Virus record (IMG/VR): IMGVR_UViG_3300033977_000108
Coordinates: 62,001-126,000 of that record
Strand: one strand, 5' to 3'
Length of the DNA stretch: 64,000 nt
Shown here: in pieces, positions 1 through 64,000 of the stretch
How positions within the stretch are numbered: position 1 is the first letter of the stretch
How the letters are laid out: every line of letters begins with the position of its first letter
Notes under the pieces: model-generated
Seen by the model: the letters and a program-made list of their open reading frames with translations, nothing else
Databases searched by the model: none
Told to the model about the DNA's origin: nothing
Program-made: the position numbers and the translations under genes

Positions 1-2103
1 GGTCCTTCTGGTTACACCGGCTATATGGGAAATACGGGGTATACTGGTTATACTGGTGGTACAGGGTATACAGGCACAAGCGCTACTGCCCCCCGTAGCG
101 GCAGAAAGGGCGATGGCGCGACGGGCATTGTAGTGTCGCCCTCCATGACCGTCTCGACAGACAATGTCTCCCTGAGCTTCTGGTTCAAGCCGCAAGCGCA
201 GCCTACTACCAGCACCGATGGCTCCATACTCGCTGCGGTTGACAACTGGCAGGCTATCGCAAGCTCTCATGCGATAAGCTTTGCCTGGAACGGCAAATCG
301 GGTGGATACGGTGCGGCGACGCTCTACTTCTCCACCTGGAGCGGCGTCAGCGACACATGGTATTTGGGCGTTGGCGCGCAAATCCCGAGCTCCTATTGGT
401 CTGGGATGGTCGGCATCTGGAACCACATTGCCTGCACCTTGCAATGGACGAATCCAGGATGCGTTGACACCATCTACCTGAACGGTACGCAGGTCGCCCA
501 GGTGACGGACAGCGGCGGCAATTATGAATATGGTCCCACCGGCTCGGGCTTCTATCTGAGCGCACTAAGCGGCTGTTGGGGCACGGCCAATACGGCGACC
601 GAGTATTCCAGCGACAGCGTGGCGGAGGTAGCGTTCTACGAATGCACGCTGACCGCTACAGATGTGACCAATCTCGCCAGTGGCGCTCCTGCCTCAACGG
701 TCGAGGCTTCCTCTCTCCAAGCCTATTGGAAGTTCATGGGCACCAGCCCAGAATCTGATTTGACCGGAAATAATAACAATGGCACAGTAACGGATACCAC
801 TATTGTATCTGGCCCAAGTGGCACAGCAGCGCTGGGCATGCCAGGAATGACGGGTTATACAGGATACACAGGAGCAGGTAATTTCACTGGGTATACGGGT
901 TATACAGGGTATACCGGTTATACGGGACGCACCGGGTATACCGGCTATACTGGTCCCGCAGGTGGCTCTGTATGGGCATGGCTGGGCAGTGCTTCGGGGA
1001 CTGCTATTACCCTGACTACCGCCAGCACTTGGTATGCTTTGGGCTCTTGGGGATTCAGTGGAACTTCTTTAGTAACGGTGAATACCAGCACTGGGATTAT
1101 TACTATTACCCAAGCTGGTACTTATTGTATTGATTTCTCAGGCGAGGTAACTTCATCTGCTACAGGGACCGTTGCCTTATTCCACAATAGCACCGAGCTT
1201 TATTCAGCCCAGGCGCTCGGAGGAACCAGCAATCAAACCATCTCCTTATCGGCAATTATTACCTGCGCCGCTGCTGATACACTAACGGTACAAGCACAGA
1301 GCGGAACCAGTGGGGCGACGGTTACACCAAACAACTCAACCCTTAGCGTCTCTTTAGTGGGCGGAATGGGGAATACAGGGTATACCGGTTCTACGGGATA
1401 TACAGGTCTTACGGGATATACGGGTTATACCAGCTATACCGGCTACACAGGGTATACCAGCTACACGGGCTACACTGGTTATACCAGCTATACAGGCTAC
1501 ACAGGGTATACTGGGGTAGGGAATTTTACTGGTTTTACAGGGTATACAGGATATACTGGTTATACCGGCATACCGGGCAGCGCGACAAGTACTGGGGCAA
1601 CGGGGTATACCGGGCCAAGCGAATGGTCCAGCATATCCCCCACTACTTCATCCACCTCGGTGCTCGGCTGCACCGTCTTCTCCGCCGGGACGTTTACCAT
1701 CTCAGCGGGTCAGACAAAGCGTTGGAAGTTGTCCGCCGCATACGGGACGTCCGGTTCCTACCCCGTCGGCTTCGTAATCTCACAGGGCGGCACCAACGGC
1801 TACGCCACGCAGGTTGCGGCGGGTGGCATAGGCATCTACTATACGACGAACTCTGGCTCTAGTTGGTCGGAGCCCGCCAGCACGTCCTGCACCAATACGG
1901 CGGGAACCTACATCGTCGATTTCGGCATTGCGGTAGACTCTGGCCATACCACATTATGGATAATGGTGAATGGTGCCCCTGCCTGTCAGTACGTGGATGC
2001 GACGCCCGTCCTGAACCTGACCAGCGGCACGAACTCGCTCTATCTCCGTCTAAACTCCAATTCCAGCAGCAATTTCAATGCCCTGTGGACTGCATCGCCA
2101 TAG
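1..2103 (+). CDS. Collagen-like (Gly-Tyr-Thr) fibre protein with LamG/ConA-like and C1q/BclA-CTD-like modules; 5' truncated by the window
   Basis: Frame 1 is open from base 1 (GPSGYTGYMGNTGYTG). GYT triplet tracts alternate with beta-rich domains: LSFWFKP..WNHIACT..IYLNG..AEVAFY (LamG-like) and GIITITQAGTYCIDF..AADTLTVQ (C1q/BclA-like). Confidence 0.8.
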   Translation, partial: GPSGYTGYMGNTGYTGYTGGTGYTGTSATAPRSGRKGDGATGIVVSPSMTVSTDNVSLSFWFKPQAQPTTSTDGSILAAVDNWQAIASSHAISFAWNGKSGGYGAATLYFSTWSGVSDTWYLGVGAQIPSSYWSGMVGIWNHIACTLQWTNPGCVDTIYLNGTQVAQVTDSGGNYEYGPTGSGFYLSALSGCWGTANTATEYSSDSVAEVAFYECTLTATDVTNLASGAPASTVEASSLQAYWKFMGTSPESDLTGNNNNGTVTDTTIVSGPSGTAALGMPGMTGYTGYTGAGNFTGYTGYTGYTGYTGRTGYTGYTGPAGGSVWAWLGSASGTAITLTTASTWYALGSWGFSGTSLVTVNTSTGIITITQAGTYCIDFSGEVTSSATGTVALFHNSTELYSAQALGGTSNQTISLSAIITCAAADTLTVQAQSGTSGATVTPNNSTLSVSLVGGMGNTGYTGSTGYTGLTGYTGYTSYTGYTGYTSYTGYTGYTSYTGYTGYTGVGNFTGFTGYTGYTGYTGIPGSATSTGATGYTGPSEWSSISPTTSSTSVLGCTVFSAGTFTISAGQTKRWKLSAAYGTSGSYPVGFVISQGGTNGYATQVAAGGIGIYYTTNSGSSWSEPASTSCTNTAGTYIVDFGIAVDSGHTTLWIMVNGAPACQYVDATPVLNLTSGTNSLYLRLNSNSSSNFNALWTASP
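1426..1506 (+). repeat. Three degenerate 27-nt tandem repeats encoding YTSYTGYTG
   Basis: tataccagctataccggctacacaggg / tataccagctacacgggctacactggt / tataccagctatacaggctacacaggg. Confidence 0.85.
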
Positions 2104-2142
2104 CGGCACGCCCGACCCAGGGCTGGTTATATTCTCATAATC

Positions 2143-2153
2143 TGTGCTATAAT
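2143..2153 (+). promoter_or_regulatory. Extended -10 sigma70-type promoter for the GIY-YIG gene
   Basis: TGTGcTATAAT followed by GAGGAG RBS (2161-2166) and ATG at 2175. Confidence 0.6.
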
Positions 2154-2174
2154 ACTCAATGAGGAGAACACCGC

Positions 2175-2930
2175 ATGAGTGTCGAATTCAGCGTTTGCCC
2201 TAATAAAGAACCCAACAATAAGTCTATCTCTATCTATCTTATTATCAATAAGCTAAATCACAAAATGTATGTTGGACAAACCTACAGGAGCTTGAAAAAG
2301 CGCTGGTGGGAGCATTGTCGTGGAACTCAATGTAGGGTTCTGGGCAGAGCTATACGCAAATACAAGTCTGAGAACTTTATTATCACACCAATAGTATCCG
2401 TGTTTATGGAAAAAGAGGCCGATGCATTGGAAACGGAATACATAAGCTTTTTTGATACTATGAATCCGTCCAAAGAATACAATCTTACATCTGGAGGCGG
2501 TAGGGGAAGAATGCTATCCAATGAATCCAGAGATAAAATGTCCGAATCAAAAAAGGGCGAAGCAAATCCACATCGTAACTTGATGAATAATAGCCAAAAA
2601 TACAGAATGAACTGGAAAGAGAACATGAAAAAGGCAATACATGGACATCCACATTGGGATTGGACTGGAAAATCCCCAGCGGCAATAAGCAGATACCTGA
2701 GAGTTCATTTTGGCGAGCCTAACAAATGCGAAAACGTTCATTGTATATACCCTCGTAAGATTGGTAAAAAGGGAAAATTACTACAGAAACCTACTGGATA
2801 CAAGTGGATAAATATCACTGATAATAATCTATCAAAGACTAGAGATGCTTGGCGCATATTATGTAATAGTTGCGCTTCATTCTGGAAGTGGAATGGCTTT
2901 GGTAATAAAAGTGAGGTGTGCTTTGCCTGA
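2175..2930 (+). CDS. Free-standing GIY-YIG homing endonuclease
   Basis: SIYLIINKLNHKMYVGQT..RWWEH..E..YNLTSGG, NUMOD3-like SNESRDKMSESKKG; AT-rich relative to flanks. Confidence 0.9.
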   Translation: MSVEFSVCPNKEPNNKSISIYLIINKLNHKMYVGQTYRSLKKRWWEHCRGTQCRVLGRAIRKYKSENFIITPIVSVFMEKEADALETEYISFFDTMNPSKEYNLTSGGGRGRMLSNESRDKMSESKKGEANPHRNLMNNSQKYRMNWKENMKKAIHGHPHWDWTGKSPAAISRYLRVHFGEPNKCENVHCIYPRKIGKKGKLLQKPTGYKWINITDNNLSKTRDAWRILCNSCASFWKWNGFGNKSEVCFA

Positions 2931-5463
2931 AAAACCCTTATGGTCAATAGTAAATATTATGCGAAACGAAGAAGCTCAGCTTCCTGGTCTAGCCGCTTCA
3001 TTAAGAGAATTCTTGGGGCGCGGTGGGGACTGGATTATCCTTGACACAGGGTCGATTGATAATAGCGTAAAAATTGCCAAGTCTCTTGGAGCGCGAGTTT
3101 TCGAAGCAGGGGAAAAGTTTATCTTTGCCATAAACGAGGATACAGCCAATAAAATAAATGAACGATTTATTATTCCTCCTGAAGAGCCTATCATAAAAGC
3201 CGGCGATAAGCTTTTTGATTATTCAAGTGCCAGAAATGAAGCTGCAAGCTATGCGCTGAATGATATGTGTCAGATGCCAGATGTAGATGAGAAATTCACG
3301 AAATGTGATATAGATTATATCAATGATGTAATAAGACAAGGCTATACACAAATAGAGTTCTCCTTTATTTTTGCGCATCTACCAAATGGCAAACCAGCTG
3401 TCCAATTCAGACAATCAAAAAGCTACAATCGCAAAATAATGAAATGGGTAGGCTATGTTCATGAAGTCCTTCAAGGAGATGCTAAACGAATCTACATTCC
3501 TCCAGATAAGCTTCTATTAGAGCACTTCCAGGCGCCACAGGCGCATCGTAGCCGATACATGGCAGGTCTCGCTTTAGATTGCTGGCAACATCCAGATAAC
3601 GATAGGAATTCCCACTACCTCGCCCGCGAACTATTCTGGAGCGGTCGCTATCATTCTGCAATTAAGGAATTTACGCGCCATGTCGCCATGAACCGTTGGA
3701 TACAAGAGCGCGGGGAATCAATGATTTTCATAGGCGATGCCCATTTAGCCCTGGGTGATGAGGAGAAAGCCATAGAGGCCTGGCATAAGGCTATTCAGAT
3801 AGATGATACGAGGCGCGCGGCCTGGATGCACCTGGCAGACCTTTATTGTAAAAAGAATAATCCACAGAGAGTTATTTGCTATTGTACCGCGGCCCTGGAA
3901 ATCCCGCCTAATGACTGCTACATGAATTTGAGTGCTCATTATACCTTTGAGCCTCACGAGCGTCTCTATTGGGCTTATAATGCCTTGGGCAACAAAGAAA
4001 AGGCCAAGGAGCACTGGAAGAAAGCATTTGACTATTGGCCTGATAACCCTAAGTTCCTGGCTGATAAGCAGTACTATGACCCAGCATCAGAGGAAGAGAT
4101 ACTACCGAAACTGGCTATTCTTCTTCCTACTTTGGGCCGGCCGGAAGGGTTAGAACGATGCCTGGAATCCATTCGTAAATCATTCTATCCAAAAGATTTG
4201 ATTACTGTCTATACAGATGACGATGCGGAAGCCTCCGTCCCTGTAAAAGTAAATCGTCTGGCAAAGGCTCATCTAGATGTGGATGCTTATGTCTATGCTG
4301 CCAATGATGTAGTGTTTGAGACCTTTTCTCTTCGTGATGCCGCCCGCGCCTCAAAAGAGCATGGATTGGTAGCCTTCAATTCAGGAGACCTCTACCCAGA
4401 CCAAGGGAACATCTGCGAGCACTTTATCATTACCAAGAATCTGGTGGATAAACTGGGAGAGATTTTCTGTGAGCGGTTCCATCATGTGGGCTGTGATAAT
4501 CTGCTCTGGGCGAAAGCCAGCAAGTTGGGGCAGGCCTATCGTTGTGAGGCGGCTATTATAAAACACCATCACTTTGCCAAGGGTGAGCCAATGGATGCCG
4601 TTTATGAGCGCGGCTGGTCGCAGGTGGAACAGGACCGCGCCATACTGAAAGAAGAACTGGCTAAACTTGAAGATCCCAACCGCGTAGAAGTGATAACCAA
4701 CATCCCCAAGCGTATCTTCACCATCTTCTTGAACGATTATGACGGAATGCCTTCAGTAGCCAAGAGATGCTTCCCTACGCACCAACTGCCTGGCTATGAG
4801 CATCGCTTCATTACAATGAAGAACGCCTACCTGGAGGCGCCCTACATTCAACAGGCCCTGGCCTCGAATAATAAAACCAAGTGGGTAAAGATTGCTGATT
4901 ATCTACGCATCTGGTATCTGCTGACAGAGGGCGGAATCTATGTGGATTCGGACATGGAAATCTTGCCGGGGAAGAACTTTGACCAGTTCTTACATTATAG
5001 GATGTTCGCCGGTAAAGAACACAATGGCTGGATAAGCAATGCCCTCATGGGTGCCGAAAAGGGCTATCCGTTCTTATCTGCTTGGCTGACTTACATGGAA
5101 AAGAACTTCCGCGGCGATGATGGGAAGGTCTATGAAGCCGCTATGGAGCCCATGACTAAGAACTACTGGCCTGGTGGCTCGGTTTTTTCTTATAATAACT
5201 TGGCCGATGTCATGGACCAGAAGCCTGGGGCTGCGAAAACTTTGTATCAGGAACCGCCTAATCCAGGCTGGTATAGGGAAGGCTTCATAGTTTATCCCCC
5301 AGAGTATTTCAATAACTTTGATCCAAGGACTTGGAAGCACGTAGTAAGCCCAGAGACCATAGCGATACATCACTTCACTAATGCATGGTTAGAAAGACGC
5401 CAGCAGCGCCCTTGTTGCGATTGGCAAAGCGATTGGGAAACGTGGCGCGAAAGAGGGAGTTAA
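2923..5463 (+). CDS. Multi-domain glycosyltransferase: GT2 + TPR + GT2-like + GT32-like (DxD)
   Basis: MRNEE..ILDTGSIDNS..DYSSARN..DVDE; TPR helices; ILLPTLGRPE..ANDV; IPKRIFTI..ADYLRIWYLLTEGGIYVDSD..AIHHFTNAW. TTG start at 2923 after GAGGTG is preferred over 2845. Confidence 0.85.
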   Translation: MPEKPLWSIVNIMRNEEAQLPGLAASLREFLGRGGDWIILDTGSIDNSVKIAKSLGARVFEAGEKFIFAINEDTANKINERFIIPPEEPIIKAGDKLFDYSSARNEAASYALNDMCQMPDVDEKFTKCDIDYINDVIRQGYTQIEFSFIFAHLPNGKPAVQFRQSKSYNRKIMKWVGYVHEVLQGDAKRIYIPPDKLLLEHFQAPQAHRSRYMAGLALDCWQHPDNDRNSHYLARELFWSGRYHSAIKEFTRHVAMNRWIQERGESMIFIGDAHLALGDEEKAIEAWHKAIQIDDTRRAAWMHLADLYCKKNNPQRVICYCTAALEIPPNDCYMNLSAHYTFEPHERLYWAYNALGNKEKAKEHWKKAFDYWPDNPKFLADKQYYDPASEEEILPKLAILLPTLGRPEGLERCLESIRKSFYPKDLITVYTDDDAEASVPVKVNRLAKAHLDVDAYVYAANDVVFETFSLRDAARASKEHGLVAFNSGDLYPDQGNICEHFIITKNLVDKLGEIFCERFHHVGCDNLLWAKASKLGQAYRCEAAIIKHHHFAKGEPMDAVYERGWSQVEQDRAILKEELAKLEDPNRVEVITNIPKRIFTIFLNDYDGMPSVAKRCFPTHQLPGYEHRFITMKNAYLEAPYIQQALASNNKTKWVKIADYLRIWYLLTEGGIYVDSDMEILPGKNFDQFLHYRMFAGKEHNGWISNALMGAEKGYPFLSAWLTYMEKNFRGDDGKVYEAAMEPMTKNYWPGGSVFSYNNLADVMDQKPGAAKTLYQEPPNPGWYREGFIVYPPEYFNNFDPRTWKHVVSPETIAIHHFTNAWLERRQQRPCCDWQSDWETWRERGS

Positions 5464-5466
5464 GGA

Positions 5467-6441
5467 ATGAAAATCGCTATCGTCTATCCAACTCTCTTAC
5501 CACTAGCCTGGGATGTATCTGGCGGCATCGTCCATACTTTGCGGAAGCTCGGGCACCTGGTGATGGAGATGCCTCAGTCCATAGAGTGCCATACTTCGGT
5601 CAACTGGTGGTCACGGCTTGATGAAATAAACGCTGGAGATTTATTCTTACTGATAGCCCCGGAATGGGCTATTGAGGGAGATGGCTATTGTGGGTATCAT
5701 AATGCCGAGCCTAAACCTAAAATAGATAGTATTCTATCAATGATAAAGATAAAGAAGGCGGCACTATTCACCGAAAATCAAGTGGTGGATGATGGGAAGA
5801 AGACCTTTGATTTCAAGCAGATAGCTTCAATGTTTGATTTCAATTTCTTTATTACAGCGCAGGAGGCTGCGCTCACAGGCGGTCTTTGGCTGCCGCCTGC
5901 CGTGGATACGGATATGTTTCATCCCACTGGGCAGCTGCGCACGATAGAAATAGCCGCGCCAGGAACAAGTTGGTCTGAAAGTAAAAGAGATTTCCTTTAT
6001 AGATACAGCCAAATAGCGTCTCCTCAATATATCCCTGTTGTGGGCAAATGCATAGTAGAGAACTTGGATGGAATCAGCCTGTACGAAACCGCCAAGCTAC
6101 TGGCTTATGATTATAACCGGGTAAAAATAGTAGTATCTTTACCCCCATGGAAGAATCATGTACCTACCTTTCTTCCTTTGCGGGCTACCGACGCAATGGC
6201 TTGTGGTTGTTGTGTTCTCACGCCGGTGCTCCGTGGCGCAGCGGCTGAAAATAGCAAGTTTATAAATGGAGTAGACCTTTTCTATTATGAGCCGACGCCC
6301 GCGGGCTTGTTAGAGACATTGCTGCGCGTAATAGACAAGCCAGAGAAACGCGACGCAGTAGCTGCCCGCGCTCCGCTCGCGATACAAGATGGAAATACTT
6401 TGGAGCAGCGAATGGAGACTATGCTGTCAGTTTGCTCATAG
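5467..6441 (+). CDS. GT-B (GT4/CgeB-like) glycosyltransferase
   Basis: WLPPAVDTDMFHP; LRATDAMACGCCVLT; C-terminal NTLEQRMETML. Confidence 0.7.
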   Translation: MKIAIVYPTLLPLAWDVSGGIVHTLRKLGHLVMEMPQSIECHTSVNWWSRLDEINAGDLFLLIAPEWAIEGDGYCGYHNAEPKPKIDSILSMIKIKKAALFTENQVVDDGKKTFDFKQIASMFDFNFFITAQEAALTGGLWLPPAVDTDMFHPTGQLRTIEIAAPGTSWSESKRDFLYRYSQIASPQYIPVVGKCIVENLDGISLYETAKLLAYDYNRVKIVVSLPPWKNHVPTFLPLRATDAMACGCCVLTPVLRGAAAENSKFINGVDLFYYEPTPAGLLETLLRVIDKPEKRDAVAARAPLAIQDGNTLEQRMETMLSVCS

Positions 6442-6450
6442 GATATTGCT

Positions 6451-7548
6451 ATGCTTTATCTAAACATGATAGTAAGAGACGAAGCTTCTTGTATCAAGCG
6501 CTGCCTTGATTCCATCAAACCATATATACAGGGCTGGGCTATCCTGGATACTGGTTCCACCGATGGGACGCAGGATATTATAAGGAAGGAATTAGCCAAT
6601 CTGCCCGGTGAATTGAGAGAGGCTGATTTCACAGACTTTGCCACAGCCAGAAATAAGGCTCTGGTACTTGCGAGGGCTTGGACTACGGAAGAGGATTATC
6701 TCCTGCTGATGGATGCTGATGAGGAACTCAAACAAGAAGAAAATACTATATTTCCTACCTTATCAGCAGATGTCTATGATTCCCTGATTCGTCTGGGGGG
6801 CTGTGAGTATTGGCGCACGCTAATCATCAAAGCACATTGGCCTTGGAAGTGGGCGGGCCCCTGCCATGAAAGAATTGCCTGCGATGGCCCTTTCACAAGA
6901 GATAAAATACGAGGTTTCTGGCGGCAGGCGTATCAGCATAAAGAAGAAGATAAAAAGGAGAGATCTCTCTGGTATGCCGCCATGCTGGAAAAAGAGATGG
7001 ATAAAGACCCGAAGGATGCGCGTGCTTGTTTCTATTGGGCGCAAAGCCTGCGGGATGCCGGAGAGTTGGAAAAGGCTGCGTTAGGCTATCGGCGTCGGGC
7101 TACGATGGGCGGCTTCCAAGAAGAAGTTTACATTTCTCTTCTCAATGTCGCCCGTATTTATGAGCGATTGAACAAGCCGGAAGATGTAGTAATAAACGCT
7201 TATCTAATGGCCGCTGCGTCTCGTCCTTCGCGCGCCGAAGCGTTAGGTAGCCTGATGTATTATCTGCGCAGCAGGAAGCGTTTCTATGAAGCTGCTCTTA
7301 TAGCCAGAGAAGCTTGCACGCTAATGCCAACCAATGACCTGCTATTCGTGGAACCAGAATGGGTCAATTGGCGTATCTTGGATGAGGCCTCCATCTCCTA
7401 TACTTGGGCCGGCCGCCTACGCCAAGCAAGAAATGCTATCTTGGCATTAATTACCAGACCTATCCCAGAGGCGCATAAACAGCGCATAGAAGCGAACCGC
7501 GACCTAATCATAAAAGCAGCAACCCCGCCAAATAAGCCTCAATCATAG
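6451..7548 (+). CDS. GT2 glycosyltransferase with TPR domain
   Basis: LNMIVRDEA..ILDTGSTDGT..DFATARNKAL..LMDADE..HE; TPR repeats; paralogue of the N-terminus of 2923..5463. Confidence 0.88.
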   Translation: MLYLNMIVRDEASCIKRCLDSIKPYIQGWAILDTGSTDGTQDIIRKELANLPGELREADFTDFATARNKALVLARAWTTEEDYLLLMDADEELKQEENTIFPTLSADVYDSLIRLGGCEYWRTLIIKAHWPWKWAGPCHERIACDGPFTRDKIRGFWRQAYQHKEEDKKERSLWYAAMLEKEMDKDPKDARACFYWAQSLRDAGELEKAALGYRRRATMGGFQEEVYISLLNVARIYERLNKPEDVVINAYLMAAASRPSRAEALGSLMYYLRSRKRFYEAALIAREACTLMPTNDLLFVEPEWVNWRILDEASISYTWAGRLRQARNAILALITRPIPEAHKQRIEANRDLIIKAATPPNKPQS

Positions 7549-7569
7549 AACAACATACGGACTTCTTCT

Positions 7570-7585
7570 ACCTATACTAACCAGG
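7570..7585 (+). promoter_or_regulatory. Repeated intergenic motif ACCTATACTAACCAGG (copy 1), candidate phage late promoter
   Basis: 16/16 identical to 11024-11039; 12-nt core also at 33751-33762. Confidence 0.55.
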
Positions 7586-7639
7586 TGTGGATAGTAGTAT
7601 CGCCTGCGAGCGTATCCTATGAAGTTTAGACGAGGCCTT

Positions 7640-8104
7640 ATGCCTAACGGACATCACCCAGATTGCACTTCCCTGCACGTCAACTGGGCAGCCTGGCTTA
7701 CTATCATTACTGTTTTATGCGCCCTATTTGCTTTCGGCGGCTATCTCTTGTCTGACCGCACCAGCATTTCATCCAGCATTGTCAATCTCACCGACCGGGT
7801 GAGCACGCTGGAAAAGAAGATGGACAACTTTGAAGTCAGCCACAACACCATCGTGCTGCCTTCCTTGTCGCGCATCGAGCAGTCCCTGGAAGACATTGAC
7901 AAGCGGATAGACGACATTCAGCAGCAAGAGAGGGCTGACCATCCCAGACAAGCAAGGATGAGGCCCGTTAGTTCGCTGCTTTCCGCCGCCCCGCAAAGCC
8001 TGGCACAAGCCTATGACCCGCCAGCAGACAAGCCGAAAGCGGACAAGCCAGTGCCGAAGGCGCGACAGAAGCACATTATAAAAGTGGAGTTGCCGAAGTC
8101 ATAA
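7640..8104 (+). CDS. Single-TM membrane protein with coiled coil (holin/spanin-like architecture, function unknown)
   Basis: WAAWLTIITVLCALFAFGGYLL, then heptads and a Lys/Pro tail; GAGG RBS before ATG 7640. Confidence 0.55.
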   Translation: MPNGHHPDCTSLHVNWAAWLTIITVLCALFAFGGYLLSDRTSISSSIVNLTDRVSTLEKKMDNFEVSHNTIVLPSLSRIEQSLEDIDKRIDDIQQQERADHPRQARMRPVSSLLSAAPQSLAQAYDPPADKPKADKPVPKARQKHIIKVELPKS

Positions 8105-8107
8105 TAT

Positions 8108-8875
8108 ATGATAAACGACAATCTCGTAATCACCATCTCAGTACCCCAAACGCTCAAACTAACCGATGGCAGAATAATGGGGCAAAGCGCCACATTTTCT
8201 GTCGTTGGTGATTTGCATCCTTACTACTGCTCCGTGGATGAAGTGCGCCTGGAAGGCGGCACATACCTGCGGCGTGTAGTGGATTTGACCATCGCCAGCA
8301 TGATTTATCACATCTCCAGGGAAGCTGATGTGCTGAGTTATAGCCATCCTTTCATGCCGCCGGAAGATACTCCCGAGTGGGACCCAGTAATGAAGAGATG
8401 GAGAAACTTTGAATGGGCGCGAGAACACTTTGTCCATTGTGAAGCCGCGAGAAATCTGATCCTGAATGTCTTTGATTTGGCTGGCACGCGTGGGCATCGT
8501 ACCTTGGGAAACTTTGCTATCTCTCGTCAAGAGTTCACGCGCGAAGAAGGGCTCCCTGGTAAGCTCCGCGATCTCGAAAAAGAAGTTAAAGAGATGAAGC
8601 TCATGCTGAAAAGCGGAGCTACCATCGGGCCAGGCGGCCACGTAAGACCGAGAATGGCGGCGAAGTATCTATATGATAGCAATGATATTCCAAGGCCTGG
8701 CCGGCTATGGATAACCAGCGGGCCTGGCGCCAATGCAGTTACTATTGGTTCTCGTAGTTCTACTGGAGGCCATGGCAAGCCCACGAAGTATTACAGCCCA
8801 TTCTACGTTGCTCGTAGACTCGGCAGATATACTGGTCCGGTGATTACCTCTGTAGGCTACTTCGGGGTGATCTAA
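8108..8875 (+). CDS. Putative head-tail adaptor/neck protein
   Basis: YCSVDEVR-type start of a helical domain; lies upstream of the putative stopper, terminator and sheath genes (synteny-based). Confidence 0.45.
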   Translation: MINDNLVITISVPQTLKLTDGRIMGQSATFSVVGDLHPYYCSVDEVRLEGGTYLRRVVDLTIASMIYHISREADVLSYSHPFMPPEDTPEWDPVMKRWRNFEWAREHFVHCEAARNLILNVFDLAGTRGHRTLGNFAISRQEFTREEGLPGKLRDLEKEVKEMKLMLKSGATIGPGGHVRPRMAAKYLYDSNDIPRPGRLWITSGPGANAVTIGSRSSTGGHGKPTKYYSPFYVARRLGRYTGPVITSVGYFGVI

Positions 8876-8976
8876 TGCTGATAAAGATTCTAATAGGATT
8901 CGCGCTTAGCATTGCTGCATTGCTGTATCTCTGTTGGAAGTGGATTGAGAAACATCCTCCGTTCATGGGTGGGTAA
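8875..8976 (+). CDS. 33-aa hydrophobic microprotein
   Basis: TAATG-coupled; MLIKILIGFALSIAALLYLCWKWIEKHPPFMGG exactly fills the gap to the next ATG. Confidence 0.5.
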   Translation: MLIKILIGFALSIAALLYLCWKWIEKHPPFMGG

Positions 8977-9258
8977 ATGCTTGAAGATAAAAGACCTAAG
9001 AAATCTCCTCCAAATAAGCCACCCTATCCACCTGGCGACCATCCTATCTCTGTGCGGCCTACGGTAAATCCGTCTGCCAAATCCGTAGCATCGCCCAAGA
9101 GTAGGAAATCGCATCCAGGTCCCAAGGCTGCTCTTCCTAAGCCAGGCGTGCCCAAACTGGCGAAATCTAGCTGGTCAACTTCGCCTCCGGTGGGTCATTT
9201 TACCAAAAAACGACCACATATCCCTTCCTATTTCCATAGGCGGGCATTTCTTATCTAG
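8977..9258 (+). CDS. Basic Lys/Pro/Ser-rich small protein
   Basis: 93 aa, low complexity, abuts upstream stop. Confidence 0.55.
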   Translation: MLEDKRPKKSPPNKPPYPPGDHPISVRPTVNPSAKSVASPKSRKSHPGPKAALPKPGVPKLAKSSWSTSPPVGHFTKKRPHIPSYFHRRAFLI

Positions 9259-9266
9259 GAGCATTT

Positions 9267-9425
9267 ATGGCAGGTTCGCTGATAGAACAAGATGAGCCGG
9301 TTATAACACAGGCGCCATCGCCGAGGCCTAATCCATACTTCCCCAATCGCGGCATCCTGCCGAATGAGATTCAGCAGCCTCCACCTTATCCTCTGCCGCA
9401 TACGGAACCAGTGCCAAAATCATAA
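9267..9425 (+). CDS. 52-aa Pro-rich microprotein
   Basis: AGGAG RBS; MAGSLIEQDEPVITQAPSPRPNPYFPNRG...PKS. Confidence 0.55.
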   Translation: MAGSLIEQDEPVITQAPSPRPNPYFPNRGILPNEIQQPPPYPLPHTEPVPKS

Positions 9426-9441
9426 GATAGGTAAGTAATTG

Positions 9442-9996
9442 ATGTCACAGAACTTATACTACCCCGAGTCGCGTCAATTCGATGTACGTGAAGAAATGGA
9501 TAATCTTCTCTTCGGCAGCCACGAGAATGCGCCTATAGGTGTGCCGGTAATTGTGCGCCGCATACAAGATAAAGTATGTGCCTGCTGGGATGGGCAGACT
9601 GGCTCACCAGACCCTAATTGTAAGTATTGTGAAGGCGAGGGCTTCCTGTGGACAGAAGACCTGGAGACCGCCTACATTGTGCGTAACTTCGGAAGCGTCC
9701 AGAATCCCAGCGCAGTCATAAGCCAAGAGAATATGGTCACCCAGGTAGGTGTGACAGAGGTTAGCCGCGCGCTGGCGTTTATGACATATAGGGCATTTCC
9801 GAATTGGGAACGCTATGTAAAGCCCGAGCATCCGAGATACGATTCCCTATATGAGTTGAAAGTAGACGAAGATGGCAATATTCAACATCCCCTAATCCGT
9901 GCTGCTAAGTGGCAGATAAGGGATGTGGCGCCGCATCGCGGTGACTATGGACGTGTGGAGTACTTCGAATGTGGTTTGCAGAAAGAAACCAAATAG
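9442..9996 (+). CDS. Putative head-closure (stopper) protein with Zn-finger
   Basis: CACW...PNCKYCEGEG motif as in neck proteins of large myoviruses; C-terminal WQIRDV..GRVEYFEC; position. Confidence 0.55.
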   Translation: MSQNLYYPESRQFDVREEMDNLLFGSHENAPIGVPVIVRRIQDKVCACWDGQTGSPDPNCKYCEGEGFLWTEDLETAYIVRNFGSVQNPSAVISQENMVTQVGVTEVSRALAFMTYRAFPNWERYVKPEHPRYDSLYELKVDEDGNIQHPLIRAAKWQIRDVAPHRGDYGRVEYFECGLQKETK

Positions 9997-10010
9997 AATC
10001 AATGAGTTAG
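9997..10010 (+). promoter_or_regulatory. IHF-consensus-like site
   Basis: AATCAATGAGTTA matches WATCAANNNNTTR; 13-mer ATCAATGAGTTAG recurs at 55723-55735. Confidence 0.4.
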
Positions 10011-10012
10011 AG

Positions 10013-10150
10013 ATGATTGTTTATTTAATACGTAATAAATTGAATGGTAAAGGATACGTAGGACAGACAATACGTTCTCTTGAACAGAGATGGCCGGAAC
10101 ACAAAGCAGCTCTTATTGCCGGCCGTTGGGCCCAAAAAGAAACAAAATAA
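10013..10150 (+). pseudogene. Truncated GIY-YIG endonuclease remnant (45 aa)
   Basis: MIVYLIRNKLNGKGYVGQTIRSLEQRWPEH aligns with the N-terminus of 2175..2930; lacks the catalytic Glu/Asn half. Confidence 0.8.
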
Positions 10151-10169
10151 AGGACTTAAGGAGATAGAA

Positions 10170-10979
10170 ATGAGACAAATCACCCTGATGATCTTTGCCG
10201 CCGTGCTCTTCACAGCGACCCTTGTGTTGGGTCAGGGCGTACCCGAAATAGAGAAAGGTTATGTAAATACCAAGCTTTATCCCGCCACTGCTTTACTTTA
10301 TTCGCAGACCGCTGAAGGTAGCATGGACATGCGCTGCACAGCTACCGCCGTAGAAGAGACTGATAGCACTTTTACTTTTGTCACCGCCAGCCATTGCGGT
10401 TGTAGTGAGGATTCTGTCAAGAACATAGTAACAGTGGAGAAGACTTTCTTCTTCATTAGCCCCGACATCCCCGGCAATAAAATCTATCTAAAAGCTACAC
10501 CAATAGGCTGTGGCTTTCGTCATCGTGGAGACGATTTCTTCTTATTGACCACTGATAAAACCATCCATTTCCCTATTATTCCGCTGGGCAAGGACCCAAA
10601 GAGGATGGATAGCATCATCAATGTTGGCGGTCCCTTGGGCCTGGGTAAGCAAATCTTCGTAGGCATGGTCACCAATCCAAGCGTAGACCGGCCTATAGTA
10701 GATGGAGACATAAACTGGACTAATGCCGTTCTTTTACAGCTATTTGGCGTGAATGGCGGGAGTTCTGGTTCTTCCGTGGTTTGTGAAGACCAGCATGCTA
10801 TTTGTTCTTTCGTCGTCGGCAGCGTGGCAGAGACCACCATGGTTGCCATGCCTGTATCACGGCTAATCAAATTCAGGGAGGATTTGGCTGCTGGAAAATA
10901 CAAATGGTATGTGGCCAATCCAGATGAGCCGGCCAAGATTGTAGTGGGTGCGGCCGCCGCCCCGCCAAAGACCGACTAA
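10170..10979 (+). CDS. Trypsin-like serine protease with signal peptide
   Basis: AGGAG RBS; MRQITLMIFAAVLFTATLVLG; CTAT..VTASHC (His), DDFFLL (Asp), GGSSGS (Ser). Confidence 0.85.
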   Translation: MRQITLMIFAAVLFTATLVLGQGVPEIEKGYVNTKLYPATALLYSQTAEGSMDMRCTATAVEETDSTFTFVTASHCGCSEDSVKNIVTVEKTFFFISPDIPGNKIYLKATPIGCGFRHRGDDFFLLTTDKTIHFPIIPLGKDPKRMDSIINVGGPLGLGKQIFVGMVTNPSVDRPIVDGDINWTNAVLLQLFGVNGGSSGSSVVCEDQHAICSFVVGSVAETTMVAMPVSRLIKFREDLAAGKYKWYVANPDEPAKIVVGAAAAPPKTD

Positions 10980-11023
10980 GAGATTGTAAGTTCATTGGAT
11001 AGCGAGGTTTCCAAGCCGCCGCG

Positions 11024-11039
11024 ACCTATACTAACCAGG
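11024..11039 (+). promoter_or_regulatory. Repeated intergenic motif ACCTATACTAACCAGG (copy 2)
   Basis: Identical to 7570-7585; directly upstream of the terminator-sheath-tube block. Confidence 0.55.
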
Positions 11040-11062
11040 AGGGAGAATAGATTGAGGTCTGT

Positions 11063-11791
11063 TTGGAGAGGCCCGTGGAACAATTTGAGGAGCTTCTGAA
11101 TAATACACCTGTATTTCCTGGCACGGATGAGCCCAGGCAGTTGACACGCGCGGCTTTGCCGGCCGTTTATTTGAGGGGGTTTTTTAAGGCTGTCCAAGAA
11201 GCTATGCAGCTTCACCTAAAGACCGCCCCCTTGCCAGGAGATAAAGCTCCGACGCTGGTGGAAGATTTCCCGAAAGACCGACAAGGTAATCCAGATACCT
11301 CCTATGATGTAATACAATGGAGCGTATTGGAGAGCGTTCCGGCCGGAATGGACAGGTCAGGTCATGGCAGAGTGCCTTTCAGACCTTTGCCCAGGGAAGT
11401 AATATCTCATCCTGATAAGGCCGGCTATTTCCTGATTACCTATGGCTGGTGGGAGTGGGCGACGGTTGTATTCACTGTATTCGCCAAGAGTAATGCCAGG
11501 GCAAATGAACTGGCCGAATGGTTCCACTTCTTCATGATGTTGTACGGCCAGCAGTTAGATTTCATGCGGATGCGTGGAGTGAATAAGTTGCAGTTCATGG
11601 GGCGCGGCCGGGATGAAGAGAATGAGCGATTTGGCGGACAGACGCTCTATATGAGACCTTTGAAGTACGCGTTCCGCTTGGAAGTCCTTAACACTGCTGA
11701 AGTTAAGACGCTTGAGACCGTGGAGTTCAATCTGGGCAAAAACCCGATTGAAACTATCACTTTGCCCAAGCCTCAAACATTAGGGAGCTAA
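11063..11791 (+). CDS. Putative tail terminator/completion protein
   Basis: VVFTVFAKSNARANELAEWF..RPLKYAFR; immediately upstream of the sheath gene (start may be GTG 11075). Confidence 0.5.
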   Translation: MERPVEQFEELLNNTPVFPGTDEPRQLTRAALPAVYLRGFFKAVQEAMQLHLKTAPLPGDKAPTLVEDFPKDRQGNPDTSYDVIQWSVLESVPAGMDRSGHGRVPFRPLPREVISHPDKAGYFLITYGWWEWATVVFTVFAKSNARANELAEWFHFFMMLYGQQLDFMRMRGVNKLQFMGRGRDEENERFGGQTLYMRPLKYAFRLEVLNTAEVKTLETVEFNLGKNPIETITLPKPQTLGS

Positions 11792-11792
11792 T

Positions 11793-13631
11793 ATGAGCTA
11801 TGCGAATCTTCCTGGAGTACAAGTTTTCACGGTTGACGGCGGCTTAGCCGGGCTTGCCACTCCGCAAGACAAGTCTACATTGATTCTTGGAAGCGCGGGA
11901 ACTGGTCCGTGCAATGTTCCGTATCAGGTAACAAATAAGGCGACGGCTGAAGCAGTTTTTGGTTATAGCGGCACTTTGGCCCAGGGCTTGGAAGAAGTTG
12001 CTGTTTATTGCGATAATATCTTCTTGTATCGCTATGGAACCGAGCCTGCAACGGTTTCTGGCATCGGAGTCGATAGCGTATACCCTGGCTTTTCGATTAC
12101 GCTGGGCGAAGTGGCTGCGACTACTGGTACCGATTACCAGATCTGGTATTCCGCTGGTATCCTGTATCTGTGGCTAAGTGGTAATCTGGTCTATACAAAT
12201 GACCCAGAGAATCCGGTTGATACATCTGATTCGGTTGTTTCCGGGTCGGCTGTTGGCGGACAGGCCATCAATACCGGCAGCAATCCAAAGACCGTTGCTG
12301 GCGCACTGACTATTTCTGCCGCGGCTGCTGCTAGCGGATCTACGCTGGAGTATGTGCCTTGTGTGACTGGCCTTGGTTTGACTGGCAGAGAGGTCTATAT
12401 CGCGGCTGCTGAAGCATTGGATCTCCTGACCAACTTCCCAATACAGCAAGTCTATTGTCCAGAGATGATTTTGGACCAGCCAAACGTTGCTTTTTATTTG
12501 GGCGGCGAGGGTGGCGAGGCTAATGAAGTTGACAATCCGGCAACCAATCCTGATGCTCTTGATTGGCTGAATACCACGACCGACCAGTACGGAAATGTGA
12601 CCTATCATTGGGCATCCGAGAGCGTGGATAGCAATGGAAATCCAGCTACACCACAAACATTTACCAGTGCTACTCAGCGCTTAGGTGCTAACTATCATGA
12701 AGTAAACTTCGGCTATCAGCTGGCGCGATTTGCCGCTGCTCAATCCGAAGTATTAGGCGGCTGTGTCGCTTTCCTAGGCTGCGCGCCGACACCAAACAAC
12801 AAATACGACTTGCCAAGCATCAGAAAGTGGATCGGCTACTTGCCCACTTATAATCCCGTCACTGGGACTCCAACGGTATCTGGCGGCGGGCTATTGGGCA
12901 TACCATATCTAGTTGGTTGCTCTGCTGACACTTTGAATTTCCTGTGTGCCGACGCGGCCAATGGCTATCGGTTGCCAGGCTTTTTCCAGACCGATTCCGA
13001 TGAATATGATGGTGGAGTTGATTACGATCAGAACAACTATCCTATTGACATCGGCGCCTATTTGCACGTATTCGGTGATACGGCCCTTATCCAGAACGGG
13101 TATGGGCAATATATTGGGAACGCGGCAGCTGTTATCGCCGGTTTGCACTCAACTCTTGACCCGAAGGTAGCATTGACTTACGAGCCTGTGGTCAGTGTGA
13201 CCCAGTTGTACAGAGCCTCGCTCAATCAGCTGGATGCTCTGACACAAGCGAAAGTTGACATGCTGCGTTACAATGGGGCCGGTAATCCTCCAGTCTGCCT
13301 GCATGACCGTACTGCTGCTGGAAGCCAGAGTGACTATATCTTCTTGCTGCGTCAGGACATCAAGTTCCTGGTAGCACAGATACTCTTCACTACCGGCGGC
13401 CAGTTCATCGGCAAATCCAGTATTGATGGTTTGCAGATGCAATCTATGCAGACCGCTCTTGATAAGCAGATGCAACAATTGCAGAAGAACCAGTACATCA
13501 GCTCTTACAGTTTCACGGTCTCTACTACAGTTGCCGATTATAAAATAGGAAGGGCTACAATCAATGTAAGATTTAATCCAGCTAATGAATTGGTTCAGCT
13601 CTTCTGTGTCATCGGCATACAACAGACATAA
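11793..13631 (+). CDS. Contractile tail sheath protein
   Basis: N-terminal LPGV; AEAVFG; C-terminal FIGK..ALDKQMQQL..INVRFNPANELVQL typical of the sheath C-domain; 612 aa. Confidence 0.8.
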   Translation: MSYANLPGVQVFTVDGGLAGLATPQDKSTLILGSAGTGPCNVPYQVTNKATAEAVFGYSGTLAQGLEEVAVYCDNIFLYRYGTEPATVSGIGVDSVYPGFSITLGEVAATTGTDYQIWYSAGILYLWLSGNLVYTNDPENPVDTSDSVVSGSAVGGQAINTGSNPKTVAGALTISAAAAASGSTLEYVPCVTGLGLTGREVYIAAAEALDLLTNFPIQQVYCPEMILDQPNVAFYLGGEGGEANEVDNPATNPDALDWLNTTTDQYGNVTYHWASESVDSNGNPATPQTFTSATQRLGANYHEVNFGYQLARFAAAQSEVLGGCVAFLGCAPTPNNKYDLPSIRKWIGYLPTYNPVTGTPTVSGGGLLGIPYLVGCSADTLNFLCADAANGYRLPGFFQTDSDEYDGGVDYDQNNYPIDIGAYLHVFGDTALIQNGYGQYIGNAAAVIAGLHSTLDPKVALTYEPVVSVTQLYRASLNQLDALTQAKVDMLRYNGAGNPPVCLHDRTAAGSQSDYIFLLRQDIKFLVAQILFTTGGQFIGKSSIDGLQMQSMQTALDKQMQQLQKNQYISSYSFTVSTTVADYKIGRATINVRFNPANELVQLFCVIGIQQT

Positions 13632-13643
13632 TCTGATCGGGTT

Positions 13644-13715
13644 GTGTTGAGCATATTCATCGCCGGTCGGAGTCGCCAAGCGTCTCCGGCCGGTGAGCTA
13701 ACCTTTGCTTAGCGC
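13644..13715 (+). ncRNA. Candidate structured RNA element between sheath and tube genes
   Basis: Nested stems 13644-53/13706-15 and 13660-72/13684-96, with all non-Watson-Crick pairs being G-U. Confidence 0.45.
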
Positions 13716-13761
13716 CATGAACTGTAGATGTACATTTGAAGCTTAATAATTAGGAGATGTT

Positions 13762-14475
13762 ATGTCAAACTCACCTTTGCCAACTGTTACAGGCAATCCA
13801 TCAACCGAAAGTGATATAGCTCGTAGTTACAACTCATTTTCCGGTAGCGATATACGAGCCATGATTGGCCCCTATACCTTCGCTGAAATCCAAGCTATTA
13901 GTTACAGCGTCACACGCGAGAAGGCGCCTATCTATACGATGGGTTCTCCTGATGTGCGCTCTTTCAGCCGTAACAAGCGCGGTGTGGCTGGCTCGTTGAT
14001 CTGGATCAACTTTGACCGTCATTCTCTGTTGAACTTGATCCGAGCGTCACAGGGTACTTTTGTCGCTAATGTTGACGATCTACGGCCTGAATTCAGAACG
14101 GCCCAAACCGCTTATATTCAGGATGGGTCATTGGTCTCTGCGCCAGAGGTTCGTGATACCGGCGTGCCGGCGTCTGCTTATATTGACCAGTCAACTCTTG
14201 GAGCCAACATTGCTACAACTGGTGCTTTGAGCGGATATAAAGAACTGGCAATCCCTTGGTATTCTGACCAGATTCTGCCTTTTGATGTGACTGCTTCCGG
14301 CGCGAATGAGTATGGTGCGGCTACAGGTATGAAGCTGTATGGTGTGGAAGTCTTGAATGAAGGTAGCGGCATTTCAATTGATGACCCAGTTACTGAAATG
14401 CAGGCTACTTTCGTTGCCCGCCTGGCTATGCCTTGGATGGCCATCAGGACGCCTTGGACCAATTCTGGCGCCTAA
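13762..14475 (+). CDS. Tail tube protein
   Basis: Follows the sheath, strong RBS; SFSGSDI..QAISYSVTREKAPIYTMG..RGVAGSL..LPFDVT..GISIDD..TFVAR. Confidence 0.75.
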   Translation: MSNSPLPTVTGNPSTESDIARSYNSFSGSDIRAMIGPYTFAEIQAISYSVTREKAPIYTMGSPDVRSFSRNKRGVAGSLIWINFDRHSLLNLIRASQGTFVANVDDLRPEFRTAQTAYIQDGSLVSAPEVRDTGVPASAYIDQSTLGANIATTGALSGYKELAIPWYSDQILPFDVTASGANEYGAATGMKLYGVEVLNEGSGISIDDPVTEMQATFVARLAMPWMAIRTPWTNSGA

Positions 14476-14505
14476 TCCCTGACCCGCCATAGCAAAACCT
14501 CCCTT

Positions 14506-14537
14506 GGCCGCGGCGCTTGGTCGCGGCCTTCTTTCTT
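14506..14537 (+). terminator. Intrinsic terminator after the tube gene
   Basis: GGCCGCGGC-gcttg-GTCGCGGCC followed by TTCTTTCTT. Confidence 0.7.
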
Positions 14538-15533
14538 ATGTCAATACCCAACTTTGACCCACTTAGTGCTTTGGATGGCGGCTTATCTACGCCTAACCCA
14601 CAAATACAGCAAAGCAGCACTCTGCCTGTTTCAGGCATGACAGTGCTGCCACCTGACATGACTGGGGTACCTTTGACCCAGCCTCCCAATCAGATAAGCG
14701 ACCAGCAGGCAGCCGGTATACAACAAGCCGCCAATACTTGGCCCAGCTATGCACCTTTACCGCAAATAATGGACCTGAATGGCGTTCCATTGAGTCTGAA
14801 CCCTAATCCCTCTGATGTTGGCTCGGACCTTATTATCAATCCGACAGCTATGAATACACTGGCCACCCCAGGTATTACAAATGATTACGACAACAACATT
14901 ACAAGCTATACCGGGTCAGATTTGCGGCTTATTGTGGATGTAGTAGATGCTTTTCGTCCCTGGCCGACCAGCACAAAGCTGACGAAGCAGCTCATAGAAT
15001 GCACTACTATTACCGTCTCCGTTCATAGGGAAAAGGATGCTGTACGGGCTTGTAGTTTTATCAATCCAAAAGGCTTCGCGCGTGGCAAGAGAACAATAGC
15101 TGGTACGCTTATTTTGACCCAGTTCACGGTAGATGTATTGCTTCGGTTCCTGGGCGCCACACTTTGGAATGATACCAGCAAAGACAGCGGCTATGTAAAA
15201 GTAGACCAGCTGCCGCCTATGGATTTTACTATGGTGTTTGGTAATGAACAGGGACAATGCTCCTATCGCCGCCTGCTTGGGGTTGATTTTCTCACCGATG
15301 GCACCATCTATTCAATGAATGACGCTATGACAGAACAGACCATCAGTTTTGTGGCGGCTGATTTTACGCCCCTATTGCCATTCAATCTGAAATGTTTATC
15401 CAACAACATACGGCCAAGCGCATCGGCGCAGCTGACCCCCGGCGACCTAATAAGAGCCAACACCCAGAATTCCAGCAATACGATACAGAATAACACCAAT
15501 GTGAAGCCAATAGAAAGTGTGATAGGCCAATGA
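14538..15533 (+). CDS. Tube-like paralogue 2 (tube initiator-like)
   Basis: SYTGSDL..TVSVHREKDAVR..GKRTIAGTL..DQLPPMD..SFVA aligns with the tube. Confidence 0.7.
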   Translation: MSIPNFDPLSALDGGLSTPNPQIQQSSTLPVSGMTVLPPDMTGVPLTQPPNQISDQQAAGIQQAANTWPSYAPLPQIMDLNGVPLSLNPNPSDVGSDLIINPTAMNTLATPGITNDYDNNITSYTGSDLRLIVDVVDAFRPWPTSTKLTKQLIECTTITVSVHREKDAVRACSFINPKGFARGKRTIAGTLILTQFTVDVLLRFLGATLWNDTSKDSGYVKVDQLPPMDFTMVFGNEQGQCSYRRLLGVDFLTDGTIYSMNDAMTEQTISFVAADFTPLLPFNLKCLSNNIRPSASAQLTPGDLIRANTQNSSNTIQNNTNVKPIESVIGQ

Positions 15534-16291
15534 ACTTGCAGCTAACCATTACAGATAATAATGGCAATGCTCTTGGCGGCGTGTCGGTTACGCTGGCGGA
15601 TATGGCTGGAAGCATTTATCAACGGGAGGCTACCGGTATTTCCGGCAGTGTGCTGTTTATAGTAGACCCAAATACCTCTTGGCAAGTCGCCCTATCCAAA
15701 ACAGGCTATTCTACTTACAATACTATCGTCAGCGTTGGGACGTCGGATGTTCAGGAAACACTGGAACTTTTCCCTGTCAGTTCCTTTAGAGCGGTGGCTA
15801 TAACCTGCGTGAATTCAATAACTTATCTGCCACTGGCGGGAGCAATCTGCACACTCGTAGGCACCGATTCAGCCATCACGAAAGCCTGGACGGACCAGAA
15901 CAATAACTGCAAGGCTAATACAAGCTCTATAGGTCTGTATTCAGCCAGCGTCATTTCCGGCGTTTATACATTGACTGTTACGCTGCCTGGCTATGAGCCT
16001 TTTGTCATCTCGGTGGATACTACCGCCGGCCCAGTGACCGAGACTTTGTTGATTATCCAGGCGACCAATACTTATCCCATAGCCATACAAGCGGTAGATG
16101 AGACGGGCACCCCAATACAAGGGGCTACGGTTTATATCTACGACCAGGGCGAATATAATGGACCATTTATTCTTGTGACTGATGTCAATGGCAGCGTGAA
16201 CCTGTTGGTTTTCGCTGGAACTTATAGCATTTACATCAATGCCCCGAACTATCAAGTAAGTAATCAGATTATAACTATCCCAGAGGAATAA
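15530..16291 (+). CDS. Virion protein with three CnaB/carboxypeptidase-regulatory-like domains
   Basis: Repeated D..G..(L/I).G(A/V).V..TD.NG..G.Y.....GY pattern. Confidence 0.7.
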   Translation: MNLQLTITDNNGNALGGVSVTLADMAGSIYQREATGISGSVLFIVDPNTSWQVALSKTGYSTYNTIVSVGTSDVQETLELFPVSSFRAVAITCVNSITYLPLAGAICTLVGTDSAITKAWTDQNNNCKANTSSIGLYSASVISGVYTLTVTLPGYEPFVISVDTTAGPVTETLLIIQATNTYPIAIQAVDETGTPIQGATVYIYDQGEYNGPFILVTDVNGSVNLLVFAGTYSIYINAPNYQVSNQIITIPEE

Positions 16292-16292
16292 C

Positions 16293-17345
16293 GTGGGTAC
16301 TTTTCCATTTGGACTTACTTCTCTGTCAAGTGAGTCGCAGACCGTTGGTTTTCAATTCAATACGGCTCAAACCAATCAGTTATCTTGGGCTGTAATGGGA
16401 AGCGACGGTCTGCCGGTAACCAATGGTTCTATAGATAATCCAATCGTTGGCGTTAATACAGCCCGTATCCCTCTGAATCCCGGCTCTTATACTTTGATAG
16501 CCCACCAGGCAGGCGCAGAGACAAACACGCAAGATTTTACTGTCGGGAATAGCCCAGTAACAGTAGCGACGGATATGATTGGTAGTGATACTGGAACCAG
16601 TTTATCCCCGCCAGCTACGCCTATCCCAGCGCAAACATTGACGGTTTTGAGCAATGCTATACCGCCGCCGACTCCAGAAGAAGAGTTCATCTACCCAGAT
16701 ACGGCTTATAATAAATACTATACCGCCACGCAAGCGCGTATCTATGTGGGTAATCTGTTCATAGATGAGATAGATACTCTACAGTTTGTCCTGCAAGACA
16801 ATACCGTGCCCATTTTTGGCTATTCCAGCCGCTACTTGGATGCTTATGGACAAGGTCGGTCATTGGTTCAGGGCCAGCTCGCGCTGAACTTCGTGACCGA
16901 GGGGTATTTATACACCGTACTACAGAATGTTACCGACATGGCGTTGCCGGAGACCACCCAGGCGAACACCTCGCAGCAATCCCAGCTGGACGGCTATTTG
17001 GCCAGCAGAAGTTATTTGTCAGCCCAGCCGCAGACAGCAGCCAATACTGCTATGTTGAACTATGTCAATCAGCAGATACAACAGCTTATTGCGAATATAG
17101 GTCCTCCTGGTGTACAATATATGAGGAGCTACATTGAATCAAGAACACAGGCGCCAGATGGGTATAAGATAAATCCTGTCTATCAGCCTGTGCTGTTTGA
17201 TTTAGAGATGGATTTAGGCGAGGGTCCTACGCTACGAATTCGCCGCTTGGAAAAGATCAAGTTAGTTAGCAATGAGATGATTGTAGATCAGAGCGGCAAG
17301 CATTTGCTGGACTGTTACGCATTTCTCGCACGACGTTTACGATAA
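16293..17345 (+). CDS. Tube-like paralogue 3
   Basis: YTATQARIYVG..PIFGYSS..GRSLVQGQLALNF..YAFLARR. Confidence 0.65.
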   Translation: MGTFPFGLTSLSSESQTVGFQFNTAQTNQLSWAVMGSDGLPVTNGSIDNPIVGVNTARIPLNPGSYTLIAHQAGAETNTQDFTVGNSPVTVATDMIGSDTGTSLSPPATPIPAQTLTVLSNAIPPPTPEEEFIYPDTAYNKYYTATQARIYVGNLFIDEIDTLQFVLQDNTVPIFGYSSRYLDAYGQGRSLVQGQLALNFVTEGYLYTVLQNVTDMALPETTQANTSQQSQLDGYLASRSYLSAQPQTAANTAMLNYVNQQIQQLIANIGPPGVQYMRSYIESRTQAPDGYKINPVYQPVLFDLEMDLGEGPTLRIRRLEKIKLVSNEMIVDQSGKHLLDCYAFLARRLR

Positions 17346-17373
17346 GGAAAATCACTGCTAATAGGAGAAAAAC

Positions 17374-17814
17374 ATGACCGAGAGTCTGACCCCCACAGAG
17401 GAACAGAAAACCAAAGAAACGCTACTTACCCCTGCCGAATTCCTGGCTACCGTTCCAGGCGCGCCGACGCCACAGCAACTGGATGGTTGGAAAGCCAATG
17501 TGCCAAATCACAGGCTCAAGCTATTCGCCCCTGAAAAGGGTCGGGTATTCATTATCCGTGGTATTACCGGCTTGGAAATGACTGCCATACGGCGAGCCGT
17601 TCCTGATAATGCCCGAGATCCAGATGATGAAGTCCAGTGCGCTGCTGTTGAAAAGGCTGTGCTATGGACTAATACTACTGCCAGCAATAGGATTACCAGG
17701 GCTGAGTTGGTATCTGGTTCGGCTGGTTTGCCGTTCGCTATCTTCACTGTGATAGCAGAACTGAGCGATTATTACGCGCCCGACTTTATCGCCAGTGTAT
17801 CTGGAGATCTATAG
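17374..17814 (+). CDS. Putative tail assembly chaperone
   Basis: QLDGWK..FIIRGIT..E; between tube genes and the giant genes. Confidence 0.55.
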   Translation: MTESLTPTEEQKTKETLLTPAEFLATVPGAPTPQQLDGWKANVPNHRLKLFAPEKGRVFIIRGITGLEMTAIRRAVPDNARDPDDEVQCAAVEKAVLWTNTTASNRITRAELVSGSAGLPFAIFTVIAELSDYYAPDFIASVSGDL

Positions 17815-17826
17815 GAAGAGGCTACA

Positions 17827-18339
17827 ATGCGCAAATGGGAAGCCATCTGGCGTGATGGCGTTCGCATTGTCTGGCGCAGCCTCCGTTGGGAAGAATACAA
17901 AGCTTTCAGTTCCCGCACCCATCACCCAGCTGACCTATATCTGGAAATCTATAAAACTTGTATCCTTGAGGGGCCTTCTGCCGAGGAGGTCCCATTCGGG
18001 GTTGTTGATTGGCTGGGCCTGCGGGAGTTTGAGCAGAATCCCTTTTCCGGCCGGCTTAGCCAAGTCAATATTGCCATCAATGAAAAACGTGTTTGGTTAG
18101 CAAGCAACTATTTCGCAGCTTGTTCGGCTATCCTAGCCTCGGTATTGCACATACCCTTGGAGACTATTGAAAAGATGGATGCGGATGAGTTCTTCTTTCG
18201 TGTGGCGCAGGCCGAGTTCCTAATAGGCAAGCCTCTTGACCCAAGAACCAAGTCTACCAAAGGTAGGCACAAGAAGCCACACGAGCCCGGCGCCAGGGAT
18301 ATGCAGTTTGAAAAGTCCGACTTTACCTTCACCAAATAG
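17827..18339 (+). CDS. Putative second tail assembly chaperone
   Basis: WRSLRWEEYK pattern similar to the upstream gene; position. Confidence 0.5.
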   Translation: MRKWEAIWRDGVRIVWRSLRWEEYKAFSSRTHHPADLYLEIYKTCILEGPSAEEVPFGVVDWLGLREFEQNPFSGRLSQVNIAINEKRVWLASNYFAACSAILASVLHIPLETIEKMDADEFFFRVAQAEFLIGKPLDPRTKSTKGRHKKPHEPGARDMQFEKSDFTFTK

Positions 18340-18341
18340 CC

Positions 18342-21300
18342 ATGTCATTGCCTTATGACCAATCATTCTTTGTTCTTGACATTGAGACGGGCGGCGAGCT
18401 TCTCGAACGCGGCGGGGAAAGTGTAGCCGGGTTTTTTGAGGCAAGTGAACGAGGCCGCTTTGTTGGCAGTGCCTACCATACTCTTCACTCCAATCATCCA
18501 CTCTTACAAGTAGACGTCTATAGAGGCGGAGCATTTGCTCCTATTGGCGGCCCAGGCGGCGGTTATGTGCGCCCGCCTGTGGGCGCTATTGCCAGCACTT
18601 TCTCCCTGAAAAAAGGCACTTGGGAGCGCGCGATGGCTTCTTCCATGACGGAGGAGGAGGCCGCCCATAGAGTATTTGAAGAGCTGGCAGCCCACATAGG
18701 GCAACATAAGCCTGCTATAGTCAGTGGCTATCACCCACTATACGATTTATCCTTTATTGAGACTCTTACCTGGCGCTATCCGAGCTTGTCTGCTTATAGG
18801 GGCAAACTTGCCGAATGGCGTCGGTTAGGACAGCTGAAAATTCAGGAGCTTGAGGAACCTTTCCTACGCCTGGCCCTGGCTTTTGGACAGCAGCATAAGG
18901 AATTCGCAGAGAAGTTCTTCCGTATGGGGCCGAACACCCCAATCACCCCAGCCTACTGGCCTGGCAAGCTGGCAGAGACCTTTGAGGAGATGAAGTTCGT
19001 TCCTGGATGGGGCCAGGAAAATATAGTAAGAGCATTGGGTGGTCAGAGGTTTTTAAAGTCATTACAACTGCTCTATCCATATGTCAATCTTACCGGTTTG
19101 CATGAAGCCCGTACTGACATCATCGCTTCTATTCACTCTTACGAGTTATTCCAGAGGGCATTACAAAAAGTAGAGGCTGGAGTAGATATTGAGACAGCCC
19201 TACAAGGTGCCCTACCAGACATAGGCCTTACGGCTGAAAGCTTCTTTAGATCGGTTTATCGTCCTTTTGAAACGGCGGCGGGCGCTATAACAACAAAATC
19301 AGTCGCCCGAGCCGGCTCCCGCATAAAAGGCAAATACTGGGCCATAGCAGCTGGCGCTACTCTATTATCTGCTCTATTGGCCAGCTCACGGGTCGGCAAG
19401 CCTGCTCATCACATAACCGGCTTACAAGATATAGGCCTGGCTCCTGAAGGCAGACACGCGCGCACCGACTTTGGATCCGGTTATCAGGGGCTGGATAAAA
19501 GTCCTACCCTTACCACTGCAGAATATATGCTGGCAGCCGGGGTATTATATGGGACTCATCGCTATCTCCTGCGCGCGGTGCCAGAATATGGTAAGACCCT
19601 ATTCAGTTTCTTCCGGACATTAGAAGAACGCTCGCCAGCGGGTATATTGAAGACTTTTAGTCTAGGGGATATATTTTCTGCTTATATACCCAGTACGCTC
19701 CATTATGAGCCAGGACAGCTAATCTCCAAGGGCACTGGTCTTTATACAGAACTGGGCGCCCATTTCCAAAGACTGACAGGCCTCGGTAAGGAACAAATGC
19801 GTGCTGGCTTGACCTTTGAAAGGGTCAGCACGGCCGAGCCATACATGCGATTGAAGGAAGCGCCTGGTGTTTCAGTAAGATTTGCCAGGCAAGGGCGATT
19901 GGTTACTTCTTCCGCTCGCTATGGCGCCCCCTTACGCCCAGCGCCTCCTATGCCAAAGACCTATATGTCTTTGGATCAGATGTTCAATCTAAAAGCTTGG
20001 AGTCGCGCATTTGAGGCCTTAAAGGAAACACAGCGCGGGCGGCGCCTACAAGGGATTGCTTGGAGCACTTTTGAAGGCGAGAAGATAGGATTTCAGCCTT
20101 TGTATGTCCGCCGCGGCCCTGGGGCGGCAAAACAGGTTGCCAGCCGCTTAGATACTTTACGACGCGTATTATTTGAACTGGCAGAACGCCCACAGCGATT
20201 AATGACTGAGGCGGGAGTAGGCCTAAAGGCAGGCTCCTATAACAAAGTCTTCAACTTTCCGTTTGTAGGGAAAGGCGGGCTGATAAATCAGCTCCTTCTA
20301 AAGCGAGTTTTACCAGCTTATCTTGCTTATACCGGCCTGCGTTGGCTGGATTACAAGACGGGCCATAGAGCGAGCGATGCCATAGCTGGCCTGCCTTTGC
20401 ATGCTAATATCTTGCGGGCAGAGCTCACAGACTTTATACCTGGCCTGCGCAAGGTAACGGATTTCTATGCCAGGAATGTGCCTGGGCCCCAATATGGGCC
20501 TTTGGCCTTACCTGCAGGCGGTGCTTTTCTTGGTGCGGCCTTGCACTATGCTCATGTTTTACAGGGTCGATTCCAAACAGAGGCCGTTAGAAAAGCCGCG
20601 CTTTCAAAATATGGCAAAGTGGGAGCCTTGATTGGCGCCGCCCTTATGCTGCCATTGCTGCCGGGTATGATAGGCAGCCGAAAGACAGCGGATGAACTGC
20701 GCCGTATCTATTCCGGCGAAGAGGAAATACCGGTCAGGGCCGGGCGCTGGTGGGAGGTGGGCTCCACCCCATTCTGGGGCGGACGCATCAAGTATTTTAG
20801 ACCGCATTGGTATGCCAGAATGAAGGCGCGCTCCGAAGCGGTTTCATTGTGGGGCTCCGAGGAAGAGTATTGGAGACATCACCCTCTACTGCACCCTATA
20901 CGGGCATTCACACATCCTTATGAACTGGAAGAGAGGAACTATTGGCAACGGCCTTATCCGGTAACCTCGCCTGCCTTTTCTAATGTTCCATTGATTGGGC
21001 CTATTCTCGCCGCGACAATAGGCAAAATAGTAAAGCCGCCACGCTACATGCATCAGGGCGAATGGTCCCCGGAAGAATACACCCTTTATAGTCCGAGGCT
21101 GGAGCCGAAGGAGGGCGGCCTGCCTCCAGCGCGCGCTAGAGATGAGTATGGCCTGATGGATGTACTCAAGCGCGAGGCGTATAATGTCACCGAATTCATA
21201 GGATTGCCTGGGTTTATAGCCCAAAGCTTATGGCAACGTATTCATCCGCCGCAGCCCGGCGGGCCTCCTATGCTACAGGGTAGCAGGCAAATGACCAACA

Positions 21301-23264
21301 TTTCCAGGCGCTATTATGAGAAAGAGTTAGGCGCTTTGATAGGAATAACGCCTAGCGCTGATATATATGGATTTTCAGAGCCTCTTCGTCGCTTCATTCA
21401 GCCCGAACGGCTCGGCGCCCAAGTCAATGAAATACCAAATCAGATGCCTTCTTGGCTGCCTGGCGAGGATTACTATACCAACTTCCGCGTAGGTGATATT
21501 TATGCCCGCATACCAGAAGGTTATATGCGATTGCCGGGGGCTGGCTATGAGGCGCTACACCCGGAATTGCAAGGTCTAAAGCCCGAGGAATATCCTGATT
21601 TGACAAAGCTCAGAATTCTGGCTGATGTCGCACCTTATTCAAGGCAATATGAATCAATGCGTGTCCGAATGCAGGCTGAAGCCCGGCGCGATACAAACTT
21701 GGCTATTGAAGTTGATAGAGTAACGCAACAAGTAGAACGATTGAAGAAATCTACTATTCAACTTAGTCATCGTCGCTTTACCGAAGAGGTGCAGAAGATA
21801 CGCGGTACTATAAAAGCCGCTGGTCCGACAGGCGTGCTACTGGAAGAATATCCTGGCCGCACTTTCCAATTTAGCGCCCTCGGTATGTCAATGTCGGACA
21901 TGTCAGCCGTTGTATTGGGAGAACAGAATGCCCTGACTCGGACGCAAATGGTACAGGAGGTAGAGCGCAGACAACAGCGGAGAGATGAGTTTATTGCGAA
22001 CTATTTACAGCCCGGGACCCAAGTATTCGCGACTGTGCCGGTAGGCGCCGTAGAACATGCCCCCGAAATACAAGCGGTACTTGAAACACGCGATATAAAC
22101 ATCAACAGGGCCCTCATCAACCAAGGATTAGCCAGATTGCGACCAGAGGAGGCCGGAGCTGAATATCAGGCCATGGAAGGACCTGCTGGAAGGGTATTAG
22201 GCACTCTGGCCGAATCTTTAGCCTTTGCCGGCGATCAGAGTATGTTCAATCCGATGCGCTACATACCGACGCCATTCGGCACCAAACTTTGGCAGATGCA
22301 AACGCCCCTCGCACGCTATCAAGAAGAAGAGATTTACGGCAATCGTATGCGCAGATGGGACAGACCTTTACATGATTTCTTGATGCCTTATCTGCGTGGT
22401 ATGACCCATAGACTGACCGGTCAGAATTTGATGCCGGCCGAGGTACAACACAAGAGAAACTTGAATGAGTTGGCTGATGTTATGAAATACTTGCGCGGCA
22501 TACAATCCGGCAGTGCCATGCAAGCAGCCCGCACAGCAATGGGAGCTAATTTGTTTGCCGAGCCTTCATATGTAATGTCCACTTTACCACGACGTGAACA
22601 GCTTTATTTCGCCGACTTTCTGAATGAAACGAACCCTGATAAGCGCAGAGAGATTCTTGATTCTGTGGCGCCGGAGACCGCCCGTGCCTTGCAGGCTCAA
22701 TGGGTAACCAGAGATGCCAGTATACTTCGTGCAGAAGGGAAGCGAGTCCCACCTATAGGCGAAGGCGGCCGGCTATACACACCAGAGGATGTTGAAGATT
22801 ATGAGCGCGCCCAGACTGATTTGACCTATGGTCAGTATGTCCGAAGCAGGGAGATAGCCGAGTTCTTTGCTCGCACTGGCTGGGCTATGCCAGAAGCGGG
22901 GGCCGATGCCTACAATCCTGCCATTGACTACGAAGATTTGAAAGTCAAGATGCTAATGCAGGAAGGCTATAATCTGCACGATTTCAATCTTTATGACGAC
23001 CGCGCCAATACCGTCTGGCGTAAGCCCTATCTGGATGGAGCTATACGGGAGCTCACCAGTGGCGGAAATCGGTCGGTAGAGAACATCAGGCGCACGGTAG
23101 AAAGACTTATGCTGGACTCACAAGGCGGCAATCCGAAAGTGATTGCTACGGGGCATCCGTCTAATCAACCGATAAATCGTGTAAATGTTACCTTTGATGA
23201 ACATCCGGAGAACGACATGCTCCGTGACATACAGCGTAATAGAGAAGAGTATGCGGTAGGCTAA
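18342..23264 (+). CDS. 1640-aa virion/tape-measure-locus protein with N-terminal DEDDh exonuclease domain, TM segments and a degenerate SNase-like domain
   Basis: VLDIETGG / GYHPLYDL / LHEARTD; hydrophobic YWAIAAGATLLSALL and GALIGAALMLPLL; NINRALINQGLA. Confidence 0.6.
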   Translation: MSLPYDQSFFVLDIETGGELLERGGESVAGFFEASERGRFVGSAYHTLHSNHPLLQVDVYRGGAFAPIGGPGGGYVRPPVGAIASTFSLKKGTWERAMASSMTEEEAAHRVFEELAAHIGQHKPAIVSGYHPLYDLSFIETLTWRYPSLSAYRGKLAEWRRLGQLKIQELEEPFLRLALAFGQQHKEFAEKFFRMGPNTPITPAYWPGKLAETFEEMKFVPGWGQENIVRALGGQRFLKSLQLLYPYVNLTGLHEARTDIIASIHSYELFQRALQKVEAGVDIETALQGALPDIGLTAESFFRSVYRPFETAAGAITTKSVARAGSRIKGKYWAIAAGATLLSALLASSRVGKPAHHITGLQDIGLAPEGRHARTDFGSGYQGLDKSPTLTTAEYMLAAGVLYGTHRYLLRAVPEYGKTLFSFFRTLEERSPAGILKTFSLGDIFSAYIPSTLHYEPGQLISKGTGLYTELGAHFQRLTGLGKEQMRAGLTFERVSTAEPYMRLKEAPGVSVRFARQGRLVTSSARYGAPLRPAPPMPKTYMSLDQMFNLKAWSRAFEALKETQRGRRLQGIAWSTFEGEKIGFQPLYVRRGPGAAKQVASRLDTLRRVLFELAERPQRLMTEAGVGLKAGSYNKVFNFPFVGKGGLINQLLLKRVLPAYLAYTGLRWLDYKTGHRASDAIAGLPLHANILRAELTDFIPGLRKVTDFYARNVPGPQYGPLALPAGGAFLGAALHYAHVLQGRFQTEAVRKAALSKYGKVGALIGAALMLPLLPGMIGSRKTADELRRIYSGEEEIPVRAGRWWEVGSTPFWGGRIKYFRPHWYARMKARSEAVSLWGSEEEYWRHHPLLHPIRAFTHPYELEERNYWQRPYPVTSPAFSNVPLIGPILAATIGKIVKPPRYMHQGEWSPEEYTLYSPRLEPKEGGLPPARARDEYGLMDVLKREAYNVTEFIGLPGFIAQSLWQRIHPPQPGGPPMLQGSRQMTNISRRYYEKELGALIGITPSADIYGFSEPLRRFIQPERLGAQVNEIPNQMPSWLPGEDYYTNFRVGDIYARIPEGYMRLPGAGYEALHPELQGLKPEEYPDLTKLRILADVAPYSRQYESMRVRMQAEARRDTNLAIEVDRVTQQVERLKKSTIQLSHRRFTEEVQKIRGTIKAAGPTGVLLEEYPGRTFQFSALGMSMSDMSAVVLGEQNALTRTQMVQEVERRQQRRDEFIANYLQPGTQVFATVPVGAVEHAPEIQAVLETRDININRALINQGLARLRPEEAGAEYQAMEGPAGRVLGTLAESLAFAGDQSMFNPMRYIPTPFGTKLWQMQTPLARYQEEEIYGNRMRRWDRPLHDFLMPYLRGMTHRLTGQNLMPAEVQHKRNLNELADVMKYLRGIQSGSAMQAARTAMGANLFAEPSYVMSTLPRREQLYFADFLNETNPDKRREILDSVAPETARALQAQWVTRDASILRAEGKRVPPIGEGGRLYTPEDVEDYERAQTDLTYGQYVRSREIAEFFARTGWAMPEAGADAYNPAIDYEDLKVKMLMQEGYNLHDFNLYDDRANTVWRKPYLDGAIRELTSGGNRSVENIRRTVERLMLDSQGGNPKVIATGHPSNQPINRVNVTFDEHPENDMLRDIQRNREEYAVG

Positions 23265-26200
23265 TGGCGTTGAATCCTTTTCTAAAGTTCGCCAGTAATC
23301 CGGTTCTCACCGGGCTGACCGGCTTGGCAGCCGTGACAGCGCCGTTTGCTATGCGAACGGAGAATCGCGGCTATTTTAAGACGGCAGCCATTACTACTCC
23401 TTTGATACTGGCAGCAGGCATTGCTGCACCATCCTTTATTTCCTCGGCGGCATCCGCCATTTCAGAACATGTACGCTTTACTGGTAGGGCTTTTAGCAAA
23501 TTGGCCCAAGCCGGTTCTATGGATTATAAGACACTCCGGCAATTCTTGGAAACGGGCAACATAGGGAGTTCTGCTTATGACGCGGCCAGCGAATTTCTAC
23601 CGGCTGCCGCAATAGATTGGCTTGGCCAGTTTGGCCGGCCAGCCGCCAAAACGCTTACGCAAAGATTGACAGACATTACCACTTTGTTGAATAATATGGC
23701 TACCAATGAGTTATGGGAGGAGAACAAATGGCTGCTCACTCATGCCTTTGAGCGCAGCCGCCTAAGGACAACTCCTCCAGCGGCTTTGGCAGGTGCCGAT
23801 TTGACCATAGCTGGTACTCCTTTGGGCAGGGAAGAGCTTTTCCAACGCCTGCGCCAAGCCGAACTAAATAAGAATGAATACTTCTTGGAGGTGCTGGAAG
23901 GTCAGCTGCGCTATGGAGGCATGCTACGGGACCTCGGACCAATGACTGATATAGCAGCACAAGCGATACAAGCCATGCCGCCGGAAACATTTGGAGTAAA
24001 AGACCTGATTGGCGGTGTATCGCCTTTAGATTTGTTGAGAAGTCAGAAAAGAGAGAAGGTTTATGAAGCCCTAATGGCGAGGCAAAATCTATTGGACACC
24101 GCTACCTTTGTGGCAACCGATGTAGCGACAACGCCAAAACTTATCCGCATCAATCTTCGCCTTCCAGGAGGGGATTTAGCAATACCTATTTTGGATCCGA
24201 CTACAGGAGTTGTCCATGTCGGTGCTGATTATCGTATTGCTTCTGGTCGGGGTGTCTGGGAGCCGGTCGGGGATACAAAGACCGTGCGTATGGCTTTGGA
24301 TGAGTGGATAGCCTCTCATTTGGACCGGCCATTTGCGGATTTACAAAGTGCCTTGGATATAGCTCCTGTCGGCAGTATAGATAAACTGAATGCCTACAAA
24401 TATGAGAGCATGGCTGCTGATAGGGCCGCTGTTCTTACCCCGGGCGCTACGAAGCGTTATAGCATGGAATACATACCGGCCCCAGGTAAAGTATTCCCAG
24501 GAAATAGAACATACGAAGATTTGACGCAGGCCGAGAGGATGACTTATGCCCGCAGTGCCTTGGCCGATTGGGCATCTCCAATAACCGCAGAACATCCCTT
24601 CCTTGGTGGCACTTTTGGCGCCAGGGAGTTGGAGTTCTATACGGCTGGCCGCATGGCCCCGTGGAGTAGGCAATCGGAAGCCATGCGAGCATTCAACAAG
24701 CCCTTGCATTATGGTTATGTGCCGCTGGAACTTCGGCCCAGATTTACGACTGCTGCTATGGCAGGCGAAGCCTCGGTTAGACATACATTTGCTATGATAA
24801 GCCCACAGGAGGCCGAGTTGTTTGGCGGCTTACCCCTATCAACCGGCGGGCTGGCCGGCGGAAAAGGCGCGGCCATTGGAAGATTGAGATTTGAACACCC
24901 CAATCTAACAGAGGCACAAGCCTCGCAACTGTGGGATACCTTGGTTAGAGAGCAATTGAGTAATCCTGATGTATTACAGGCTGCCCGTTTGGCAGGAGGT
25001 CTGGGTGAAACAGAAGCCATCCTGAGACCTGGCCAGGCCACCCGGATACCAACTATCAAGAACCGCTGGATACCATTGAATACAGTCAACATACCTTTCA
25101 ATACGCCCTATGGACCCAATCAAGTAATAGGCTGGGGCGATATAGAGCGTGTTGTCTCCGAAGCCGATGAAACCCGCCTATTGAAATTGGAACGGAGCAT
25201 TTCAGGACAATTACAGGCTTTGGTAGAAGAGACTTACTTCTCCAGGACTGGGGATAAGCTGAATGTCGGTGGGGTAAAAGCCACCACTATTCAGCCTACT
25301 GCGGAGGATTTTGAGGCGTTGCGACAGGTTGTAAATCTGAAGCGCAGGATGCTTGGAGAAACTGAAATCCCAGAGGATGCCACCGCTCTAATCAATGAGA
25401 TGTTCTTCCATGAGAAAATACATGAGCCTGCTGGTCTATTAGCCGAGCAGGCTGCCAGCTTATACGAGGAAGCCAAGGCTTTGCAGACGGAGTTTCCTTT
25501 TGATCCCGCCCTCACCGAAGCTATGACAGCCTTTAGAGAGGGCATGGCGGCACAGAAAATCTCCTACACCGGCGCCGGATTTGAAGAAGATACAGCGGCA
25601 CTGGCTGGTTGGCTGCGGGAGGATTTGAATACACGACAGGCACGGATACTTGACCTCGCCGAAGGTTTAGCCAAGAACCTGGAAATCTACGCCGGCGCGC
25701 ATCGTGGAAGAATAATGAAGCATGGCGGCGTCCTAAAGGGTTTCCTGAATGCCAAGAATGAACAAAGCCTTCTGCGTTATACATTATTCCATCATTTGGA
25801 GGCCGGCACTGCCAAATGGAACGCCCAAGGCTTATATATGCCGAAGCGTACTGGGGTGACTTGGGAATTCTATAGCCGTCTCTACGAAAGTGGCTTGATT
25901 GAGTCAATGCGTACTGTTTTTGGCAGGGTCAATTTCTTACATGGCGAGATACGGCCGATGGCTGATTTGGCCCGCTATTTCGGCGCGGGAGATTATACGA
26001 AAGTCTTTGGCGAGCGAGTATTCAGCATGGCCGAAGCTGTGCCTTCCGGGTTCTCCATGAAGGGGCTTACTGGGCGAGTAGGCTTGTTTGATTATACTGA
26101 CCCAAGGTTTAGGAATCCCTTCTCTATTCGTCTTGACCGCCCGATTGATGTAGAGATGGGCAGGCAAATGGTAAAACATGAATACATCCCTGTATTGGGC

Positions 26201-28072
26201 TGGGGTACTTATGGCGGCGGCCCGAATATAGAAGGCCCAGGACAATTCTATGCCACCGCTTACGAGAAAGCCCTCAATAGACTTATCGCCGCTTCCAAGG
26301 GAACTGGGGTGGGCTATGGGGAAGCTTGGCGAGCTTATCAGGACGCCATCGCCAAAGCGGCATTTGGGAAAGAGGGAGCTGTTTGGAGGGCTACGACATT
26401 TGATCCGATGGCTATAAGTGCGACATCAGAGCAGATAGCCAAACTTGAAGGCAGGAGTCCATTTGAGATTTTTGTATCGGAAGAAATAGCCGAAGGCTTT
26501 GGACCAGAGGTGCGTGCTGCTATGAGGAAGGAGGGTGTTTATGGCATCATAACTCGGCACCCGGAACAGGCGACATTGCCTATTTTGGTCAGAGTTCCAG
26601 CTAGGAATTCAGCCGAGATAGCGCTCCTGGGGAAGCGTGGCATTGGCATTTCTAAACAATTGGCAGGTGCTTTGGAGGCGGATTTTGATGCTGACACTTT
26701 GAACTTATTTTTGATGTCGCCGCGCGATAGACCAGCGATTGCCGAATTGAGGGCGGCTATAGAAGAACCGACAAGCTTTGCTAATCAATATCTCAACACC
26801 ATCAATCTTATGTATGCCAATGCCGAAGCGTCGGCTACCCATAGGATGAGTACAATACGCGGCGAGGGCTCTCCTTGGGAATACTTGCTTGGTAAGGTAG
26901 GTAAAGAGGCCGGCAATGTGGAAACAGCCGCCTCTCGATTGAGCGGTCGATTCATAGGACATTTTGCGAATCTGGTGTATGCGTCCCAGACTATGTTGAG
27001 AAGCCATCCAGCTTTTATGATTGACCCCAAAGAGCGGGCATTTTTGAGCAATGTGTTGTGGCTCCCGAAACAGGCAGCCATCGGCGCAGTGAAAAGCACA
27101 CAAGCCGTTGGGACACAAACCGCGGTAGAGACTATCTTTGAACGGATGCGCGCCGGCCTGGGTATGGGGACCAAAGTAGGTGCCGAGCAATATATTTCTG
27201 GCTTGCAGGAGATTGCCAAAGGCTGGAAGTGGGAGGCAGCCCTAACACCTGAAACAGCAGCCCAATTGTTTGGCGTATCCGAACAAGAGCTGGCCGAAAG
27301 CATCGGTATGGGAACGGTTGGCAATTTACGGCAAGCCATGCGCGATCAGAGACACTTCAATATTGTGCAGCAGGTAGTGGGGTCTGAACGCGTCCGGCGG
27401 GATTTGGAAACCTTGATTCAACATCCTTATGGGCAACAAGCAAGGAATGTCACCCATTTGTTGATGACACCTTCTGAAAGAATAACCACAGAGGCCTTTC
27501 AGGAGTTTCGCCGTATTGGCAATGTGGCTCCTGAATTACAGGCATTGGCTGGCGAGCAGCGTGGAATACGCGATGTCGTGGCTGGTATTCTTGGCGCTTG
27601 GAATCGGGAAACCGCTGCTGCCCGAGGCGCTGTTGGCAAAGCCTTCAAAAGTACTCTACCTATACTGGGCTTGGGACTTGGCGCCGCTGCTTTGGCCGGC
27701 GTATTTGTCGGTGGCGGAATGGGAGAAAAAAGTGCCTCTGCTTATCGGCCAGAAATGGCTTTGGGAACGACCGATAATGTCCCAGGTGAGCCTATTGCTG
27801 GCCTTATGGCGCCTGTCCGACCGCCCAGAAGGATTATACCCGGGCCGCCAATGACAAGGACAGCAGTAATTGCACCTATGCGTCAGTCTGTGGATTTAGA
27901 GGTCAGATCTCCTTCTGGGGACCGAGAACGAGCAGCTGAGCTTAGCCGAGTGGTTTCACAGGTAGCTGGTGGAGGCATCACGTTCTCAAATATCAACTAT
28001 GTGAATGGTCATAAGCGATTGAGCACGCTGCGCATGAGACAAAAGGTACATGAAATGTTAGGTGAAGAATAA
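23264..28072 (+). CDS. 1602-aa putative single-chain double-psi beta-barrel RNA polymerase (virion-associated)
   Basis: GDKLNVGGVK (25250), ITRHP (R at 26555), LEADFDADTL (DFDAD 26681-26695); hydrophobic termini. Confidence 0.6.
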   Translation: MALNPFLKFASNPVLTGLTGLAAVTAPFAMRTENRGYFKTAAITTPLILAAGIAAPSFISSAASAISEHVRFTGRAFSKLAQAGSMDYKTLRQFLETGNIGSSAYDAASEFLPAAAIDWLGQFGRPAAKTLTQRLTDITTLLNNMATNELWEENKWLLTHAFERSRLRTTPPAALAGADLTIAGTPLGREELFQRLRQAELNKNEYFLEVLEGQLRYGGMLRDLGPMTDIAAQAIQAMPPETFGVKDLIGGVSPLDLLRSQKREKVYEALMARQNLLDTATFVATDVATTPKLIRINLRLPGGDLAIPILDPTTGVVHVGADYRIASGRGVWEPVGDTKTVRMALDEWIASHLDRPFADLQSALDIAPVGSIDKLNAYKYESMAADRAAVLTPGATKRYSMEYIPAPGKVFPGNRTYEDLTQAERMTYARSALADWASPITAEHPFLGGTFGARELEFYTAGRMAPWSRQSEAMRAFNKPLHYGYVPLELRPRFTTAAMAGEASVRHTFAMISPQEAELFGGLPLSTGGLAGGKGAAIGRLRFEHPNLTEAQASQLWDTLVREQLSNPDVLQAARLAGGLGETEAILRPGQATRIPTIKNRWIPLNTVNIPFNTPYGPNQVIGWGDIERVVSEADETRLLKLERSISGQLQALVEETYFSRTGDKLNVGGVKATTIQPTAEDFEALRQVVNLKRRMLGETEIPEDATALINEMFFHEKIHEPAGLLAEQAASLYEEAKALQTEFPFDPALTEAMTAFREGMAAQKISYTGAGFEEDTAALAGWLREDLNTRQARILDLAEGLAKNLEIYAGAHRGRIMKHGGVLKGFLNAKNEQSLLRYTLFHHLEAGTAKWNAQGLYMPKRTGVTWEFYSRLYESGLIESMRTVFGRVNFLHGEIRPMADLARYFGAGDYTKVFGERVFSMAEAVPSGFSMKGLTGRVGLFDYTDPRFRNPFSIRLDRPIDVEMGRQMVKHEYIPVLGWGTYGGGPNIEGPGQFYATAYEKALNRLIAASKGTGVGYGEAWRAYQDAIAKAAFGKEGAVWRATTFDPMAISATSEQIAKLEGRSPFEIFVSEEIAEGFGPEVRAAMRKEGVYGIITRHPEQATLPILVRVPARNSAEIALLGKRGIGISKQLAGALEADFDADTLNLFLMSPRDRPAIAELRAAIEEPTSFANQYLNTINLMYANAEASATHRMSTIRGEGSPWEYLLGKVGKEAGNVETAASRLSGRFIGHFANLVYASQTMLRSHPAFMIDPKERAFLSNVLWLPKQAAIGAVKSTQAVGTQTAVETIFERMRAGLGMGTKVGAEQYISGLQEIAKGWKWEAALTPETAAQLFGVSEQELAESIGMGTVGNLRQAMRDQRHFNIVQQVVGSERVRRDLETLIQHPYGQQARNVTHLLMTPSERITTEAFQEFRRIGNVAPELQALAGEQRGIRDVVAGILGAWNRETAAARGAVGKAFKSTLPILGLGLGAAALAGVFVGGGMGEKSASAYRPEMALGTTDNVPGEPIAGLMAPVRPPRRIIPGPPMTRTAVIAPMRQSVDLEVRSPSGDRERAAELSRVVSQVAGGGITFSNINYVNGHKRLSTLRMRQKVHEMLGEE

Positions 28073-31000
28073 TGAGTTTGATGGCAACAGAGGAACGGAC
28101 AGCAGGAACCTCGGGGTACTTCCGCATTGGTGACGTGGTTTTGGATATTCCTCCGGAAGAGATAATCACGAGCAAGATAACCAATAACGAAGAAATGACC
28201 CCTATTCGTGCGCCTTATCCTTTCTTGGAGAAAACCGGGCACGCCAGATGGGATGTGACCATCCATTGGAAAGCCCTCGTGGATAATACAGGAGGTGCTT
28301 CCGATTACTCTCAATGGATAAAGGTGCGGCGCATTCTGGCGATGTTGAAGGCCGCTCCTTTTGTTGAAGTGGAGAATAGGCACCTACGGCATCTATTTAT
28401 AAAAGACGATACGATAAACGCCCTATATTCAAGGATGGCTTTTGCCTTGAAGCAGCTGCGCGTGGATGTAAATCCAGACTTGGTTGATTGCTTGGATTGT
28501 ACCCTGACCATGTGCCTGTTCAACTATCGGCCATTTAGTAAAGACTTTGCCTACTTGGGAAAAGACGGGCGGCAGGTCAGCGCACACGAGTCGCCGTTCT
28601 TCGCGAAATACCTTGATGATTGGATTTCCAATAACTTGGACGCGCCTTATGCCGGCGAAGATATAGACTTTACATCAGCTTGGGATATACAAAAAGATGG
28701 CACGCTATGGTTCAAATGGCGGGAGATTATAGCTTTGCCCTTGACCCCCGTTTTAGGAAAGGACATGGGCGTTGTTCCATCCTTGGGCACTTGGAAACGC
28801 CCGCCTAATAGCCAGCAAGATACCGAGGCGGATTTGGCCAATCGCAGATACTGGCCGTGGACGCTGGATAAAAATAATGAAAGCCAGGTAACAGCCCTGC
28901 GTAATGCTATCATAAAATACGAATCCGTATCTGCGGCTTATCCCCATGGAGGCAACCCCAACGCTATATCCCCGACAGGCGCCACCGGTTTGATGCAATG
29001 GACCTCGACCAGTGCTATACAGACATTGAGCACGTTGGGAGGTCATTATTTTCAGGCTGCCATACAGAGCGGATTGTTGCAGCGTATGGGCAACGGCAGC
29101 CTGCAATGGGCCGGGCCAGACCACATGCAGAGCTATCATACTTGGATGACCGGCACCCAAGCACAGACCGGGCTAACGAGTGAGCAGCAACTGGACATGC
29201 AAAATCAGATGGCTGATACATGGATGACCATGAAGCTGCAGGAATCCAATTATGATGTTGACCAGACCTTGATGCATCATCTTGGTGTGTATGAGTACTA
29301 TTCAAGTCTCAATACTGTAAAAATACATGGTAGGGACAACTATTATGCTTCCAAGCCTCATGCAGAAGAGGCAAGTGTATGGTGGGACAATGTAGTCGGC
29401 GACTTCCGTACAGCCATCAACGACCCGACGGCCTTGCAGGGCTCATCGCCGCCCCAAAATGTGAACACAGCGGCGCAGGCATCTGTTCAACCAGTGCCAG
29501 CTACTCCTACTCCGAATCCGCCCAATCAGCCAGCTACGTCAACCCAGAATGTAACCAGTGAATCAGCGCCAACTGCGGCAGAAATGAAAGCTATAAATGA
29601 TAAAATCACTGAAGGCTGGATGCCAGACCATTATACCGATCTCTGGGCTTTTTTATACTGGGTCCACTCCATGAAGCTGGTGGATGAAGAGCATGGTGAT
29701 AGCGGGCCTCTATTAGAAATGTCTCCGGTTGATTGCGGCCTGTGGCCGACTAATCTGTCAGTTGTATTCTCCAATAACCTGGCCCAGCTGCCGCTACAAG
29801 ACGAGGTGTATCCTACTTATCAGCACATGGGGCCGGCTACAACCTTGGTCAGCGTTAGTTTTACTTCAGTCGGCAAGTCAAAGTATGAAGAAGAGGAGCC
29901 CTATCACGTAGGTCTGTCTTGGCTGACTGCTACCTTCTCTACATTGGACAATCAATATCACAACTATCACTCTTTGTGGCGGATGGCCTCCACTAACCAC
30001 AAGATACAAGGCATTGTCTTGCAGAATAAAGTCTTGAATATGTTAGGGATACGAGGGATATTACTAGACAGTTTCACCACCCAGACCGTAAAGGAAAGCC
30101 CGAATGTTGTCCAGGCCGAGTTTTCAGCCTATCAGTTTGAGAACGTTTATGAGGACCAGGTAGCTTATAGGGTAGCGGGAATAGGCACGCTGGAGGCAGC
30201 TCTGTGGTGGGATATGCTGGCAGGTACGGCTAATGGGCAGCCTACACCTAATCATAAGCTATTCAATGATTTTAGGGCGGGGCTGACGCCGGAACAGGCT
30301 GCTCCTTATGTAACGCTATTCGGATTACAAGATACTCTGAATAATCCGACATCTGCCGCTGCGCAGAGTAATTTGCAGTCTTATCTCACCGAGAATCGCG
30401 GCTATCTTGATGACCCGGGCTGCCGAGTAATACCAATGCCTGCTGATGTAGAAAACAATCCCCTATGGACGCAGCATATGAATGTTACTGATCCGGGGAC
30501 TGTATTGCAGCAGTTTCCAAACCTACAGAACGAATATCCAGCCATCCCGGCGGCGATGGAAGCCCATGTCGGATTGACCTATACCGATTGGTTCGTATTG
30601 TCAAGAAGCATAGGCGTCCCGACCACCCAGGCTAAACCTTATCTTTCCTGGCTAATCGGAGAAACTCCGAATCTGGCCGGAGTGCCTCCTACTTCATCGT
30701 ATACCAATTATTTGGCTGTGGCGGGCCAGATAGACACCTTGATTGCCAATCAGGCGACGAGCCAAGGTATAGTACAACCAATTACCCAGCTCTGTCAGTT
30801 TTATTTCAACTTCAAACGCAAAACGGATAACTCCCTTTTATCAGCAATGCTGACCATTGAAAGAATGAATAATCCGCTTGGGCAAATATTCAAAAATTCT
30901 ATCAATTCAGGCGGACCAGGGCGTGACCCTTGCAATGCAGAGCACGGAGCATATAGAGATATTGGACTGATGCCCGTATCTAATGCTGGTATAGATAATA

Positions 31001-33738
31001 ACCCTGCCTATTACTTCTATGATTACAGCAATGAAATGAAGGCCAGCCTGGGTGATAAGGTAACATCAGCGGTGACTTCTGCCTTACAGGCAGAAGACAT
31101 GATAAATCAAGTCGCGGGCTATCCGCCTACGCTGGATGTGAAATCTATTTCAATCGCCGACCAGAACAAATCAAAGACGCAACGGATACAGGTAGCTACA
31201 TCAGAATCAGCTCCTCTCTTGGGCTCCATGAGCCGGGCATTCCCAGCTTTCAAGTTATTCTTTGTGGAAGAGAACCTTGATAAACCATTCTACATGTTGG
31301 ACAACTTCTATAGCTATGCCAATGTCCTGGATATGGAGATTATCAAATACCGAGACCAGCCGGATACAGCTGTGCTGACCATTACTAATAAGTCGCATCT
31401 GTTATCACACCGGCTCTTTGATAACACTGTCGCTGGTAGGCAAGAAAGAAAAGATAACATACAGCTCGTAAATCTACCGAATGCCGGTCCTGGGATGGCA
31501 TCGCCAGGCTACCAAGGCGGAGCGGTTATCAATAAAACGCCGAATGGCTTTCTTGAGATGAAGAATCTTACTGATTCTTTGCCTGGCAGCACTGCTGATA
31601 ATGTTCAACGAGCCTCGCCTAACTGGTTCGCTTTGCAGACCGGCTCAAAGATACAGGTAAGACTGGGTTTCACCAATAATCCTGATGACCTATTGCCTGT
31701 CTTCAGTGGCTTCGTCACCGACATACAAGGAGATGAGGTATTGACCATTACGGCGCAAGGATTTATGCTTGAGCTTATGTCTCCGGCGCCGGATTTGATG
31801 AAGCGTGTCGGCAATGTGGCTAACTATATCGCTTGGAATGCGGATGCCATTGGGGTTATGGATACCTGCCTGCAATCGCCCTATGCCAAGCATTTTGGGC
31901 ATTGGCAGATAGGTAATACCCCCAATCAATTTATAAAAGGATTCCAATGGGGCCCAGTTATCTATTCAACTTTCAATGCTTTGACGACCGGCCGGGTCAG
32001 AGATGTCAGCGTCTTGCTGAAACAATCCTATAATAGGCGAAACGAGAATCTGCGTATCAATAGATTCGTCAGCTTTGATGGTAGCAGTACACCACAAACA
32101 GCCAGGCCTTGGAACTATGAAGGTACGGCATGGGGTGCTTTCCCGCCCTGTTATTGGATACCAGATGACACATCTGTTACTCCATGGCAGATAATGCAGG
32201 ACATAGCTAGGCGTTATCCTGAATACATCCTGGCTGTCAAGGATTATGGTTTCCCTTATGATGTGGCTGCTACTCTCGTGTACCTTGACCCTAACGAGTG
32301 GTATTTTTCAAGGTATCAACTGCCGGGGGATTTGGAAAAGATACGCGGAGCAAACATTAGCACTGATAAGTTTGATAGGTGGTGGGCAAGTCAAGGCCGG
32401 TCTCAAGTTGAAGGTCTCCTAGGACTTGGTAAATCCAGCACTCCACAAGCTACTACTGTCCTTGTCGGGGCTGTGGCTGCTGTAATGTTTGGAAATGTGA
32501 ATGGGGGCTGGGTTCAGAACCTATTATCCAATACGTTAGCTCGGAACGCTTTGGTGGCAGGCTCGGTTGCTACCACACCCGGAATGGCTGCTCTGCGTTA
32601 TGGGCTCTCGGTTACGCCGCTCAAAAGTCCCCTGTGGTCAACGCCGGCACAGTTGATTGTAGATTGGATAACCCAAGGCCATGGTCCCGCCTTTGATCAA
32701 TTTGTGAATGCCAGCGAGATAGTCTGTTCCTCAGCTATCATACCATTGATAACTTTGCCCCTGCCCGGGATGAATTTAGCCCATGATTTTATGTCTACGG
32801 TGACCGGCATACAAACAGATCTCTATGCTTATTTGCACAGTACGTACGGTGACCTAAAGACAACACTGGGCGATTGGATGAAACCAGTGCGAAACTGGTG
32901 GTTTGCTGATAGGTCGGTTATCCTGGAGAATGCTATAACAAAGAATGATGATGTATTCAACGCCGTACAGATAAATGGAACCACCACGGCTATAAATGAC
33001 ACTATACCTGAACAATACCGCCACATCCTGGTAGCCGATAAGATGTGCGTAAATCCTAAAAAGAATATAGGGTATCAAGACCCAAATCTCAAGTTTGCCT
33101 ATCAGGCGTCTTTCCTGAAAGAGGAAATAGGCAAGATGTATAGGGGTGAATTAGTTCTGCTGGGTTCGCCGGAGATTAGCCCGTATGACATCATTATAAT
33201 CTCTGATGAGTGGATGGGAATGCGGGGACCCGTGGAAGTGGACTCCGTTATCCATTCCTTTTCACAAGAAACCGGCTACATTACCATTGTGAAGCCGCGC
33301 GCGCTAGTCTCGGTCAATGAGCGAGTAACGGCGCCTGTGTACATTGTCTTGAGCGATTTGTGGAGGAGCATTGCAAAGGATGTCGGACTTGGCGCCAGGT
33401 TCTCAAGCATCAAGGCAGCAGCGAGTATACAGAATGATACCATCACTACTGGGGCAGTGGCATTAGCGGCTGGCGCCACATTGGCAACCGTAGGAATAAG
33501 TGAGTTAGCCACAGTGGGCTGGTTATTTGGCGTCAATGTGACGAATCTGAACCCTATTATAATCTGCCCGATAGAACGCTTTGGCAGACCTTGGGTCGCC
33601 GGGCTTCAGGGTTTCAAGATTTCCAGCCTATTAGGCGTAGTAAAAGACCGCTATTATAGATTCTGTCAGTCAGAGTTTTATCCTTTCATTGAGTCCTGGC
33701 GGGACGCTGAAAGGCAGTATTTGACCATAACTAACTGA
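28072..33738 (+). CDS. Baseplate hub protein with lytic transglycosylase domain
   Basis: IIKYES..NPNAISPTGATGLMQ (SLT); GSKIQVRLGF..VFSGFVTDI; YRGELVLLGSPEISPYD..VDSVIHSFS..GYIT (hub). Confidence 0.75.
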   Translation: MSLMATEERTAGTSGYFRIGDVVLDIPPEEIITSKITNNEEMTPIRAPYPFLEKTGHARWDVTIHWKALVDNTGGASDYSQWIKVRRILAMLKAAPFVEVENRHLRHLFIKDDTINALYSRMAFALKQLRVDVNPDLVDCLDCTLTMCLFNYRPFSKDFAYLGKDGRQVSAHESPFFAKYLDDWISNNLDAPYAGEDIDFTSAWDIQKDGTLWFKWREIIALPLTPVLGKDMGVVPSLGTWKRPPNSQQDTEADLANRRYWPWTLDKNNESQVTALRNAIIKYESVSAAYPHGGNPNAISPTGATGLMQWTSTSAIQTLSTLGGHYFQAAIQSGLLQRMGNGSLQWAGPDHMQSYHTWMTGTQAQTGLTSEQQLDMQNQMADTWMTMKLQESNYDVDQTLMHHLGVYEYYSSLNTVKIHGRDNYYASKPHAEEASVWWDNVVGDFRTAINDPTALQGSSPPQNVNTAAQASVQPVPATPTPNPPNQPATSTQNVTSESAPTAAEMKAINDKITEGWMPDHYTDLWAFLYWVHSMKLVDEEHGDSGPLLEMSPVDCGLWPTNLSVVFSNNLAQLPLQDEVYPTYQHMGPATTLVSVSFTSVGKSKYEEEEPYHVGLSWLTATFSTLDNQYHNYHSLWRMASTNHKIQGIVLQNKVLNMLGIRGILLDSFTTQTVKESPNVVQAEFSAYQFENVYEDQVAYRVAGIGTLEAALWWDMLAGTANGQPTPNHKLFNDFRAGLTPEQAAPYVTLFGLQDTLNNPTSAAAQSNLQSYLTENRGYLDDPGCRVIPMPADVENNPLWTQHMNVTDPGTVLQQFPNLQNEYPAIPAAMEAHVGLTYTDWFVLSRSIGVPTTQAKPYLSWLIGETPNLAGVPPTSSYTNYLAVAGQIDTLIANQATSQGIVQPITQLCQFYFNFKRKTDNSLLSAMLTIERMNNPLGQIFKNSINSGGPGRDPCNAEHGAYRDIGLMPVSNAGIDNNPAYYFYDYSNEMKASLGDKVTSAVTSALQAEDMINQVAGYPPTLDVKSISIADQNKSKTQRIQVATSESAPLLGSMSRAFPAFKLFFVEENLDKPFYMLDNFYSYANVLDMEIIKYRDQPDTAVLTITNKSHLLSHRLFDNTVAGRQERKDNIQLVNLPNAGPGMASPGYQGGAVINKTPNGFLEMKNLTDSLPGSTADNVQRASPNWFALQTGSKIQVRLGFTNNPDDLLPVFSGFVTDIQGDEVLTITAQGFMLELMSPAPDLMKRVGNVANYIAWNADAIGVMDTCLQSPYAKHFGHWQIGNTPNQFIKGFQWGPVIYSTFNALTTGRVRDVSVLLKQSYNRRNENLRINRFVSFDGSSTPQTARPWNYEGTAWGAFPPCYWIPDDTSVTPWQIMQDIARRYPEYILAVKDYGFPYDVAATLVYLDPNEWYFSRYQLPGDLEKIRGANISTDKFDRWWASQGRSQVEGLLGLGKSSTPQATTVLVGAVAAVMFGNVNGGWVQNLLSNTLARNALVAGSVATTPGMAALRYGLSVTPLKSPLWSTPAQLIVDWITQGHGPAFDQFVNASEIVCSSAIIPLITLPLPGMNLAHDFMSTVTGIQTDLYAYLHSTYGDLKTTLGDWMKPVRNWWFADRSVILENAITKNDDVFNAVQINGTTTAINDTIPEQYRHILVADKMCVNPKKNIGYQDPNLKFAYQASFLKEEIGKMYRGELVLLGSPEISPYDIIIISDEWMGMRGPVEVDSVIHSFSQETGYITIVKPRALVSVNERVTAPVYIVLSDLWRSIAKDVGLGARFSSIKAAASIQNDTITTGAVALAAGATLATVGISELATVGWLFGVNVTNLNPIIICPIERFGRPWVAGLQGFKISSLLGVVKDRYYRFCQSEFYPFIESWRDAERQYLTITN

Positions 33739-33747
33739 TAGCAAAGG

Positions 33748-33762
33748 ACCATACTAACCAGG
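33748..33762 (+). promoter_or_regulatory. Repeated intergenic motif ACC-ATACTAACCAGG (copy 3)
   Basis: 12-nt core identical to copies 1 and 2; upstream of the baseplate block, merging into its RBS. Confidence 0.5.
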
Positions 33763-33770
33763 AGAGGAAG

Positions 33771-34421
33771 ATGAATCCAATAAAACCGATACGCGAAGGA
33801 AGAGAGACACTCAAAATCTTGGGCTCTGCTGAAGTAGTAACGCAGGCCCCTACCAAGCGTCTCGGTATCGTAAGCCCCTGCTCCAGCTGCAATAATCATT
33901 ATGATAGTGTTTCAGAAGGAGATGTGGTGCATGTTCCATGCCCGCGATTGCAATGGATAGCCAGGTTGAAACAACAGGACCCTGATTTACCGCCAGCCTA
34001 TCCCTCTTATTTGAGCTTGACCGGCACAAGCGGGAACTCATTGGCGAATCCCGTCTATTCCACGGACGATAGTACCGTTTTTACTTGGGTTGCAGTAGAA
34101 GACCATAATCAGGGAGTCCTGGACGAAAACGGCAATCAAGTAGCCCCTGACCTGCTTGACCCGAGCTTCAATGTTAGCCAGCATAGTGAGTATTTACGCT
34201 GCGAGTTGCTGCCCTTTGTGCTTGACAAAACCCAGGCCGAGCTGTATAATAATGGGGTACTGCATGAAAGCGACCGCATTTACGCCGAGGAGTTCTCCCA
34301 ACAACAGATGGACATGTCGGGGATGCAGAGCTTTGTAGCCGGCACCATAACCAAAGCGACTCTGCCATTCAGCTTCAGTTTGAAAACGCCGCTTCGGGAC
34401 AACTGTCCTAGCGGCTGCTAG
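33771..34421 (+). CDS. Hypothetical baseplate-region protein, Cys-containing
   Basis: GGAGAGG RBS; CSSC..CP, C-terminal CPSGC. Confidence 0.55.
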   Translation: MNPIKPIREGRETLKILGSAEVVTQAPTKRLGIVSPCSSCNNHYDSVSEGDVVHVPCPRLQWIARLKQQDPDLPPAYPSYLSLTGTSGNSLANPVYSTDDSTVFTWVAVEDHNQGVLDENGNQVAPDLLDPSFNVSQHSEYLRCELLPFVLDKTQAELYNNGVLHESDRIYAEEFSQQQMDMSGMQSFVAGTITKATLPFSFSLKTPLRDNCPSGC

Positions 34422-34428
34422 AGGAACC

Positions 34429-34821
34429 ATGTTTTCTTCAATCGTTTCAGATCAAGAAATAGATGTAGTAAGCCCACAAATGCAGCCCAAGGTATTTACC
34501 GCCGGGGACGATAATGTCGGGCAGCCTTACATTGTAGTCATGGATACAGCTATTGGTATCATAGGCGATCCAAACACCGGCATCATTGTAGATCCAAACT
34601 ACGGCGTATCTTTGGTGGGTAATGTATTCGTTACCCAGAGCCCGGGCGGTATAAGCTTTGGAGGAGGCTATTGGCGCATGAACCCGCAGCAGATGAGCTG
34701 TATTGGCTCCAGCGCGGCGGCGCCGGTCCCCTTTATGGTACCCAGTACACCCAGTATTTTGCAGGCATCCAACGGGATTACTACCTGTATGAATATGTTG
34801 GAAGGTTTTGCGGGGTTCTAA
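34429..34821 (+). CDS. Putative baseplate spike-associated protein
   Basis: Beta-strand-rich, between hub and gp25-like gene. Confidence 0.4.
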   Translation: MFSSIVSDQEIDVVSPQMQPKVFTAGDDNVGQPYIVVMDTAIGIIGDPNTGIIVDPNYGVSLVGNVFVTQSPGGISFGGGYWRMNPQQMSCIGSSAAAPVPFMVPSTPSILQASNGITTCMNMLEGFAGF

Positions 34822-35226
34822 ATGTCGATTGACTATCGTTGGCAAAGTTTCGGTGGAATACTACTGGATGGCACAGGCGACATCGCTTTGACCGAGCCGA
34901 CCGGCTTGGAAAGCTTGCAGGACATGGTGCGCAGCAGGCTGAAAGCCGCCCTGAACGGATGGAAACTCTATTCAATCGGTGCGGATTTGCAAAGTACTCT
35001 TGGACAAGCCGCTATACAGGAGTTGGAAACAACTATCAATAGAATGGTCCAGCAATCTCTTACCAAGCAGTTTTTGCAGCCAGGGGTCTTCCAAGTAGAA
35101 ACCCTGATAGAACCAACTGTGGGGAATGCCGGGGCCACAGCATCGGTTTATGTATTCCTAAATCAATCCCTAATAGCCACAGCCGTTGTTACGCAGCAGC
35201 TACCTGTGGATGTTACCCTAACATAA
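34822..35226 (+). CDS. Baseplate wedge/sheath initiator (T4 gp25/GpW-like)
   Basis: GDIAL..LQDMVRSRLK..GW..IGADLQSTLG. Confidence 0.75.
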   Translation: MSIDYRWQSFGGILLDGTGDIALTEPTGLESLQDMVRSRLKAALNGWKLYSIGADLQSTLGQAAIQELETTINRMVQQSLTKQFLQPGVFQVETLIEPTVGNAGATASVYVFLNQSLIATAVVTQQLPVDVTLT

Positions 35227-35235
35227 GGTGAGCCA

Positions 35236-36435
35236 ATGGCTATACAAACACCAACATCAGCATCTACTTATCAGACAAACATACTGGCAGCGATTTCCCA
35301 GACGGCTATTACTCAGCTTTCGCCTGGGGGCAAGGCACGGGCTTTTTCTGACATAGTGGGAGACCAGCTGGGACAACTGGAGAGCAATGAATTTCAGAAC
35401 TTGAGTCAGACTCTGCTGCCTTATGCCACAAGTGATTCTCTTGATTTTATAGGACAAATCTATGGCGTATCTCGACTCCCGCAACAAGATGCTGCTGTAG
35501 CAACGACAGACAATAACATTACCTTTTATGTCAGAACAGGAACATTTGGCAGCATCAATAACGGACAGGACATTGACATACCAAACGGCGTACAGATAAC
35601 TACTTTGGCGCCTGGCGGTCCTATCTATGTGACAGATGCTGTTGTATTGCCAGCCGCTGATTCAAGCCTGGCCATTAGTGCCACCAGTTATTATCCAGGA
35701 GCCGGGGGCAATACCGCCCAAAACACCCTGAACTCTCACAACTTCACTGGATACGCAGATTCAACCTATGGCTCACTTTTGGTGACCAATAACTTTGGTA
35801 TTGTGAGCGGTCGTGAGGAAGAATCGGATGATGATTACAGATACCGCATCAATCTGAAAATCACCGGAATGGCTGGTGCCAATCAGGCGGCTCTGACATT
35901 TCAAATATTACAGATACCCGGAGTACAGAATGTAGTTTTCGTACCATTGGCTGGTACTTATCAGGTCTATGTTTACGGCATCACCCCAGATACATCGGAT
36001 GGCCTTTTACAGCTGGTTCAGACGGTATTGGATACCTACTCAGCTTACCCCTTGATTGGCGTGGCGATAGCCCCGGATTTGGTGGGTATTAGTCTTTCTA
36101 CCACGGTCGATTTTGTATCTGGTGCGTCGCTGGATGACCAAAATACCGCTTTGGCAAATGCCACTTCGGCAGCCGAGGGCTACATTGATAACTTGAACAT
36201 CGGGCAGGAGCTGGTCATCAACGCATTAGCCGATGCAATAATGTCTTCTGATGCCAACATCTTGGATATAGGCTCGCCTGATGAGCCTATCAATGAAATC
36301 TTTATCTGGCGCGCGCGGACAGATGGGTCCAGATACTCTCAATATCTGGTCAATAACTATATGCCCCAGCAAGGAGAGAGGATTGTTGTAGAACCCTCTA
36401 TCCCTATTCCTATCAACATTGTAGCAGCAACATAA
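35236..36435 (+). CDS. Baseplate J-like wedge protein
   Basis: ATSDSLDFIGQIYGVSR; GAGGN; GREEESDDDYRYRI; IPGV. Confidence 0.85.
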   Translation: MAIQTPTSASTYQTNILAAISQTAITQLSPGGKARAFSDIVGDQLGQLESNEFQNLSQTLLPYATSDSLDFIGQIYGVSRLPQQDAAVATTDNNITFYVRTGTFGSINNGQDIDIPNGVQITTLAPGGPIYVTDAVVLPAADSSLAISATSYYPGAGGNTAQNTLNSHNFTGYADSTYGSLLVTNNFGIVSGREEESDDDYRYRINLKITGMAGANQAALTFQILQIPGVQNVVFVPLAGTYQVYVYGITPDTSDGLLQLVQTVLDTYSAYPLIGVAIAPDLVGISLSTTVDFVSGASLDDQNTALANATSAAEGYIDNLNIGQELVINALADAIMSSDANILDIGSPDEPINEIFIWRARTDGSRYSQYLVNNYMPQQGERIVVEPSIPIPINIVAAT

Positions 36436-36439
36436 GCTT

Positions 36440-37978
36440 ATGTCATCTACTCCAAACTTCCGATCTTATTTGCTCCAAGTGCTTCTAAACTATTTCGACG
36501 ACACCGATGTGCGTGTGCGCGAAATGCCTTGGACCATAGATGCCCAGCTACTGAACGCCATGGCACAATCCATGGAAATGTCTTCTATGCGCACCAACAG
36601 GGAAATAAAGGGCAGGTTCCTGACGCAGTGCCCGCTGCTATTAGATAATAGAGGGGTCTATTATGCTGTAAGGATACCATCCAGCGTGGTTCTACCCACT
36701 GATTCCTCCGGCAATCTATTGCCGTTGAGTAGCGTAGTCGGGATAGACAGTGTTGGTGGCCGGCATCCCCTGACCCTCTATGATGATACATTGCCCGTAC
36801 CTTCCGGAATAGAACTGGATACAACTACTATGCCGGTGCCAATGAATAGCCCGCTGCTATTCAGCACGGTAGGCACAGGGGCTACGCAGACTTTTTCTGT
36901 TAATATGCCGTTACCTAATAGGTTGACCTTTTGGATTGAGGGCTTTGGAGCACAGGTGGCTACTGCCGCGACTGCCAAGATTAGCGGCACGATGTTTCCA
37001 GCCTCGCCTTGGGCTGGCTCTGACATAGAAGATGCCGAAACAGTTGTATTGCCAGATATCGGGTCGGTGGAATCTACTTACATCTGGCAGGAAGTAGATA
37101 CCATTGTTGTTTATGGCTTGCCGATTGGGGCGACGCTGCAATGCTATAGTCTGGCATTCAATATGCCTGGGGTAATAGACACCGACCGCCCCTATACGGA
37201 CTCCGGCTATAGGGATTTTCTATTCCCAAGATACTGGTTAATGAATGGCAATTTGATAGAAGAGACTTGCCTGCATAATCGCTTTGACGGCTTTGATTAC
37301 ATTCAATCGTATCAGGCGCCGTGGATACCGATAGATGTAGCCGTAGAGCCGAATACTTATGGCTTATGGCTAACGGATGGAACGAGTTTATATTATGCGG
37401 ATCGGAGAGAGCCGGTCCCCAGCAATCTGATACAGACCTCAATGATGATAGAACCATTCTATGGTTTGGACGCTCATTACGATGTGGATTATCCAGGGGC
37501 TGTGCGCTTCGTTGAACTGACCCCAGTAGCCTATGCCAATTCTGACAACCTGGTGCAATACAGATATATAATGGAAGACCCGTCTGGGGATTCGTATGTG
37601 CTACAACCGGAAACAGGAACATTGGCTGCTTTTGCCAGTTCGGCGGGCTGGCGACGCGGCGTACCAAAAGAGTTCTCTATTCCATTGAACCAATGTGGAA
37701 CCTATTATTTCACATTACAGCAGATGGATGATACCAACCAGATTGTGAGTGATGTAGTGCCCTATTCCAATCTTGCCTTAGCGCCGCTGGCTACTATAAG
37801 TGCGGCCGGGGCTGCGCCAATAATCAAAGGATTGGCATTTGACGCACACCAGAGATTATGGCTATGGACAGGCGACTTTGCAGTGCCCGTAACGCCGCAT
37901 TATGACGGCTATGTATTTGATCCAAGTACAACGACTGTGTATTTGACAGATCAATTTGCGCAGGTGCAGGTAAACTAA
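36440..37978 (+). CDS. Baseplate structural protein
   Basis: 512-aa ORF in the coupled baseplate operon. Confidence 0.6.
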   Translation: MSSTPNFRSYLLQVLLNYFDDTDVRVREMPWTIDAQLLNAMAQSMEMSSMRTNREIKGRFLTQCPLLLDNRGVYYAVRIPSSVVLPTDSSGNLLPLSSVVGIDSVGGRHPLTLYDDTLPVPSGIELDTTTMPVPMNSPLLFSTVGTGATQTFSVNMPLPNRLTFWIEGFGAQVATAATAKISGTMFPASPWAGSDIEDAETVVLPDIGSVESTYIWQEVDTIVVYGLPIGATLQCYSLAFNMPGVIDTDRPYTDSGYRDFLFPRYWLMNGNLIEETCLHNRFDGFDYIQSYQAPWIPIDVAVEPNTYGLWLTDGTSLYYADRREPVPSNLIQTSMMIEPFYGLDAHYDVDYPGAVRFVELTPVAYANSDNLVQYRYIMEDPSGDSYVLQPETGTLAAFASSAGWRRGVPKEFSIPLNQCGTYYFTLQQMDDTNQIVSDVVPYSNLALAPLATISAAGAAPIIKGLAFDAHQRLWLWTGDFAVPVTPHYDGYVFDPSTTTVYLTDQFAQVQVN

Positions 37979-38163
37979 TGAGAGACTGGAAGAAAGGCAA
38001 AACACCAAAGGGACTCGTACTCGGCTGGGGGCGCAATTGCCCACCTCTAAATGGAAATGTCCCAAACCGCCATCATGGCTCCCGCCTGCCAAGTCCCTAT
38101 CCACAACCGCCCAATCGTATAGGCAAAGGCGTGCATGGAGAACCAAAAAGAACCGGTGCGTAG
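37978..38163 (+). CDS. 61-aa basic Gly/Pro-rich microprotein
   Basis: TAATG-coupled upstream and abuts the next ATG exactly. Confidence 0.55.
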   Translation: MRDWKKGKTPKGLVLGWGRNCPPLNGNVPNRHHGSRLPSPYPQPPNRIGKGVHGEPKRTGA

Positions 38164-38949
38164 ATGAGTATAGTTATCACAGAACTACAACAGAAGAACA
38201 GCACTACTTACGTGGATTTATTGGGCGTTCTTCTTGGTTTGTCTCGGCTGCCTGGGGAGACTTCCCAGCAGTTCTATGACCGGTTGATGCGCGCATCTAA
38301 ATCAAATAGGACACATCAGTATGTAGGCTTGATAAATGAGTTGACTTTGCAGCTGGGTTTGAGCTTGTATGCGGCTGTTAGTCTTTCCGGCCCAGTGGAA
38401 ACAAATGTGAGCGTCTCTATTGCTGGTATACAGCTTTCCAACGCCAGTTTGGCAGCTACTACTATCCCTTTGTTTACTACGGACATAGATGATTTGTGGT
38501 CTTGGCGGATGCTATCCGCGGTAGTAGCCGACATAAATGCTGCCGGTTATACAGCCACTATGCTTATTGAGGACACGCCAGCCATCGTCCTATTGAAACA
38601 ACAAAATACCCTCTTGGTATTGGCGCAGAGTATCTCGGGTCAGGACATAAATCTGGGCTATACAGGTGTCGAAGTTGGCACCGAGCTATTCAATATAGCG
38701 GTGCCTTCTTATACTTTGACGGCCGATGGCCAGCTGCATTTTAGCAGCCCTGTAGCCGATGGGACGCAGATTACATTCCAATGGCAAGCATGGCCCTATA
38801 ACATAGTCGCCTCGGATGTGAATGTATTGAGCCTTACAGACCCTGATTTAGCCACTGTAGCTGTGGCGCCTGACGGCAACCTGGTCTATCAAATCAGGGA
38901 ATATATACAGAACATCGTAGGCAGAGATCTTTCTTACTGGGGTACATAA
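38164..38949 (+). CDS. Baseplate wedge protein (GpI-like N-terminus)
   Basis: DLLGVLLGLSRLPGETSQQFYDRL. Confidence 0.6.
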   Translation: MSIVITELQQKNSTTYVDLLGVLLGLSRLPGETSQQFYDRLMRASKSNRTHQYVGLINELTLQLGLSLYAAVSLSGPVETNVSVSIAGIQLSNASLAATTIPLFTTDIDDLWSWRMLSAVVADINAAGYTATMLIEDTPAIVLLKQQNTLLVLAQSISGQDINLGYTGVEVGTELFNIAVPSYTLTADGQLHFSSPVADGTQITFQWQAWPYNIVASDVNVLSLTDPDLATVAVAPDGNLVYQIREYIQNIVGRDLSYWGT

Positions 38950-41900
38950 TGTCTCTCTCTTTTTATATGGATGCCGAGTTGACGTTGCCTTTGAGCTATG
39001 CAACGGCAAAGCAGTTCTTGTTTCCGCTGGAGGGCGGGACCAGAACTACGTCTCTTTGGCTTGGCGATGAGAACCCAGGGACTTATTACACCTCCGTTAT
39101 ATCCGGTTCTAACATTAGAGTATCTGTTTGGGGCGGGCTATCTAATCCGCCAGACCCAATCGTTCAGGTAAGTTTCAAGCTGCCTACTTCTGATACCTTT
39201 GGTCTGCCCAGCGTTCCTCTCATACTGCCTGCCGACGCTATCTATGGCGGCATGGGCGGCGCCATAGAAGTGAATGTTCAAGTCGTGTTGCCAGCCGGTA
39301 CTCAACAAGAGATCACTGGCATACAGATAAGCTCCAGTCAAATGAAGGACCAGGTTGGGGACACTATTTCAGCTGCGGCTGCCTTGGACATCCTGCAAAT
39401 ACAAGATGGATTGACGCAGCGCTTACATCTACTGCCGGCAACAAGACAAGTATCCGCCGAACTTCCAGGATTTATCTATGGGCAGTATAGGTGGAGAGAT
39501 CAGACCACGATAAACGCTATCCCTCTTATCCCCCAGCATTGGGACCCTGATGTCGCAGCCATCGGCAGCCAGTCTTTTGCTTATGGCATAGGTGTAAATG
39601 ATGACCTGGAGCTGATAGATGTGGAAGAGCCGACTGACAGCAACTCTATCTATCCAAGAATACAGCATGGCGCCTTTTGGAATAACTACCTCAGATATTG
39701 GTTTCCGGCCGGTGGCTATGAGTTGGAGTTCTTACCAGTTGGCATTGGCGACCAGAGCATAGCCTCGCAGCCGTCTTTTACCTTACAACAGACGCCGAGA
39801 GAACTGTCTCCTGTCTTTGTTGGTACCTGGGCGTCAGATGACGCTGGCTTTTTTGATACCAATATTCAATACCGCTACATGTGCCAGGGCTTTGATACCA
39901 GCAACCGCCCGCCCTATAATCCTTATCAGTTCACCCTGGATAGAAAGACGAAGACGCTAACCTTGAATCAGGGACTGCCTAATGGGCAATTGCTGATAGG
40001 ATTGACTTCTGGTGAGGCCACTGACTATTTTGATTTGCCGCTACACCCCGTTGCTAGTATACTCAATGCTTGGGCAGCTGACCCACTGACTGCCAGTCAG
40101 ATAAGCATAAACTATACCTTCAATCAACAGAATGGGACAATAAGCACCAGTGCCGTATTGGATATCAACGGCAAGCCAAGACAAGGCCTTCCAATCTGGG
40201 TGGCTTATCAGCCCGCTGTAGCCGTTCTCTATGAGACTGGGGCATCTGATAACATACTGGTAAATGATGGCTCAATAGAACTCAACCCAGCATTCTCCGG
40301 CGTTGCCAATGGCTACTTGTATCTGCAAACTCGCAAGCAAAAGGCTGGGAGCATTATGCTGGCGGCGGATAAACCGCTTGTCGCGGAGCCGGCTGATAGC
40401 CTGATACCAAGCGGGATGGAAGTTTATGGGCCGGTCTATTATCAGAATGATTATGCTTTGCTAACAGCTACGGCCTATGCTTTTAGCCCTTGGGCCATCG
40501 CGCCTATACCGGCTGTTAATCCTTATGGCTTGACGGGCGGGCCAGTGATACAAACCAATGAAACTGTGCCAGCAGTTGAGATGCTGGTTATCCCGGGCCC
40601 TGATTGGTTCGGCGTCATCAACTATCAGGACCCTTCCCAAGAGGATGTCTATGTAACCACCGGCAGCGACGGCAAAGCAAACATGATCTATTTGCCAACT
40701 ATGGATTTTGGGCAATATTTACCATTATCCGATGCGAGTGGGGCCACATTGACGCTTGCCACCCCATTGGAGTATAGCGAAATCTATGATGCCGGAACGC
40801 AAACCTGGGTATTGAGCACTTATCTGGTGTACAATAACAACCCATACTATGGCCAAGTTCCAACGACAGCCTTGCGTGGGAGACAAGGCAATGGAGCCAC
40901 TGGCTACATAGAGAGTTTATCAGAACTATCAAATGCCTATGGTAATCCAGCTTCTTATGAAGGACCAATGAGTTTGCACTTTTGGTTCAAGCCGGCGGCG
41001 GCTCCACAAGTATCCCAAGCACAGGACTCCTATGAGTTTGGTGCAATGGGAACCGATGGCACCCCCAAAATGATGTTCCGTTGGAATACGACGGATACTT
41101 CAAATCCTGTCGCGGCAGTAGTAGGCCAGAGTGTCTCTGGAGGTAATATAGTCCAATCAAAAACAGTGGGCTATACTGATGGAGCCAAATGGTCTACGTT
41201 TACTTTTAATAGTGAGCCAACCGCAGGGAATACTATTGTATTTATTTTGAGCGGTACTTGGAGTGAGTGGCTGCTTGAATCTGTGTGGCCTTCGGGTTAT
41301 ACATGTATAACCGTTCTTGGTGGCCATGTAAACGCTGCCCCTATTATCGCGGTATTTACGCGGGTGGTACAATCAGGCGATAGCGCAACTACTAATTGGT
41401 ATATGGACTTGGACGGAGTTATCACGGGTTATGAGCTGCAGGGTACCCCAACTATAACGGCTCAAGTCAACTATACGGCTAATAATACAAATCTGTCAAC
41501 TGCGGTACTGGATTATCCGAATGCTTCATTTGTGTTTGCCGGCTTCGCTTGGGAATATTGGGGTGCTGCGAACTTCCTCACCCTAAATGATATTGCTCCG
41601 TCGGCTTATACATTACAGGAAAACTACGAAGTGCAGAATCAGTTTGGACAATATCCTGGGACGCAACAGTTTATGGCCACTCATCCAGTGCCTAATGCAG
41701 CCCTCACTGGTACTTTATCGGCGGCGGCAGATTTACAAGTGGCTTGGTATTCAGTTGCCGTAACCTATACTGGTTCGGCTGGCTCCCCGACAGTGATAAT
41801 CCCAGTGCCGGAAGCCTCGTGGCCAGCGACAGGAGCTTGGTGTGACGTAGCTATCGTGACCGCTAATGGCTCAAATTTTGATGTTTACATCAACAACAAT

Positions 41901-42929
41901 CTTGTTGCTTCCGGCTCGCTAACGGGCTCTCCTTATGCTCAGTTCTTGAACTTCATTGGTTTGTCAATGAATGGAACGGTAGGCTTCTCAGCAAATACTA
42001 TAGCAGACCCTGCATTTTGGACCTGCGCGCTGACTGGCGGAGATTTGGCTTCCTTGGTAGCTGGGGCAAATGCCGCGGGAATAGAACCTGATAGTCTTGT
42101 TTCTTACTGGCTATTCCAAGGCATCTCTCCGGAGATAGACTATAGCTACAGCGAGAATGACGGCACAGTAGTCGGAGCTATCCCTGTTCCTGGGCCGGCA
42201 AGCCTGACCACTATACCTGCCCCACTGACCCCTACGCAGCCTTCTAATCCAGGCGGCGGCGCTTTGTATGCGACGATAAGCTCAAATCCAGAGTCCATAC
42301 AAGAATCAGAGAGCTCCACACTTACTTGGACATCTGATAATGCGACGACGCTTTTATTGGGGCCGATGGCTTCCGGATCTTCGGACGCTACACCGGTTGA
42401 GGCTTCTGGCGCTTTGACCGTATCCCCAACGCAGTCTATGACTTATGGTTTATGGGCGTCTGGGGCGACATCCGAACTGATGAAAGCCAGGGTTATGGTA
42501 CCTTTTGTTTCTTCTACTACGCCCGGGGCTCCTGTATACACGCTGGGGACTGGTTATCGTATCTTATGGAAGGTTCAAGGGCAGCCGGTCTCACCAATTT
42601 ATGCCATTGATGACAAGGGGAACCACAGCAACTCTCCTCATTTTGATGGTACGGTTGTGGCTCTGGTTTATCCTTATGCCCTGCCCAACGATGCCTACGT
42701 CGCAGCGTTCTATGTGGATTACATAAGGACTGTATCACTGATGCTACAAGCGGTGGATAATCCCAACGTATTGAGTAACGTCATCTACATTCAAATGGGC
42801 CCGCCGCCAGAGATAGATGAAAACCCGTTCCTGATTATTCAGGATAAAATACAAGGCCGCATCAACTTGTATCGTGTCGGCGGAGCTTGGCCGACTGGTC
42901 TTGTAATCCCAGGGGGTATGATTGACTAA
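38949..42929 (+). CDS. Large baseplate/receptor-binding protein with a split LamG-like module and Ig-like domain
   Basis: LHFWFKP..WCDVAI..VYINN..LVSYWLF resembles the ORF1 LamG domain; SSTLTWTS..SPTQSMTY Ig-like. Confidence 0.65.
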   Translation: MSLSFYMDAELTLPLSYATAKQFLFPLEGGTRTTSLWLGDENPGTYYTSVISGSNIRVSVWGGLSNPPDPIVQVSFKLPTSDTFGLPSVPLILPADAIYGGMGGAIEVNVQVVLPAGTQQEITGIQISSSQMKDQVGDTISAAAALDILQIQDGLTQRLHLLPATRQVSAELPGFIYGQYRWRDQTTINAIPLIPQHWDPDVAAIGSQSFAYGIGVNDDLELIDVEEPTDSNSIYPRIQHGAFWNNYLRYWFPAGGYELEFLPVGIGDQSIASQPSFTLQQTPRELSPVFVGTWASDDAGFFDTNIQYRYMCQGFDTSNRPPYNPYQFTLDRKTKTLTLNQGLPNGQLLIGLTSGEATDYFDLPLHPVASILNAWAADPLTASQISINYTFNQQNGTISTSAVLDINGKPRQGLPIWVAYQPAVAVLYETGASDNILVNDGSIELNPAFSGVANGYLYLQTRKQKAGSIMLAADKPLVAEPADSLIPSGMEVYGPVYYQNDYALLTATAYAFSPWAIAPIPAVNPYGLTGGPVIQTNETVPAVEMLVIPGPDWFGVINYQDPSQEDVYVTTGSDGKANMIYLPTMDFGQYLPLSDASGATLTLATPLEYSEIYDAGTQTWVLSTYLVYNNNPYYGQVPTTALRGRQGNGATGYIESLSELSNAYGNPASYEGPMSLHFWFKPAAAPQVSQAQDSYEFGAMGTDGTPKMMFRWNTTDTSNPVAAVVGQSVSGGNIVQSKTVGYTDGAKWSTFTFNSEPTAGNTIVFILSGTWSEWLLESVWPSGYTCITVLGGHVNAAPIIAVFTRVVQSGDSATTNWYMDLDGVITGYELQGTPTITAQVNYTANNTNLSTAVLDYPNASFVFAGFAWEYWGAANFLTLNDIAPSAYTLQENYEVQNQFGQYPGTQQFMATHPVPNAALTGTLSAAADLQVAWYSVAVTYTGSAGSPTVIIPVPEASWPATGAWCDVAIVTANGSNFDVYINNNLVASGSLTGSPYAQFLNFIGLSMNGTVGFSANTIADPAFWTCALTGGDLASLVAGANAAGIEPDSLVSYWLFQGISPEIDYSYSENDGTVVGAIPVPGPASLTTIPAPLTPTQPSNPGGGALYATISSNPESIQESESSTLTWTSDNATTLLLGPMASGSSDATPVEASGALTVSPTQSMTYGLWASGATSELMKARVMVPFVSSTTPGAPVYTLGTGYRILWKVQGQPVSPIYAIDDKGNHSNSPHFDGTVVALVYPYALPNDAYVAAFYVDYIRTVSLMLQAVDNPNVLSNVIYIQMGPPPEIDENPFLIIQDKIQGRINLYRVGGAWPTGLVIPGGMID

Positions 42930-42940
42930 GAGGTAAATGT

Positions 42941-44698
42941 ATGGCAAATCCTAATGCTTATAGAACGGTTGATTATCTCGGCGGCCGATATTTGGAAGCG
43001 CGAGAACTGCTGAAACAGCAGGCAATAGATACGCAGACTGAAGAGCAGGGTCTTGGTGCTCTCTATAGGACCGGCGCCGTATTCAACATTACGCCGACCG
43101 TCTCTGGTCAATCTGTTGTCTTGGTGCCTACTAATTCATCGCTGCCTATGCAGGTGATGCTCAATGGCAACTTTGAACCATTGGTTGATGCTACTGGTGC
43201 GCCATTGGCTTCCATTGCCCTGGATTACTCGGCTGGAACGAGCGTTGGTGTGTATCTGAATTATGAAATTCACATCGTTTCTTGGGGGACATCCTGGACG
43301 CTAAATACAGACCCTACGCTTCTGGATCCTATTACCGGCGAACCGACGGCAAACATGGGTGAGCTACGGATGACGGTTACAAATAACCCCACCTTGCCTA
43401 TTTTGGATCCCACCACCCAACTGGAAGTCAATACCTCGGTGATTACGCTATTTGGCGTTACTTATAGCGGCGGAGTGCCACAAGTTCAATGGCTGAACAA
43501 TGCTAACTATCAGGCTTTAGCTACAGGATTGACTGCTGGATTAGTTAGCCTGACGGATAATACGGGTGACCCCGGCATTGCGGTTGCAGACGATGATTAT
43601 CGGCTCTATAATGAGCGCGTGCCTGTGGATGGCTCGGTAACCGACATCAAAGTAGCTGCTATCACTACTACAGACGGGCATACTGTATCTCCCAGCAACA
43701 CGGGTGGAATAACTTCTGATAAAATAATCTATACCACCTGGAATGATGTCTTGACGTGGGTGTTGGACACATTCAACAGCTGGATAACTGCGCTACAGAA
43801 TGCCTTTTATAATCAACACCAGGGACAAGTATTAGGAGAGCCGGGTACCACACAAGCAAGCTTGGTACATCCTATACCAGCCTCTTATTTGACTGGCAAT
43901 TTCGCTCCTCTTTCTCACGTTGGCTTGCCGATGGATTTATCCACCTCCCACCAGCCGCTGATAAATAGTGATACCGATGGCTTTGTTGTGGTAGATACCG
44001 GAGCCAACCCAGATGATTGGTCATTCTTGACACATAATGGGTCTGTCGCACCGCCTTCTTCTTCTATCACTGGAAGCAATGGGGTAGCTGGTATTACCCA
44101 CGGAGGCGATGGTTTCTATAGCGCAGCCAATGCCTATTCTGTGACCCCTGGCGGCAATTCGCCGGATGGCACCGCCATGTATACAGGGACAATCGGCTGG
44201 ATAAGCAACTTGGCACATACGCTGGAACAGCATGTCAACCAGAACTCGCACGCCAATCCACACGGCTTGACTTGTGCCGATATTGGCGCCGCCACGGTAA
44301 CTTATGTGGATTCTCTCCATTACCCGATGACCGAGGAATTGTTCCTCGGCTATTATGGCTCGGGACAAAGTGTCGCAGTAGCAGACATCCCGGACAAGTT
44401 TATAAGTCCTTTGACTGGCTATCAATACAGCCAGACCGATGTGGTGAAATACAAGTATGTTATGACCAGCACCAGGCCTGCAGCCGGCGGTAGCGAAGGA
44501 CAAATGACAGACCCAGGCGCTTCTGGCACGAATCCGGCTGGAACGAACTATGTGCTTTATTCTGTAACGTTCCAGGTCAATGCGAGCACCCTTGTTACTT
44601 ATAACCAGGTGGCTTATTGGGGAGTAAATGGGGCAGATGCCGAAGAAAAGGATTATCAGGGCTATGGCGAAGTCTATGCCCTTTGTCAGAGGTCCTAA
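42941..44698 (+). CDS. Tail fibre/baseplate protein (DUF4815-like N-terminus)
   Basis: GRYLEARELLKQQ; fibre motif HVNQNSHANPHGLTCADIGAA. Confidence 0.6.
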   Translation: MANPNAYRTVDYLGGRYLEARELLKQQAIDTQTEEQGLGALYRTGAVFNITPTVSGQSVVLVPTNSSLPMQVMLNGNFEPLVDATGAPLASIALDYSAGTSVGVYLNYEIHIVSWGTSWTLNTDPTLLDPITGEPTANMGELRMTVTNNPTLPILDPTTQLEVNTSVITLFGVTYSGGVPQVQWLNNANYQALATGLTAGLVSLTDNTGDPGIAVADDDYRLYNERVPVDGSVTDIKVAAITTTDGHTVSPSNTGGITSDKIIYTTWNDVLTWVLDTFNSWITALQNAFYNQHQGQVLGEPGTTQASLVHPIPASYLTGNFAPLSHVGLPMDLSTSHQPLINSDTDGFVVVDTGANPDDWSFLTHNGSVAPPSSSITGSNGVAGITHGGDGFYSAANAYSVTPGGNSPDGTAMYTGTIGWISNLAHTLEQHVNQNSHANPHGLTCADIGAATVTYVDSLHYPMTEELFLGYYGSGQSVAVADIPDKFISPLTGYQYSQTDVVKYKYVMTSTRPAAGGSEGQMTDPGASGTNPAGTNYVLYSVTFQVNASTLVTYNQVAYWGVNGADAEEKDYQGYGEVYALCQRS

Positions 44699-46233
44699 TG
44701 GCTAATCAGGACATTTTCCATCTCTATTACGCGCAGAATCTGCCGCCTCGTTCGGTGGCTATTGCTCAGTTGAGCACGCCGATAATGACGCCGGCTGACT
44801 TGATAGATGTAAGCAATAACCCTATTCTACAAGGCGCCCTGACGGTGGAGACTTATCCGCCTGCCAACTTCTTTACCGCCCCGGACTTGAATGTTCCCAT
44901 GCAGATTTCTGGGGAGACCAGTTATGTAGTAGGCAGCCAGTTCTTTCTACTATCGGACCAAGTGGCGGATGATGGGATTACCCCTTATTGGTATTGCCAT
45001 GATTTGCCGGTTACTTCTGCAGCGATTTATGATTTGAATGGCAATGGAATAAATCTGTCCGAATATACCATTCGGCAGGTATACAGAGATGGTGTGCTGC
45101 ACAATTACCTCCTGCATTCCTTGGATGGGGCGCCTTACTTTGTAAAATACATAGACCCCAATGGCTTCCCTACGACCCAATTGTTGCAGTACATGCCGGT
45201 GATACAGCGTTCGCTTTATGCCAGCACAGCCACTACGTATACTCTAACCGGTTCCATTCTCGAAGTAGAGGATAGCAGCGCTTACTGGATAATGTTTACC
45301 GACTATGGCGGCTTTGAGGTGTTGCCTCCGTATGGCGATTTACCTAATGATCCGTGGTATGTCCGCATCAATTATCCATTGAATCCATTGCCATTGGAGT
45401 ATGGTATGCAGCTTTTTGATCCTAAGCTACCGTACATGTTTGCTTCTTGGGTGCCCGGCGTTGTGTATAAGAACAACGTCATCCAGTTTGAAAGAAAAGA
45501 TATCTCTTTTGATGGCATTCATTTTCCGGATGTTCTAGTGTATAGTTCTGATTACCAGCTGAAATATGCCCTGGCGGGAAGTCCGTACAGAGGCTATGAG
45601 TATCCCTGGCGCCAGAATCAGATAATACCAGCAGGTATTGAGCCTTATTCAGCCACGGTCCAGACCCTTGTAGCTTTGGATACTACGGATATTGTATTCG
45701 GGTTTTATAATTACGCTGAATACAAGATACTCTATACCGACCTGGATGTGAATCCGTTCACCAATCCAAGCGTGCGGAACATGGAGATAAGTTTCATCTA
45801 TAATCCAAATGGGCCGGTAGCAAATAAAGTCATCTACCATCAAGTAGTAGACCCCCTAACTGGGGAACAGGTTGCTCCTGCTTATGACCCATTGTCTACG
45901 ACTGGACCAGAAAGTCCGCAGGTTTTCGGCTATGTGGTTCCCGGAGCCGAAGTAAGCGTTGGTAGTTATACCATTCAAGACGCGCGCGTTAGAGGCGGCG
46001 GGCTCATACCAACATCCCAAGACATACCCCAAGCAGCAAACTTCTGGGATTTGGGTTATTGGGATGGCAAGCCCTATCCCATAGGAGGTGGCTTGGTCAT
46101 CTATTTGCCAACTTCCATAGAGCAACGCTTTACGCCGGGCCAGCTATTAGCCAAGGCACAAGCTATAGTGCCTATGGGCGTTTTGCCGGTGGTGCGCTTT
46201 TATAATTCCGAAGGCGAGGAATCTAATGCTTAA
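44698..46233 (+). CDS. Virion structural protein
   Basis: TAATG-coupled start at 44698; C-terminal DARVRGGGL..WDLGYWDG.PYP. Confidence 0.6.
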   Translation: MANQDIFHLYYAQNLPPRSVAIAQLSTPIMTPADLIDVSNNPILQGALTVETYPPANFFTAPDLNVPMQISGETSYVVGSQFFLLSDQVADDGITPYWYCHDLPVTSAAIYDLNGNGINLSEYTIRQVYRDGVLHNYLLHSLDGAPYFVKYIDPNGFPTTQLLQYMPVIQRSLYASTATTYTLTGSILEVEDSSAYWIMFTDYGGFEVLPPYGDLPNDPWYVRINYPLNPLPLEYGMQLFDPKLPYMFASWVPGVVYKNNVIQFERKDISFDGIHFPDVLVYSSDYQLKYALAGSPYRGYEYPWRQNQIIPAGIEPYSATVQTLVALDTTDIVFGFYNYAEYKILYTDLDVNPFTNPSVRNMEISFIYNPNGPVANKVIYHQVVDPLTGEQVAPAYDPLSTTGPESPQVFGYVVPGAEVSVGSYTIQDARVRGGGLIPTSQDIPQAANFWDLGYWDGKPYPIGGGLVIYLPTSIEQRFTPGQLLAKAQAIVPMGVLPVVRFYNSEGEESNA

Positions 46234-46720
46234 TCTTCAATGGTCACAGAATGGGGTCCTGATTAGCGGGTATAATTATCAGACCAATGTCTGGGTAAAT
46301 GAACAAATAAACTATGGTATCCTATTCCCAGATATGACTACCCCTGCCCAGAAGATTACTTTGGCTTCCTCGGCGGCGCAGGAAGCCGGACAGACACTGA
46401 CCAATGTAAGCTTATACTTGGATGGGGCTGCTGACGAAATCGAAGAGATACAATTGAACTGGCCTGCCAAAGGTGGCGGGCTACAGGTAAGCTTTGATGG
46501 CGGGGTGACCTATAATACCTTTTCCTTGGTCTATGGATACAAAGGTGATAGCACTACTTGGCCCATCCTTCCGGCCGGCTCAATGAGCCTGGATGCTTCG
46601 GATGGAATAATACGGCCGATAGATACAGCAACTTTATTGATACGCTGCGTCGTGCCAGCCAGCGCAGAGTTGTATGAGATTTTCTCTCTGCATATTGAAA
46701 TCAGCTGTGATGTGGTATAA
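46226..46720 (+). CDS. Virion structural protein
   Basis: Overlapping coupled ORF; VSFDGG.T (Asp-box-like). Confidence 0.55.
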   Translation: MLNLQWSQNGVLISGYNYQTNVWVNEQINYGILFPDMTTPAQKITLASSAAQEAGQTLTNVSLYLDGAADEIEEIQLNWPAKGGGLQVSFDGGVTYNTFSLVYGYKGDSTTWPILPAGSMSLDASDGIIRPIDTATLLIRCVVPASAELYEIFSLHIEISCDVV

Positions 46721-46722
46721 TT

Positions 46723-48684
46723 ATGAATCTCTTGGGACCTTACAGCAGCAATTTGGCGGCGTTTTCCTATCAGGAATTAGTCTCTCTGCTTCAGCAGGCG
46801 ATTGCTGCTGGTGAATACGCTGGTGGTACTTTATTTGATAGTGAGAGCGCAGCAGCTTTGCAATCGCTGGCTACCTCTTTTGCCAGCCTGCCGCTCCCGA
46901 GCGCAGAAGAGAGAGCAATAGCTGACCAAGTAAATACACCGCTCAATCTTCTGATAGCTCGATACAACGCCATAACAAGCGAGGTCTCTGACTTCCAGAC
47001 ACAGCTAAACAATCTGCTGTCAATCCTATACAAAGATTCCTATTTGATAGTACAGACTTTGAATGCTTCTATAGGGAATAATTGGGCTGCCCAGCAGCCT
47101 ATAATCGCTGGAGCAATACAGTTCAGCTGGGATTTCTCGGCAGGTTATGGGAATGTGACATTTGATATCCCAAGAACGGACCCTTCCAATGGCGTAGAAT
47201 ACGATACCATTCTGCCATTGAAAACCTTATTCAATGGTACAGACATTGTTGGCGGCTTGGCGGCGCCTTCCAATGATACTCAATTCGCGGTAAAGAATCT
47301 GAATTGGGTATACTCTTTTAATGCGCAGACAGAGACAGCCAGCGGAGATGACTGGACGGAGTTTAGCCTATTGGCTAATGCCCCGCTAATGACTTATAGC
47401 AGCACGCCGCAAATGTCCACTGTTATACCTATTGGCGGCGATGCGACGCAATTCTTTATCGCGGGCGGGCAGTCAACCGTTGGCAATTTGCCTATCTATG
47501 TTCAGATTAGCTTTATTGAACGGGCTCGTGTTGTCTCTGTGAATGCCGTGGCCAATCAATCGGTGCAGTTATCGTCTTATACTATTTCTGTGACCGATTC
47601 GGCTGTCTATAGCCCTGGCGTAGAATACGTGCTGAATACAGACTATACCCTGACTAATAGCGGGCAATTTACGCCGCTAGCTTCTTTGAACGGGCTCACC
47701 GTAAATGTATTAGTATCAGAATTCTATCCAGCTTATCAGTGCTCTATCAATCAGAATGATTGGAGCCTGCCTGTTATGTTGGATACCGCGCGGCTGTATC
47801 CCGACAATACCACGGAGTTTGTGCCCGTTGATTTGATTACTACTTCTAATGGGAGCCTGGCGTTTCCTGTGACAGATGAGGATGGTGTGTCGTTGGGACT
47901 ATGGATACAAATGATAGCTCCACCTGATTCAGAAATGGTGTTCTCGATAGCTTCGCCAGCAGCCCCCAGCTATGGCGCCCAGGCTGAACTGGATGTGGAG
48001 TTTGAAAAGCCTGGCTACATGACGGGTTTCAATCTCGGCTCATTCACTAACTTCCCGCCAACTCTGACCGGCGTGGTTTTAGAGGGCTTGGTGCCGGCGA
48101 ACAATGTAGCTTTACCGATGACGCCCGTCGTGCTAAACCAAGAAACAACGCTCACTTTTCCTACCCAACTGGTGCGTAGGGTGCGATTGCTGCTGACACA
48201 GACAAACTATTCCTTAAAAGAATACCAAGCAACGGCTCCCGACGCCCTTCGTAGGGATACCTTGGCTAATCTTCAAGCGGTTCTGCCTTTCGCCATTCGT
48301 AATACGCAGCCTGCCTTGCCAGTATTTTATGAAGGTGCCGAATATGATTTCGGCATTGAGAACTTGTATGGGCTGCTATCTGAACCAAGATTGCCAGGCG
48401 TATTTATAGTGGGGCCTTTCAATATAACTGGCGTGCCGGAAATCCTTCGGCTGGATACCCAGACGACAGGCGATGTGGATACTTATCTGACTTACCAGAG
48501 CTTTGATGCTAATGGAAATCAATTAGCAGATGCTTCAGCAGAGATACCTTTCTTGCCGGCTACTTCTATGGTATTCCCGCCGACTGACTCGGCTATATAT
48601 AGTGTCACGCTCTATTTGAAGTTTGTGCTTAGGGACCAGACCAGTATGGTAAGCCGGTATCTTTTGCAAGCGACGGTGGCTTAA
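46723..48684 (+). CDS. Virion structural protein (N-terminal helical/coiled coil, beta-rich body)
   Basis: 653-aa ORF in the operon. Confidence 0.6.
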   Translation: MNLLGPYSSNLAAFSYQELVSLLQQAIAAGEYAGGTLFDSESAAALQSLATSFASLPLPSAEERAIADQVNTPLNLLIARYNAITSEVSDFQTQLNNLLSILYKDSYLIVQTLNASIGNNWAAQQPIIAGAIQFSWDFSAGYGNVTFDIPRTDPSNGVEYDTILPLKTLFNGTDIVGGLAAPSNDTQFAVKNLNWVYSFNAQTETASGDDWTEFSLLANAPLMTYSSTPQMSTVIPIGGDATQFFIAGGQSTVGNLPIYVQISFIERARVVSVNAVANQSVQLSSYTISVTDSAVYSPGVEYVLNTDYTLTNSGQFTPLASLNGLTVNVLVSEFYPAYQCSINQNDWSLPVMLDTARLYPDNTTEFVPVDLITTSNGSLAFPVTDEDGVSLGLWIQMIAPPDSEMVFSIASPAAPSYGAQAELDVEFEKPGYMTGFNLGSFTNFPPTLTGVVLEGLVPANNVALPMTPVVLNQETTLTFPTQLVRRVRLLLTQTNYSLKEYQATAPDALRRDTLANLQAVLPFAIRNTQPALPVFYEGAEYDFGIENLYGLLSEPRLPGVFIVGPFNITGVPEILRLDTQTTGDVDTYLTYQSFDANGNQLADASAEIPFLPATSMVFPPTDSAIYSVTLYLKFVLRDQTSMVSRYLLQATVA

Positions 48685-50192
48685 TGTTTAACGACCCAAA
48701 TGATTTATTTCAGGACAATTCGGAGACGGTAAATGCTTTGCTACAGGCTAGGCTGACGGCGCTACAGCAAACACTGCGCAGTATTGTCTATTACACGCGT
48801 GAGGATTATCAGGCGGCTGTCTATAGTGCATTGAACGCCGTATTGAATTTGGGTAATAACATGACGCCTTTGCAGCTAATACACGCGGGCACGCCAGCCA
48901 TCGTAGGCAACCTGGAGAATAATTTGAGCATCCTAAATAACGATGCCCAATCCATCGTTGCGCAGATAACCGACTTGGAAAGCCAGGCTTCGGAGCTGTA
49001 TAATCTGTCTGCTCTGACTCAGAACTCCCTCCGACAACAAATACGCGAAAGATTGCTGTTCCCAACCTCGCAGTTTTATGTTGGGCCATTCTTGAATCAG
49101 AATAACTTGGATTCAACCAAGACCACAGCCGCTCTTGATTACTCTATAGGACTGGCGACTTTACCTCTTATCTCCGAGACGGCGCTTACCCCAGATGCTA
49201 TTGAGGTGGGTCCGTCCAGCTTAGGCTCCATGGCTTCAGGGAGTTCGGCTAGCCAGATGATTAGCCCAACGCTGGGCACCGTAATGACTTGGAATGGCGC
49301 CCAATTGGAATTGAGAATAGAATTTGATACTCCACAAATAGTGAACCGATTGGAACTTGTACAAGATAACTATCAAGGCTTGTATTTACAAGAATTTACA
49401 TGCTCTGATACTGGATCCAACCAGGACAACATTATTAGCAACTTGACCGAATCGCAGCTTTTGCTGAATGCTTCCAGCGGGAAGTTTACAGGCAACTTTA
49501 TTCTTGATTTCCCGCCGCGCACAATAACAGAGCTTCGGTTAGTACTTCAGGACATAACAGGCCAGAACCTGATAGCTCTGCGTGGGATAAATGTATCACA
49601 GAGATTATACGATACCCAGGCGACTGTTCAATCAAACTCTATAAGCCAACCAAGTGGCGAGGTCTACTTCAATGTGAGCCAAAACGTGGCAACGCCATTG
49701 GTGAACATCACCCATTTGATTTCCTACGATGATGTTCATTTTCAGGCGATTACCCCTGGCAGTAAGATTACACTCACCAGTTCTCCTTTCTGGTATCAGG
49801 CCGCCCTTAGTCGGATGACTAACATTTCCGAGCTGACTGGGCCCTTATTGACAACCACAGACCCAGGGCTCAATCCGAATTATAATCTGGTGTCGTCTAC
49901 TACTATCAATCTGGGCGCAAACATCGTACAGCGTTCGCTGGTGTTTTCTTCTATAAATGGGCCCCTCACTTTTATAGATGACCCGTTGTCTGGCACTTTT
50001 GCCGTGTATCAAGGGGCCAATCTAATGAGTTCATCCAGCTATACTTTCAATGATAATGTCTTGCTCTTTCCTAATGTGATGCAGAACATTACCGTGACTT
50101 ATCAGGCTTCTACTACGGGGACGGCAGGTTTACAGTCAAGATTGCAGTACTTTTCACCTTACCTTTATCAAGTGAGTTTTGAACAATTATGA
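48684..50192 (+). CDS. Virion structural protein (coiled coil + discoidin-like domain)
   Basis: LRIEFDTPQIVNRLEL..LDFPPRTITELRL. Confidence 0.6.
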   Translation: MFNDPNDLFQDNSETVNALLQARLTALQQTLRSIVYYTREDYQAAVYSALNAVLNLGNNMTPLQLIHAGTPAIVGNLENNLSILNNDAQSIVAQITDLESQASELYNLSALTQNSLRQQIRERLLFPTSQFYVGPFLNQNNLDSTKTTAALDYSIGLATLPLISETALTPDAIEVGPSSLGSMASGSSASQMISPTLGTVMTWNGAQLELRIEFDTPQIVNRLELVQDNYQGLYLQEFTCSDTGSNQDNIISNLTESQLLLNASSGKFTGNFILDFPPRTITELRLVLQDITGQNLIALRGINVSQRLYDTQATVQSNSISQPSGEVYFNVSQNVATPLVNITHLISYDDVHFQAITPGSKITLTSSPFWYQAALSRMTNISELTGPLLTTTDPGLNPNYNLVSSTTINLGANIVQRSLVFSSINGPLTFIDDPLSGTFAVYQGANLMSSSSYTFNDNVLLFPNVMQNITVTYQASTTGTAGLQSRLQYFSPYLYQVSFEQL

Positions 50193-51448
50193 ATGACATC
50201 GCTATAGATGGAACTTCATCCAGTGCAGGGCTATTGAATACCCAGTTTATAGCCCTGCAATCGCAGGGACAAACTGCTCTCAATAATCTCAACAGCACCA
50301 ACTTGGAGGCGCTGCTGGAGATACAGAGGGGTCTGGCTAGGCTCAACGGCTATCGTTGTCGGGCTAATAGGGTTCTGGCGCCAGGCTTGTCGGCAGCATT
50401 CTATGTATCTGATCTATTGGATACCAACCAGGCTGCTACTACGGCGACCATGCGCGCGGATGCCCAATCTGCCACATTGGCTGAACGCAAGGCGCCAGGT
50501 CAAGTGTCGGTAGCAAGCACTACTTTTTCTACCAATGTTGGCTCAGTGGAGCAGTTCGGAGATTTATACAGGGTAAGCACAACTGACGGCTCTGCTCCTG
50601 TAGGCACCTTTACTATTACTTTGAATGAGCCTTATAGCATCTCTCTCTTGGTTATTGACATCGCACCGACGCCTTCGCTACCGAATATCGCGGTCTCGGT
50701 ATCAGCGGATAACTTGGTATACAATCAAGCTATTAGTTCATCCTTTAGCGGCTATCGGGTGAATGTTCACATCGTGCCACAAGAAGTGAGATACATACAG
50801 ATTGTATTCTCGCCGACGCATCCTGATACCTTGGGAGGTTCAAGCTATACTTTTGGGATTACCGATTTTAGCGCCTTGGCTGTTCAATATCAGCTGGAAT
50901 CGGAATGGTATAGTGTGCCTATTACATTCAATCCAACCTCTGCTAATGTAATGTTCTTGGCGACTGGAGGCGCTAATATTGAATACTACCTGTCTTTTGA
51001 TGGACAGATATGGCAAGGAGTAACTCCTGGACAAGTAATCCCAGTGCCTGGTGCCACAACGAATAGTACTACTATGCCCCTGCTTCTGACCTTGGGCGGG
51101 GAAGCAAATACAAATGGCCAGTTGGATGGTATTTTACCAAGTGATATCTATTTTCCGTCTTTGCAGGTATCATTGAACGGAACAGAACTACCTATTGTGC
51201 TTGGCTTGCCATTGGGCACCAGGGCAACGAATAATGAATACATTATCGTACAGGAATTATCTGTTGCCGGAACAATCGGGTATGCTTTATACTTATTGCC
51301 GTGTACAACTTATAATTTTGGGCAAGTATTCAATGTCTCCTATGATGCCGGACCGGCTGAAATGACAGCCTATTTACGGGTTCAAATGAATACGGAGGAC
51401 AAAGCTATCACGCCGAGTTTTTCTGGAGCATCTTTGGAGAGCGTATAG
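50189..51448 (+). CDS. Virion structural protein (discoidin-like)
   Basis: VSVSADNLVY..PQEVRYIQIVF; YYLSFDGQIW. Confidence 0.6.
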   Translation: MNDIAIDGTSSSAGLLNTQFIALQSQGQTALNNLNSTNLEALLEIQRGLARLNGYRCRANRVLAPGLSAAFYVSDLLDTNQAATTATMRADAQSATLAERKAPGQVSVASTTFSTNVGSVEQFGDLYRVSTTDGSAPVGTFTITLNEPYSISLLVIDIAPTPSLPNIAVSVSADNLVYNQAISSSFSGYRVNVHIVPQEVRYIQIVFSPTHPDTLGGSSYTFGITDFSALAVQYQLESEWYSVPITFNPTSANVMFLATGGANIEYYLSFDGQIWQGVTPGQVIPVPGATTNSTTMPLLLTLGGEANTNGQLDGILPSDIYFPSLQVSLNGTELPIVLGLPLGTRATNNEYIIVQELSVAGTIGYALYLLPCTTYNFGQVFNVSYDAGPAEMTAYLRVQMNTEDKAITPSFSGASLESV

Positions 51449-51457
51449 GAGTGATTT

Positions 51458-52225
51458 ATGGGTGGTCTAGCAACTTTAAATCTAAATACATTGACATTGA
51501 CGAGTACGTTGATGGAAGCACCTTATAATGGTGCGCCATCATCCCAGGATTATAATGATGCCTGGCAAGAAGCCCTTGTAGATTTGTCTACGATTACCGG
51601 GTTCATAAACGATACGCTGATACCCATTTTGAATGCGCTGCCGGCTACCGCGGCTAACGGGCTGACCGGCGCTACAACTATCAGCGACCCAAGCGACCAG
51701 AGTGCCTTGTTTTTCAATGCCCAGTCTAATCAGTCATTGGTGGTATCGGATTCTATGCGTGTCTTATTGGGGCAGCTCAATACACTGAATACCCAGCTCA
51801 CCGACTTGGGTGTACAGGTAACCGCCCTACAAACACAGGTAGGAACTACTAATCAGAACGGGGTTATACAGACTTTACAAGGATTATCACAGACTGTGAG
51901 CACTATTAGTACTACTCTGGCTCAGCTCGGACTTACTGTGACAGCCCAGGGCGTAACCCTAAGTAAGTTCCAGGTCATGCGTGTAAATACTGGTCCTATA
52001 TCACCAGGGCATTCTGCAACGATAAGCTTGGTTTGGAATTCGCCATATCCGACCAACAGCTATACTCCTATCGTAACACTATTAGATTCGACCGGCGAGT
52101 TATATATAACAAGTGTGAGTTATAGTAGTTCAGTTGGAGTAGGACTCACAATAATAGTTACAAATGGGAGTGATGTCCCTGGCGCCGTTACTGGCACTTT
52201 ATGTGCTCTCGCTAAAGGTGATTAA
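51458..52225 (+). CDS. Coiled-coil fibre-like structural protein
   Basis: AGGAG RBS; Gln/Thr heptads, beta-rich C-terminal knob. Confidence 0.6.
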   Translation: MGGLATLNLNTLTLTSTLMEAPYNGAPSSQDYNDAWQEALVDLSTITGFINDTLIPILNALPATAANGLTGATTISDPSDQSALFFNAQSNQSLVVSDSMRVLLGQLNTLNTQLTDLGVQVTALQTQVGTTNQNGVIQTLQGLSQTVSTISTTLAQLGLTVTAQGVTLSKFQVMRVNTGPISPGHSATISLVWNSPYPTNSYTPIVTLLDSTGELYITSVSYSSSVGVGLTIIVTNGSDVPGAVTGTLCALAKGD

Positions 52226-52226
52226 G

Positions 52227-52394
52227 ATGGCTAAGAAGCTGATAACAGGCAAGATCTCAGCAGCTGCCAAGCAGCGAGGCTATAATAAGGCTCAGCCGTT
52301 GTGGTTTACAATGCCGCCTTATATCAAGGTAATCGGGCCCTTATCAGCTCACTTTGAGCCCAAGAGCCAACCACGGACAAAGTTCCATAAATAG
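52227..52394 (+). CDS. 55-aa basic microprotein
   Basis: AAGGTG RBS; MAKKLITGKISAAAKQRG... Confidence 0.5.
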   Translation: MAKKLITGKISAAAKQRGYNKAQPLWFTMPPYIKVIGPLSAHFEPKSQPRTKFHK

Positions 52395-52413
52395 CAAGAA
52401 CCAGAACATAAAA

Positions 52414-52950
52414 ATGACTAACCATGGCTCTATACTTCCTCCGGAGGCCAAGTGGCCGCTTCTTGTGGATTATGCCCACAAGATAGGCGCTAAAGTACTT
52501 ATAGAAACAGGTACTCACAGGGGATATACGGTAGAACACGCACTTCCTTTCTTTAGGGACATTTATTCTATTGAACTGGGCGAGCATCTTTACGAATATT
52601 GTGTCCAGATGTTCGCGGGGCAGGATAACGTACATCTTTTCCAAGGAGATAGCGCTGTTCTTCTTCCTATTGTGCTGGAGCATGTAAATGAGTCAGCAAT
52701 CTTTTGGCTGGATGCCCATTATTCGGGAGGAGATACTGTGCTCGGGCCCAAAGGTAGCGCTATTGGCGGAGAGATAGATGCCATTCTGAAGTGGGGCAGG
52801 GGAGATGCTGCAATACTCATAGATGATATACGAGACTTTGGAGGTGGAGATTATCCTCCTATTGAAGAGATTGGAAAGAAGTTGCTTCTCGCTCATCCTG
52901 ACTGGGTTTTCTATGTAGAGAATGACATAGCCAGAGCGCACAGGTCATAG
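52414..52950 (+). CDS. Class I SAM-dependent methyltransferase (sugar O-methyltransferase-like)
   Basis: LIETGTHRG..SIEL..GDS..FWLDAH..ILIDD. Confidence 0.75.
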   Translation: MTNHGSILPPEAKWPLLVDYAHKIGAKVLIETGTHRGYTVEHALPFFRDIYSIELGEHLYEYCVQMFAGQDNVHLFQGDSAVLLPIVLEHVNESAIFWLDAHYSGGDTVLGPKGSAIGGEIDAILKWGRGDAAILIDDIRDFGGGDYPPIEEIGKKLLLAHPDWVFYVENDIARAHRS

Positions 52951-52967
52951 CCAAGTTGTGGAGGAAA

Positions 52968-53750
52968 ATGAAGCCCGTCATATATTCCGATTTCAATTGG
53001 CAGCCAAAATTGACGGATAGGGACGTTCAAATTGCCATTATGGTGGATTATCGCCCAGAACAAGATGCTTTTTGGGAGGCGCCCATTAGAATATTCGTCC
53101 AAGCCGAACCTCCATGTGTGCGTCCTGATGTACTTGCCCGTTTATCCAAAGAACAGAGTAGATTTACAGCCATTTTAGGTTGGCATTCTTCGCTTCGTGA
53201 CTGCCCGAATGCCAGCTATTTCAATCTCTGTACTGAGACACGTCTCGGAGAGAATTATCAGCCGCTTGCCGATAAAAAGTTTGGTGCTTCTTATTTAATT
53301 AGCACCAAAGCATGGTGCCCAGGCCACATATTCAGGCAAGCTGTCTTTGATGCTGTGGGAAGCTTTGATGGGTTTGAAATTGCCAAATTAAAGAATCTGC
53401 CTTCGCAATACATAGAAAAGGCAGATTTCATCGGCCATTACCAATTTGATATCTCTATTGAAAACGAATTCATCGAGAATTGGTTTACGGATAAGATAAT
53501 TGATGCCTGGGTGGCGAAGGTTGTGCCGATCTATTGTGGGTGCCCGAATCTCGCCGATTTTGGATTTGATACGAGCGGGGTCTTATATTTTTCCAGTATT
53601 GATGATCTAAAAGGGCTTTTGCAACGGATCACTCCGAATACCTATGCTAGCATGTCGGTTGCCATAGAGACCAATTATAACCTGGCGAAGAAATGGATTG
53701 ACCCTTGGCTGCTGGATAAAGAAATAACCAGGATACTGGAGGGAAATTGA
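52968..53750 (+). CDS. GT10 (alpha-1,3-fucosyltransferase-like) glycosyltransferase
   Basis: YQFDISIEN..WFTDKIIDAW..VPIYCG motif; GGAGG RBS. Confidence 0.85.
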   Translation: MKPVIYSDFNWQPKLTDRDVQIAIMVDYRPEQDAFWEAPIRIFVQAEPPCVRPDVLARLSKEQSRFTAILGWHSSLRDCPNASYFNLCTETRLGENYQPLADKKFGASYLISTKAWCPGHIFRQAVFDAVGSFDGFEIAKLKNLPSQYIEKADFIGHYQFDISIENEFIENWFTDKIIDAWVAKVVPIYCGCPNLADFGFDTSGVLYFSSIDDLKGLLQRITPNTYASMSVAIETNYNLAKKWIDPWLLDKEITRILEGN

Positions 53751-54448
53751 ATACATCTCCAGCGAAACCGACTAGGGTGCTCATAGCGATTACCAGCTGC
53801 GACAAAGAACCTTATCTATTTAGGCAGAAGCTTCAGCAAGAGACATGGATACCTATAGCCCAGCAGGCTGGTTATGCCGTTGAGTTCTTTACTGGCAAGC
53901 GTTTAGGTGTCTCGGATGACTATTTGAAACTGCCCCTCAAATTAAGGGCTATGTGCCGTTGGGCAACAGAGCAGAATTATGATTACATGCTCAAAGTAGA
54001 CGATGATACTTATGTGAATGTCGGGGGCTTGAGAATTATAAGGGCAGATTATGCTGGAGTTCCTATACCACCAAATGATTGTGGGGATTATAAGAATTCA
54101 GCTCCGGAACTTAAACCTGGGACTACGAAATATCCCTATTGTCCTGGAGGGGCGATCTGGTTATCAGCGAGAGCGATGAGGTTTATTGCGAATGCGCTGG
54201 TTGAGACGGATTGGGCTGATGATAGATGGGCAGGACAAGTGCTGGGGAAATATAACATAATTATCTGTTCTATGGCAGATAAGATGATTCTGGGTCCTGT
54301 TAATCATGGTATGTTCAACCCAGCAACTTTGCGGCCTCTATTGAAGAAAGAGATTGTAGCTGTTATGCAAGCCGGTGCAGGTGACAGAGGCAAAGACAAT
54401 TTTGTTCTATGCCAGAAATTCTTTGCTGGTGCTTATATATTGAGATGA
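53747..54448 (+). CDS. GT31 (galactosyltransferase/Fringe-like) glycosyltransferase
   Basis: QETW..L..K..YDYMLKVDDDTYV..GGAIWLS..DD. Confidence 0.8.
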   Translation: MNTSPAKPTRVLIAITSCDKEPYLFRQKLQQETWIPIAQQAGYAVEFFTGKRLGVSDDYLKLPLKLRAMCRWATEQNYDYMLKVDDDTYVNVGGLRIIRADYAGVPIPPNDCGDYKNSAPELKPGTTKYPYCPGGAIWLSARAMRFIANALVETDWADDRWAGQVLGKYNIIICSMADKMILGPVNHGMFNPATLRPLLKKEIVAVMQAGAGDRGKDNFVLCQKFFAGAYILR

Positions 54449-54825
54449 AACAAATTCCCAAAGCTTGGCGGCGGCACAACAGAAAGAGAAAGAAATCCAG
54501 TTATGAAGTCATTGTAGAATGCTGGCTAAAGGAACTGGGTGCTCATTATAAGCGGGAAGCGGCAATCGGCCATTGCCACGCTGACTTCCTGATTTATCCC
54601 AGGACACTCGTAGAAGTCAATGGATGCTACTGGCACAAGTGCCTAAAGTGCTTTCCAAAGCCGACTAAGAAGCAGGAAGCGCAGAGAATCAGAGATTTCT
54701 ACCGCTATCAGTTCTTCCAAAAGAAAGGCTATAGAGTAGTGGTTATACGAGGGCACGAGATAGATGAAGACCCATTGGGAGTAAAAGAACACATTAAGAA
54801 ATTGTGCTCGTCTTTGGATGAGTGA
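54445..54825 (+). CDS. Vsr/DUF559-like PD-(D/E)xK endonuclease
   Basis: ADF..VEVNGCYWH.C..RD..GYRVVVI..E; ATGA-coupled. Confidence 0.8.
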   Translation: MKQIPKAWRRHNRKRKKSSYEVIVECWLKELGAHYKREAAIGHCHADFLIYPRTLVEVNGCYWHKCLKCFPKPTKKQEAQRIRDFYRYQFFQKKGYRVVVIRGHEIDEDPLGVKEHIKKLCSSLDE

Positions 54826-54827
54826 TT

Positions 54828-55730
54828 ATGGCTTTCGCATCAGGAAATGTAGGACCTAACATTGGGGGCGGATTGCTTGCCGGGCAGAACGATGCTACAG
54901 GCGGGCAGAATTCAGCCCTTTGGGGCGTCCCAATTGCCGCCGCCGCTGGTGGACTGGGTTATTGGGCGTGGAAGCGCTACCCAAGAGAAACCGCACAAAT
55001 GCCTTTATTCCCAAGAGGCGAGCTGCCGGAACGCAGTATGTTAGGCGCCATGGGAAGAGATATAGACCGGGCCTGGGCGTATGTCGGCAGTCGTATGTCC
55101 AGGACTATCGGCGACTTACGCTATAATATGGGCCGGCACCCACAGCAACTGGAACTGCCTTTTGGTGCTGCTGCGGCACGCAATGCGCGCGGTGTAGGAA
55201 GTTGGATAGGAAGAGCCAAGGCATGGGGAGGGAATCTTCGCACAGGCGCGATATGGGGCGTACCCGATATTATGAGGGGACGGCCTATTCGCGGGCTCAG
55301 CCGTGTAGGCCGAGGTATAGGGTCTGGTTGGAAGATGGGTTTTGGTTCCGGCTGGGCGGGCTGGGGATTTGGATTAGTGGCTGGCGGGGTAGGTGCTGGT
55401 TTAGCACCTCGGGGTCATAGAGTAAGCACCTTTGCCGGCGCAACAATGGGCTGGATGCTAGGAGCGCTTATAGGCGGCGCCATTGCCGGTCCTGTGGGTG
55501 CCACTGTTGGTATGTTTGTTGGAACCACGGCGTTAGAAGGTGTAATAGCCAAGCCTATACAATTCCTGCACGATTATGCTACGATGACCAGACATTTGGG
55601 CATGGGTGGTTGGTATGAGGATACCTATCCGGCTTATACTATGCGACAGCGGGCAGTAAGAGAGATGTCGGCTAGCCTACTCAATGCCCGACAATATTTG
55701 GGCCGCGAAGCTCTCCTTTTACATCAATGA
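54828..55730 (+). CDS. Gly-rich membrane protein with glycine zippers
   Basis: GATMGWMLGALIGGAIAGPVGATVG; C-terminal TMRQRA..NARQYLGREA. Confidence 0.65.
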   Translation: MAFASGNVGPNIGGGLLAGQNDATGGQNSALWGVPIAAAAGGLGYWAWKRYPRETAQMPLFPRGELPERSMLGAMGRDIDRAWAYVGSRMSRTIGDLRYNMGRHPQQLELPFGAAAARNARGVGSWIGRAKAWGGNLRTGAIWGVPDIMRGRPIRGLSRVGRGIGSGWKMGFGSGWAGWGFGLVAGGVGAGLAPRGHRVSTFAGATMGWMLGALIGGAIAGPVGATVGMFVGTTALEGVIAKPIQFLHDYATMTRHLGMGGWYEDTYPAYTMRQRAVREMSASLLNARQYLGREALLLHQ

Positions 55731-55738
55731 GTTAGCAC

Positions 55739-55768
55739 TTGACAGCTTTGCGTAGTTTATAATACACT
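55739..55768 (+). promoter_or_regulatory. Sigma70-like promoter of the HNH gene
   Basis: TTGACA (55739)-18 nt-TACACT (55763); GGGAGG RBS follows. Confidence 0.5.
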
Positions 55769-55784
55769 AACATCGGGAGGAACT

Positions 55785-56519
55785 ATGGCAAAGCTAATAA
55801 ATTTGCTTGGGCAGCGTTTTGGCAGACTTGTTGTAGTAGAGCGGATGAGACAAAATAAGAGAGATAGGCCGGCATGGCGATGCTTGTGTGATTGTGGGGT
55901 TGAAACAATCATTGAAGGCGAAAATCTTAGATATGGCCATACAAAAAGCTGCGGTTGTTTAATACCAAATTTCATAGATCTGACTGGACAACGTTTTGGT
56001 AAATTGGTTGTTTTAGAGATGGCTGATAGGAACAAATTTCATCATATTCTATGGAAATGTAAATGTGATTGTGGAATGCTAAAATCTGTTTCTACGACCG
56101 TGCTAAGGAATGGAAAAACTATCAGTTGTGGCTGCGCTCATAAAGAAGCCATGGTTGCTCTTAGTAAGCAGTATCGTGAAGCTCATGGCTGTATTAGTGA
56201 AACCTATGAATATAAGATATGGCAATCGGCAAAACATAGGGCAAAGCGTGATAATCTACCGTTTAATATCTTGCCATCCGATATCATAATCCCTAAATTA
56301 TGCCCGGTTCTCGGTATTGAGTTGAAAAGGAATGGGCGAGAAGCAAAAGGTGATAGTCCATCTATGGATAAGATAATCCCACAACGAGGCTATGTTAAAG
56401 GAAATATCAGGATTATCAGCTTTAGAGCCAATTCTATAAAGAGGGACGCTACGGCTGAAGAGCTTAGAAAAGTGGCCGACGATGCAGCAAAACAGGAAGC
56501 TATGCTATTTCATCAATAG
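55785..56519 (+). CDS. Free-standing HNH-type homing endonuclease
   Basis: Two (N/D)L.GQRFG.LVV..W.C.CDCG..SCGC repeats; CPVLG..SMDKI..GYVKGNIRIISFRAN. Confidence 0.88.
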   Translation: MAKLINLLGQRFGRLVVVERMRQNKRDRPAWRCLCDCGVETIIEGENLRYGHTKSCGCLIPNFIDLTGQRFGKLVVLEMADRNKFHHILWKCKCDCGMLKSVSTTVLRNGKTISCGCAHKEAMVALSKQYREAHGCISETYEYKIWQSAKHRAKRDNLPFNILPSDIIIPKLCPVLGIELKRNGREAKGDSPSMDKIIPQRGYVKGNIRIISFRANSIKRDATAEELRKVADDAAKQEAMLFHQ

Positions 56520-56528
56520 GGAGTATCT

Positions 56529-56774
56529 ATGGCTGATATTACATATGGAGGGCTGGATTTAACGCTTTTAGAAGGACGTGTGAATCAATTAGATGGGGCG
56601 GGCCTGCCCGCTGGACAAACATCGGACATCGCCGCCTTACAAAAGCAAATCAATGGCCTGAAGACTACAATGAATAATCTTACCCTAACCTTTGAGCAGC
56701 AATTACAGGCTCTCACCAAACAGGTAGCCAATCTAACCATCCTAGTCAATACGATAACAGGAACCAACTCCTAG
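56529..56774 (+). CDS. Small coiled-coil protein
   Basis: GGGAG RBS; heptad pattern. Confidence 0.6.
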   Translation: MADITYGGLDLTLLEGRVNQLDGAGLPAGQTSDIAALQKQINGLKTTMNNLTLTFEQQLQALTKQVANLTILVNTITGTNS

Positions 56775-56956
56775 GGAATATACCGGTCCGTGGAAACAAA
56801 TAGGTGTATCTCCCAATCGTATGACTCATGCAAATGCGTAATGACTTTAGGCGGGTGCAGCCAATAAAGCAGCATGGTGCTCCAGGCAATCTTATCCCTC
56901 CTGTAGTTCTGTCCATAATCAAATAATCTGGGCTTATTGTCCGTGTTTTTAGGCAT
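56771..56956 (-). CDS. Hypothetical 61-aa protein
   Basis: TAATG-coupled to the GT gene; converges with the + strand gene at CTAG. Confidence 0.5.
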   Translation of the reverse strand: MPKNTDNKPRLFDYGQNYRRDKIAWSTMLLYWLHPPKVITHLHESYDWEIHLFVSTDRYIP

Positions 56957-58440
56957 TATTGTCTCTTCAAGATACCATTTTCAAAGTGTCGGGAGCGTCC
57001 TGGGATTAGAGGCGCTGCCGCTGCTGACTTCTGTACCGTTCGGCGCTGAATAGGCCTCTGGATAGGCCTCTGGTGCGGCAGAATTGGCTTCCTGACGGGG
57101 TTCGGGATACTGGTTAGGGTCTGAGGTATAGGCTTTTTATAGCTTTTACTCCTGGGTTTCTGCGTTTCGGTCCTATCTGTCCTGAAATCATAGATATACA
57201 GAGGTTCTTCTATCGTATAGCCGGTCTTCAAAACGCCGTCCTTTGTCATTAGATGCCAGCGTTCGGAGTCTTCACTCATGCTTTTGGCAGGAAATCTGTA
57301 CTGGCGGGCGATTGTGGCACGCGTAGGGCATAAATGATTGGGCTCGCGGATTTGAAATACATCGCTCAAGTCTGTATCTTGTTTGTATTCAATGGCAAAG
57401 CGGGAAATCCTGGGATGCTTCAAGTCCAACATAGTAAGTTGAAGGAAGCAGATGACGTCTACATCTTTCTCTGCGGCGGCCACCAGCTTGGCTACATAGT
57501 CGGCCGTAATCTTATCATCGTCATCAATGTAGCATAGATATTTCCCTCTGGCTATGTCCATCAATTCATTGCGTTTAGTACCTACATCCTTTTCCAGATT
57601 ATCAATGTTATACAGTATTTCAACATCGTCTGGGTTGGGCAAGTCAAACACCTGGGCGTATAACCCAGCCAATAAATCCACCAATAGCTGATGCCGGCTT
57701 TCAATCGAACAGATTAGAATGCTCAAAATAGGGTCTTTGATATCGAAGTTCTTAGCCCGCCGTTTGTTAAAAAGCTCTCCATCTACACCATAATAGGTCT
57801 CATTCCTTTGCATCAGCTCATCCCATTGGGCGCCGGTGAAAATCGGATGCAAATGCTTGACCAAGCACTTCCCTGAAGCCCTGCTCCATTCGGGTACCTC
57901 GGTGAATTTATGCAGCATTTTATGTACTTCACCATTCTCTGTGTCGCCGTATAAAGAAACATAGGCAGGAGAAAAGAAGTAGTTGAAACGACGATACAGA
58001 TTATAGCCGATAATGCAAAGGGTCGGCATGCTATCCGGCCGGAAGCCATCCCAATAGTATAAACTACCATCCAGCCCTGGATAATACTTATCCATGTCTG
58101 TCGCTATGATGTCGTCATAATCTTTTACCTGCGGCCACATATCGTCGGCGGCTACGATGGCAATGTCAAACCTGCGGCCGTGCATCCCTATATTGCAGGC
58201 CTCATGCTTGCAGCGGGCATGGACTATCATAAACTCTACATTGGCGCCATTGCTGGTGTATTTATGGCTGGTGCCCGCGCTAAAAAGATCCAAAGCGGTC
58301 TGTAAGGTTGGGTCATCATCATCAAGATTGACAAGGAAGTTCACATTATGCTTGCCAGAGAGCAGGGAAATCCAAGTGTCCAAACATTCCTTGAATTGTG
58401 TCGGGCGGGAGCGGGTTGGGAATTTGATTAGTATTTCCAT
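56956..58440 (-). CDS. Tandem GT2-like glycosyltransferase with basic tail
   Basis: ILIKFPTRSRP..AADDM; ILSILICS..KRNEL..GKYLCYIDDDD..SED. Confidence 0.85.
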   Translation of the reverse strand: MEILIKFPTRSRPTQFKECLDTWISLLSGKHNVNFLVNLDDDDPTLQTALDLFSAGTSHKYTSNGANVEFMIVHARCKHEACNIGMHGRRFDIAIVAADDMWPQVKDYDDIIATDMDKYYPGLDGSLYYWDGFRPDSMPTLCIIGYNLYRRFNYFFSPAYVSLYGDTENGEVHKMLHKFTEVPEWSRASGKCLVKHLHPIFTGAQWDELMQRNETYYGVDGELFNKRRAKNFDIKDPILSILICSIESRHQLLVDLLAGLYAQVFDLPNPDDVEILYNIDNLEKDVGTKRNELMDIARGKYLCYIDDDDKITADYVAKLVAAAEKDVDVICFLQLTMLDLKHPRISRFAIEYKQDTDLSDVFQIREPNHLCPTRATIARQYRFPAKSMSEDSERWHLMTKDGVLKTGYTIEEPLYIYDFRTDRTETQKPRSKSYKKPIPQTLTSIPNPVRKPILPHQRPIQRPIQRRTVQKSAAAAPLIPGRSRHFENGILKRQ

Positions 58441-59840
58441 CAGATTGATGTATAGAACTCGTGCATCTTCTCGGGCGTCACATAATGCGTGCTGATGATG
58501 TCATTATCCTTCGTGGGGTAGGCATCAGAAATAGAAGACTGATAGCGCGTATCCCAGTGTAAGAAAATCTTGTGCTGTGCCAATAGGCGGCTGACTGCTG
58601 TGTCTTCTGGTTGCAGACCGCCTTCAAAGATTGTAAACTCTTCCAAGGAATGGGATAGAATGGCTTTCATTGCTGCCCGGCTTAGCCAATAACCAGCGCC
58701 GCCGGAAGCAAATGGCACATCGCCGGACCTGTGCTCCGCATTTAGTTCCCGCCCTACATAGTCATAACAAACATAATCCGAATACAAAAGCCTATCGGGC
58801 ACTGCATAGGTGTCGGTGTCGCATTTGAAAAGATAGGTATAGCCTTGTTTATAGGCCCAATCAATCAGAGCATAAACCTTGTGGCATAGATGGTCATAAT
58901 CGCCAGGCACATCCAGGTATACTTCATTCGGCTTTGTTGTTGGCTGGTCGCCGGCCCCAAAGAAGAAGCGTACATCTACATTGGGAAGATTGCCTAACCA
59001 GGTTTCCTGTTGGGCCTTCTGAGATTCCCTGTTCTTATCACAGGCTGGGACAGCGACTAATATCTTTTCATCAGGCACTGCCAGTTTATACCAGCGGTCG
59101 GGTATAATGTCTTTGGCGTCGATGTCTTTGATTGCAAACCATTTATCTGGGGCTATGCGCAACCCAGTGTATTGGGATAGCCACGAGCCCCACCAAGAAT
59201 AGCTACTATTTGTGATAATCGCATGGCGGCATAAAGTCATCAATCGCAGATGCACGTATTTATCCCCGGGGACTACTACCCCGTCAAACTGGGACAATCC
59301 ATTCCAACCTGGTTCATCGGTGAAGATGTAGAACTTGGGATTCTGCACTTTCTGCTGAATCAGACTACACGCCGCGCGATACCAAGACAAAGGCATCAAT
59401 CCATGGATTTTCATCACATCGCTTCGTAGATAATCACCCCGGCGGATAGATACAGCTACGGATTCGCTATTGCTTATCTCTTTGGCCAGGTCAGGTGGCC
59501 TTATCTGATAACGAAAAGCAAGGTGCCGCCTGATAACGGGTTCTATCGCCGCAAAATACTTCTCGGATTGCCAATAACCATCAAAGCAATTATTGTCCCC
59601 TGCTTCAAGAAATGAGGGATTGAATGTAAAAGCATCCTCTGTTTTCGTGATGGGGATAGCATGGCTTATAGTGGAAGCCTTGATCATGAAATGCTGGAGA
59701 TCGTATGTTCTGCCAGAACTATCAGGATAGGTAGAAGTATCTAATAGCAAAGATGTTTTATACCGCTGGGCAAGAGCGGTGCCAAAGGCGTACTGGAACA
59801 TCTGATTCCCGAGACCACCTCTGAGTTTTATAGTAATCAT
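58440..59840 (-). CDS. GT11 (alpha-1,2-fucosyltransferase-like) fused to a GT31-like domain
   Basis: GGLGNQMFQYA, GYWQSEKYF, IRRGDY, NSSYSWW; then FKCDTDTY..SGGAGYWLS..ED. Confidence 0.9.
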   Translation of the reverse strand: MITIKLRGGLGNQMFQYAFGTALAQRYKTSLLLDTSTYPDSSGRTYDLQHFMIKASTISHAIPITKTEDAFTFNPSFLEAGDNNCFDGYWQSEKYFAAIEPVIRRHLAFRYQIRPPDLAKEISNSESVAVSIRRGDYLRSDVMKIHGLMPLSWYRAACSLIQQKVQNPKFYIFTDEPGWNGLSQFDGVVVPGDKYVHLRLMTLCRHAIITNSSYSWWGSWLSQYTGLRIAPDKWFAIKDIDAKDIIPDRWYKLAVPDEKILVAVPACDKNRESQKAQQETWLGNLPNVDVRFFFGAGDQPTTKPNEVYLDVPGDYDHLCHKVYALIDWAYKQGYTYLFKCDTDTYAVPDRLLYSDYVCYDYVGRELNAEHRSGDVPFASGGAGYWLSRAAMKAILSHSLEEFTIFEGGLQPEDTAVSRLLAQHKIFLHWDTRYQSSISDAYPTKDNDIISTHYVTPEKMHEFYTSI

Positions 59841-60571
59841 GTCCTTTTTAGCACGCCATTCTCAAAATGCCTGGAGCCGTGAGAAGTGGGGACTATGTTC
59901 TTTGGCGTGGGCGTTGGCTTACGAATAACCTGGCGTCTAGGCAGGATTGGTTTTGTGGCGGGGGCTGTGATTGGGTTCTTGGCATGAGTTTCCGTACCCT
60001 TGAAGCGGAAATCATAAAGGTAGATGGGCACAGGAATGGTAGTGCAGGTTCTTATGTGCTGGAATACTTCCATAGCCCATGCGCTATCTTCCCCATAGGA
60101 AATCTCTGGGAACTTGTGGGCTTTGGCGTGGGCGGCTAAAATAGGACAGACATGGTAGGGAGGTTTATTATACACACCTTCAATGGTAGGGCTCTCCTTG
60201 CCATAATCCATTGAATGCCTAAACATCTTAGGGTTTCTTAAGTCCCAAGTAATAATGCCGGTAATGCCTACAGCGTCAGGGGATGTTTTTACGGCGTCCA
60301 GGATGCGGGCTACATAATCGCCGGCAACTCGGTCATCGTCATCAACAAAGACCACATACTTGCCGCGGGCCATCTCAAGGAGTTTATTGCGCTTGGCGCC
60401 TACGGTAATCTCTTTATTATCAACCAGATAGATGATTTCTACTGATTCAGGATTGGGCAGGTATTTAATCTGGGCGTATAAGGATGCAAGCAATCCCTGG
60501 AGCAATTCTTTCCTGGCTTCCAGCGAACAAATGAGAATACTTAAAATAAGAGATTGTTCGGTCTCCGGCAT
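59837..60571 (-). CDS. GT2 glycosyltransferase with basic tail
   Basis: ILSILICS..GAKRN..GKYVVFVDDDD..GED; paralogue of the C-domain of 56956..58440. Confidence 0.85.
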   Translation of the reverse strand: MPETEQSLILSILICSLEARKELLQGLLASLYAQIKYLPNPESVEIIYLVDNKEITVGAKRNKLLEMARGKYVVFVDDDDRVAGDYVARILDAVKTSPDAVGITGIITWDLRNPKMFRHSMDYGKESPTIEGVYNKPPYHVCPILAAHAKAHKFPEISYGEDSAWAMEVFQHIRTCTTIPVPIYLYDFRFKGTETHAKNPITAPATKPILPRRQVIRKPTPTPKNIVPTSHGSRHFENGVLKRT

Positions 60572-61677
60572 TAAGTTGCATCCTCATCGCGGGCCCTCAT
60601 GATAGCTCGTATTCCATCTCTCAATTCAATGGTGCGTTGGTCTGTGGCGCCAATCAGTTGCCATAATCCCTGATGGTCGCGTTTCAAATCGTGGGCCGGG
60701 TCAAAGCGAATTCTGTCAAGGAAAGACCAGCGAGTAGCATAGCCTCTCTTGTTCTTTGATCCGTGATAGAAGTGGAACACATGGCCGGGCATAAAGCCTA
60801 CATTCTTCTTTATGTGGTCGGCGCATAGCTTGGCCCAATTTCGCACCATGCTATTATAGATAGTCAGGTGGTCTGTATGCTCGGCTATTGAGGATTCAAC
60901 ATGGCCTATAAGAGCCGTAGCCATATGCCAATCGGCAGATCCCATTATAGCCCAGTCAATCAGCATACCAACTTTGGCTAAGGAACTCCTACGCCAAGCC
61001 CAAGCCAACCCAGGCTGCCCCCAGAAGCCTTTTGCATAACCACCAGGGCCATAGGCAGCCTTGAATGGGATGGGGTCATGCCCGCCAGGCCTATGAGGCT
61101 CATTCTGCTTTGCAAACCATTCGGCTATAAAGCCTGGAAACATCAGCGTATCACGCGCGAACAGGTTCTTATCCCTTTGTCTCACGCCCATGGGCTCATA
61201 GTTGGCATTCAAGTCTTGTACTGTGCTGAACATCTGTATGACATCATAATGTTGCAGCAGATGTAGTGTTTCTTGTGCCCAGTCCTGGCGCGCGAACATA
61301 GCGTCGGCGTCAATAAAGGCTATGTATTGAGCCTCCGCCGGCAATCGCTGAACCATTAGATTCTGGGCGTTTTCTTTATACCAGAGCTCATCATGGGAGC
61401 GCAGCTGCAAATGGTGCGGATTGTCAGGCTGCGTTACTTCAAACTGGCGGCCACCAAAAGCTACCTCGGCGGTATATAAAACGGCACCGCCTGCCTCGAT
61501 TTGGCGTTCAAAATTATGATAGTTCTGATAACGAGAACGCCAACGGAGAGGATTGCTCACCATGGTGACAACATAAAGTTTGTCTGGGAAAGGGTGTATA
61601 CCGGGTTTGGCATGTGCAGGATGCTCAATATATGCCCCGGAACCCTCTGGAAAGTGTTTCAGGGGATGGGCATTCAT
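60571..61677 (-). CDS. GT-A-fold glycosyltransferase-like protein
   Basis: WYKENAQN..IAFIDAD..G.AWA..GSAD..HFYHG. Confidence 0.6.
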   Translation of the reverse strand: MNAHPLKHFPEGSGAYIEHPAHAKPGIHPFPDKLYVVTMVSNPLRWRSRYQNYHNFERQIEAGGAVLYTAEVAFGGRQFEVTQPDNPHHLQLRSHDELWYKENAQNLMVQRLPAEAQYIAFIDADAMFARQDWAQETLHLLQHYDVIQMFSTVQDLNANYEPMGVRQRDKNLFARDTLMFPGFIAEWFAKQNEPHRPGGHDPIPFKAAYGPGGYAKGFWGQPGLAWAWRRSSLAKVGMLIDWAIMGSADWHMATALIGHVESSIAEHTDHLTIYNSMVRNWAKLCADHIKKNVGFMPGHVFHFYHGSKNKRGYATRWSFLDRIRFDPAHDLKRDHQGLWQLIGATDQRTIELRDGIRAIMRARDEDAT

Positions 61678-61697
61678 GTTTAAATCCTAATAATCTT

Positions 61698-62501
61698 CTA
61701 TGCTGTAACTAAACTGACATCTGCTTCCAATTGCGCCAGGTCCAGTCCTGTAGGAGTTACTCCGCTCTTGGTGAACCAATCGGGAGTAATCAGAACATAA
61801 GCTTCGTCAAAATAATGATGGAGGAATGGCCAAGTCAACCCAAGCGTCTCGCCCCAAGTAACGCAGGTAAGACCTTGTACGCCGACACCATTGTTCTTTA
61901 GTAACGCGCGGATGGTATATTGTCCGATTGGTATGCAATGTCCGCCCCAACTGCCAGGAGCTGCGTTTGGATCGCTTCCAACCGGCGTATCAGCGTCCCA
62001 CCAGAGAGGAGGCGTGGCATCTGTCTGATTCTGCGCGGTTATTGGAAGATTGACGCCACAATAAATTCCACCGAACAAATCAGTGGCGATTTCTACTTCC
62101 TTTTCACTCTTTAGATTGACCGCGGCATAAGCTTCTAGTTTTATGCCGGCGATAGGATTATTTCTCCACCAGTTCAGCAGGTCTAAAATGACCAAGCCAT
62201 CGTCATTTGGGCTCAATTCCTTGTAAATACTGACTATCTGATCTTCGGTCGGGGTCACAGGACTGCCACAGGCCGTTGTCCAAAGCTGAATCATGTGGCC
62301 AATAGCCGCCAAAGTACAATCACCCAGCGTATCGTTGCCGTACATGGGCCAGCTGCTTACTTTGGTTAGCCAATCTATTGAAGACGCTGGCAAGGTCACC
62401 TGTGCTTTGGCAGGCTTTATCAGTTTGGTGATATACTTGCTCAATTGCAGAGTGCGAGGGTCTATCTTCGCGGGTTTCTTACCGAGCTTACGATTAGGCA
62501 T
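61698..62501 (-). CDS. Papain-like (C1-related) cysteine peptidase
   Basis: ND..GDCTLAA (Cys), GGHC (His), VTWG; AAGGAG RBS. Confidence 0.75.
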   Translation of the reverse strand: MPNRKLGKKPAKIDPRTLQLSKYITKLIKPAKAQVTLPASSIDWLTKVSSWPMYGNDTLGDCTLAAIGHMIQLWTTACGSPVTPTEDQIVSIYKELSPNDDGLVILDLLNWWRNNPIAGIKLEAYAAVNLKSEKEVEIATDLFGGIYCGVNLPITAQNQTDATPPLWWDADTPVGSDPNAAPGSWGGHCIPIGQYTIRALLKNNGVGVQGLTCVTWGETLGLTWPFLHHYFDEAYVLITPDWFTKSGVTPTGLDLAQLEADVSLVTA

Positions 62502-62520
62502 ACGAACTCCTTCAAAGAAT

Positions 62521-62597
62521 TGGTGGCGGGGACTGGATTTGAACCAGTGATTTCTTGATTATGAGCCAAGCGAGATACCAGACTTCTCTACCCCGCT
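62521..62597 (-). tRNA. tRNA-Met(CAT), initiator-like, CCA encoded
   Basis: AGCGGGG-TA-GAGA..TCTC-G-CTTGG-CTCATAA-TCAAG..ACTGG-TTCAAAT-CCAGT-CCCCGCC-ACCA; 77 nt. Confidence 0.93.
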
Positions 62598-62602
62598 AAA
62601 AC

Positions 62603-62755
62603 TTATTTACCTTGAAACGGAGACTGGGTGGTTCTATACGGCTTCTTGCCGCCGGCTTTGAATACACCAATCTTACCTGGGCCATCACTCTTGCCTGGGG
62701 ATGGATTCTTTACAGGATTAGGGCCTTTGGCTGCCCCGGATGCTCTTGCGCCCAT
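62603..62755 (-). CDS. Basic microprotein E (50 aa)
   Basis: MGARASGAAKGPNPVKNPSPGKSDGPGKIGVFKAGGKKPYRTTQSPFQGK; AAAGGT RBS. Confidence 0.8.
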   Translation of the reverse strand: MGARASGAAKGPNPVKNPSPGKSDGPGKIGVFKAGGKKPYRTTQSPFQGK

Positions 62756-62756
62756 G

Positions 62757-62885
62757 TTATTTACCTTTCTTTTGATAAGGTGGCTGTGTGGTACAGTAGG
62801 GCTTTTTGCCCCCGCCCTTGAACACACCTACCTTGCCAGGCCCGTCGGACTTACCTGGGCTGGGATTTTTATAGGGATTGGCCAT
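62757..62885 (-). CDS. Basic microprotein D (42 aa; not in the ORF track)
   Basis: MANPYKNPSPGKSDGPGKVGVFKGGGKKPYCTTQPPYQKKGK; AAGGAGG RBS. Confidence 0.85.
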   Translation of the reverse strand: MANPYKNPSPGKSDGPGKVGVFKGGGKKPYCTTQPPYQKKGK

Positions 62886-62896
62886 TGGAGGCCTCC

Positions 62897-63052
62897 TTAC
62901 TTGGATTTCTTCTGGAAAGGCGGAGCAGCGCCTTTGAACGCAGGCTTCTTCTCGCCTTTGCCGCCGGCCTTGAACTTGCCCACCTTGCCAGAGCCTGTGG
63001 TTTTCTTCACGGGCTTTTTCTTATCGAACTCGGATGGATTGAACATATCCAT
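62897..63052 (-). CDS. Basic microprotein C (51 aa; not in the ORF track)
   Basis: MDMFNPSEFDKKKPVKKTTGSGKVGKFKAGGKGEKKPAFKGAAPPFQKKSK; AAGGAG RBS. Confidence 0.8.
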   Translation of the reverse strand: MDMFNPSEFDKKKPVKKTTGSGKVGKFKAGGKGEKKPAFKGAAPPFQKKSK

Positions 63053-63072
63053 TTAGGTTCTCCTTGTTGCGT

Positions 63073-63276
63073 TTATTTGCCCTTGCCGGACTTCGTGAAG
63101 GCGCCGCGAGGCTTGAATGCCTTGGCGGGAGCCTGATTAACCGGAGGTGGCAGAGCATGCGGATCCGTGCCATGGTGTCTTCTTCCTGGCCCTGTAGCAG
63201 TTGGGTTCATGAAACTACCGACTTTCCCTGGACCATCACTTTTACCCGGGCTTGGATTCTTATAAGGATTAGACAT
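63073..63276 (-). CDS. Basic microprotein B (67 aa)
   Basis: MSNPYKNPSPGKSDGPGKVGSFM..DPHALP; AAGGAG RBS. Confidence 0.85.
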   Translation of the reverse strand: MSNPYKNPSPGKSDGPGKVGSFMNPTATGPGRRHHGTDPHALPPPVNQAPAKAFKPRGAFTKSGKGK

Positions 63277-63769
63277 GTTCGTCTCCTTTATTTTCGTATT
63301 GTTTTAGGTATTCAATCATACCTGATAATTTTCGTATGCTACTGCTGAATAGACCTTCTCCGCAGTTGCAACTAAAGCAAAGAATACCACGTATTCTGCC
63401 TGTTGCATGATCATGATCTGTTTGCCAGCCTTTTGGCCCTGGATCTGTAGTTAGACAGCCTGGATTGGCACAGCGTCTGCCTTGTCTTTCAAACAAGGCC
63501 TCCCACATTTCCTCAGATATACCATATTTCTTCTTTAACATATATCTTCGTTGTATGGAAGCATAGCCTGGCTTTCCTTTCTTTCTTTGCGCATGTATCC
63601 TATCATACGCTTTTGCTTTGTCTGGATTTTTCTTCTCCCATGACTTCTTTTGTTCGTTGCTGCATTTCTTACACCAGCATTTCAGCCCATCTGGTTTCCT
63701 TTTGTCCTTATAAAACGGACCAGGACCGCCACATTTAGGACAAATCTTCGTCTTGATGGGTTCTATCAC
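63269..63769 (-). CDS. Endonuclease VII-like homing endonuclease
   Basis: CPKC..CKKC; KKYGIS..Q..RCA..DHDHATGRIRGILCFSCN. Confidence 0.88.
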   Translation of the reverse strand: MIEPIKTKICPKCGGPGPFYKDKRKPDGLKCWCKKCSNEQKKSWEKKNPDKAKAYDRIHAQRKKGKPGYASIQRRYMLKKKYGISEEMWEALFERQGRRCANPGCLTTDPGPKGWQTDHDHATGRIRGILCFSCNCGEGLFSSSIRKLSGMIEYLKQYENKGDEHV

Positions 63770-63951
63770 TAGTTTATCTTTTTCCCAGTTCTTTGTGGCA
63801 TTGCATGAGGATCTCCAGACGGATAAGAATGTCTCAAACCAGGACCTTCTTTCCTTACCTTGCCAGGATTAGGGCCTTTCATGAACGTACCGATGTGCCC
63901 AGAGCCCTCGCCCTTGCCAGATGGCTGGGGATTCTTGTATGGATTCGGCAT
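63769..63951 (-). CDS. Basic microprotein A (60 aa)
   Basis: MPNPYKNPQPSGKGEGSGHIGTFM..DPHAMP; GAGG RBS before ATG 63951. Confidence 0.8.
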   Translation of the reverse strand: MPNPYKNPQPSGKGEGSGHIGTFMKGPNPGKVRKEGPGLRHSYPSGDPHAMPQRTGKKIN

Positions 63952-64000
63952 TTTAGTCCTCTCTATTATGCAGTCACTGACAGCTCGCAAACTGCGTCAA

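What the first reader, a model, noticed from the sequence alone, without database searches (positions are those of the whole stretch)
23264..28072. Putative virion RNA polymerase with a DFDAD active site embedded in the tail operon
Seen, in the expected order: GDKLNVGGVK (aa ~663-672; cf. beta GDKxxxRHGNKG with two lysines), ITRHP (aa ~1098; cf. beta' R-x-P) and, ~40 aa later, ADFDADTL (aa ~1140; cf. NADFDGD, all three Asp kept, Gly to Ala). Known: single-chain two-barrel RNAPs exist in phages (crAss-like gp66 with DFDID, SPbeta YonO). Unusual here: location between tail chaperones and hub in a myovirus, hydrophobic anchors at both ends, and an exonuclease partner. Inference: a tail-delivered, membrane-tethered transcription/DNA-entry machine, possibly doubling as tape measure. 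Distant relatives may already be in databases.
Basis: partly seen in the sequence, partly recalled or inferred. Interest (0 to 1): 0.85.

Follow-up and report, generated by a model that had tools for sequence, protein, structure and literature searches.

The report
Cryptic RNA polymerase in phage tail operon
A 1,602-residue "hypothetical" protein in the tape-measure slot of a 205-kb contractile-tailed phage has the fold and the strictly conserved catalytic residues of a cellular-type (two-barrel) RNA polymerase, so this group of giant phages probably brings its own transcription enzyme into the cell.

Summary
ORF 23264-28072 (+) contains GDKLNVGGVK (aa 663-672), ITRHP (1096-1100) and ADFDAD (1139-1144). 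In 40 homologues with about 22% mean identity, only 25 of 1602 positions are at least 95% conserved. They include K665, K672, G1035/K1036/R1042, R1098/P1100 and D1140/D1142/D1144 (40/40).

An AlphaFold2 model of aa 380-1440 built on that alignment is confident (pLDDT 89, pTM 0.89) and mixed alpha/beta, not an all-helical tape measure. All 50 best PDB matches are largest subunits of multisubunit RNA polymerases. Viral matches include both beta- and beta'-type subunits. Pfam, PHROGs, PDB sequence search and tblastn find nothing, and public copies are all named "hypothetical protein".

The tail module is orthologous to those of Bacillus phage 0305phi8-36 and Acinetobacter phage ME3. This gene occupies the slot of 0305phi8-36 gp146, a virion protein by mass spectrometry annotated "hypothetical tape measure". 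ME3_36 (1603 aa) shares the fold, the RxP...DxDxD motif and both hydrophobic anchors.

Best reading: a new family of single-chain two-barrel RNA polymerase, made late and probably delivered with the tail. Virion location and any ruler role are inferred. No exonuclease partner was found.

The parts
23264..28072 (+). Whole gene (G2, 1602 aa): single-chain two-barrel RNA-polymerase-like protein with terminal hydrophobic anchors
   Evidence: ORF and translation. The family has 46 representatives at 50% clustering, mostly 1500-1800 aa. All public copies are named 'hypothetical protein' and lie on contigs of up to 216 kb.
23384..23461 (+). N-terminal hydrophobic segment(s), aa 41-66, inside a conserved N-terminal motif (AP..RGY..TA..TTP)
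   Evidence: Kyte-Doolittle scan and consensus. It is weaker and less constant in the family than the C-terminal one.
24401..27583 (+). Globular polymerase core, aa 380-1440, modelled with high confidence
   Evidence: AlphaFold2 on alignment A3: pLDDT 89.0, pTM 0.89, mixed alpha/beta. Foldseek PDB: top 50 are all RNAP largest subunits, best E 1.7e-4, probability up to 1.00. BFVD gives phage giant proteins, then RNAP beta and beta' subunits and LEF-9.
25013..25291 (+). Beta-rich domain, aa about 584-676, proposed beta-type barrel. It ends in G663-x-K665-x6-K672 (nt 25250-25279).
   Evidence: Eight beta strands in the model at residues 205-297. K665 is conserved in 34/35 and K672 in 33/34 sequences, and the next residue is G in 30/34. 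The same pattern occurs in E. coli beta at 1063-1074, GDKMAGRHGNKG. The assignment to the barrel is inferred because no coordinates were available.
26366..26713 (+). Beta'-type barrel, aa about 1035-1150: G1035-K1036..R1042..D1047-P1048, R1098-H-P1100, D1140-F-D1142-A-D1144
   Evidence: G1035, K1036 and R1042 are conserved 39/39; R1098, P1100 and the three Asp 40/40. The strand / RxP / strand / strand / short helix / DxDxD / strand order in the model matches E. coli beta' GKRVDYSGRSVITVGP(344-359)...NRAPTLH...NADFDGD(458-464). The best hhalign local alignment to rpoC places the family DxDxD on NADFDGD (E 0.066). An hmmsearch of PDB sequences gives archaeal Rpo1N 453-480 at E 0.9.
26918..27001 (+). 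Long helix, aa 1219-1246, with conserved R1225 (37/38) and invariant N1236 (38/38): bridge-helix candidate. Invariant Q1270/I1273/K1277 follow.
   Evidence: Helix 840-867 in the model and conservation. The functional assignment is inferred from its position after the DxDxD barrel, as in other two-barrel RNAPs (PMC10770324).
27656..27712 (+). C-terminal transmembrane-like helix, aa 1465-1483
   Evidence: Hydropathy 2.02. A segment at the same distance from the C-terminus (120-140 aa) is present in 22 of 28 full-length members, and in ME3_36 at 1480-1498.
27713..28069 (+). Conserved C-terminal domain, aa 1484-1602 (YRPE..G..D.VPGEP...PPR...VAP...DLEV...TVNY...LR.RE), of unknown role; proposed docking or assembly domain
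   Evidence: Consensus. A profile of aa 1440-1602 picks ME3_36 residues 1472-1550 as the best of 667 ORFs (E 0.0024).
18342..23264 (+). Upstream giant G1 (1640 aa), translationally coupled (TAATG). Homologue of virion structural proteins 0305phi8-36 gp145 and ME3_35; not a paralogue of G2.
   Evidence: BLASTP 1e-43 to ME3_35 and 3e-28 to gp145. No similarity to G2. Junction sequence. gp145 was found in virions by MS (annotation).
28072..33738 (+). Downstream giant G3 (1888 aa), translationally coupled (TAATG): baseplate hub / cell-wall lysin
   Evidence: PHROG 20474 endolysin at 7e-46 and a weak SLT hit. BLASTP to 0305phi8-36 gp147 hub and to ME3_37. Junction sequence.
17374..18339 (+). Two small ORFs (146 and 170 aa) in the position of the two-gene tail chaperonin of 0305phi8-36 (gp143/gp144)
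   Evidence: Position only. No family hit and no BLAST hit to gp143/144. The same pair of about 150 and about 190 aa ORFs precedes the giants in L002 and L004-L007.
11793..15533 (+). Tail sheath (11793-13631) and two tail-tube paralogues (13762-14475, 14517-15533), which define the module as a contractile tail
   Evidence: PHROG sheath hits. BLASTP of the tube proteins to 0305phi8-36 gp140/gp141 and ME3_30/31.

Best explanation
G2 is the founding window member of a previously unannotated family of roughly 1600-residue, single-chain, two-barrel (double-psi beta-barrel) nucleotidyl transferases. It is most likely a DNA-dependent RNA polymerase.

Shown:
- The central 1060 residues fold like the catalytic core of multisubunit RNA polymerases.
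- The residues that do the chemistry in those enzymes are the most conserved residues of the family. These are the three metal-binding Asp, the R-x-P and GK...R elements of the beta'-type barrel, and two Lys of a beta-type motif.
- The gene sits in a late, translationally coupled block of three giant genes. The block lies between the small ORFs in the tail-chaperone position and the baseplate of a myovirus related to 0305phi8-36 and ME3.
- It occupies exactly the slot that holds the MS-verified virion protein annotated as tape measure in 0305phi8-36.

Inferred:
- The protein is built into the tail, or co-ejected through it, together with G1 and the hub-lysin G3.
- On sheath contraction it is expelled, and its N- and C-terminal hydrophobic helices insert into the cytoplasmic membrane.
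- The polymerase core then faces the cytoplasm and transcribes the first-entering phage DNA independently of host RNA polymerase. This parallels the tape-measure-fused virion RNAP of Thermus phage P23-45 and the ejected gp66 of crAss-like phages.
For: Motifs present. A family of 46 representatives was found only by exhaustive HMMER.

Conservation: only 25/1602 positions are at least 95% conserved, and they include K665, K672, G1035, K1036, R1042, R1098, P1100, D1140, D1142 and D1144 (40/40).

Structure: AF2 with the MSA gives pLDDT 89 and pTM 0.89, with beta-rich domains exactly at the two motif regions. All 50 best PDB matches are RNAP largest subunits, including phage AR9 nvRNAP beta'. BFVD matches include poxvirus and giant-virus beta- and beta'-type subunits and baculovirus-type LEF-9.

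Sequence: hhalign places the family DxDxD on E. coli NADFDGD. The motifs are collinear with E. coli beta/beta'.

Context: the synteny sheath-tube-...-two small ORFs-G1-G2-G3-baseplate is kept wherever flank is held, in full in L002, L005 and L007 and upstream-only in L004 and L006, which end at or inside the G2 homologue. The module is orthologous to 0305phi8-36 gp139-151 and ME3_29-41. gp145 and gp146 are virion proteins by MS. Both junctions are TAATG overlaps.

Architecture: ME3_36 in the same slot has 1603 aa, R1174-E-P...D1217-H-D-Q-D, both anchors and a Foldseek match. The C-terminal anchor is kept in 22/28 members.

Precedent: P23-45 gp96 (PMC10770324).
Against: - No sequence method reaches significance against any known RNAP: Pfam none, PDB hmmsearch E 0.9, hhalign E 0.066 with reported probability 0.84%.
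- Foldseek E-values are modest (1e-4 to 5e-3) and TM-scores low (0.11-0.17 against PDB), as expected for a core buried in lineage-specific inserts.
- Virion presence is not shown for this family. The MS-verified occupant of the slot, gp146, has no DxDxD and no detectable homology to G2.
- A compact globule of more than 1000 residues is hard to fit in a tail-tube lumen unless it is stored partly unfolded.
- The rest of the 205-kb genome was not surveyed for another polymerase or for promoters.
Confidence: 0.62

Rival explanations
1. It is a genuine two-barrel polymerase but it is not packaged. It would be a non-virion enzyme that is simply encoded in the late operon, for example for late or next-cycle transcription, priming, or RNA synthesis at the membrane.
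For: No proteomic evidence for this family. 0305phi8-36 keeps its (YonO-like) RNAP gp99 outside the structural module (PMC2147016). The globular core is awkward cargo for a tail tube.
Against: It lies inside a translationally coupled trio whose other two members are orthologues of a virion structural protein and of the baseplate hub. The position is invariant in every locus with context. Terminal membrane anchors and a conserved C-terminal domain have no obvious use for a soluble late polymerase. Late-made polymerases in structural modules are virion enzymes in the known cases (PMC10770324).
Confidence: 0.15
2. It is the tail tape measure itself as well as a polymerase. The chain would be stored extended or partly unfolded in the tube, set tail length, and refold into an active polymerase after ejection.
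For: It occupies the slot of the gene assigned as tape measure in 0305phi8-36 (PMC2147016). Length is tightly kept across very divergent members (1516-1809 aa; ME3_36 1603 vs 1602 aa). It has hydrophobic segments, as tape measures do. P23-45 shows that a polymerase and a tape measure can be one chain (PMC10770324).
Against: Residues 380-1440 are predicted as a compact alpha/beta globule with pTM 0.89, not an extended helical ruler. Unlike gp96, no long helical region is left over, only about 380 aa at the N-terminus and 160 aa at the C-terminus. G1 (gp145-like, 1640 aa) could be the ruler instead. Tail length is unknown.
Confidence: 0.15
3. It is a two-barrel enzyme with a different chemistry. 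Candidates are an RNA-dependent RNA polymerase, a primase-like enzyme for initiating replication of the incoming genome, or a DNA polymerase like archaeal PolD.
For: The two-barrel superfamily includes RdRPs (QDE-1) and PolD (PMC10770324). Nothing here tests substrate or template specificity.
Against: All 50 best structural matches are DNA-dependent RNAP largest subunits; neither PolD nor QDE-1 appears among them. The GK...R...DP, RxP and aDxDxD pattern is that of beta'. No Pfam RdRP (PF05183) hit appears in 30 members.
Confidence: 0.06
4. It is a structural tail protein, and the motifs and fold similarity are fortuitous or are relics of an inactivated enzyme.
For: Sequence searches are not significant.
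Against: The catalytic residues are the most conserved positions of a family at about 22% identity. This is the signature of purifying selection on chemistry, not of a relic. The high-confidence non-helical model has uniform RNAP matches.
Confidence: 0.02

Closest known systems
Thermus phage P23-45 gp96: virion RNA polymerase fused to the tail tape measure protein (PMC10770324)
   Same: A single-chain two-barrel polymerase encoded at the tape-measure position of the tail module. It has a DxDxD with an R-x-P about 37-42 residues upstream and is associated with membrane-spanning segments. The proposed role is the same: transcription of the first-entering DNA at the membrane.
   Different: There is no detectable sequence relationship (hhalign E 0.13, misaligned). 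gp96 does not appear among the 50 listed PDB matches (whether its chains are in the searched PDB copy was not checked). gp96 is 5002 aa, with about 3800 aa of true tape measure and a metallopeptidase; G2 is 1602 aa with almost no non-polymerase length. The host phage is a siphovirus with an 84-kb genome, whereas here it is a contractile-tailed 205-kb phage. The spacing between the two barrels is larger here (about 475 aa between the lysine motif and DxDxD).
Acinetobacter phage vB_AbaM_ME3 gene ME3_36 (AND75197.1, 'hypothetical protein', 1603 aa)
   Same: Same slot in an orthologous tail module and the same length. It has R-E-P at 1174 and DHDQD at 1217, at the same spacing; an N-terminal hydrophobic helix at 26-44 and a C-terminal one at 1480-1498. 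Foldseek matches its predicted C-terminal half (E 1.1e-6). The C-terminal profile hit has E 0.0024 among 667 ORFs.
   Different: No BLAST-level similarity. It has never been annotated as a polymerase. [quoted passage not shown]
Bacillus phage 0305phi8-36 gp146, 'hypothetical tape measure protein', a virion protein by mass spectrometry
   Same: Same position between gp145 (homologue of G1) and the hub gp147 (homologue of G3), one gene after the chaperonins.
   Different: 2537 aa, with no DxDxD and no significant similarity (hhalign E 0.097, at the C-terminal hydrophobic region only). That phage has a separate YonO/RdRP-like polymerase, gp99, elsewhere (PMC2147016). The slot therefore appears to hold a non-homologous or unrecognisably diverged protein.
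crAss-like phage phi14:2 gp66 virion RNA polymerase (PDB 6VR4) and SPbeta YonO / QDE-1-type single-chain two-barrel polymerases
   Same: Both barrels lie in one chain. The protein is a giant phage protein encoded beside other giant proteins in the structural region.
   Different: Not recovered among the 50 best PDB matches. crAss-like BFVD entries appear only at low probability (0.28-0.75). No PF05183 hit. gp66 belongs to a podovirus and is thought to be capsid cargo (own knowledge). Terminal membrane anchors are not a described feature of it.
Multisubunit RNA polymerase beta' and beta (bacterial, archaeal, eukaryotic, phiKZ/AR9-type phage enzymes)
   Same: These are the best structural matches. 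The motifs are collinear: GxK..KG (beta), GK..R..P, RxP, aDxDxD (beta').
   Different: The two catalytic halves are fused in the order beta-like then beta'-like in one chain. There is no detectable Pfam domain of either subunit, and no zinc-binding or clamp elements were identified. It is flanked by membrane anchors.

Membership tests
Two-barrel (double-psi beta-barrel) RNA polymerase superfamily | Beta'-type barrel carrying an invariant metal-binding D-x-D-x-D loop | tested here: met
   D1140/D1142/D1144 are conserved 40/40. They lie between a short helix and a beta strand of a six-strand beta-rich domain in a pLDDT-89 model. hhalign aligns them to E. coli NADFDGD.
Two-barrel (double-psi beta-barrel) RNA polymerase superfamily | Upstream beta'-barrel elements (GK...R...P strand, R-x-P turn) collinear with the DxDxD | tested here: met
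   G1035/K1036/R1042 are conserved 39/39 and R1098/P1100 40/40. The order and similar spacing match E. coli beta' 344-359, 425-427 and 460-464.
Two-barrel (double-psi beta-barrel) RNA polymerase superfamily | Second (beta-type) barrel supplying two conserved basic residues | tested here: inconclusive
   K665 (34/35) and K672 (33/34) lie in G-x-K-x6-K-G on two strands of a beta-rich domain, like E. coli beta GDK..NKG. BFVD hits include beta-type subunits at probability 1.00. However, hhalign to rpoB did not find the motif, and no coordinates were available to verify a double-psi topology or proximity to the Asp triad.
Two-barrel (double-psi beta-barrel) RNA polymerase superfamily | Overall structural similarity of the core to solved RNA polymerases | tested here: met
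   All 50 top Foldseek PDB hits are RNAP largest subunits, with probability 0.69-1.00 and best E 1.7e-4. TM-scores are low (0.11-0.17) because only the core is shared.
Two-barrel (double-psi beta-barrel) RNA polymerase superfamily | Bridge helix and trigger loop after the DxDxD barrel | tested here: inconclusive
   A 28-residue helix (aa 1219-1246) with conserved R1225/N1236, followed by invariant Q1270/I1273/K1277, is in the right place. It was not structurally superposed.
Two-barrel (double-psi beta-barrel) RNA polymerase superfamily | Template-dependent RNA synthesis abolished by Asp mutation | not testable with these tools
   Needs biochemistry.
YonO / QDE-1-like RdRP family (Pfam PF05183) | Match to the PF05183 profile | tested here: not met
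   No hit in G2 or in any of 30 family members at E up to 5.
P23-45 gp96-type tape-measure-fused virion RNAP | Homology to the gp96 N-terminal polymerase, and fusion to a long tape-measure region with a metallopeptidase | tested here: not met
   hhalign of the family against gp96 1-1200 gives E 0.13 and a non-equivalent alignment. There is no peptidase or other Pfam domain. Only about 540 residues lie outside the polymerase core.
Tail tape measure protein | Gene position after the tail chaperones and before the hub | tested here: met
   It lies between the two small ORFs in the chaperonin position plus G1, and the hub G3. The slot equals gp146 of 0305phi8-36.
Tail tape measure protein | Predominantly extended alpha-helical chain | tested here: not met
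   aa 380-1440 is a compact alpha/beta fold with pTM 0.89. The termini were not modelled.
Tail tape measure protein | Protein length proportional to tail length | not testable with these tools
   There is no micrograph of this uncultured phage.
Virion (ejected) RNA polymerase | Physical presence in purified virions | not testable with these tools
   Only indirect evidence: late-operon position, TAATG coupling to orthologues of a virion protein (G1) and the baseplate hub (G3), and a slot shared with the MS-verified gp146.

The most novel reading that the evidence does not exclude
A whole lineage of contractile-tailed jumbo phages, including the cultured Acinetobacter phage ME3 and counted so far as lacking any RNA polymerase, carries a cryptic membrane-anchored two-barrel RNA polymerase in place of (or acting as) the tail tape measure. 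The enzyme would be stored in the tail lumen in a non-native state, be ejected first, anchor in the inner membrane by both ends, and couple genome entry to pre-early transcription. This would be a second, independent invention of the P23-45 solution in myoviruses.
Probability: 0.3. Interest if true: 0.85.

Novelty: new variant of a known kind. Interest (0 to 1): 0.72.

Why it matters
Phage-borne two-barrel RNA polymerases are known from only a few lineages: phiKZ-like multisubunit enzymes, YonO, crAss gp66 and P23-45 gp96/gp64. Each of these changed how early infection and host-independence are understood.

This family is invisible to Pfam, PHROGs and BLAST. It is annotated 'hypothetical' everywhere, and all members with long contigs lie on genomes of 160-216 kb. 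It would extend virion- or tail-linked transcription to contractile-tailed jumbo phages.

It would also contradict the current view that jumbo phages outside the phiKZ group and two YonO-carrying phages have no polymerase of their own (PMC7824862).

It gives a tractable test case in a cultured phage (ME3_36). It also adds a new, very divergent branch for reconstructing the evolution of the RNA polymerase core, fused beta-then-beta' in one chain with membrane anchors.

Practically, such phages may be insensitive to host-RNAP-targeting defences and to rifampicin during early infection.

Tried and rejected
Searches and models that gave nothing:
- Pfam and PHROGs on G2: no hit.
- phmmer of G2 against PDB sequences: only a chance hit.
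- tblastn of G2 against 50,697 phage records: no match.
- Word-indexed homologue search: timed out once and twice returned only the query.
- Single-sequence AlphaFold2: pLDDT 36, unusable.
- Pfam on 30 family members: a single PF00623 hit at E 0.032, not evidence.
- The search for related loci: the 41-sequence alignment was too divergent. The metagenome scan added two loci. The isolate/MAG genome scan found none, so no host could be assigned.

Comparisons with known proteins:
- hhalign to P23-45 gp96, to E. coli rpoB and to 0305phi8-36 gp146: not significant.
- Local profile searches of six sub-regions against 667 ORFs of ME3, 0305phi8-36 and P23-45: only the C-terminal region linked to ME3_36 (E 0.0024); the polymerase core did not.

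Ideas rejected:
- The upstream giant G1 is a paralogue of G2.
- gp146 of 0305phi8-36 carries the same active site: it has no DxDxD.
- ME3_309, the second structural match in ME3, is a second catalytic polymerase: it has no DxDxD.
- An exonuclease partner: none was found in any ORF of the window that I scanned.

Technical notes:
- Walking along the 204.6-kb contig to look for a second polymerase was abandoned. About 127 kb lies beyond the window, and each look-up adds only 10 kb.
- Two look-ups failed because I trimmed the wrong end of minus-strand ORFs. The same slip affects the minus-strand queries, harmlessly.


Full report
**1. What is there**

The finding's coordinates are exactly one ORF, 23264-28072 on the + strand, 1602 aa with an ATG start.
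- GDKLNVGGVK at aa 663-672
- ITRHP at aa 1096-1100
- ADFDAD at aa 1139-1144

A hydropathy scan confirms hydrophobic helices near both ends, at aa 41-66 and aa 1465-1483. The gene is the middle one of three giant genes of 1640, 1602 and 1888 aa. Their stop and start codons overlap as TAATG at both junctions, so they are probably translated as one coupled unit.

**2. Is it more than chance?**

One DxDxD in one protein is weak evidence; 0.058 are expected here from the Asp content. Standard searches are silent:
- no Pfam or PHROG family
- no PDB sequence relative
- no tblastn match in 50,697 phage records
- the word-indexed protein search returns only the query

An exhaustive HMMER scan of 1.84 billion cluster representatives found 46 relatives, mostly 1500-1800 aa. 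In the 41-sequence alignment (mean column identity 22%), only 25 of 1602 positions are at least 95% conserved. They include:
- K665 (34/35) and K672 (33/34)
- G1035, K1036 and R1042 (39/39)
- R1098 and P1100 (40/40)
- D1140, D1142 and D1144 (40/40)
- R1225, N1236, Q1270, I1273 and K1277

Several members read exactly ADFDGD.

**3. Fold**

A single-sequence AlphaFold2 run was useless (pLDDT 36). With the family alignment, the model of aa 380-1440 has pLDDT 89.0 and pTM 0.89. It is a mixed alpha/beta globule, not the all-helical ruler that would have refuted the idea.

Beta-rich domains sit exactly at the two motif regions:
- Model residues 205-297 end in the two-lysine hairpin.
- Model residues 671-771 carry strand, R-H-P, strand, strand, short helix, D-F-D-A-D, strand.

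That order is the one seen in E. coli beta' (...LLNRAPTLH...[24 protein letters not shown]). hhalign's best local alignment to rpoC puts the family's DxDxD on NADFDGD (E 0.066, not significant alone). A family profile against PDB sequences gives archaeal Rpo1N 453-480, its catalytic loop region, at E 0.9.

Foldseek against the PDB returns RNA polymerase largest subunits as all 50 best matches: bacterial beta', archaeal Rpo1N, Pol I/II/III/IV, poxvirus, and phage AR9 nvRNAP beta'. The best E is 1.7e-4 and probabilities reach 1.00. TM-scores are low because only the core is shared.

Against predicted viral structures, the best matches are uncharacterised giant phage proteins (E 1e-10 to 1e-6). 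They are followed by beta-type subunits (poxvirus 132 kDa, mimivirus-like beta), beta'-type subunits and LEF-9.

I could not obtain model coordinates. The geometry of the active site, with the Asp triad facing the lysines, is therefore inferred and not measured.

**4. Genomic context**

The window is part of a 204.6-kb viral contig. Upstream lie a tail sheath and two tube paralogues. Downstream lies a P2 gpJ-like baseplate wedge.

BLASTP shows that the module is orthologous to the tail modules of Bacillus phage 0305phi8-36 (gp139-151) and Acinetobacter phage vB_AbaM_ME3 (ME3_29-41):
- The upstream giant G1 matches gp145 and ME3_35, a virion structural protein by mass spectrometry.
- The downstream giant G3 matches the baseplate hub-lysin gp147 and ME3_37.
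- G2 therefore sits in the slot of 0305phi8-36 gp146. That protein was detected in virions and assigned as tape measure mainly from its length (PMC2147016).

gp146 has no DxDxD and no detectable similarity to G2. That phage keeps a YonO-like polymerase, gp99, elsewhere (PMC2147016).

ME3_36, in contrast, shares much with G2:
- It is 1603 aa long.
- It has R1174-E-P and D1217-H-D-Q-D at the same spacing as in G2.
- It has hydrophobic helices at 26-44 and 1480-1498.
- It is a Foldseek match of the G2 model.
- It is the best hit of the family's C-terminal profile among 667 ORFs (E 0.0024).

Wherever flank is held the order is the same: about 150 aa, about 190 aa, about 1640 aa, G2 homologue, about 1750-1950 aa, then baseplate. 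It is seen in full in L002, L005 and L007 and upstream-only in L004 and L006, which end at or inside the G2 homologue. Members with long contigs sit on genomes of 160-216 kb, and every public copy is called 'hypothetical protein'.

**5. How it most likely works**

Shown:
- An RNAP-like core with an intact, strongly selected active site.
- A late, coupled, tail-module location.
- Conserved terminal anchors and a conserved C-terminal domain.

Inferred:
- The protein is assembled into, or ejected through, the tail with G1 and the hub-lysin.
- After contraction its terminal helices insert into the inner membrane.
- The core then transcribes the entering DNA without host polymerase.

This is the model proposed for the tape-measure-fused virion polymerase of P23-45 (PMC10770324).

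Whether G2 also measures the tail is open. The slot and the tightly kept length argue for it. The compact predicted fold, and the lack of any long helical remainder, argue against it.

My estimates are about 0.9 that it is a two-barrel polymerase homologue with a functional active site, about 0.6 that it is virion-delivered, and about 0.15-0.3 that it is the ruler.

**6. Comparison with what is known**

It works like P23-45 gp96 and crAss gp66, but it is not a member of either family:
- no sequence relation to gp96
- neither gp96 nor gp66 (6VR4) among the top PDB matches
- no PF05183 signal

Its best structural matches are the multisubunit beta' subunits.

A 2021 survey states that jumbo phages outside group 1 and two YonO-carrying group 3 phages encode no polymerase, and it places ME3 in group 2.2 (PMC7824862). 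A 2024 census supplement of viral two-barrel polymerases, as far as its text is held, does not mention ME3, Acinetobacter or 0305phi8. Literature searches found no description of this family.

I therefore rate it as a new variant of a known kind: a new, very divergent family of single-chain two-barrel polymerase, in the tape-measure slot of contractile-tailed jumbo phages, flanked by membrane anchors.

**7. What was not supported**

- No exonuclease partner was found.
- G1 is not a paralogue of G2.
- Virion presence, activity, template specificity, promoter use and a second polymerase in the unsurveyed 140 kb all remain untested.

Noticed in passing
window 18342-23264 (+): The upstream giant G1 (1640 aa) is a homologue of 0305phi8-36 gp145 and ME3_35 (a virion structural protein by MS). 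It has a single central hydrophobic helix at aa 760-778, no family hit, and is conserved next to the polymerase-like gene in every locus. It could be the real tape measure or a co-ejected partner.
   Followed up: partly
window 28072-33738 (+): The downstream giant G3 (1888 aa) has a weak SLT-like hit near aa 293-315, a strong PHROG 20474 'endolysin' match at aa 1679-1749, and two C-terminal hydrophobic segments. It is a homologue of the hyperplastic hub gp147.
   Followed up: partly
window 2845-7548, 52956-54448 (+) and 56956-60571 (-): There is an unusually large set of glycosyltransferase genes (at least seven ORFs with hits to GT2, GT10, GT11, galactosyltransferase or the beta-1,4-GT PHROG). 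They flank the tail and baseplate module, which suggests glycosylation of virion proteins or host-surface modification.
   Followed up: no
window 2175-2930 (+): A GIY-YIG plus NUMOD3 homing-endonuclease ORF is inserted between the collagen-like tail-fibre gene and the first glycosyltransferase, partly overlapping the latter.
   Followed up: no
window 13762-14475 and 14517-15533 (+): The two tail-tube paralogues hit PHROG 9206, which is labelled 'major head protein'. By homology to 0305phi8-36 gp140/gp141 they are tube proteins, so the PHROG label looks misleading.
   Followed up: partly
window 25-2103 (+); window 1-2000: A tail-fibre ORF with collagen-like repeats lies here, and the first 2 kb have a GC content of 55% against about 48-50% elsewhere.
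   Followed up: no
window 54001-56000: There is a local GC-skew spike (0.213, against no more than 0.135 elsewhere in the window) over ORFs 54409-55730. The cause was not examined.
   Followed up: no
window 63269-63769 (-): An endonuclease VII (PF02945) gene marks the start of a block of small, non-structural ORFs. This block continues beyond the window (L018) and includes Prok-JAB, YpsA/DprA-like and metallophosphatase genes.
   Followed up: no
L017:24453-26849 (-) = ME3_309; L016:37426-37638 (-) = ME3_243: ME3 encodes a second protein (798 aa, in an early-looking region) whose predicted structure matches the G2 model (E 1.5e-4, probability 1.00). It has no DxDxD, so it may be a non-catalytic or beta-like partner. 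ME3 also annotates a 'baculo_LEF5_C' (TFIIS-like) protein, which would fit a phage-encoded RNAP system.
   Followed up: partly
L011:33172-37983 vs window 23264-28072: ME3_36 and G2 differ by one residue in length (1603 vs 1602 aa) despite having no BLAST-detectable similarity. This hints at a constraint on total length.
   Followed up: no

What the first reader, a model, noticed from the sequence alone, without database searches (positions are those of the whole stretch)
55707..56519. HNH endonuclease also ends with a copy of its upstream gene's terminus
Seen: the upstream gene ends GAA GCT CTC CTT TTA CAT CAA TGA (EALLLHQ*) and the HNH ends GAA GCT ATG CTA TTT CAT CAA TAG (EAMLFHQ*), 18/24 nt. 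The element has its own promoter and RBS. This second case, from a different nuclease family, suggests that 3'-end replacement is a recurrent invasion strategy rather than chance.
Basis: partly seen in the sequence, partly recalled or inferred. Interest (0 to 1): 0.68.

Follow-up and report, generated by a model that had tools for sequence, protein, structure and literature searches.

The report
Phage nuclease gene carrying spare gene-end
A selfish nuclease gene has inserted into the last codons of a conserved jumbo-phage gene and brought a substitute gene end with it, leaving the original end fused to the nuclease; this trick is known from fungal mitochondria and is shown here to recur in phages.

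Summary
Gene A (54822-55730) ends EALLLHQ-stop. The nuclease ORF directly downstream (55785-56519) ends EAMLFHQ-stop, 18 of 24 bases identical. Chance is excluded: every relative of gene A ends in this signature, the nuclease family's homology stops just before the 7-residue tail, and only 4 of 34,453 gene-end pairs in this genome match as well.

Most relatives have gene A followed within 10-76 bases by gene B, with no nuclease. Three other lineages carry a related nuclease at the same A|B site, each with a second A-type end after it.

Close filled/empty pairs settle which copy is native. At the A|B site (L204 vs L008) and at a primase-helicase gene in T7-like phages (L107 vs L108), the empty allele carries the downstream-type end (29/30 bases). 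The end now attached to the host gene is divergent (18/30) although the rest of the gene is about 97% identical.

So a 789-base cassette (spare end, spacer, nuclease ORF) sits inside gene A and displaces the native end. This matches the mobile endonuclease ORFs with C-terminal duplication of fungal mitochondria (Allomyces atp6, Glomus). I found no description of it in phages.

The window's other case, a truncated GIY-YIG ORF at 10013-10150, fits the same pattern. Cleavage, target site and self-immunity are untested, and the promoter claim is weak.

The parts
54822..55730 (+). Gene A: 302-aa glycine-rich phage protein of unknown function, the invaded host gene. The conserved C-terminal domain is about residues 235-302.
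   Evidence: ORF. No Pfam, PHROG or NCBIfam hit. Homologues P0001-P0006 and an in-genome paralogue share the C-terminal domain and end signature. The atlas gives only viral hypothetical proteins and glycine-zipper-like structure.
55707..55730 (+). Copy 1: the 7 codons plus stop (EALLLHQ) now terminating gene A. Inferred to be the substitute end brought in with the cassette.
   Evidence: Sequence. The inference comes from filled/empty allele pairs elsewhere.
55731..55784 (+). 54-base spacer with a promoter-like TTGACA (55739-55744) and a Shine-Dalgarno GGGAGG (55775-55780).
   Evidence: the promoter match is 10/12 and not significant over shuffles. A similar TTGAC directly after the substitute end occurs in L107, L112, L122 and L123. 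It is absent in L024 and L204.
55785..56147 (+). Nuclease ORF, N-terminal half: two Cys-rich repeats (residues 1-60 and 61-121), presumed DNA-binding zinc fingers.
   Evidence: Internal repeat and invariant Cys/Gly columns in alignment A2. phrog_374 matches this part. There are 3,029 database relatives.
56148..56495 (+). Nuclease ORF, C-terminal beta-beta-alpha-metal (HNH / Endo VII-like) domain, residues 122-237.
   Evidence: phrog_3322 at 4e-31 and phrog_1035 'endonuclease VII' at 2e-18, both ending at residue 237. AlphaFold model has pLDDT 91.8. Best structural match is PacI: Foldseek prob 1.0, TM 0.53; VIA Z 6.8 over 97 residues, with other HNH nucleases below it.
56496..56519 (+). Copy 2: 7 codons plus stop (EAMLFHQ), read in frame as the nuclease's last residues. 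Inferred to be the displaced native end of gene A.
   Evidence: It fits the gene-A family signature. It is contiguous with a native-looking ribosome site and gene B, as in empty alleles L005 and L008.
56520..56528 (+). 9-base spacer with GGAG, the native A-to-B junction.
   Evidence: Empty alleles have 10-38 bases with a GGAG-type site here.
56529..56774 (+). Gene B: 81-aa coiled-coil-like protein, the conserved downstream neighbour of gene A.
   Evidence: 75% identical to the gene directly after A in empty allele L004. B-like genes lie 15-76 bases after A in 35 metagenomic loci.

Best explanation
A free-standing homing-endonuclease-type cassette of 789 bases (55707-56495) is inserted inside gene A, between codons 295 and 296. 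The cassette carries, in order: a substitute copy of gene A's last 7 codons and stop, a short spacer with a ribosome site (perhaps a promoter), and a nuclease ORF with no stop of its own. The substitute end keeps gene A complete. The original end is pushed downstream. There it supplies the nuclease's last 7 codons and stop, and it keeps the native ribosome site for gene B.

Inferred mechanism: in mixed infections the nuclease cuts or nicks nuclease-free alleles in or near the conserved 3' end of gene A, and break repair copies the cassette in. The differently coded substitute end would protect the carrier genome from its own nuclease. It would also lower the repeat homology that could delete the cassette.

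Shown: the architecture, its recurrence, its patchy distribution, and (in close allele pairs elsewhere) that the downstream copy is the native one and the upstream copy is foreign. Inferred: nuclease activity, the cut site, self-immunity, and the direction of the event in the window itself.
For: - Tail signature and statistics.
- Nuclease homology ends at residue 237, and family members usually end there.
- Empty alleles are the rule. L004-L016 have A directly followed by B. In 78 metagenomic loci, 35 show B within 76 bases of A's stop and 9 have the nuclease.
- The same site is filled in three other lineages, each with a second A-type end after the nuclease: L024/L202, L209 and the L204 group.
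- L204 vs L008: the remnant equals the empty allele's end, and the downstream flank is 94-100% identical.
- L107 vs L108: copy 2 matches the native end at 29/30 bases and copy 1 at 18/30. The helicase gene is otherwise 96-99% identical, falling to 88-91% in the 200 bases next to the site, as expected for co-conversion.
- Tails co-vary with the resident gene in three helicase lineages that are only about 25% identical to each other.
- Relatives of the nuclease behave as mobile genes; for example, P0071 splits a UvrD helicase gene.
- No intron RNA was found.
Against: - No close empty allele exists for the window's own lineage, so the polarity (which copy is native) is by analogy.
- The nuclease family lacks the canonical catalytic His (Asp-Lys/Arg instead of Asp-His) and the zinc Cys pairs. 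It has no Pfam HNH hit, so activity is unproven.
- The window's nuclease is not resolved into the A|B-site clade in the tree.
- The promoter is not significant and not conserved.
- Most helicase-site cases were found by searching for in-frame tails, so the high share of in-frame fusions is biased by ascertainment.
Confidence: 0.78

Rival explanations
1. In-situ duplication: the cassette inserted with a local duplication of the target's last 24 bases (for example by staggered cuts or repair slippage), and the two copies then diverged. No foreign end was imported.
For: In the window the two copies differ at only 6 of 24 bases, and no close empty allele fixes the polarity.
Against: In L107 the upstream copy differs from the native end at 12 of 30 bases, many of them synonymous. 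The rest of the gene is about 97% identical to empty L108 and the downstream copy is 29/30, so there was too little time for divergence in place. In all lineages both copies remain valid family-type ends with the stop in register. That is unexpected for a drifting relic.
Confidence: 0.1
2. Old, now immobile relic: the insertion happened as described, but the nuclease is catalytically dead or domesticated and no longer homes.
For: The active site is non-canonical, with Asp-Lys/Arg in place of Asp-His and the zinc ligands lost. L209 carries an in-frame stop in its nuclease. The window's GIY-YIG case is a 45-aa stump.
Against: The ORF is intact, with nine invariant and ten near-invariant columns across 63 members. 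Presence/absence occurs between genomes with 94-97% identical flanking proteins. PacI, the best structural match, is an active nuclease; that it too has an atypical active site is from memory, not tested here.
Confidence: 0.15
3. Functional mimicry: the nuclease needs the borrowed C-terminal peptide, for example as the same docking motif its target protein uses, so the tail is kept by selection on the nuclease.
For: The tail is in frame in the window, L024, L209, L047, L048, L071 and L112. Its residues stay within the family consensus. That the helicase tails end in an aromatic residue like the T7 gp4 tail that binds the polymerase is from memory, not tested.
Against: In the L204 lineage the remnant is out of frame and the nuclease stops at a TAA formed at the junction. 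L111, L123 and L122 nucleases at the helicase site have no tail. In-frame cases were partly found by a search that requires them.
Confidence: 0.05
4. Chance resemblance, or a group I intron or intein with exon 2 equal to copy 2.
For: The match is only 8 codons long.
Against: The statistics and family signature argue against chance. There is no Rfam match at E up to 1 in 54300-57000. Gene A is full length with its own stop. The nuclease has its own start and ribosome site, and in L024 and L204 only 10 and 2 bases separate A's stop from the nuclease start, leaving no room for a ribozyme.
Confidence: 0.01

Closest known systems
Mobile endonuclease ORFs (mORFs) with C-terminal duplication in fungal mitochondria: Allomyces macrogynus atp6; Glomus atp6, atp9, cox2, nad3; Rhizopus atp9; Mortierella cox2 (PMC3630166 and the work it cites)
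   Same: An endonuclease ORF sits inside the 3' part of a host gene. A foreign C-terminal coding piece, in phase with the host gene, precedes the ORF. The native C-terminal piece is retained downstream. The native piece is closer to relatives than the inserted one. [quoted passage not shown]
   Different: Here the host is a tailed phage rather than a mitochondrion. The nuclease is HNH / Endo VII-like, or GIY-YIG in the window's other case, not mainly LAGLIDADG. The duplicated piece is very short (3-19 codons against tens of codons). The nuclease has its own start and ribosome site rather than being fused to the host gene.
Free-standing homing endonuclease genes of T4-like phages (seg and mob genes; intronless homing) (PMC2988022)
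   Same: Small nuclease genes between conserved genes, patchy among relatives, spread by break repair with co-conversion of flanks, sometimes promoter-less cassettes.
   Different: The T4 genes sit between genes or overlap the upstream ORF by 11-24 bases. That review reports no duplication of the target's end. Immunity there rests on sequence differences near the site, not on a carried spare end.
HEG islands with fragments of essential genes in ICP1 and other phages (PMC10055350)
   Same: Nuclease genes mark boundaries of genetic exchange. Small fragments with homology to adjacent essential genes lie next to them. L204 vs L008 shows such a boundary about 100 bases inside gene A.
   Different: That work notes fragments as possible recombination substrates. 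As far as I read it, it does not describe a substitute end that completes the invaded gene with the native end fused to the nuclease ORF.
Genes-in-pieces created by a homing endonuclease (Aeromonas phage Aeh1 nrdA/mobE; cited in PMC2988022)
   Same: A homing nuclease inserts inside a coding sequence without an intron or intein. A relative of the window's nuclease does this to a UvrD helicase gene (L021).
   Different: There the host gene is split into two working polypeptides. Here it stays whole because the cassette supplies the missing end.

Membership tests
Free-standing homing endonuclease gene | Encodes a nuclease domain plus a DNA-binding module | tested here: met
   PHROG 374, 3322 and 1035. 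Two Cys-rich repeats. Modelled beta-beta-alpha-metal fold nearest PacI.
Free-standing homing endonuclease gene | Present or absent at the same site among related genomes | tested here: met
   A|B site: nuclease in 9 of 78 metagenomic loci and none of 16 viral or ENA loci. Helicase site: L107 filled against L108-L110 empty at 94-97% protein identity.
Free-standing homing endonuclease gene | Cuts the empty allele site-specifically and is copied in by repair | not testable with these tools
   No biochemistry was possible.
Free-standing homing endonuclease gene | Co-conversion or mosaic boundary in the flanks | tested here: inconclusive
   Seen in analogues: identity gradient in L107/L108, and a sharp boundary about 100 bases upstream in L204/L008. 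It cannot be tested for the window because no close relative exists.
HNH (beta-beta-alpha-metal) nuclease superfamily | Beta-beta-alpha-metal fold | tested here: met
   Model pLDDT 91.8 with strand-strand-helix at domain residues 71-96. PacI Z 6.8 over 97 residues. EcoKMcrA, Gme HNH, IscB/Cas9 HNH and Hpy99I follow at Z 3-4. The scores are modest.
HNH (beta-beta-alpha-metal) nuclease superfamily | Catalytic His at the end of strand 1 (the first H of HNH) and Cys zinc ligands | tested here: not met
   The family motif is S-P-S-x-D-[KR]-I ... G-Y-V-K-G-N ... I-S-x-R-A-N-x-x-K. In the window that is Asp195-Lys196, with a single invariant Cys (alignment A5).
HNH (beta-beta-alpha-metal) nuclease superfamily | Match to curated Pfam HNH models | tested here: not met
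   No Pfam family at E up to 0.01. PF13392 and PF01844 scans of the genome do not hit this ORF.
Mitochondrial-type mORF with C-terminal replacement | Inserted C-terminal piece in phase with the host gene, endonuclease ORF, and native C-terminal piece retained downstream | tested here: met
   Copy 1, ORF and copy 2 lie in that order. Gene A is full length by alignment.
Mitochondrial-type mORF with C-terminal replacement | Native piece closer to ORF-less relatives than the inserted piece | tested here: inconclusive
   Met in L107/L108 (29/30 against 18/30) and in L204/L008. Undecidable in the window, where the closest relative L004 is too distant.
Group I intron or intein | Ribozyme core or Hint domain; host gene complete only after splicing | tested here: not met
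   No Rfam match. Gene A is complete with its own stop. The nuclease has its own start.

The most novel reading that the evidence does not exclude
The borrowed end is not just a relic. By ending in the same C-terminal peptide as its target protein, the nuclease is taken to the same partner: for the helicase cases the replisome, for gene A an unknown virion or membrane partner. A selfish gene would thus copy its victim's docking tag.
Probability: 0.06. Interest if true: 0.8.

Novelty: new variant of a known kind. Interest (0 to 1): 0.56.

Why it matters
Homing nucleases favour the most conserved stretches of essential genes, but inserting there normally destroys the gene unless an intron or intein removes the insert. 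Carrying a spare gene end is a third solution. It was known from fungal mitochondria. The data here show it recurring in tailed phages, at unrelated genes and with at least three nuclease types.

Practical consequences:
- The displaced end marks the nuclease's likely target and the exact insertion point, so specificity becomes directly testable.
- The last codons of phage genes next to nuclease genes may be foreign, which matters for phylogeny and recombination mapping.
- Odd C-terminal extensions on annotated phage nucleases can be read as footprints of invasion.

Tried and rejected
- Close relatives of gene A in viral contigs (single-protein scan): none. No DNA match in the phage collection.
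- PDB sequence searches with the protein and with a 63-member profile gave nothing meaningful.
- The closest full-length nuclease homologues (P0044, P0071, P0117) show no end duplication, so the feature is not universal in the family.
- A gapped local-alignment scan of tails was too noisy because of tandem nuclease genes. The ungapped end-anchored score was used instead.
- Two other high-scoring gene-end pairs in the genome are ordinary tandem paralogues.
- The intact GIY-YIG ORF at 2175-2930 has no duplicated end.
- The ORFs after the tail sheath gene (13762-15533) were checked as a possible split gene, but they are two paralogues, not a nuclease insertion.
- The tree could not place the window's nuclease.
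- Literature searches found the mitochondrial precedent but no phage description. That library is incomplete, so this is not proof of absence.

Full report
**Setting.** The window is bases 62001-126000 of a complete 204,633-base virus record with terminal repeats, a jumbo phage known only from a metagenome. The finding lies after the tail-fibre-like genes, in a region rich in glycosyltransferase genes.

**The observation.**
- Gene A (54822-55730, 302 aa) ends EALLLHQ-stop at 55707-55730.
- After a 54-base spacer comes a 244-aa ORF (55785-56519), which ends EAMLFHQ-stop at 56496-56519.
- Nine bases later gene B starts (56529).
- The two 24-base ends share 18 bases, and the similarity does not extend beyond them.

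**What the downstream ORF is.**
- It matches PHROG families annotated as HNH endonuclease, endonuclease and endonuclease VII. The matches to its C-terminal domain all stop at residue 237, just before the tail.
- It has two Cys-rich repeats followed by a nuclease domain.
- A model of that domain built from 63 relatives is confident (pLDDT 91.8).
- The model is closest to the HNH restriction enzyme PacI, with other HNH nucleases below it.
- It is not a textbook HNH. Pfam finds nothing. The family motif has Asp-Lys/Arg where Asp-His is expected, and the zinc cysteines are lost.
- I therefore call it an HNH / Endo VII-like nuclease whose activity is unproven.

**Chance is excluded.**
- In this genome only 4 of 34,453 pairs of gene ends match at 18 of 24 or better. 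Apart from this pair, they are tandem paralogues or a palindromic overlap.
- The end of gene A is a family signature. All six database homologues end LG-x-E-[AG]-x-x-x-HQ, and an in-genome paralogue has a variant. The pattern holds with variation in 13 viral and 78 metagenomic loci.
- Among the 120 listed relatives of the nuclease, only one other ends in HQ, namely P0116. It turned out to sit at the same site.

**Empty and filled sites at the A|B junction.**
- In the closest relative (L004; protein A 54% identical), gene A is followed after 38 bases by a gene 75% identical to gene B, with no nuclease.
- The same holds in L005-L016.
- In 35 metagenomic loci a B-like gene starts 15-76 bases after A.
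- Nine metagenomic loci, forming three lineages, have a related nuclease between A and B:

| Lineage | End of gene A | Spacer | Nuclease and what follows it |
|---|---|---|---|
| L024/L202 | EASFLHQ-stop | 10 bases | 184 aa, 53% identical to the window's; ends EGAFMHQ-stop, then 9 bases and gene B |
| L209 | EGAFLHQ-stop | 11 bases | Carries an internal stop; ends EGAFMHQ-stop |
| L204 group (seven contigs) | EALLFHT-stop | 2 bases | Stops at a TAA formed from the native Gly-Lys codons; the remnant of KEAALMHQ-stop follows out of frame |

- The nucleases of these three lineages form a supported clade. The window's nuclease is nearest to them by identity (58%) but is unresolved in the tree.

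**Which copy is native.** Two natural pairs answer this.
- L204 against the empty L008:
  - The 1.5 kb downstream of the site is 94-100% identical.
  - L008's gene A ends with the very sequence that survives as the remnant after L204's nuclease.
  - L204's gene A is 94% identical for only about 100 bases upstream of the site and about 60% further up, a recombination boundary.
- The helicase site, found by surveying 80 viral loci with the same nuclease domain:
  - L047, L048 and L071 have the nuclease just after a T7 gp4-like primase-helicase gene.
  - Each nuclease ends with a copy of its own neighbour's end, although the three helicases are only about 25% identical to each other.
  - L048 has many close relatives.
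  - Filled L107/L116 have the helicase ending ESTLLRETF-stop and the nuclease ending ETTILREGF-stop.
  - Empty L108-L110 (94-97% identical helicases) end ETTILREGF-stop, followed by the same next gene.
  - At base level the nuclease's tail matches the empty allele's end at 29 of 30. The filled helicase's own end matches at 18 of 30, with many synonymous differences.
  - The rest of the gene is 96-99% identical, falling to 88-91% in the last 200 bases.
- The downstream copy is therefore the native end, and the upstream copy came in from elsewhere.

**Other nucleases at the helicase site.**
- L112 has the same substitute end and TTGAC spacer as L107, but a canonical HNH that runs into the last three native codons.
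- L111 and L123 have a same-family nuclease with no duplication.
- L122 has a canonical Endo VII-motif ORF.
- This junction is a hotspot. The spare-end design is one of several solutions used there.

**The window's other case.**
- A 185-aa virion protein (9439-9996) ends QKETK-stop.
- Sixteen bases later a 45-aa GIY-YIG stump (10013-10150) also ends QKETK-stop (16 of 24 bases).
- The protein's family ends in this type of motif.
- The closest relative, L272, lacks the roughly 1.07-kb insert that holds the stump and a trypsin-like gene.

**Explanation.**
- A 789-base cassette (55707-56495) lies inside gene A. It consists of a spare end, a spacer and a nuclease ORF with no stop of its own.
- The native end now finishes the nuclease ORF and keeps gene B's ribosome site.
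- There is no intron RNA, and gene A is complete.
- Spread by cleavage of empty alleles and repair is inferred from three things: the patchy distribution, the flank patterns, and the behaviour of relatives, one of which splits a UvrD gene.
- It is also inferred, not shown, that the recoded spare end gives self-immunity and stabilises the insert.
- The promoter is doubtful.

**Comparison with what is known.**
- The same design is documented for mobile endonuclease ORFs in fungal mitochondria, first in Allomyces atp6 and then in Glomus, Rhizopus and Mortierella. That includes the finding that the native piece resembles relatives and the inserted piece does not (PMC3630166).
- A review of T4 mobile elements reports overlaps but no such duplication.
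- A study of phage nuclease islands notes gene fragments beside nucleases.
- I found no phage description of the spare-end design in the library searched.

**Limits.**
- The polarity in the window rests on analogy.
- There is no biochemistry.
- The share of in-frame fusions is inflated by how the helicase cases were found.

Noticed in passing
A 185-aa virion protein ends QKETK-stop, and a 45-aa truncated GIY-YIG ORF (10013-10150) 16 bases downstream also ends QKETK-stop (16/24 bases). The closest relative, L272, lacks the roughly 1.07-kb insert (9997-11062) that also holds a trypsin-like gene.
   Followed up: partly
window 2175-2930: Intact 251-aa GIY-YIG endonuclease ORF (PF01541, 38.8 bits) just after the 692-aa ORF 25-2103. 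It has no duplicated end.
   Followed up: partly
window 54409-54825: A Vsr/DUF559-like nuclease-fold gene overlaps the start of gene A. A homologue sits in the same overlapping position in L004, L005/L006, L024 and the P0005 contig. It looks like a conserved partner of gene A rather than a recent mobile insert.
   Followed up: partly
own genome G000:C1:41851-42417 (L003:1141-1707): A 188-aa paralogue shares only gene A's C-terminal domain (39% identical) and ends EALYLNR-stop. It follows another glycine-rich 261-aa ORF.
   Followed up: no
L107-L123 (T7-like viral contigs): The primase-helicase / DNA polymerase junction is a hotspot holding at least four different nuclease ORFs in close relatives. 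L107 and L112 share the same substitute helicase end and TTGAC spacer but carry different nucleases.
   Followed up: partly
L021:1183-3736: A 249-aa relative of the window's nuclease lies between two ORFs carrying the N- and C-terminal halves of a UvrD-type helicase, with 4-base overlaps at both ends. This is a genes-in-pieces arrangement.
   Followed up: no
L209:1957-2510: The A|B-site nuclease of this contig has an in-frame stop inside its first zinc-finger repeat, as expected for a decaying homing gene (or a sequencing error).
   Followed up: no
L204:2060-2794 vs L008: Gene A of L204 is about 60% identical to L008 over most of its length. It is 94% identical in the last 100 bases, and the next 1.5 kb is 94-100% identical: a sharp exchange boundary beside the nuclease. 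L204 comes from a 452-kb contig.
   Followed up: partly
window 13762-15533: Two adjacent paralogous ORFs after the tail sheath gene both match the first third of a PHROG labelled 'major head protein'. By position they are more likely tail-tube-type proteins, so the label looks unreliable.
   Followed up: no
window 52956-54448 and 56956-61677: The A/B module is flanked on both sides by several glycosyltransferase-like genes (GT10-like, galactosyltransferase-like and GT2-like), unusual company for virion genes.
   Followed up: no

What the first reader, a model, noticed from the sequence alone, without database searches (positions are those of the whole stretch)
62603..63951. Tandem array of five paralogous Lys/Gly/Pro microproteins (NPYKNPSPGKSDGPGKVGxF)
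Seen: five 42-67-aa ORFs, each with an RBS; two are missing from the ORF track. B, D and E share KNPSPGKSDGPGK exactly, with synonymous codon differences indicating protein-level selection. A and B share DPHA(M/L)P; C, D and E share FK.GGK..P..Q.K. An endonuclease VII gene splits A from B, and the array may continue past the window. I recognise no family. Hypotheses: histone-tail/SPKK-like DNA-condensing core proteins, modified-peptide precursors, or decoys for host defence sensors.
Basis: partly seen in the sequence, partly recalled or inferred. Interest (0 to 1): 0.8.

Follow-up and report, generated by a model that had tools for sequence, protein, structure and literature searches.

The report
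Five conserved cationic phage microproteins
An uncultured 205-kb peat phage carries a row of five small, strongly positively charged, unstructured proteins that are real, tightly conserved genes with no relatives outside a handful of sister phages; they appear to be switched on with the virus-particle genes, and their function is still unknown.

Summary
Five minus-strand ORFs of 42-67 aa share an N-terminal motif, NPYKNP(S/Q)P..GK..G.GK(V/I)G.F. An endonuclease VII-type gene sits between A and B. The array has exactly five copies and does not continue past the window.

They are genuine coding genes. Four sister-phage contigs keep the order A-B-C-D-E. Differences fall 123/77/403 on codon positions 1/2/3. 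Synonymous sites are saturated (pS 0.66-0.86) against pN 0.07-0.18. Amino-acid identity is 72-95%, against 35-75% for flanking genes.

The family is confined to this small clade of peat phages. No Pfam, PHROG, NCBIfam or PDB match was found, and an exhaustive HMM search of 1.84 billion proteins returned only orthologues.

The proteins are disordered polycations (pI 10-10.8, net +7 to +11).

New here: their transcription unit is headed by the same 16-mer (CTATACTAACCAGGAG) that precedes the head, sheath and baseplate gene blocks. In a sister phage the array lies collinear with the structural arm. A papain-fold protease and a glycosyltransferase cluster follow the array.

Best guess, at low confidence: late-made nucleic-acid-binding core or counter-ion proteins that dock through the shared motif. 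This is analogous to phiX174 J and the T4 internal proteins, not homologous to them.

The parts
63769..63951 (-). Microprotein A (60 aa, net +7). N-terminal motif NPYKNPQPSGKGEGSGHIGTF, a second degenerate NP..GPG unit, and DPHAMP.
   Evidence: Orthologues of 82-87% amino-acid identity occur in L002, L005 and L007, with differences mostly at codon position 3. The ATG lies about 12 nt after the stop of the upstream 127-aa ORF.
63269..63769 (-). Free-standing endonuclease VII / HNH-type gene (166 aa, zinc-ribbon N-terminus) inserted between A and B. Probably a homing-endonuclease-like mobile gene.
   Evidence: PF02945 E 7.9e-19 and phrog_2633 E 4e-27. It is absent from the A|B spacer of L002, L005 and L007. 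There is a single copy in the genome.
63073..63276 (-). Microprotein B (67 aa, net +9). Motif NPYKNPSPGKSDGPGKVGSF, then GPGRRHHGTDPHALPPP and a basic tail.
   Evidence: AAGGAG ribosome-binding site. Orthologues are 80-89% identical. AF2 with the family alignment gives pLDDT 61.5, pTM 0.15 and no secondary structure.
62897..63052 (-). Microprotein C (51 aa, net +11, 15 Lys). The most divergent N-terminus; keeps GSGKVGKFKAGGK and PPFQKKSK.
   Evidence: AAGGAG ribosome-binding site. Orthologues are 72-76% identical.
62757..62885 (-). Microprotein D (42 aa, net +8). The minimal form: motif plus FKGGGKKPYCTTQPPYQKKGK.
   Evidence: TAAGGAGG ribosome-binding site. 95% amino-acid identity to the L002 orthologue at only 77% nucleotide identity, with pS 0.81 and pN 0.07.
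62603..62755 (-). Microprotein E (50 aa, net +9). An 11-residue N-terminal extension MGARASGAAKG precedes the motif. The ATG lies 1 nt after D's stop.
   Evidence: The extension is conserved in L002, L004 and L006. In low-depth relatives in the source run, 6 of 7 variant positions fall on codon position 3.
62521..62597 (-). tRNA-Met (CAT), 5 nt downstream of E's stop on the same strand.
   Evidence: ARAGORN. The same E-then-tRNA-Met arrangement occurs in L006. Its anticodon stem lacks the three G-C pairs typical of initiator tRNA (read; the rule itself is from general knowledge).
61698..62501 (-). 267-aa papain-fold cysteine protease (PHROG 19005, previously of unknown function). It is the next gene in the same operon.
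   Evidence: AF2 pLDDT 82.9, pTM 0.85. Foldseek finds xylellain 3ois at E 3.4e-8 and TM 0.62, followed by cathepsins. Cys62 and His188 are invariant in 25 homologues.
56956..61677 (-). Glycosyltransferase cluster at the end of the same leftward unit: 368-aa GT-like, 244-aa GT2, 466-aa GT11, 494-aa GT2.
   Evidence: The cluster is syntenic in L002 and L004.
11026..11041 (+). Copy of the 16-mer CTATACTAACCAGGAG, upstream of a virion structural protein and the tail sheath. The same motif heads the array's transcription unit at genome 127613 and 127751 on the minus strand, which is about 1.6 kb beyond the window end. Further window copies lie at 7572-7587 and 33749-33764.
   Evidence: The window has 3 matches, against 0.03 expected from shuffles. 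The following genes were annotated.

Best explanation
The five genes encode late-expressed, intrinsically disordered polycations.

Shown: they are coding, strongly constrained and disordered, and they sit in a unit headed by the promoter-like motif of the morphogenesis genes.

Inferred: each protein uses the shared ~20-residue, turn-rich N-terminal motif (NPYKNP..GK..G.GK(V/I)G.F) to dock onto one common structured partner. The Lys/Gly/Pro tails, which differ between paralogues, bind nucleic acid electrostatically. The most likely role is as DNA-associated core or counter-ion proteins made alongside the virion proteins and probably packaged with the 205-kb genome. By analogy this resembles phiX174 J, the adenovirus core peptides and the T4 internal proteins. 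The five paralogues are not redundant, because each has kept its own identity since before the sister phages diverged.
For: Coding and constraint:
- Codon-position differences are 123/77/403. pS is 0.66-0.86 against pN 0.07-0.18.
- The microproteins are 72-95% identical to their orthologues, while neighbouring enzymes are 35-75% identical.

Physical nature:
- pI 10.0-10.8, net charge +7 to +11, 45-57% Lys+Gly+Pro.
- No predicted secondary structure: AF2 pTM 0.15 and Atlas pLDDT 0.22.

High translation signals: TAAGGAGG for D and AAGGAG for B and C.

Late co-regulation:
- The 16-mer CTATACTAACCAGGAG (up to 2 mismatches) occurs 9 times in the genome.
- Seven copies precede the terminase, head/MCP, sheath and baseplate blocks.
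- The only two minus-strand copies head the unit that runs into the array.
- The motif core is conserved at the equivalent place in L002, although synonymous sites are saturated between the two phages.
- In L002 the array module is collinear with the end of the structural arm.
- No terminator-like site lies on the coding strand across the array.

Analogy, not evidence: in T4 the internal-protein genes ipI, ipII and ipIII flank the tRNA cluster and the segB homing endonuclease next to baseplate genes. phiX174 J, annotated 'DNA condensation, core protein', is a 38-aa Lys/Arg/Gly/Pro peptide.
Against: - There is no expression, proteomic or binding data. No RNA run could be listed.
- The promoter role of the 16-mer is inferred from position and conservation only.
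- The array lies on the strand and arm that also carries replication and recombination genes.
- The N-terminal motif occurs in no other protein of the genome, so it is not a general capsid-targeting tag.
- A bulk counter-ion role would not by itself explain five distinct, individually conserved paralogues or a precisely conserved motif.
- Viral DNA condensers are more often Arg-rich (general knowledge).
- There is no homology to J (hhalign probability 0.1) or to any internal-protein PHROG.
Confidence: 0.33

Rival explanations
1. Intracellular, non-virion effectors. The shared motif would be a short linear motif that docks all five proteins onto one host or phage hub, such as the ribosome, RNA polymerase, nucleoid or replication machinery. 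The different tails would tune the effect: host shut-off, nucleoid remodelling, or formation of a nucleic-acid coacervate as a replication or assembly compartment.
For: - A precisely conserved ~20-residue motif in otherwise disordered proteins is typical of a docking motif.
- Five individually conserved paralogues argue for specific rather than bulk roles.
- The array is on the same strand as the primase/helicase, RuvC-like resolvase and methyltransferase genes.
- tRNA genes are interleaved with the array.
Against: - The late-type motif and the collinearity with the structural arm in L002 point to late rather than early takeover timing.
- No partner was identified.
- Nothing distinguishes this reading from the virion-core reading except location, which is untested.
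Confidence: 0.25
2. Leader-core peptides. The conserved N-terminal 20-25 residues would act as a leader that the adjacent papain-fold protease removes, for example after FK(A/G)GG in C, D and E. The released Pro/Tyr/Lys-rich 14-20-mers might be glycosylated on the TT pair by the downstream glycosyltransferases. They could act like proline-rich antimicrobial peptides or glycopeptide bacteriocins.
For: - The pattern of a conserved N-terminus and divergent C-terminus across paralogues.
- A papain-fold Cys protease and four or five glycosyltransferases in the same operon, in both phage lineages.
- The GG pair after the motif in C, D and E.
- The resemblance of the tails to O-glycosylated Pro-rich insect peptides is from memory only, so it is a lead and not a test.
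Against: - No YcaO, radical-SAM, lanthipeptide or C39/ABC-export genes lie within about 15 kb.
- A and B lack the GG.
- The leader is basic and Gly/Pro-rich, unlike double-glycine leaders (general knowledge).
- The protease family occurs in many temperate phages without any such microproteins.
- The tails are also conserved between orthologues, so they are not hypervariable cores.
Confidence: 0.08
3. Lysis accessories: polycations released at lysis that destabilise the outer membrane, comparable to the phiKT gp28 'disruptin'.
For: - Cationic small peptides that are apparently late-expressed.
- The unit begins with a 94-aa protein with an N-terminal transmembrane segment and a coiled coil, which has a weak Rz-like PHROG hit (E 0.002).
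- The neighbouring protease family sits in glucosaminidase/holin-like/lipoprotein cassettes in temperate phages.
- The precedent for a phage cationic lysis peptide is bioRxiv 10.1101/515445.
Against: - gp28 is an amphipathic helix that partitions into membrane. A-E have no predicted helix and very low hydrophobicity, with GRAVY -1.0 to -1.4.
- The phage's likelier lysis genes lie about 68 kb away, in the plus-strand arm: an SLT-domain 186-aa protein followed by an Rz-like 251-aa protein.
Confidence: 0.06
4. Not genes at all: a DNA-level repeat or chance ORFs in G+C-rich, codon-biased sequence. The long antisense ORF at 62628-63056 (+) might then be the real gene.
For: - A 142-aa ORF lies antisense to C, D and E.
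- Two of the five ORFs were reportedly missed by the first stage's gene track.
Against: - Third-position-biased divergence in the minus-strand frames (123/77/403).
- pN far below pS.
- ORF boundaries and ribosome-binding sites are conserved in four other contigs.
- The antisense ORF is broken into 83-, 61- and 41-aa pieces in L002.
- Nucleotide identity between paralogue motifs is low while the peptide is identical.
Confidence: 0.01

Closest known systems
Microviridae protein J (phiX174 gene J; 'DNA condensation, core protein')
   Same: A very small (38 aa), Lys/Arg/Gly/Pro-rich, unstructured polycation with a few aromatic residues. It is made with the structural proteins. Its role in neutralising and tethering packaged DNA is from general knowledge.
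   Different: - No sequence relationship: hhalign probability 0.1 and no Pfam hit.
- J is single-copy in a 5.4-kb ssDNA phage.
- Here there are five distinct paralogues in a 205-kb tailed dsDNA phage, Lys-rich rather than Arg-rich, with the conserved motif at the N-terminus.
T4 internal proteins IPI, IPII, IPIII
   Same: - Several small basic proteins are encoded near tRNA genes and a homing endonuclease, beside the baseplate genes of a contractile-tailed phage.
- From general knowledge: the paralogue-like set shares an N-terminal targeting sequence and has divergent bodies, and is packaged and injected with the DNA.
   Different: - No PHROG or Pfam similarity.
- The T4 proteins are larger (95-193 aa) and folded.
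- The T4 targeting sequence is a short amphipathic segment cut by the prohead protease. No such cleavage motif or protease link is shown here.
Protamine-like / core peptides of eukaryotic dsDNA viruses (e.g. adenovirus VII and mu)
   Same: - Small basic proteins under 15 kDa that condense genomes for encapsidation. PMC6163548 states this as the general rule for eukaryotic dsDNA viruses.
- From general knowledge: in adenovirus a papain-like cysteine protease processes the core proteins.
   Different: - Those proteins are Arg-rich and come from eukaryotic viruses.
- No homology was found.
- A link between the neighbouring papain-fold protease and A-E is conjecture.
phiKT gp28 'disruptin'
   Same: A phage-encoded cationic peptide of 56 aa that is an orphan in sequence.
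   Different: - gp28 is an amphipathic helix that associates with membrane.
- A-E are Gly/Pro-rich, non-helical and very hydrophilic.
- A-E are not in the phage's likely lysis cassette.
SPKK / AT-hook minor-groove motifs of histone tails and HMGA
   Same: Repeated turn-forming Pro/Gly-Lys units (SPGK, GPGK, GPGRR, NPGK) in a disordered basic chain.
   Different: No literal S/T-P-K/R-K/R motif or R-G-R-P core is present (read). The Pfam AT_hook model does not match.

Membership tests
Any curated protein family (Pfam-A, PHROGs v4, NCBIfam, PDB sequences) | Significant profile or sequence match | tested here: not met
   - No family at E<=1 in Pfam or PHROGs for any of the five.
- No NCBIfam family at E<=10 for 13 members.
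- The best PDB profile hit has E 0.11, to a GFP-like fragment, which is noise.
Microviridae J protein | Sequence homology to J (Pfam Microvir_J) | tested here: not met
   hhalign of the family profile against phiX174 J gives probability 0.1. There is no Pfam hit.
Microviridae J protein | Small, highly basic, unstructured peptide | tested here: met
   42-67 aa, pI 10-10.8, net +7 to +11. No predicted secondary structure.
Microviridae J protein | Packaged with the genome, with one end anchored to the coat protein | not testable with these tools
   This needs virion proteomics or cryo-EM.
T4-type internal proteins | Several proteins share an N-terminal targeting segment and have divergent bodies | tested here: inconclusive
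   A shared N-terminal motif with divergent tails is present. However, the motif is found in no other protein of the genome, and a targeting function is not shown.
T4-type internal proteins | Homology to IPI/IPII/IPIII families | tested here: not met
   No PHROG hit.
T4-type internal proteins | Late expression with head genes | tested here: inconclusive
   The array's unit shares the 16-mer found upstream of the head, sheath and baseplate blocks. No transcript data exist.
Disruptin (phiKT gp28-like lysis peptide) | Cationic amphipathic helix | tested here: not met
   The proteins are cationic, but no helix is predicted and GRAVY is -1.0 to -1.4. gp28's features are taken.
Disruptin (phiKT gp28-like lysis peptide) | Encoded in the lysis cassette | tested here: not met
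   The SLT endolysin-like and Rz-like genes lie at genome 56.5-57.8 kb, about 68 kb from the array.
RiPP precursor peptides | Conserved leader with variable core | tested here: inconclusive
   The N-terminus is more conserved than the tails among paralogues. The tails are nevertheless conserved between orthologues.
RiPP precursor peptides | Adjacent maturase or exporter (YcaO, radical SAM, LanB/C/M, C39-ABC) | tested here: not met
   None was found among the neighbours scanned. Only a C1-like papain-fold protease and glycosyltransferases are present.
SPKK / AT-hook DNA-binding motifs | S/T-P-K/R-K/R or R-G-R-P core | tested here: not met
   Neither core occurs in the 13 aligned sequences.

The most novel reading that the evidence does not exclude
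The array is a phage-encoded set of leader-plus-core peptides. The conserved N-terminal motif would be a recognition leader for the neighbouring papain-fold protease and/or the glycosyltransferases. The released Pro/Tyr/Lys-rich cores, possibly O-glycosylated on the conserved TT, would be bioactive peptides that target the ribosome or the envelope of the host or of competing bacteria. That would be a new, phage-borne class of ribosomally made modified peptides.
Probability: 0.07. Interest if true: 0.9.

Novelty: new variant of a known kind. Interest (0 to 1): 0.55.

Why it matters
Tailed phages are generally thought to pack DNA without dedicated small condensing proteins, T4's internal proteins being the classic exception. 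A conserved, multi-paralogue set of protamine-like or J-like microproteins in a 205-kb phage would therefore be significant. If they are shown to be virion-associated, they would give a new handle on how very large phage genomes are neutralised, organised and delivered.

Independently of function, this is a clean example of microprotein genes that gene callers miss, yet that are among the best-conserved genes of their genome. Each of their intergenic spacers is occupied, in one sister lineage or another, by a tRNA, a homing-type endonuclease or a small extra ORF.

The work also yields two by-products: a candidate late-promoter motif for this uncultured phage clade, and a fold assignment (papain-like protease) for the widespread PHROG 19005.

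Tried and rejected
Searches for relatives that found nothing new:
- Pattern-based scans of IMG/VR, JGI metagenome contigs and GTDB genomes with the family alignment. Each gave 55-78 pattern matches, none confirmed by tblastn.
- tblastn of B against 50,697 GenBank phages: no match.
- ESM Atlas: feature hits at 0.8 or below, which is noise level, and structure hits that are meaningless for a disordered model.
- Word-index search with the upstream 153-aa protein, to find more distant sister phages: only the genome's own protein.
- Sheath protein against IMG/VR: nothing. Against GenBank phages: only a 26% match to Moorella phage MTATph1. So no cultured relative exists.
- Literature search for the motif strings: no relevant paper.

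Expression and assembly:
- No RNA run could be listed. The only holder is the source peat DNA run.
- Laying its contigs on the region (1,601 bases, within the operators' limit) confirmed the assembly and showed low-depth relatives.

Ideas rejected:
- The array continuing beyond the window.
- The antisense 142-aa ORF being the real gene.
- Recent gene conversion as the cause of the identical B/D/E peptide. Synonymous sites between these paralogues are near saturation.
- A sigma-70 promoter directly upstream of A. The only hit overlaps the start codon.
- The array lying inside the lysis cassette.
Full report
**What is there**

The window is bases 62001-126000 of a 204,633-bp IMG/VR virus record with direct terminal repeats. 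It is a contractile-tailed phage. It encodes a tail sheath, a baseplate wedge protein and tail fibres, a large terminase, a portal and a virion structural protein, and a major head protein.

On the minus strand at 62603-63951 lie five short ORFs:

| ORF | Coordinates | Length |
|---|---|---|
| A | 63769-63951 | 60 aa |
| B | 63073-63276 | 67 aa |
| C | 62897-63052 | 51 aa |
| D | 62757-62885 | 42 aa |
| E | 62603-62755 | 50 aa |

A 166-aa endonuclease VII-type gene lies between A and B (PF02945, E 7.9e-19). A tRNA-Met(CAT) begins 5 nt after E's stop.

The alignment shows a shared N-terminal block, M-x-NPYKNP(S/Q)P(S)GK(S/G)(D/E)G(P/S)G(K/H)(V/I)G-x-(F/Y). It is followed by Lys/Gly/Pro tails that differ between paralogues.
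- B, D and E share KNPSPGKSDGPGK exactly.
- A and B share DPHA(M/L)P.
- C, D and E share FK.GGK.

A six-frame motif search of the whole genome finds only these five copies. The ORFs just beyond the window are unrelated, so the array does not continue.

**They are real genes under strong purifying selection**

A word-index search of 5.8 billion proteins with the family profile returned seven proteins, several of them the window's own. The others led to metagenome contigs of sister phages:
- L002 (13.6 kb) and L006, from one ENA assembly.
- L003, L004 and L007, from one JGI sample.
- L005, from a second JGI sample.

The window's own source run is a peat metagenome.

Every contig long enough carries the same genes in the same order, A-B-C-D-E.

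Between the window and L002:
- Amino-acid identity is 72-95%, while nucleotide identity is only 70-77%.
- pS is 0.66-0.86, which is saturated.
- pN is 0.07-0.18.

Over 14 orthologous pairs, differences fall 123/77/403 on codon positions 1/2/3. In low-depth relatives within the source run, 6 of 7 variant sites in E are third positions.

Flanking genes of the same two phages are only 35-75% identical. The microproteins are therefore among the best-conserved genes in the region.

Between paralogues the identical peptide is encoded by very different codons (motif pS 0.60-0.94). The identity is thus held by selection, not by recent gene conversion.

The 142-aa antisense ORF (62628-63056, plus strand) is a by-product of the GGN/CCN/AAR codon composition. 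It is fragmented in L002.

**No known family; a narrow clade**

- Pfam, PHROGs, NCBIfam and PDB sequence profiles give nothing.
- An exhaustive HMMER search of 1.84 billion cluster representatives with a 13-sequence profile found only orthologues, plus one weak hit in a 1167-aa repeat protein.
- DNA-level pattern scans of IMG/VR, JGI metagenomes and GTDB genomes confirmed no further locus.
- GenBank phages have no match, and the phage has no cultured relative.

**Physical nature**

All five are polycations: pI 10.0-10.8, net charge +7 to +11, 45-57% Lys+Gly+Pro, GRAVY -1.0 to -1.4. AlphaFold2 with the family alignment gives pLDDT 61.5, pTM 0.15 and no secondary structure. The Atlas model has pLDDT 0.22.

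A few aromatic residues are conserved at intervals (Y5, F22 and PY/PF near the C-terminus). A and B contain a second, degenerate NP..GPG(K/R) unit.

**Locus architecture and plasticity**

The coding order is fixed, but nearly every spacer is occupied by something different in some lineage:

| Position | Insert | Where seen |
|---|---|---|
| Upstream of A | 127-aa ORF | window |
| A\|B | endonuclease VII gene | window |
| A\|B | 43-aa Cys-rich ORF | L002, L007 |
| A\|B | nothing | L005 |
| C\|D | 68-aa ORF | L002, L004 |
| D\|E | tRNA-Ile(GAT) | L007 |
| D\|E | tRNA-like remnant | L002 |
| After E | tRNA-Met | window, L006 |
| After E | 103-aa ORF with an HNH-like Cys/His pattern (no family match) | L002, L004 |

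Free-standing homing-type endonucleases typically lodge next to conserved genes (general knowledge). That fits the constraint measured here.

The motif exists in two forms, SPGKSDG and QP(S/A)GKGDG. These are distributed mosaically among paralogues and lineages (output), which suggests occasional exchange between copies.

**Expression context (new)**

The genome has a long plus-strand morphogenesis arm, about 33.6-118.5 kb. Most of the rest is minus-strand.

A k-mer screen of intergenic regions found the 16-mer CTATACTAACCAGGAG. Allowing up to 2 mismatches it occurs 9 times, always co-oriented with the local genes.

Seven copies are on the plus strand:
- At the start of the arm.
- Before the terminase block.
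- In the 3' end of the portal gene, ahead of the 764-aa, 401-aa and major head protein genes.
- Before the virion structural protein and sheath.
- Before the baseplate block.

The only two minus-strand copies are at genome 127751 and 127613. They head this unit: 94-aa (transmembrane segment plus coiled coil) - 98-aa - 153-aa (signal peptide, Trp-rich) - 127-aa - A - endonuclease - B - C - D - E - tRNA-Met - 267-aa - glycosyltransferases.

Supporting points:
- In the window the motif is found 3 times, against 0.03 expected.
- Its core is exactly conserved in L002 upstream of the homologous unit, although synonymous sites are saturated between the two phages.
- In L002 the whole module is inverted relative to this genome, so it continues the structural arm on the same strand.
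- No terminator-like site lies on the coding strand across the array.
- D carries TAAGGAGG and B and C carry AAGGAG. Only 3 of 223 long ORFs have an 8-nt core, and 29 of 223 have a core of 6 nt or more.

I read this as late, strong expression together with the virion genes. That the motif is a promoter is an inference.

**Neighbours**

Upstream on the same strand lie a primase/helicase, an N6-methyltransferase, a RuvC-like resolvase, a metallophosphoesterase, and SLOG and JAB proteins.

The 267-aa protein downstream (PHROG 19005, 'unknown function') folds as a papain-like cysteine protease:
- AF2 pLDDT 82.9, pTM 0.85.
- Foldseek finds xylellain at E 3.4e-8 and TM 0.62, then cathepsins.
- Cys62 and His188 are invariant.

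The word-index search found 282 homologues at E <= 1e-5 in metagenomes and MAGs. In three temperate-phage-like contigs the gene sits between a glucosaminidase, a holin-like gene and a lipoprotein gene on one side and the terminase on the other. None of those contigs has K/G/P microproteins.

This phage's likelier lysis genes are far away in the plus-strand arm, at genome 56.5-57.8 kb: an SLT-domain 186-aa protein followed by an Rz-like 251-aa protein.

Four or five glycosyltransferases, including GT2 and GT11 types, end the unit.

**Interpretation**

Shown: coding, constrained, clade-restricted, disordered, polycationic, and in a unit marked by the morphogenesis-arm motif.

Inferred: late high expression, a shared docking motif plus nucleic-acid-binding tails, and a role as DNA-associated core or counter-ion proteins.

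The closest analogues are phiX174 J, the T4 internal proteins and the protamine-like core proteins of eukaryotic dsDNA viruses.
- phiX174 J was retrieved and compared, and no homology was found.
- The T4 internal-protein genes also lie among tRNA genes and a homing endonuclease beside baseplate genes.
- The general rule for protamine-like core proteins is stated in PMC6163548.

Against a purely bulk role stand the five individually conserved paralogues and the exact motif, which point to a specific partner. For that reason I rate a non-virion docking-motif effector almost as likely.

A leader-core or modified-peptide reading survives weakly, because of the protease and the glycosyltransferases. 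A disruptin-like lysis role is unlikely, since there is no amphipathic helix and the array is not in the lysis cassette.

**Verdict**

This is a genuine, previously undescribed, lineage-restricted family of five paralogous cationic microproteins. Function is unproven. Interest is moderate to high because of the unusual conservation, the multi-paralogue design and the testable link to genome packaging in large phages.

Noticed in passing
window 7572-7587, 11026-11041, 33749-33764 (+). Outside the window at genome 33641, 34089, 40279, 49456 (+) and 127613, 127751 (-).: The 16-mer CTATACTAACCAGGAG (up to 2 mismatches) occurs 9 times, always co-oriented with genes. It marks the head, tail and baseplate blocks and the array's unit. 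It is a candidate late promoter for this phage clade, and it contains a TATACT -10-like hexamer. Its core is conserved in sister contig L002 at 2786-2798.
   Followed up: partly
window 61698-62501 (-): The 267-aa protein of PHROG 19005 ('unknown function') is predicted with good confidence to have a papain/cathepsin-like cysteine protease fold, with invariant Cys62 and His188. The word-index search found 282 homologues at E <= 1e-5 in metagenomes and MAGs. In temperate-phage contigs L012-L014 it lies between glucosaminidase, holin-like and lipoprotein genes and the terminase.
   Followed up: partly
L007 1282-1360; L002 about 7990-8065; L006 284-360: tRNA genes are interleaved with the array in sister phages. 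tRNA-Ile(GAT) lies between D and E in L007. A tRNA-like sequence that ARAGORN does not call lies at the same place in L002. tRNA-Met follows E in L006, as in the window.
   Followed up: partly
L002 7099-7230 and L007 611-742: A conserved 43-aa Cys-rich ORF (C..C..C..C..C pattern) occupies the A|B spacer where the window has the endonuclease VII gene. L005 has only 12 nt there.
   Followed up: no
L002 7636-7842 and 8240-8551; window 55785-56519 (+): Further small inserts near or in the array. L002 and L004 carry a 68-aa ORF between C and D, and a 103-aa ORF with an HNH-like Cys/His pattern (no Pfam hit) after E. A second HNH/endonuclease VII-type gene (244 aa, phrog_374, E 2.6e-42) lies at the end of the window's structural arm.
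   Followed up: no
L008 1278-1562 (-), i.e. genome 127277-127561: The first gene of the array's transcription unit is a 94-aa protein with an N-terminal transmembrane segment and a long coiled coil. It has a weak Rz-like spanin hit (phrog_1327, E 0.002).
   Followed up: partly
L001 3369-3830 (-), i.e. genome 126471-126932; L002 6411-6896; L005 360-836: A 153-161-aa protein with a signal peptide, a Gly/Arg-rich linker and a Trp/Tyr/Phe-rich C-terminal domain lies just upstream of A. It immediately precedes A in L002, L003, L005 and L007; in the window a 127-aa ORF intervenes. No family match.
   Followed up: no
window 52956-56774 versus L002 454-2776: The array/glycosyltransferase module is inverted relative to the end of the structural arm between this genome and L002. 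The two parts converge here and are collinear in L002.
   Followed up: partly
window 62628-63056 (+): A 142-aa ORF runs antisense to C, D and E. It is a by-product of the Gly/Pro/Lys codon composition, is not conserved (fragmented in L002), and could mislead gene callers.
   Followed up: yes
alignment of orthologues (output): Two versions of the motif core exist: SPGKSDG, and the one-residue-longer QP(S/A)GKGDG. They are distributed mosaically. B is SP-type in the window and L005 but QP-type in L002 and L007. D is QP-type only in L007. This suggests occasional exchange between paralogues.
   Followed up: no
L016 7515-8834, i.e. genome 56515-57834 (+): The probable lysis genes of the phage lie in the structural arm: an SLT-domain 186-aa endolysin-like protein directly followed by a 251-aa protein with a weak Rz-like spanin hit.
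   Followed up: no
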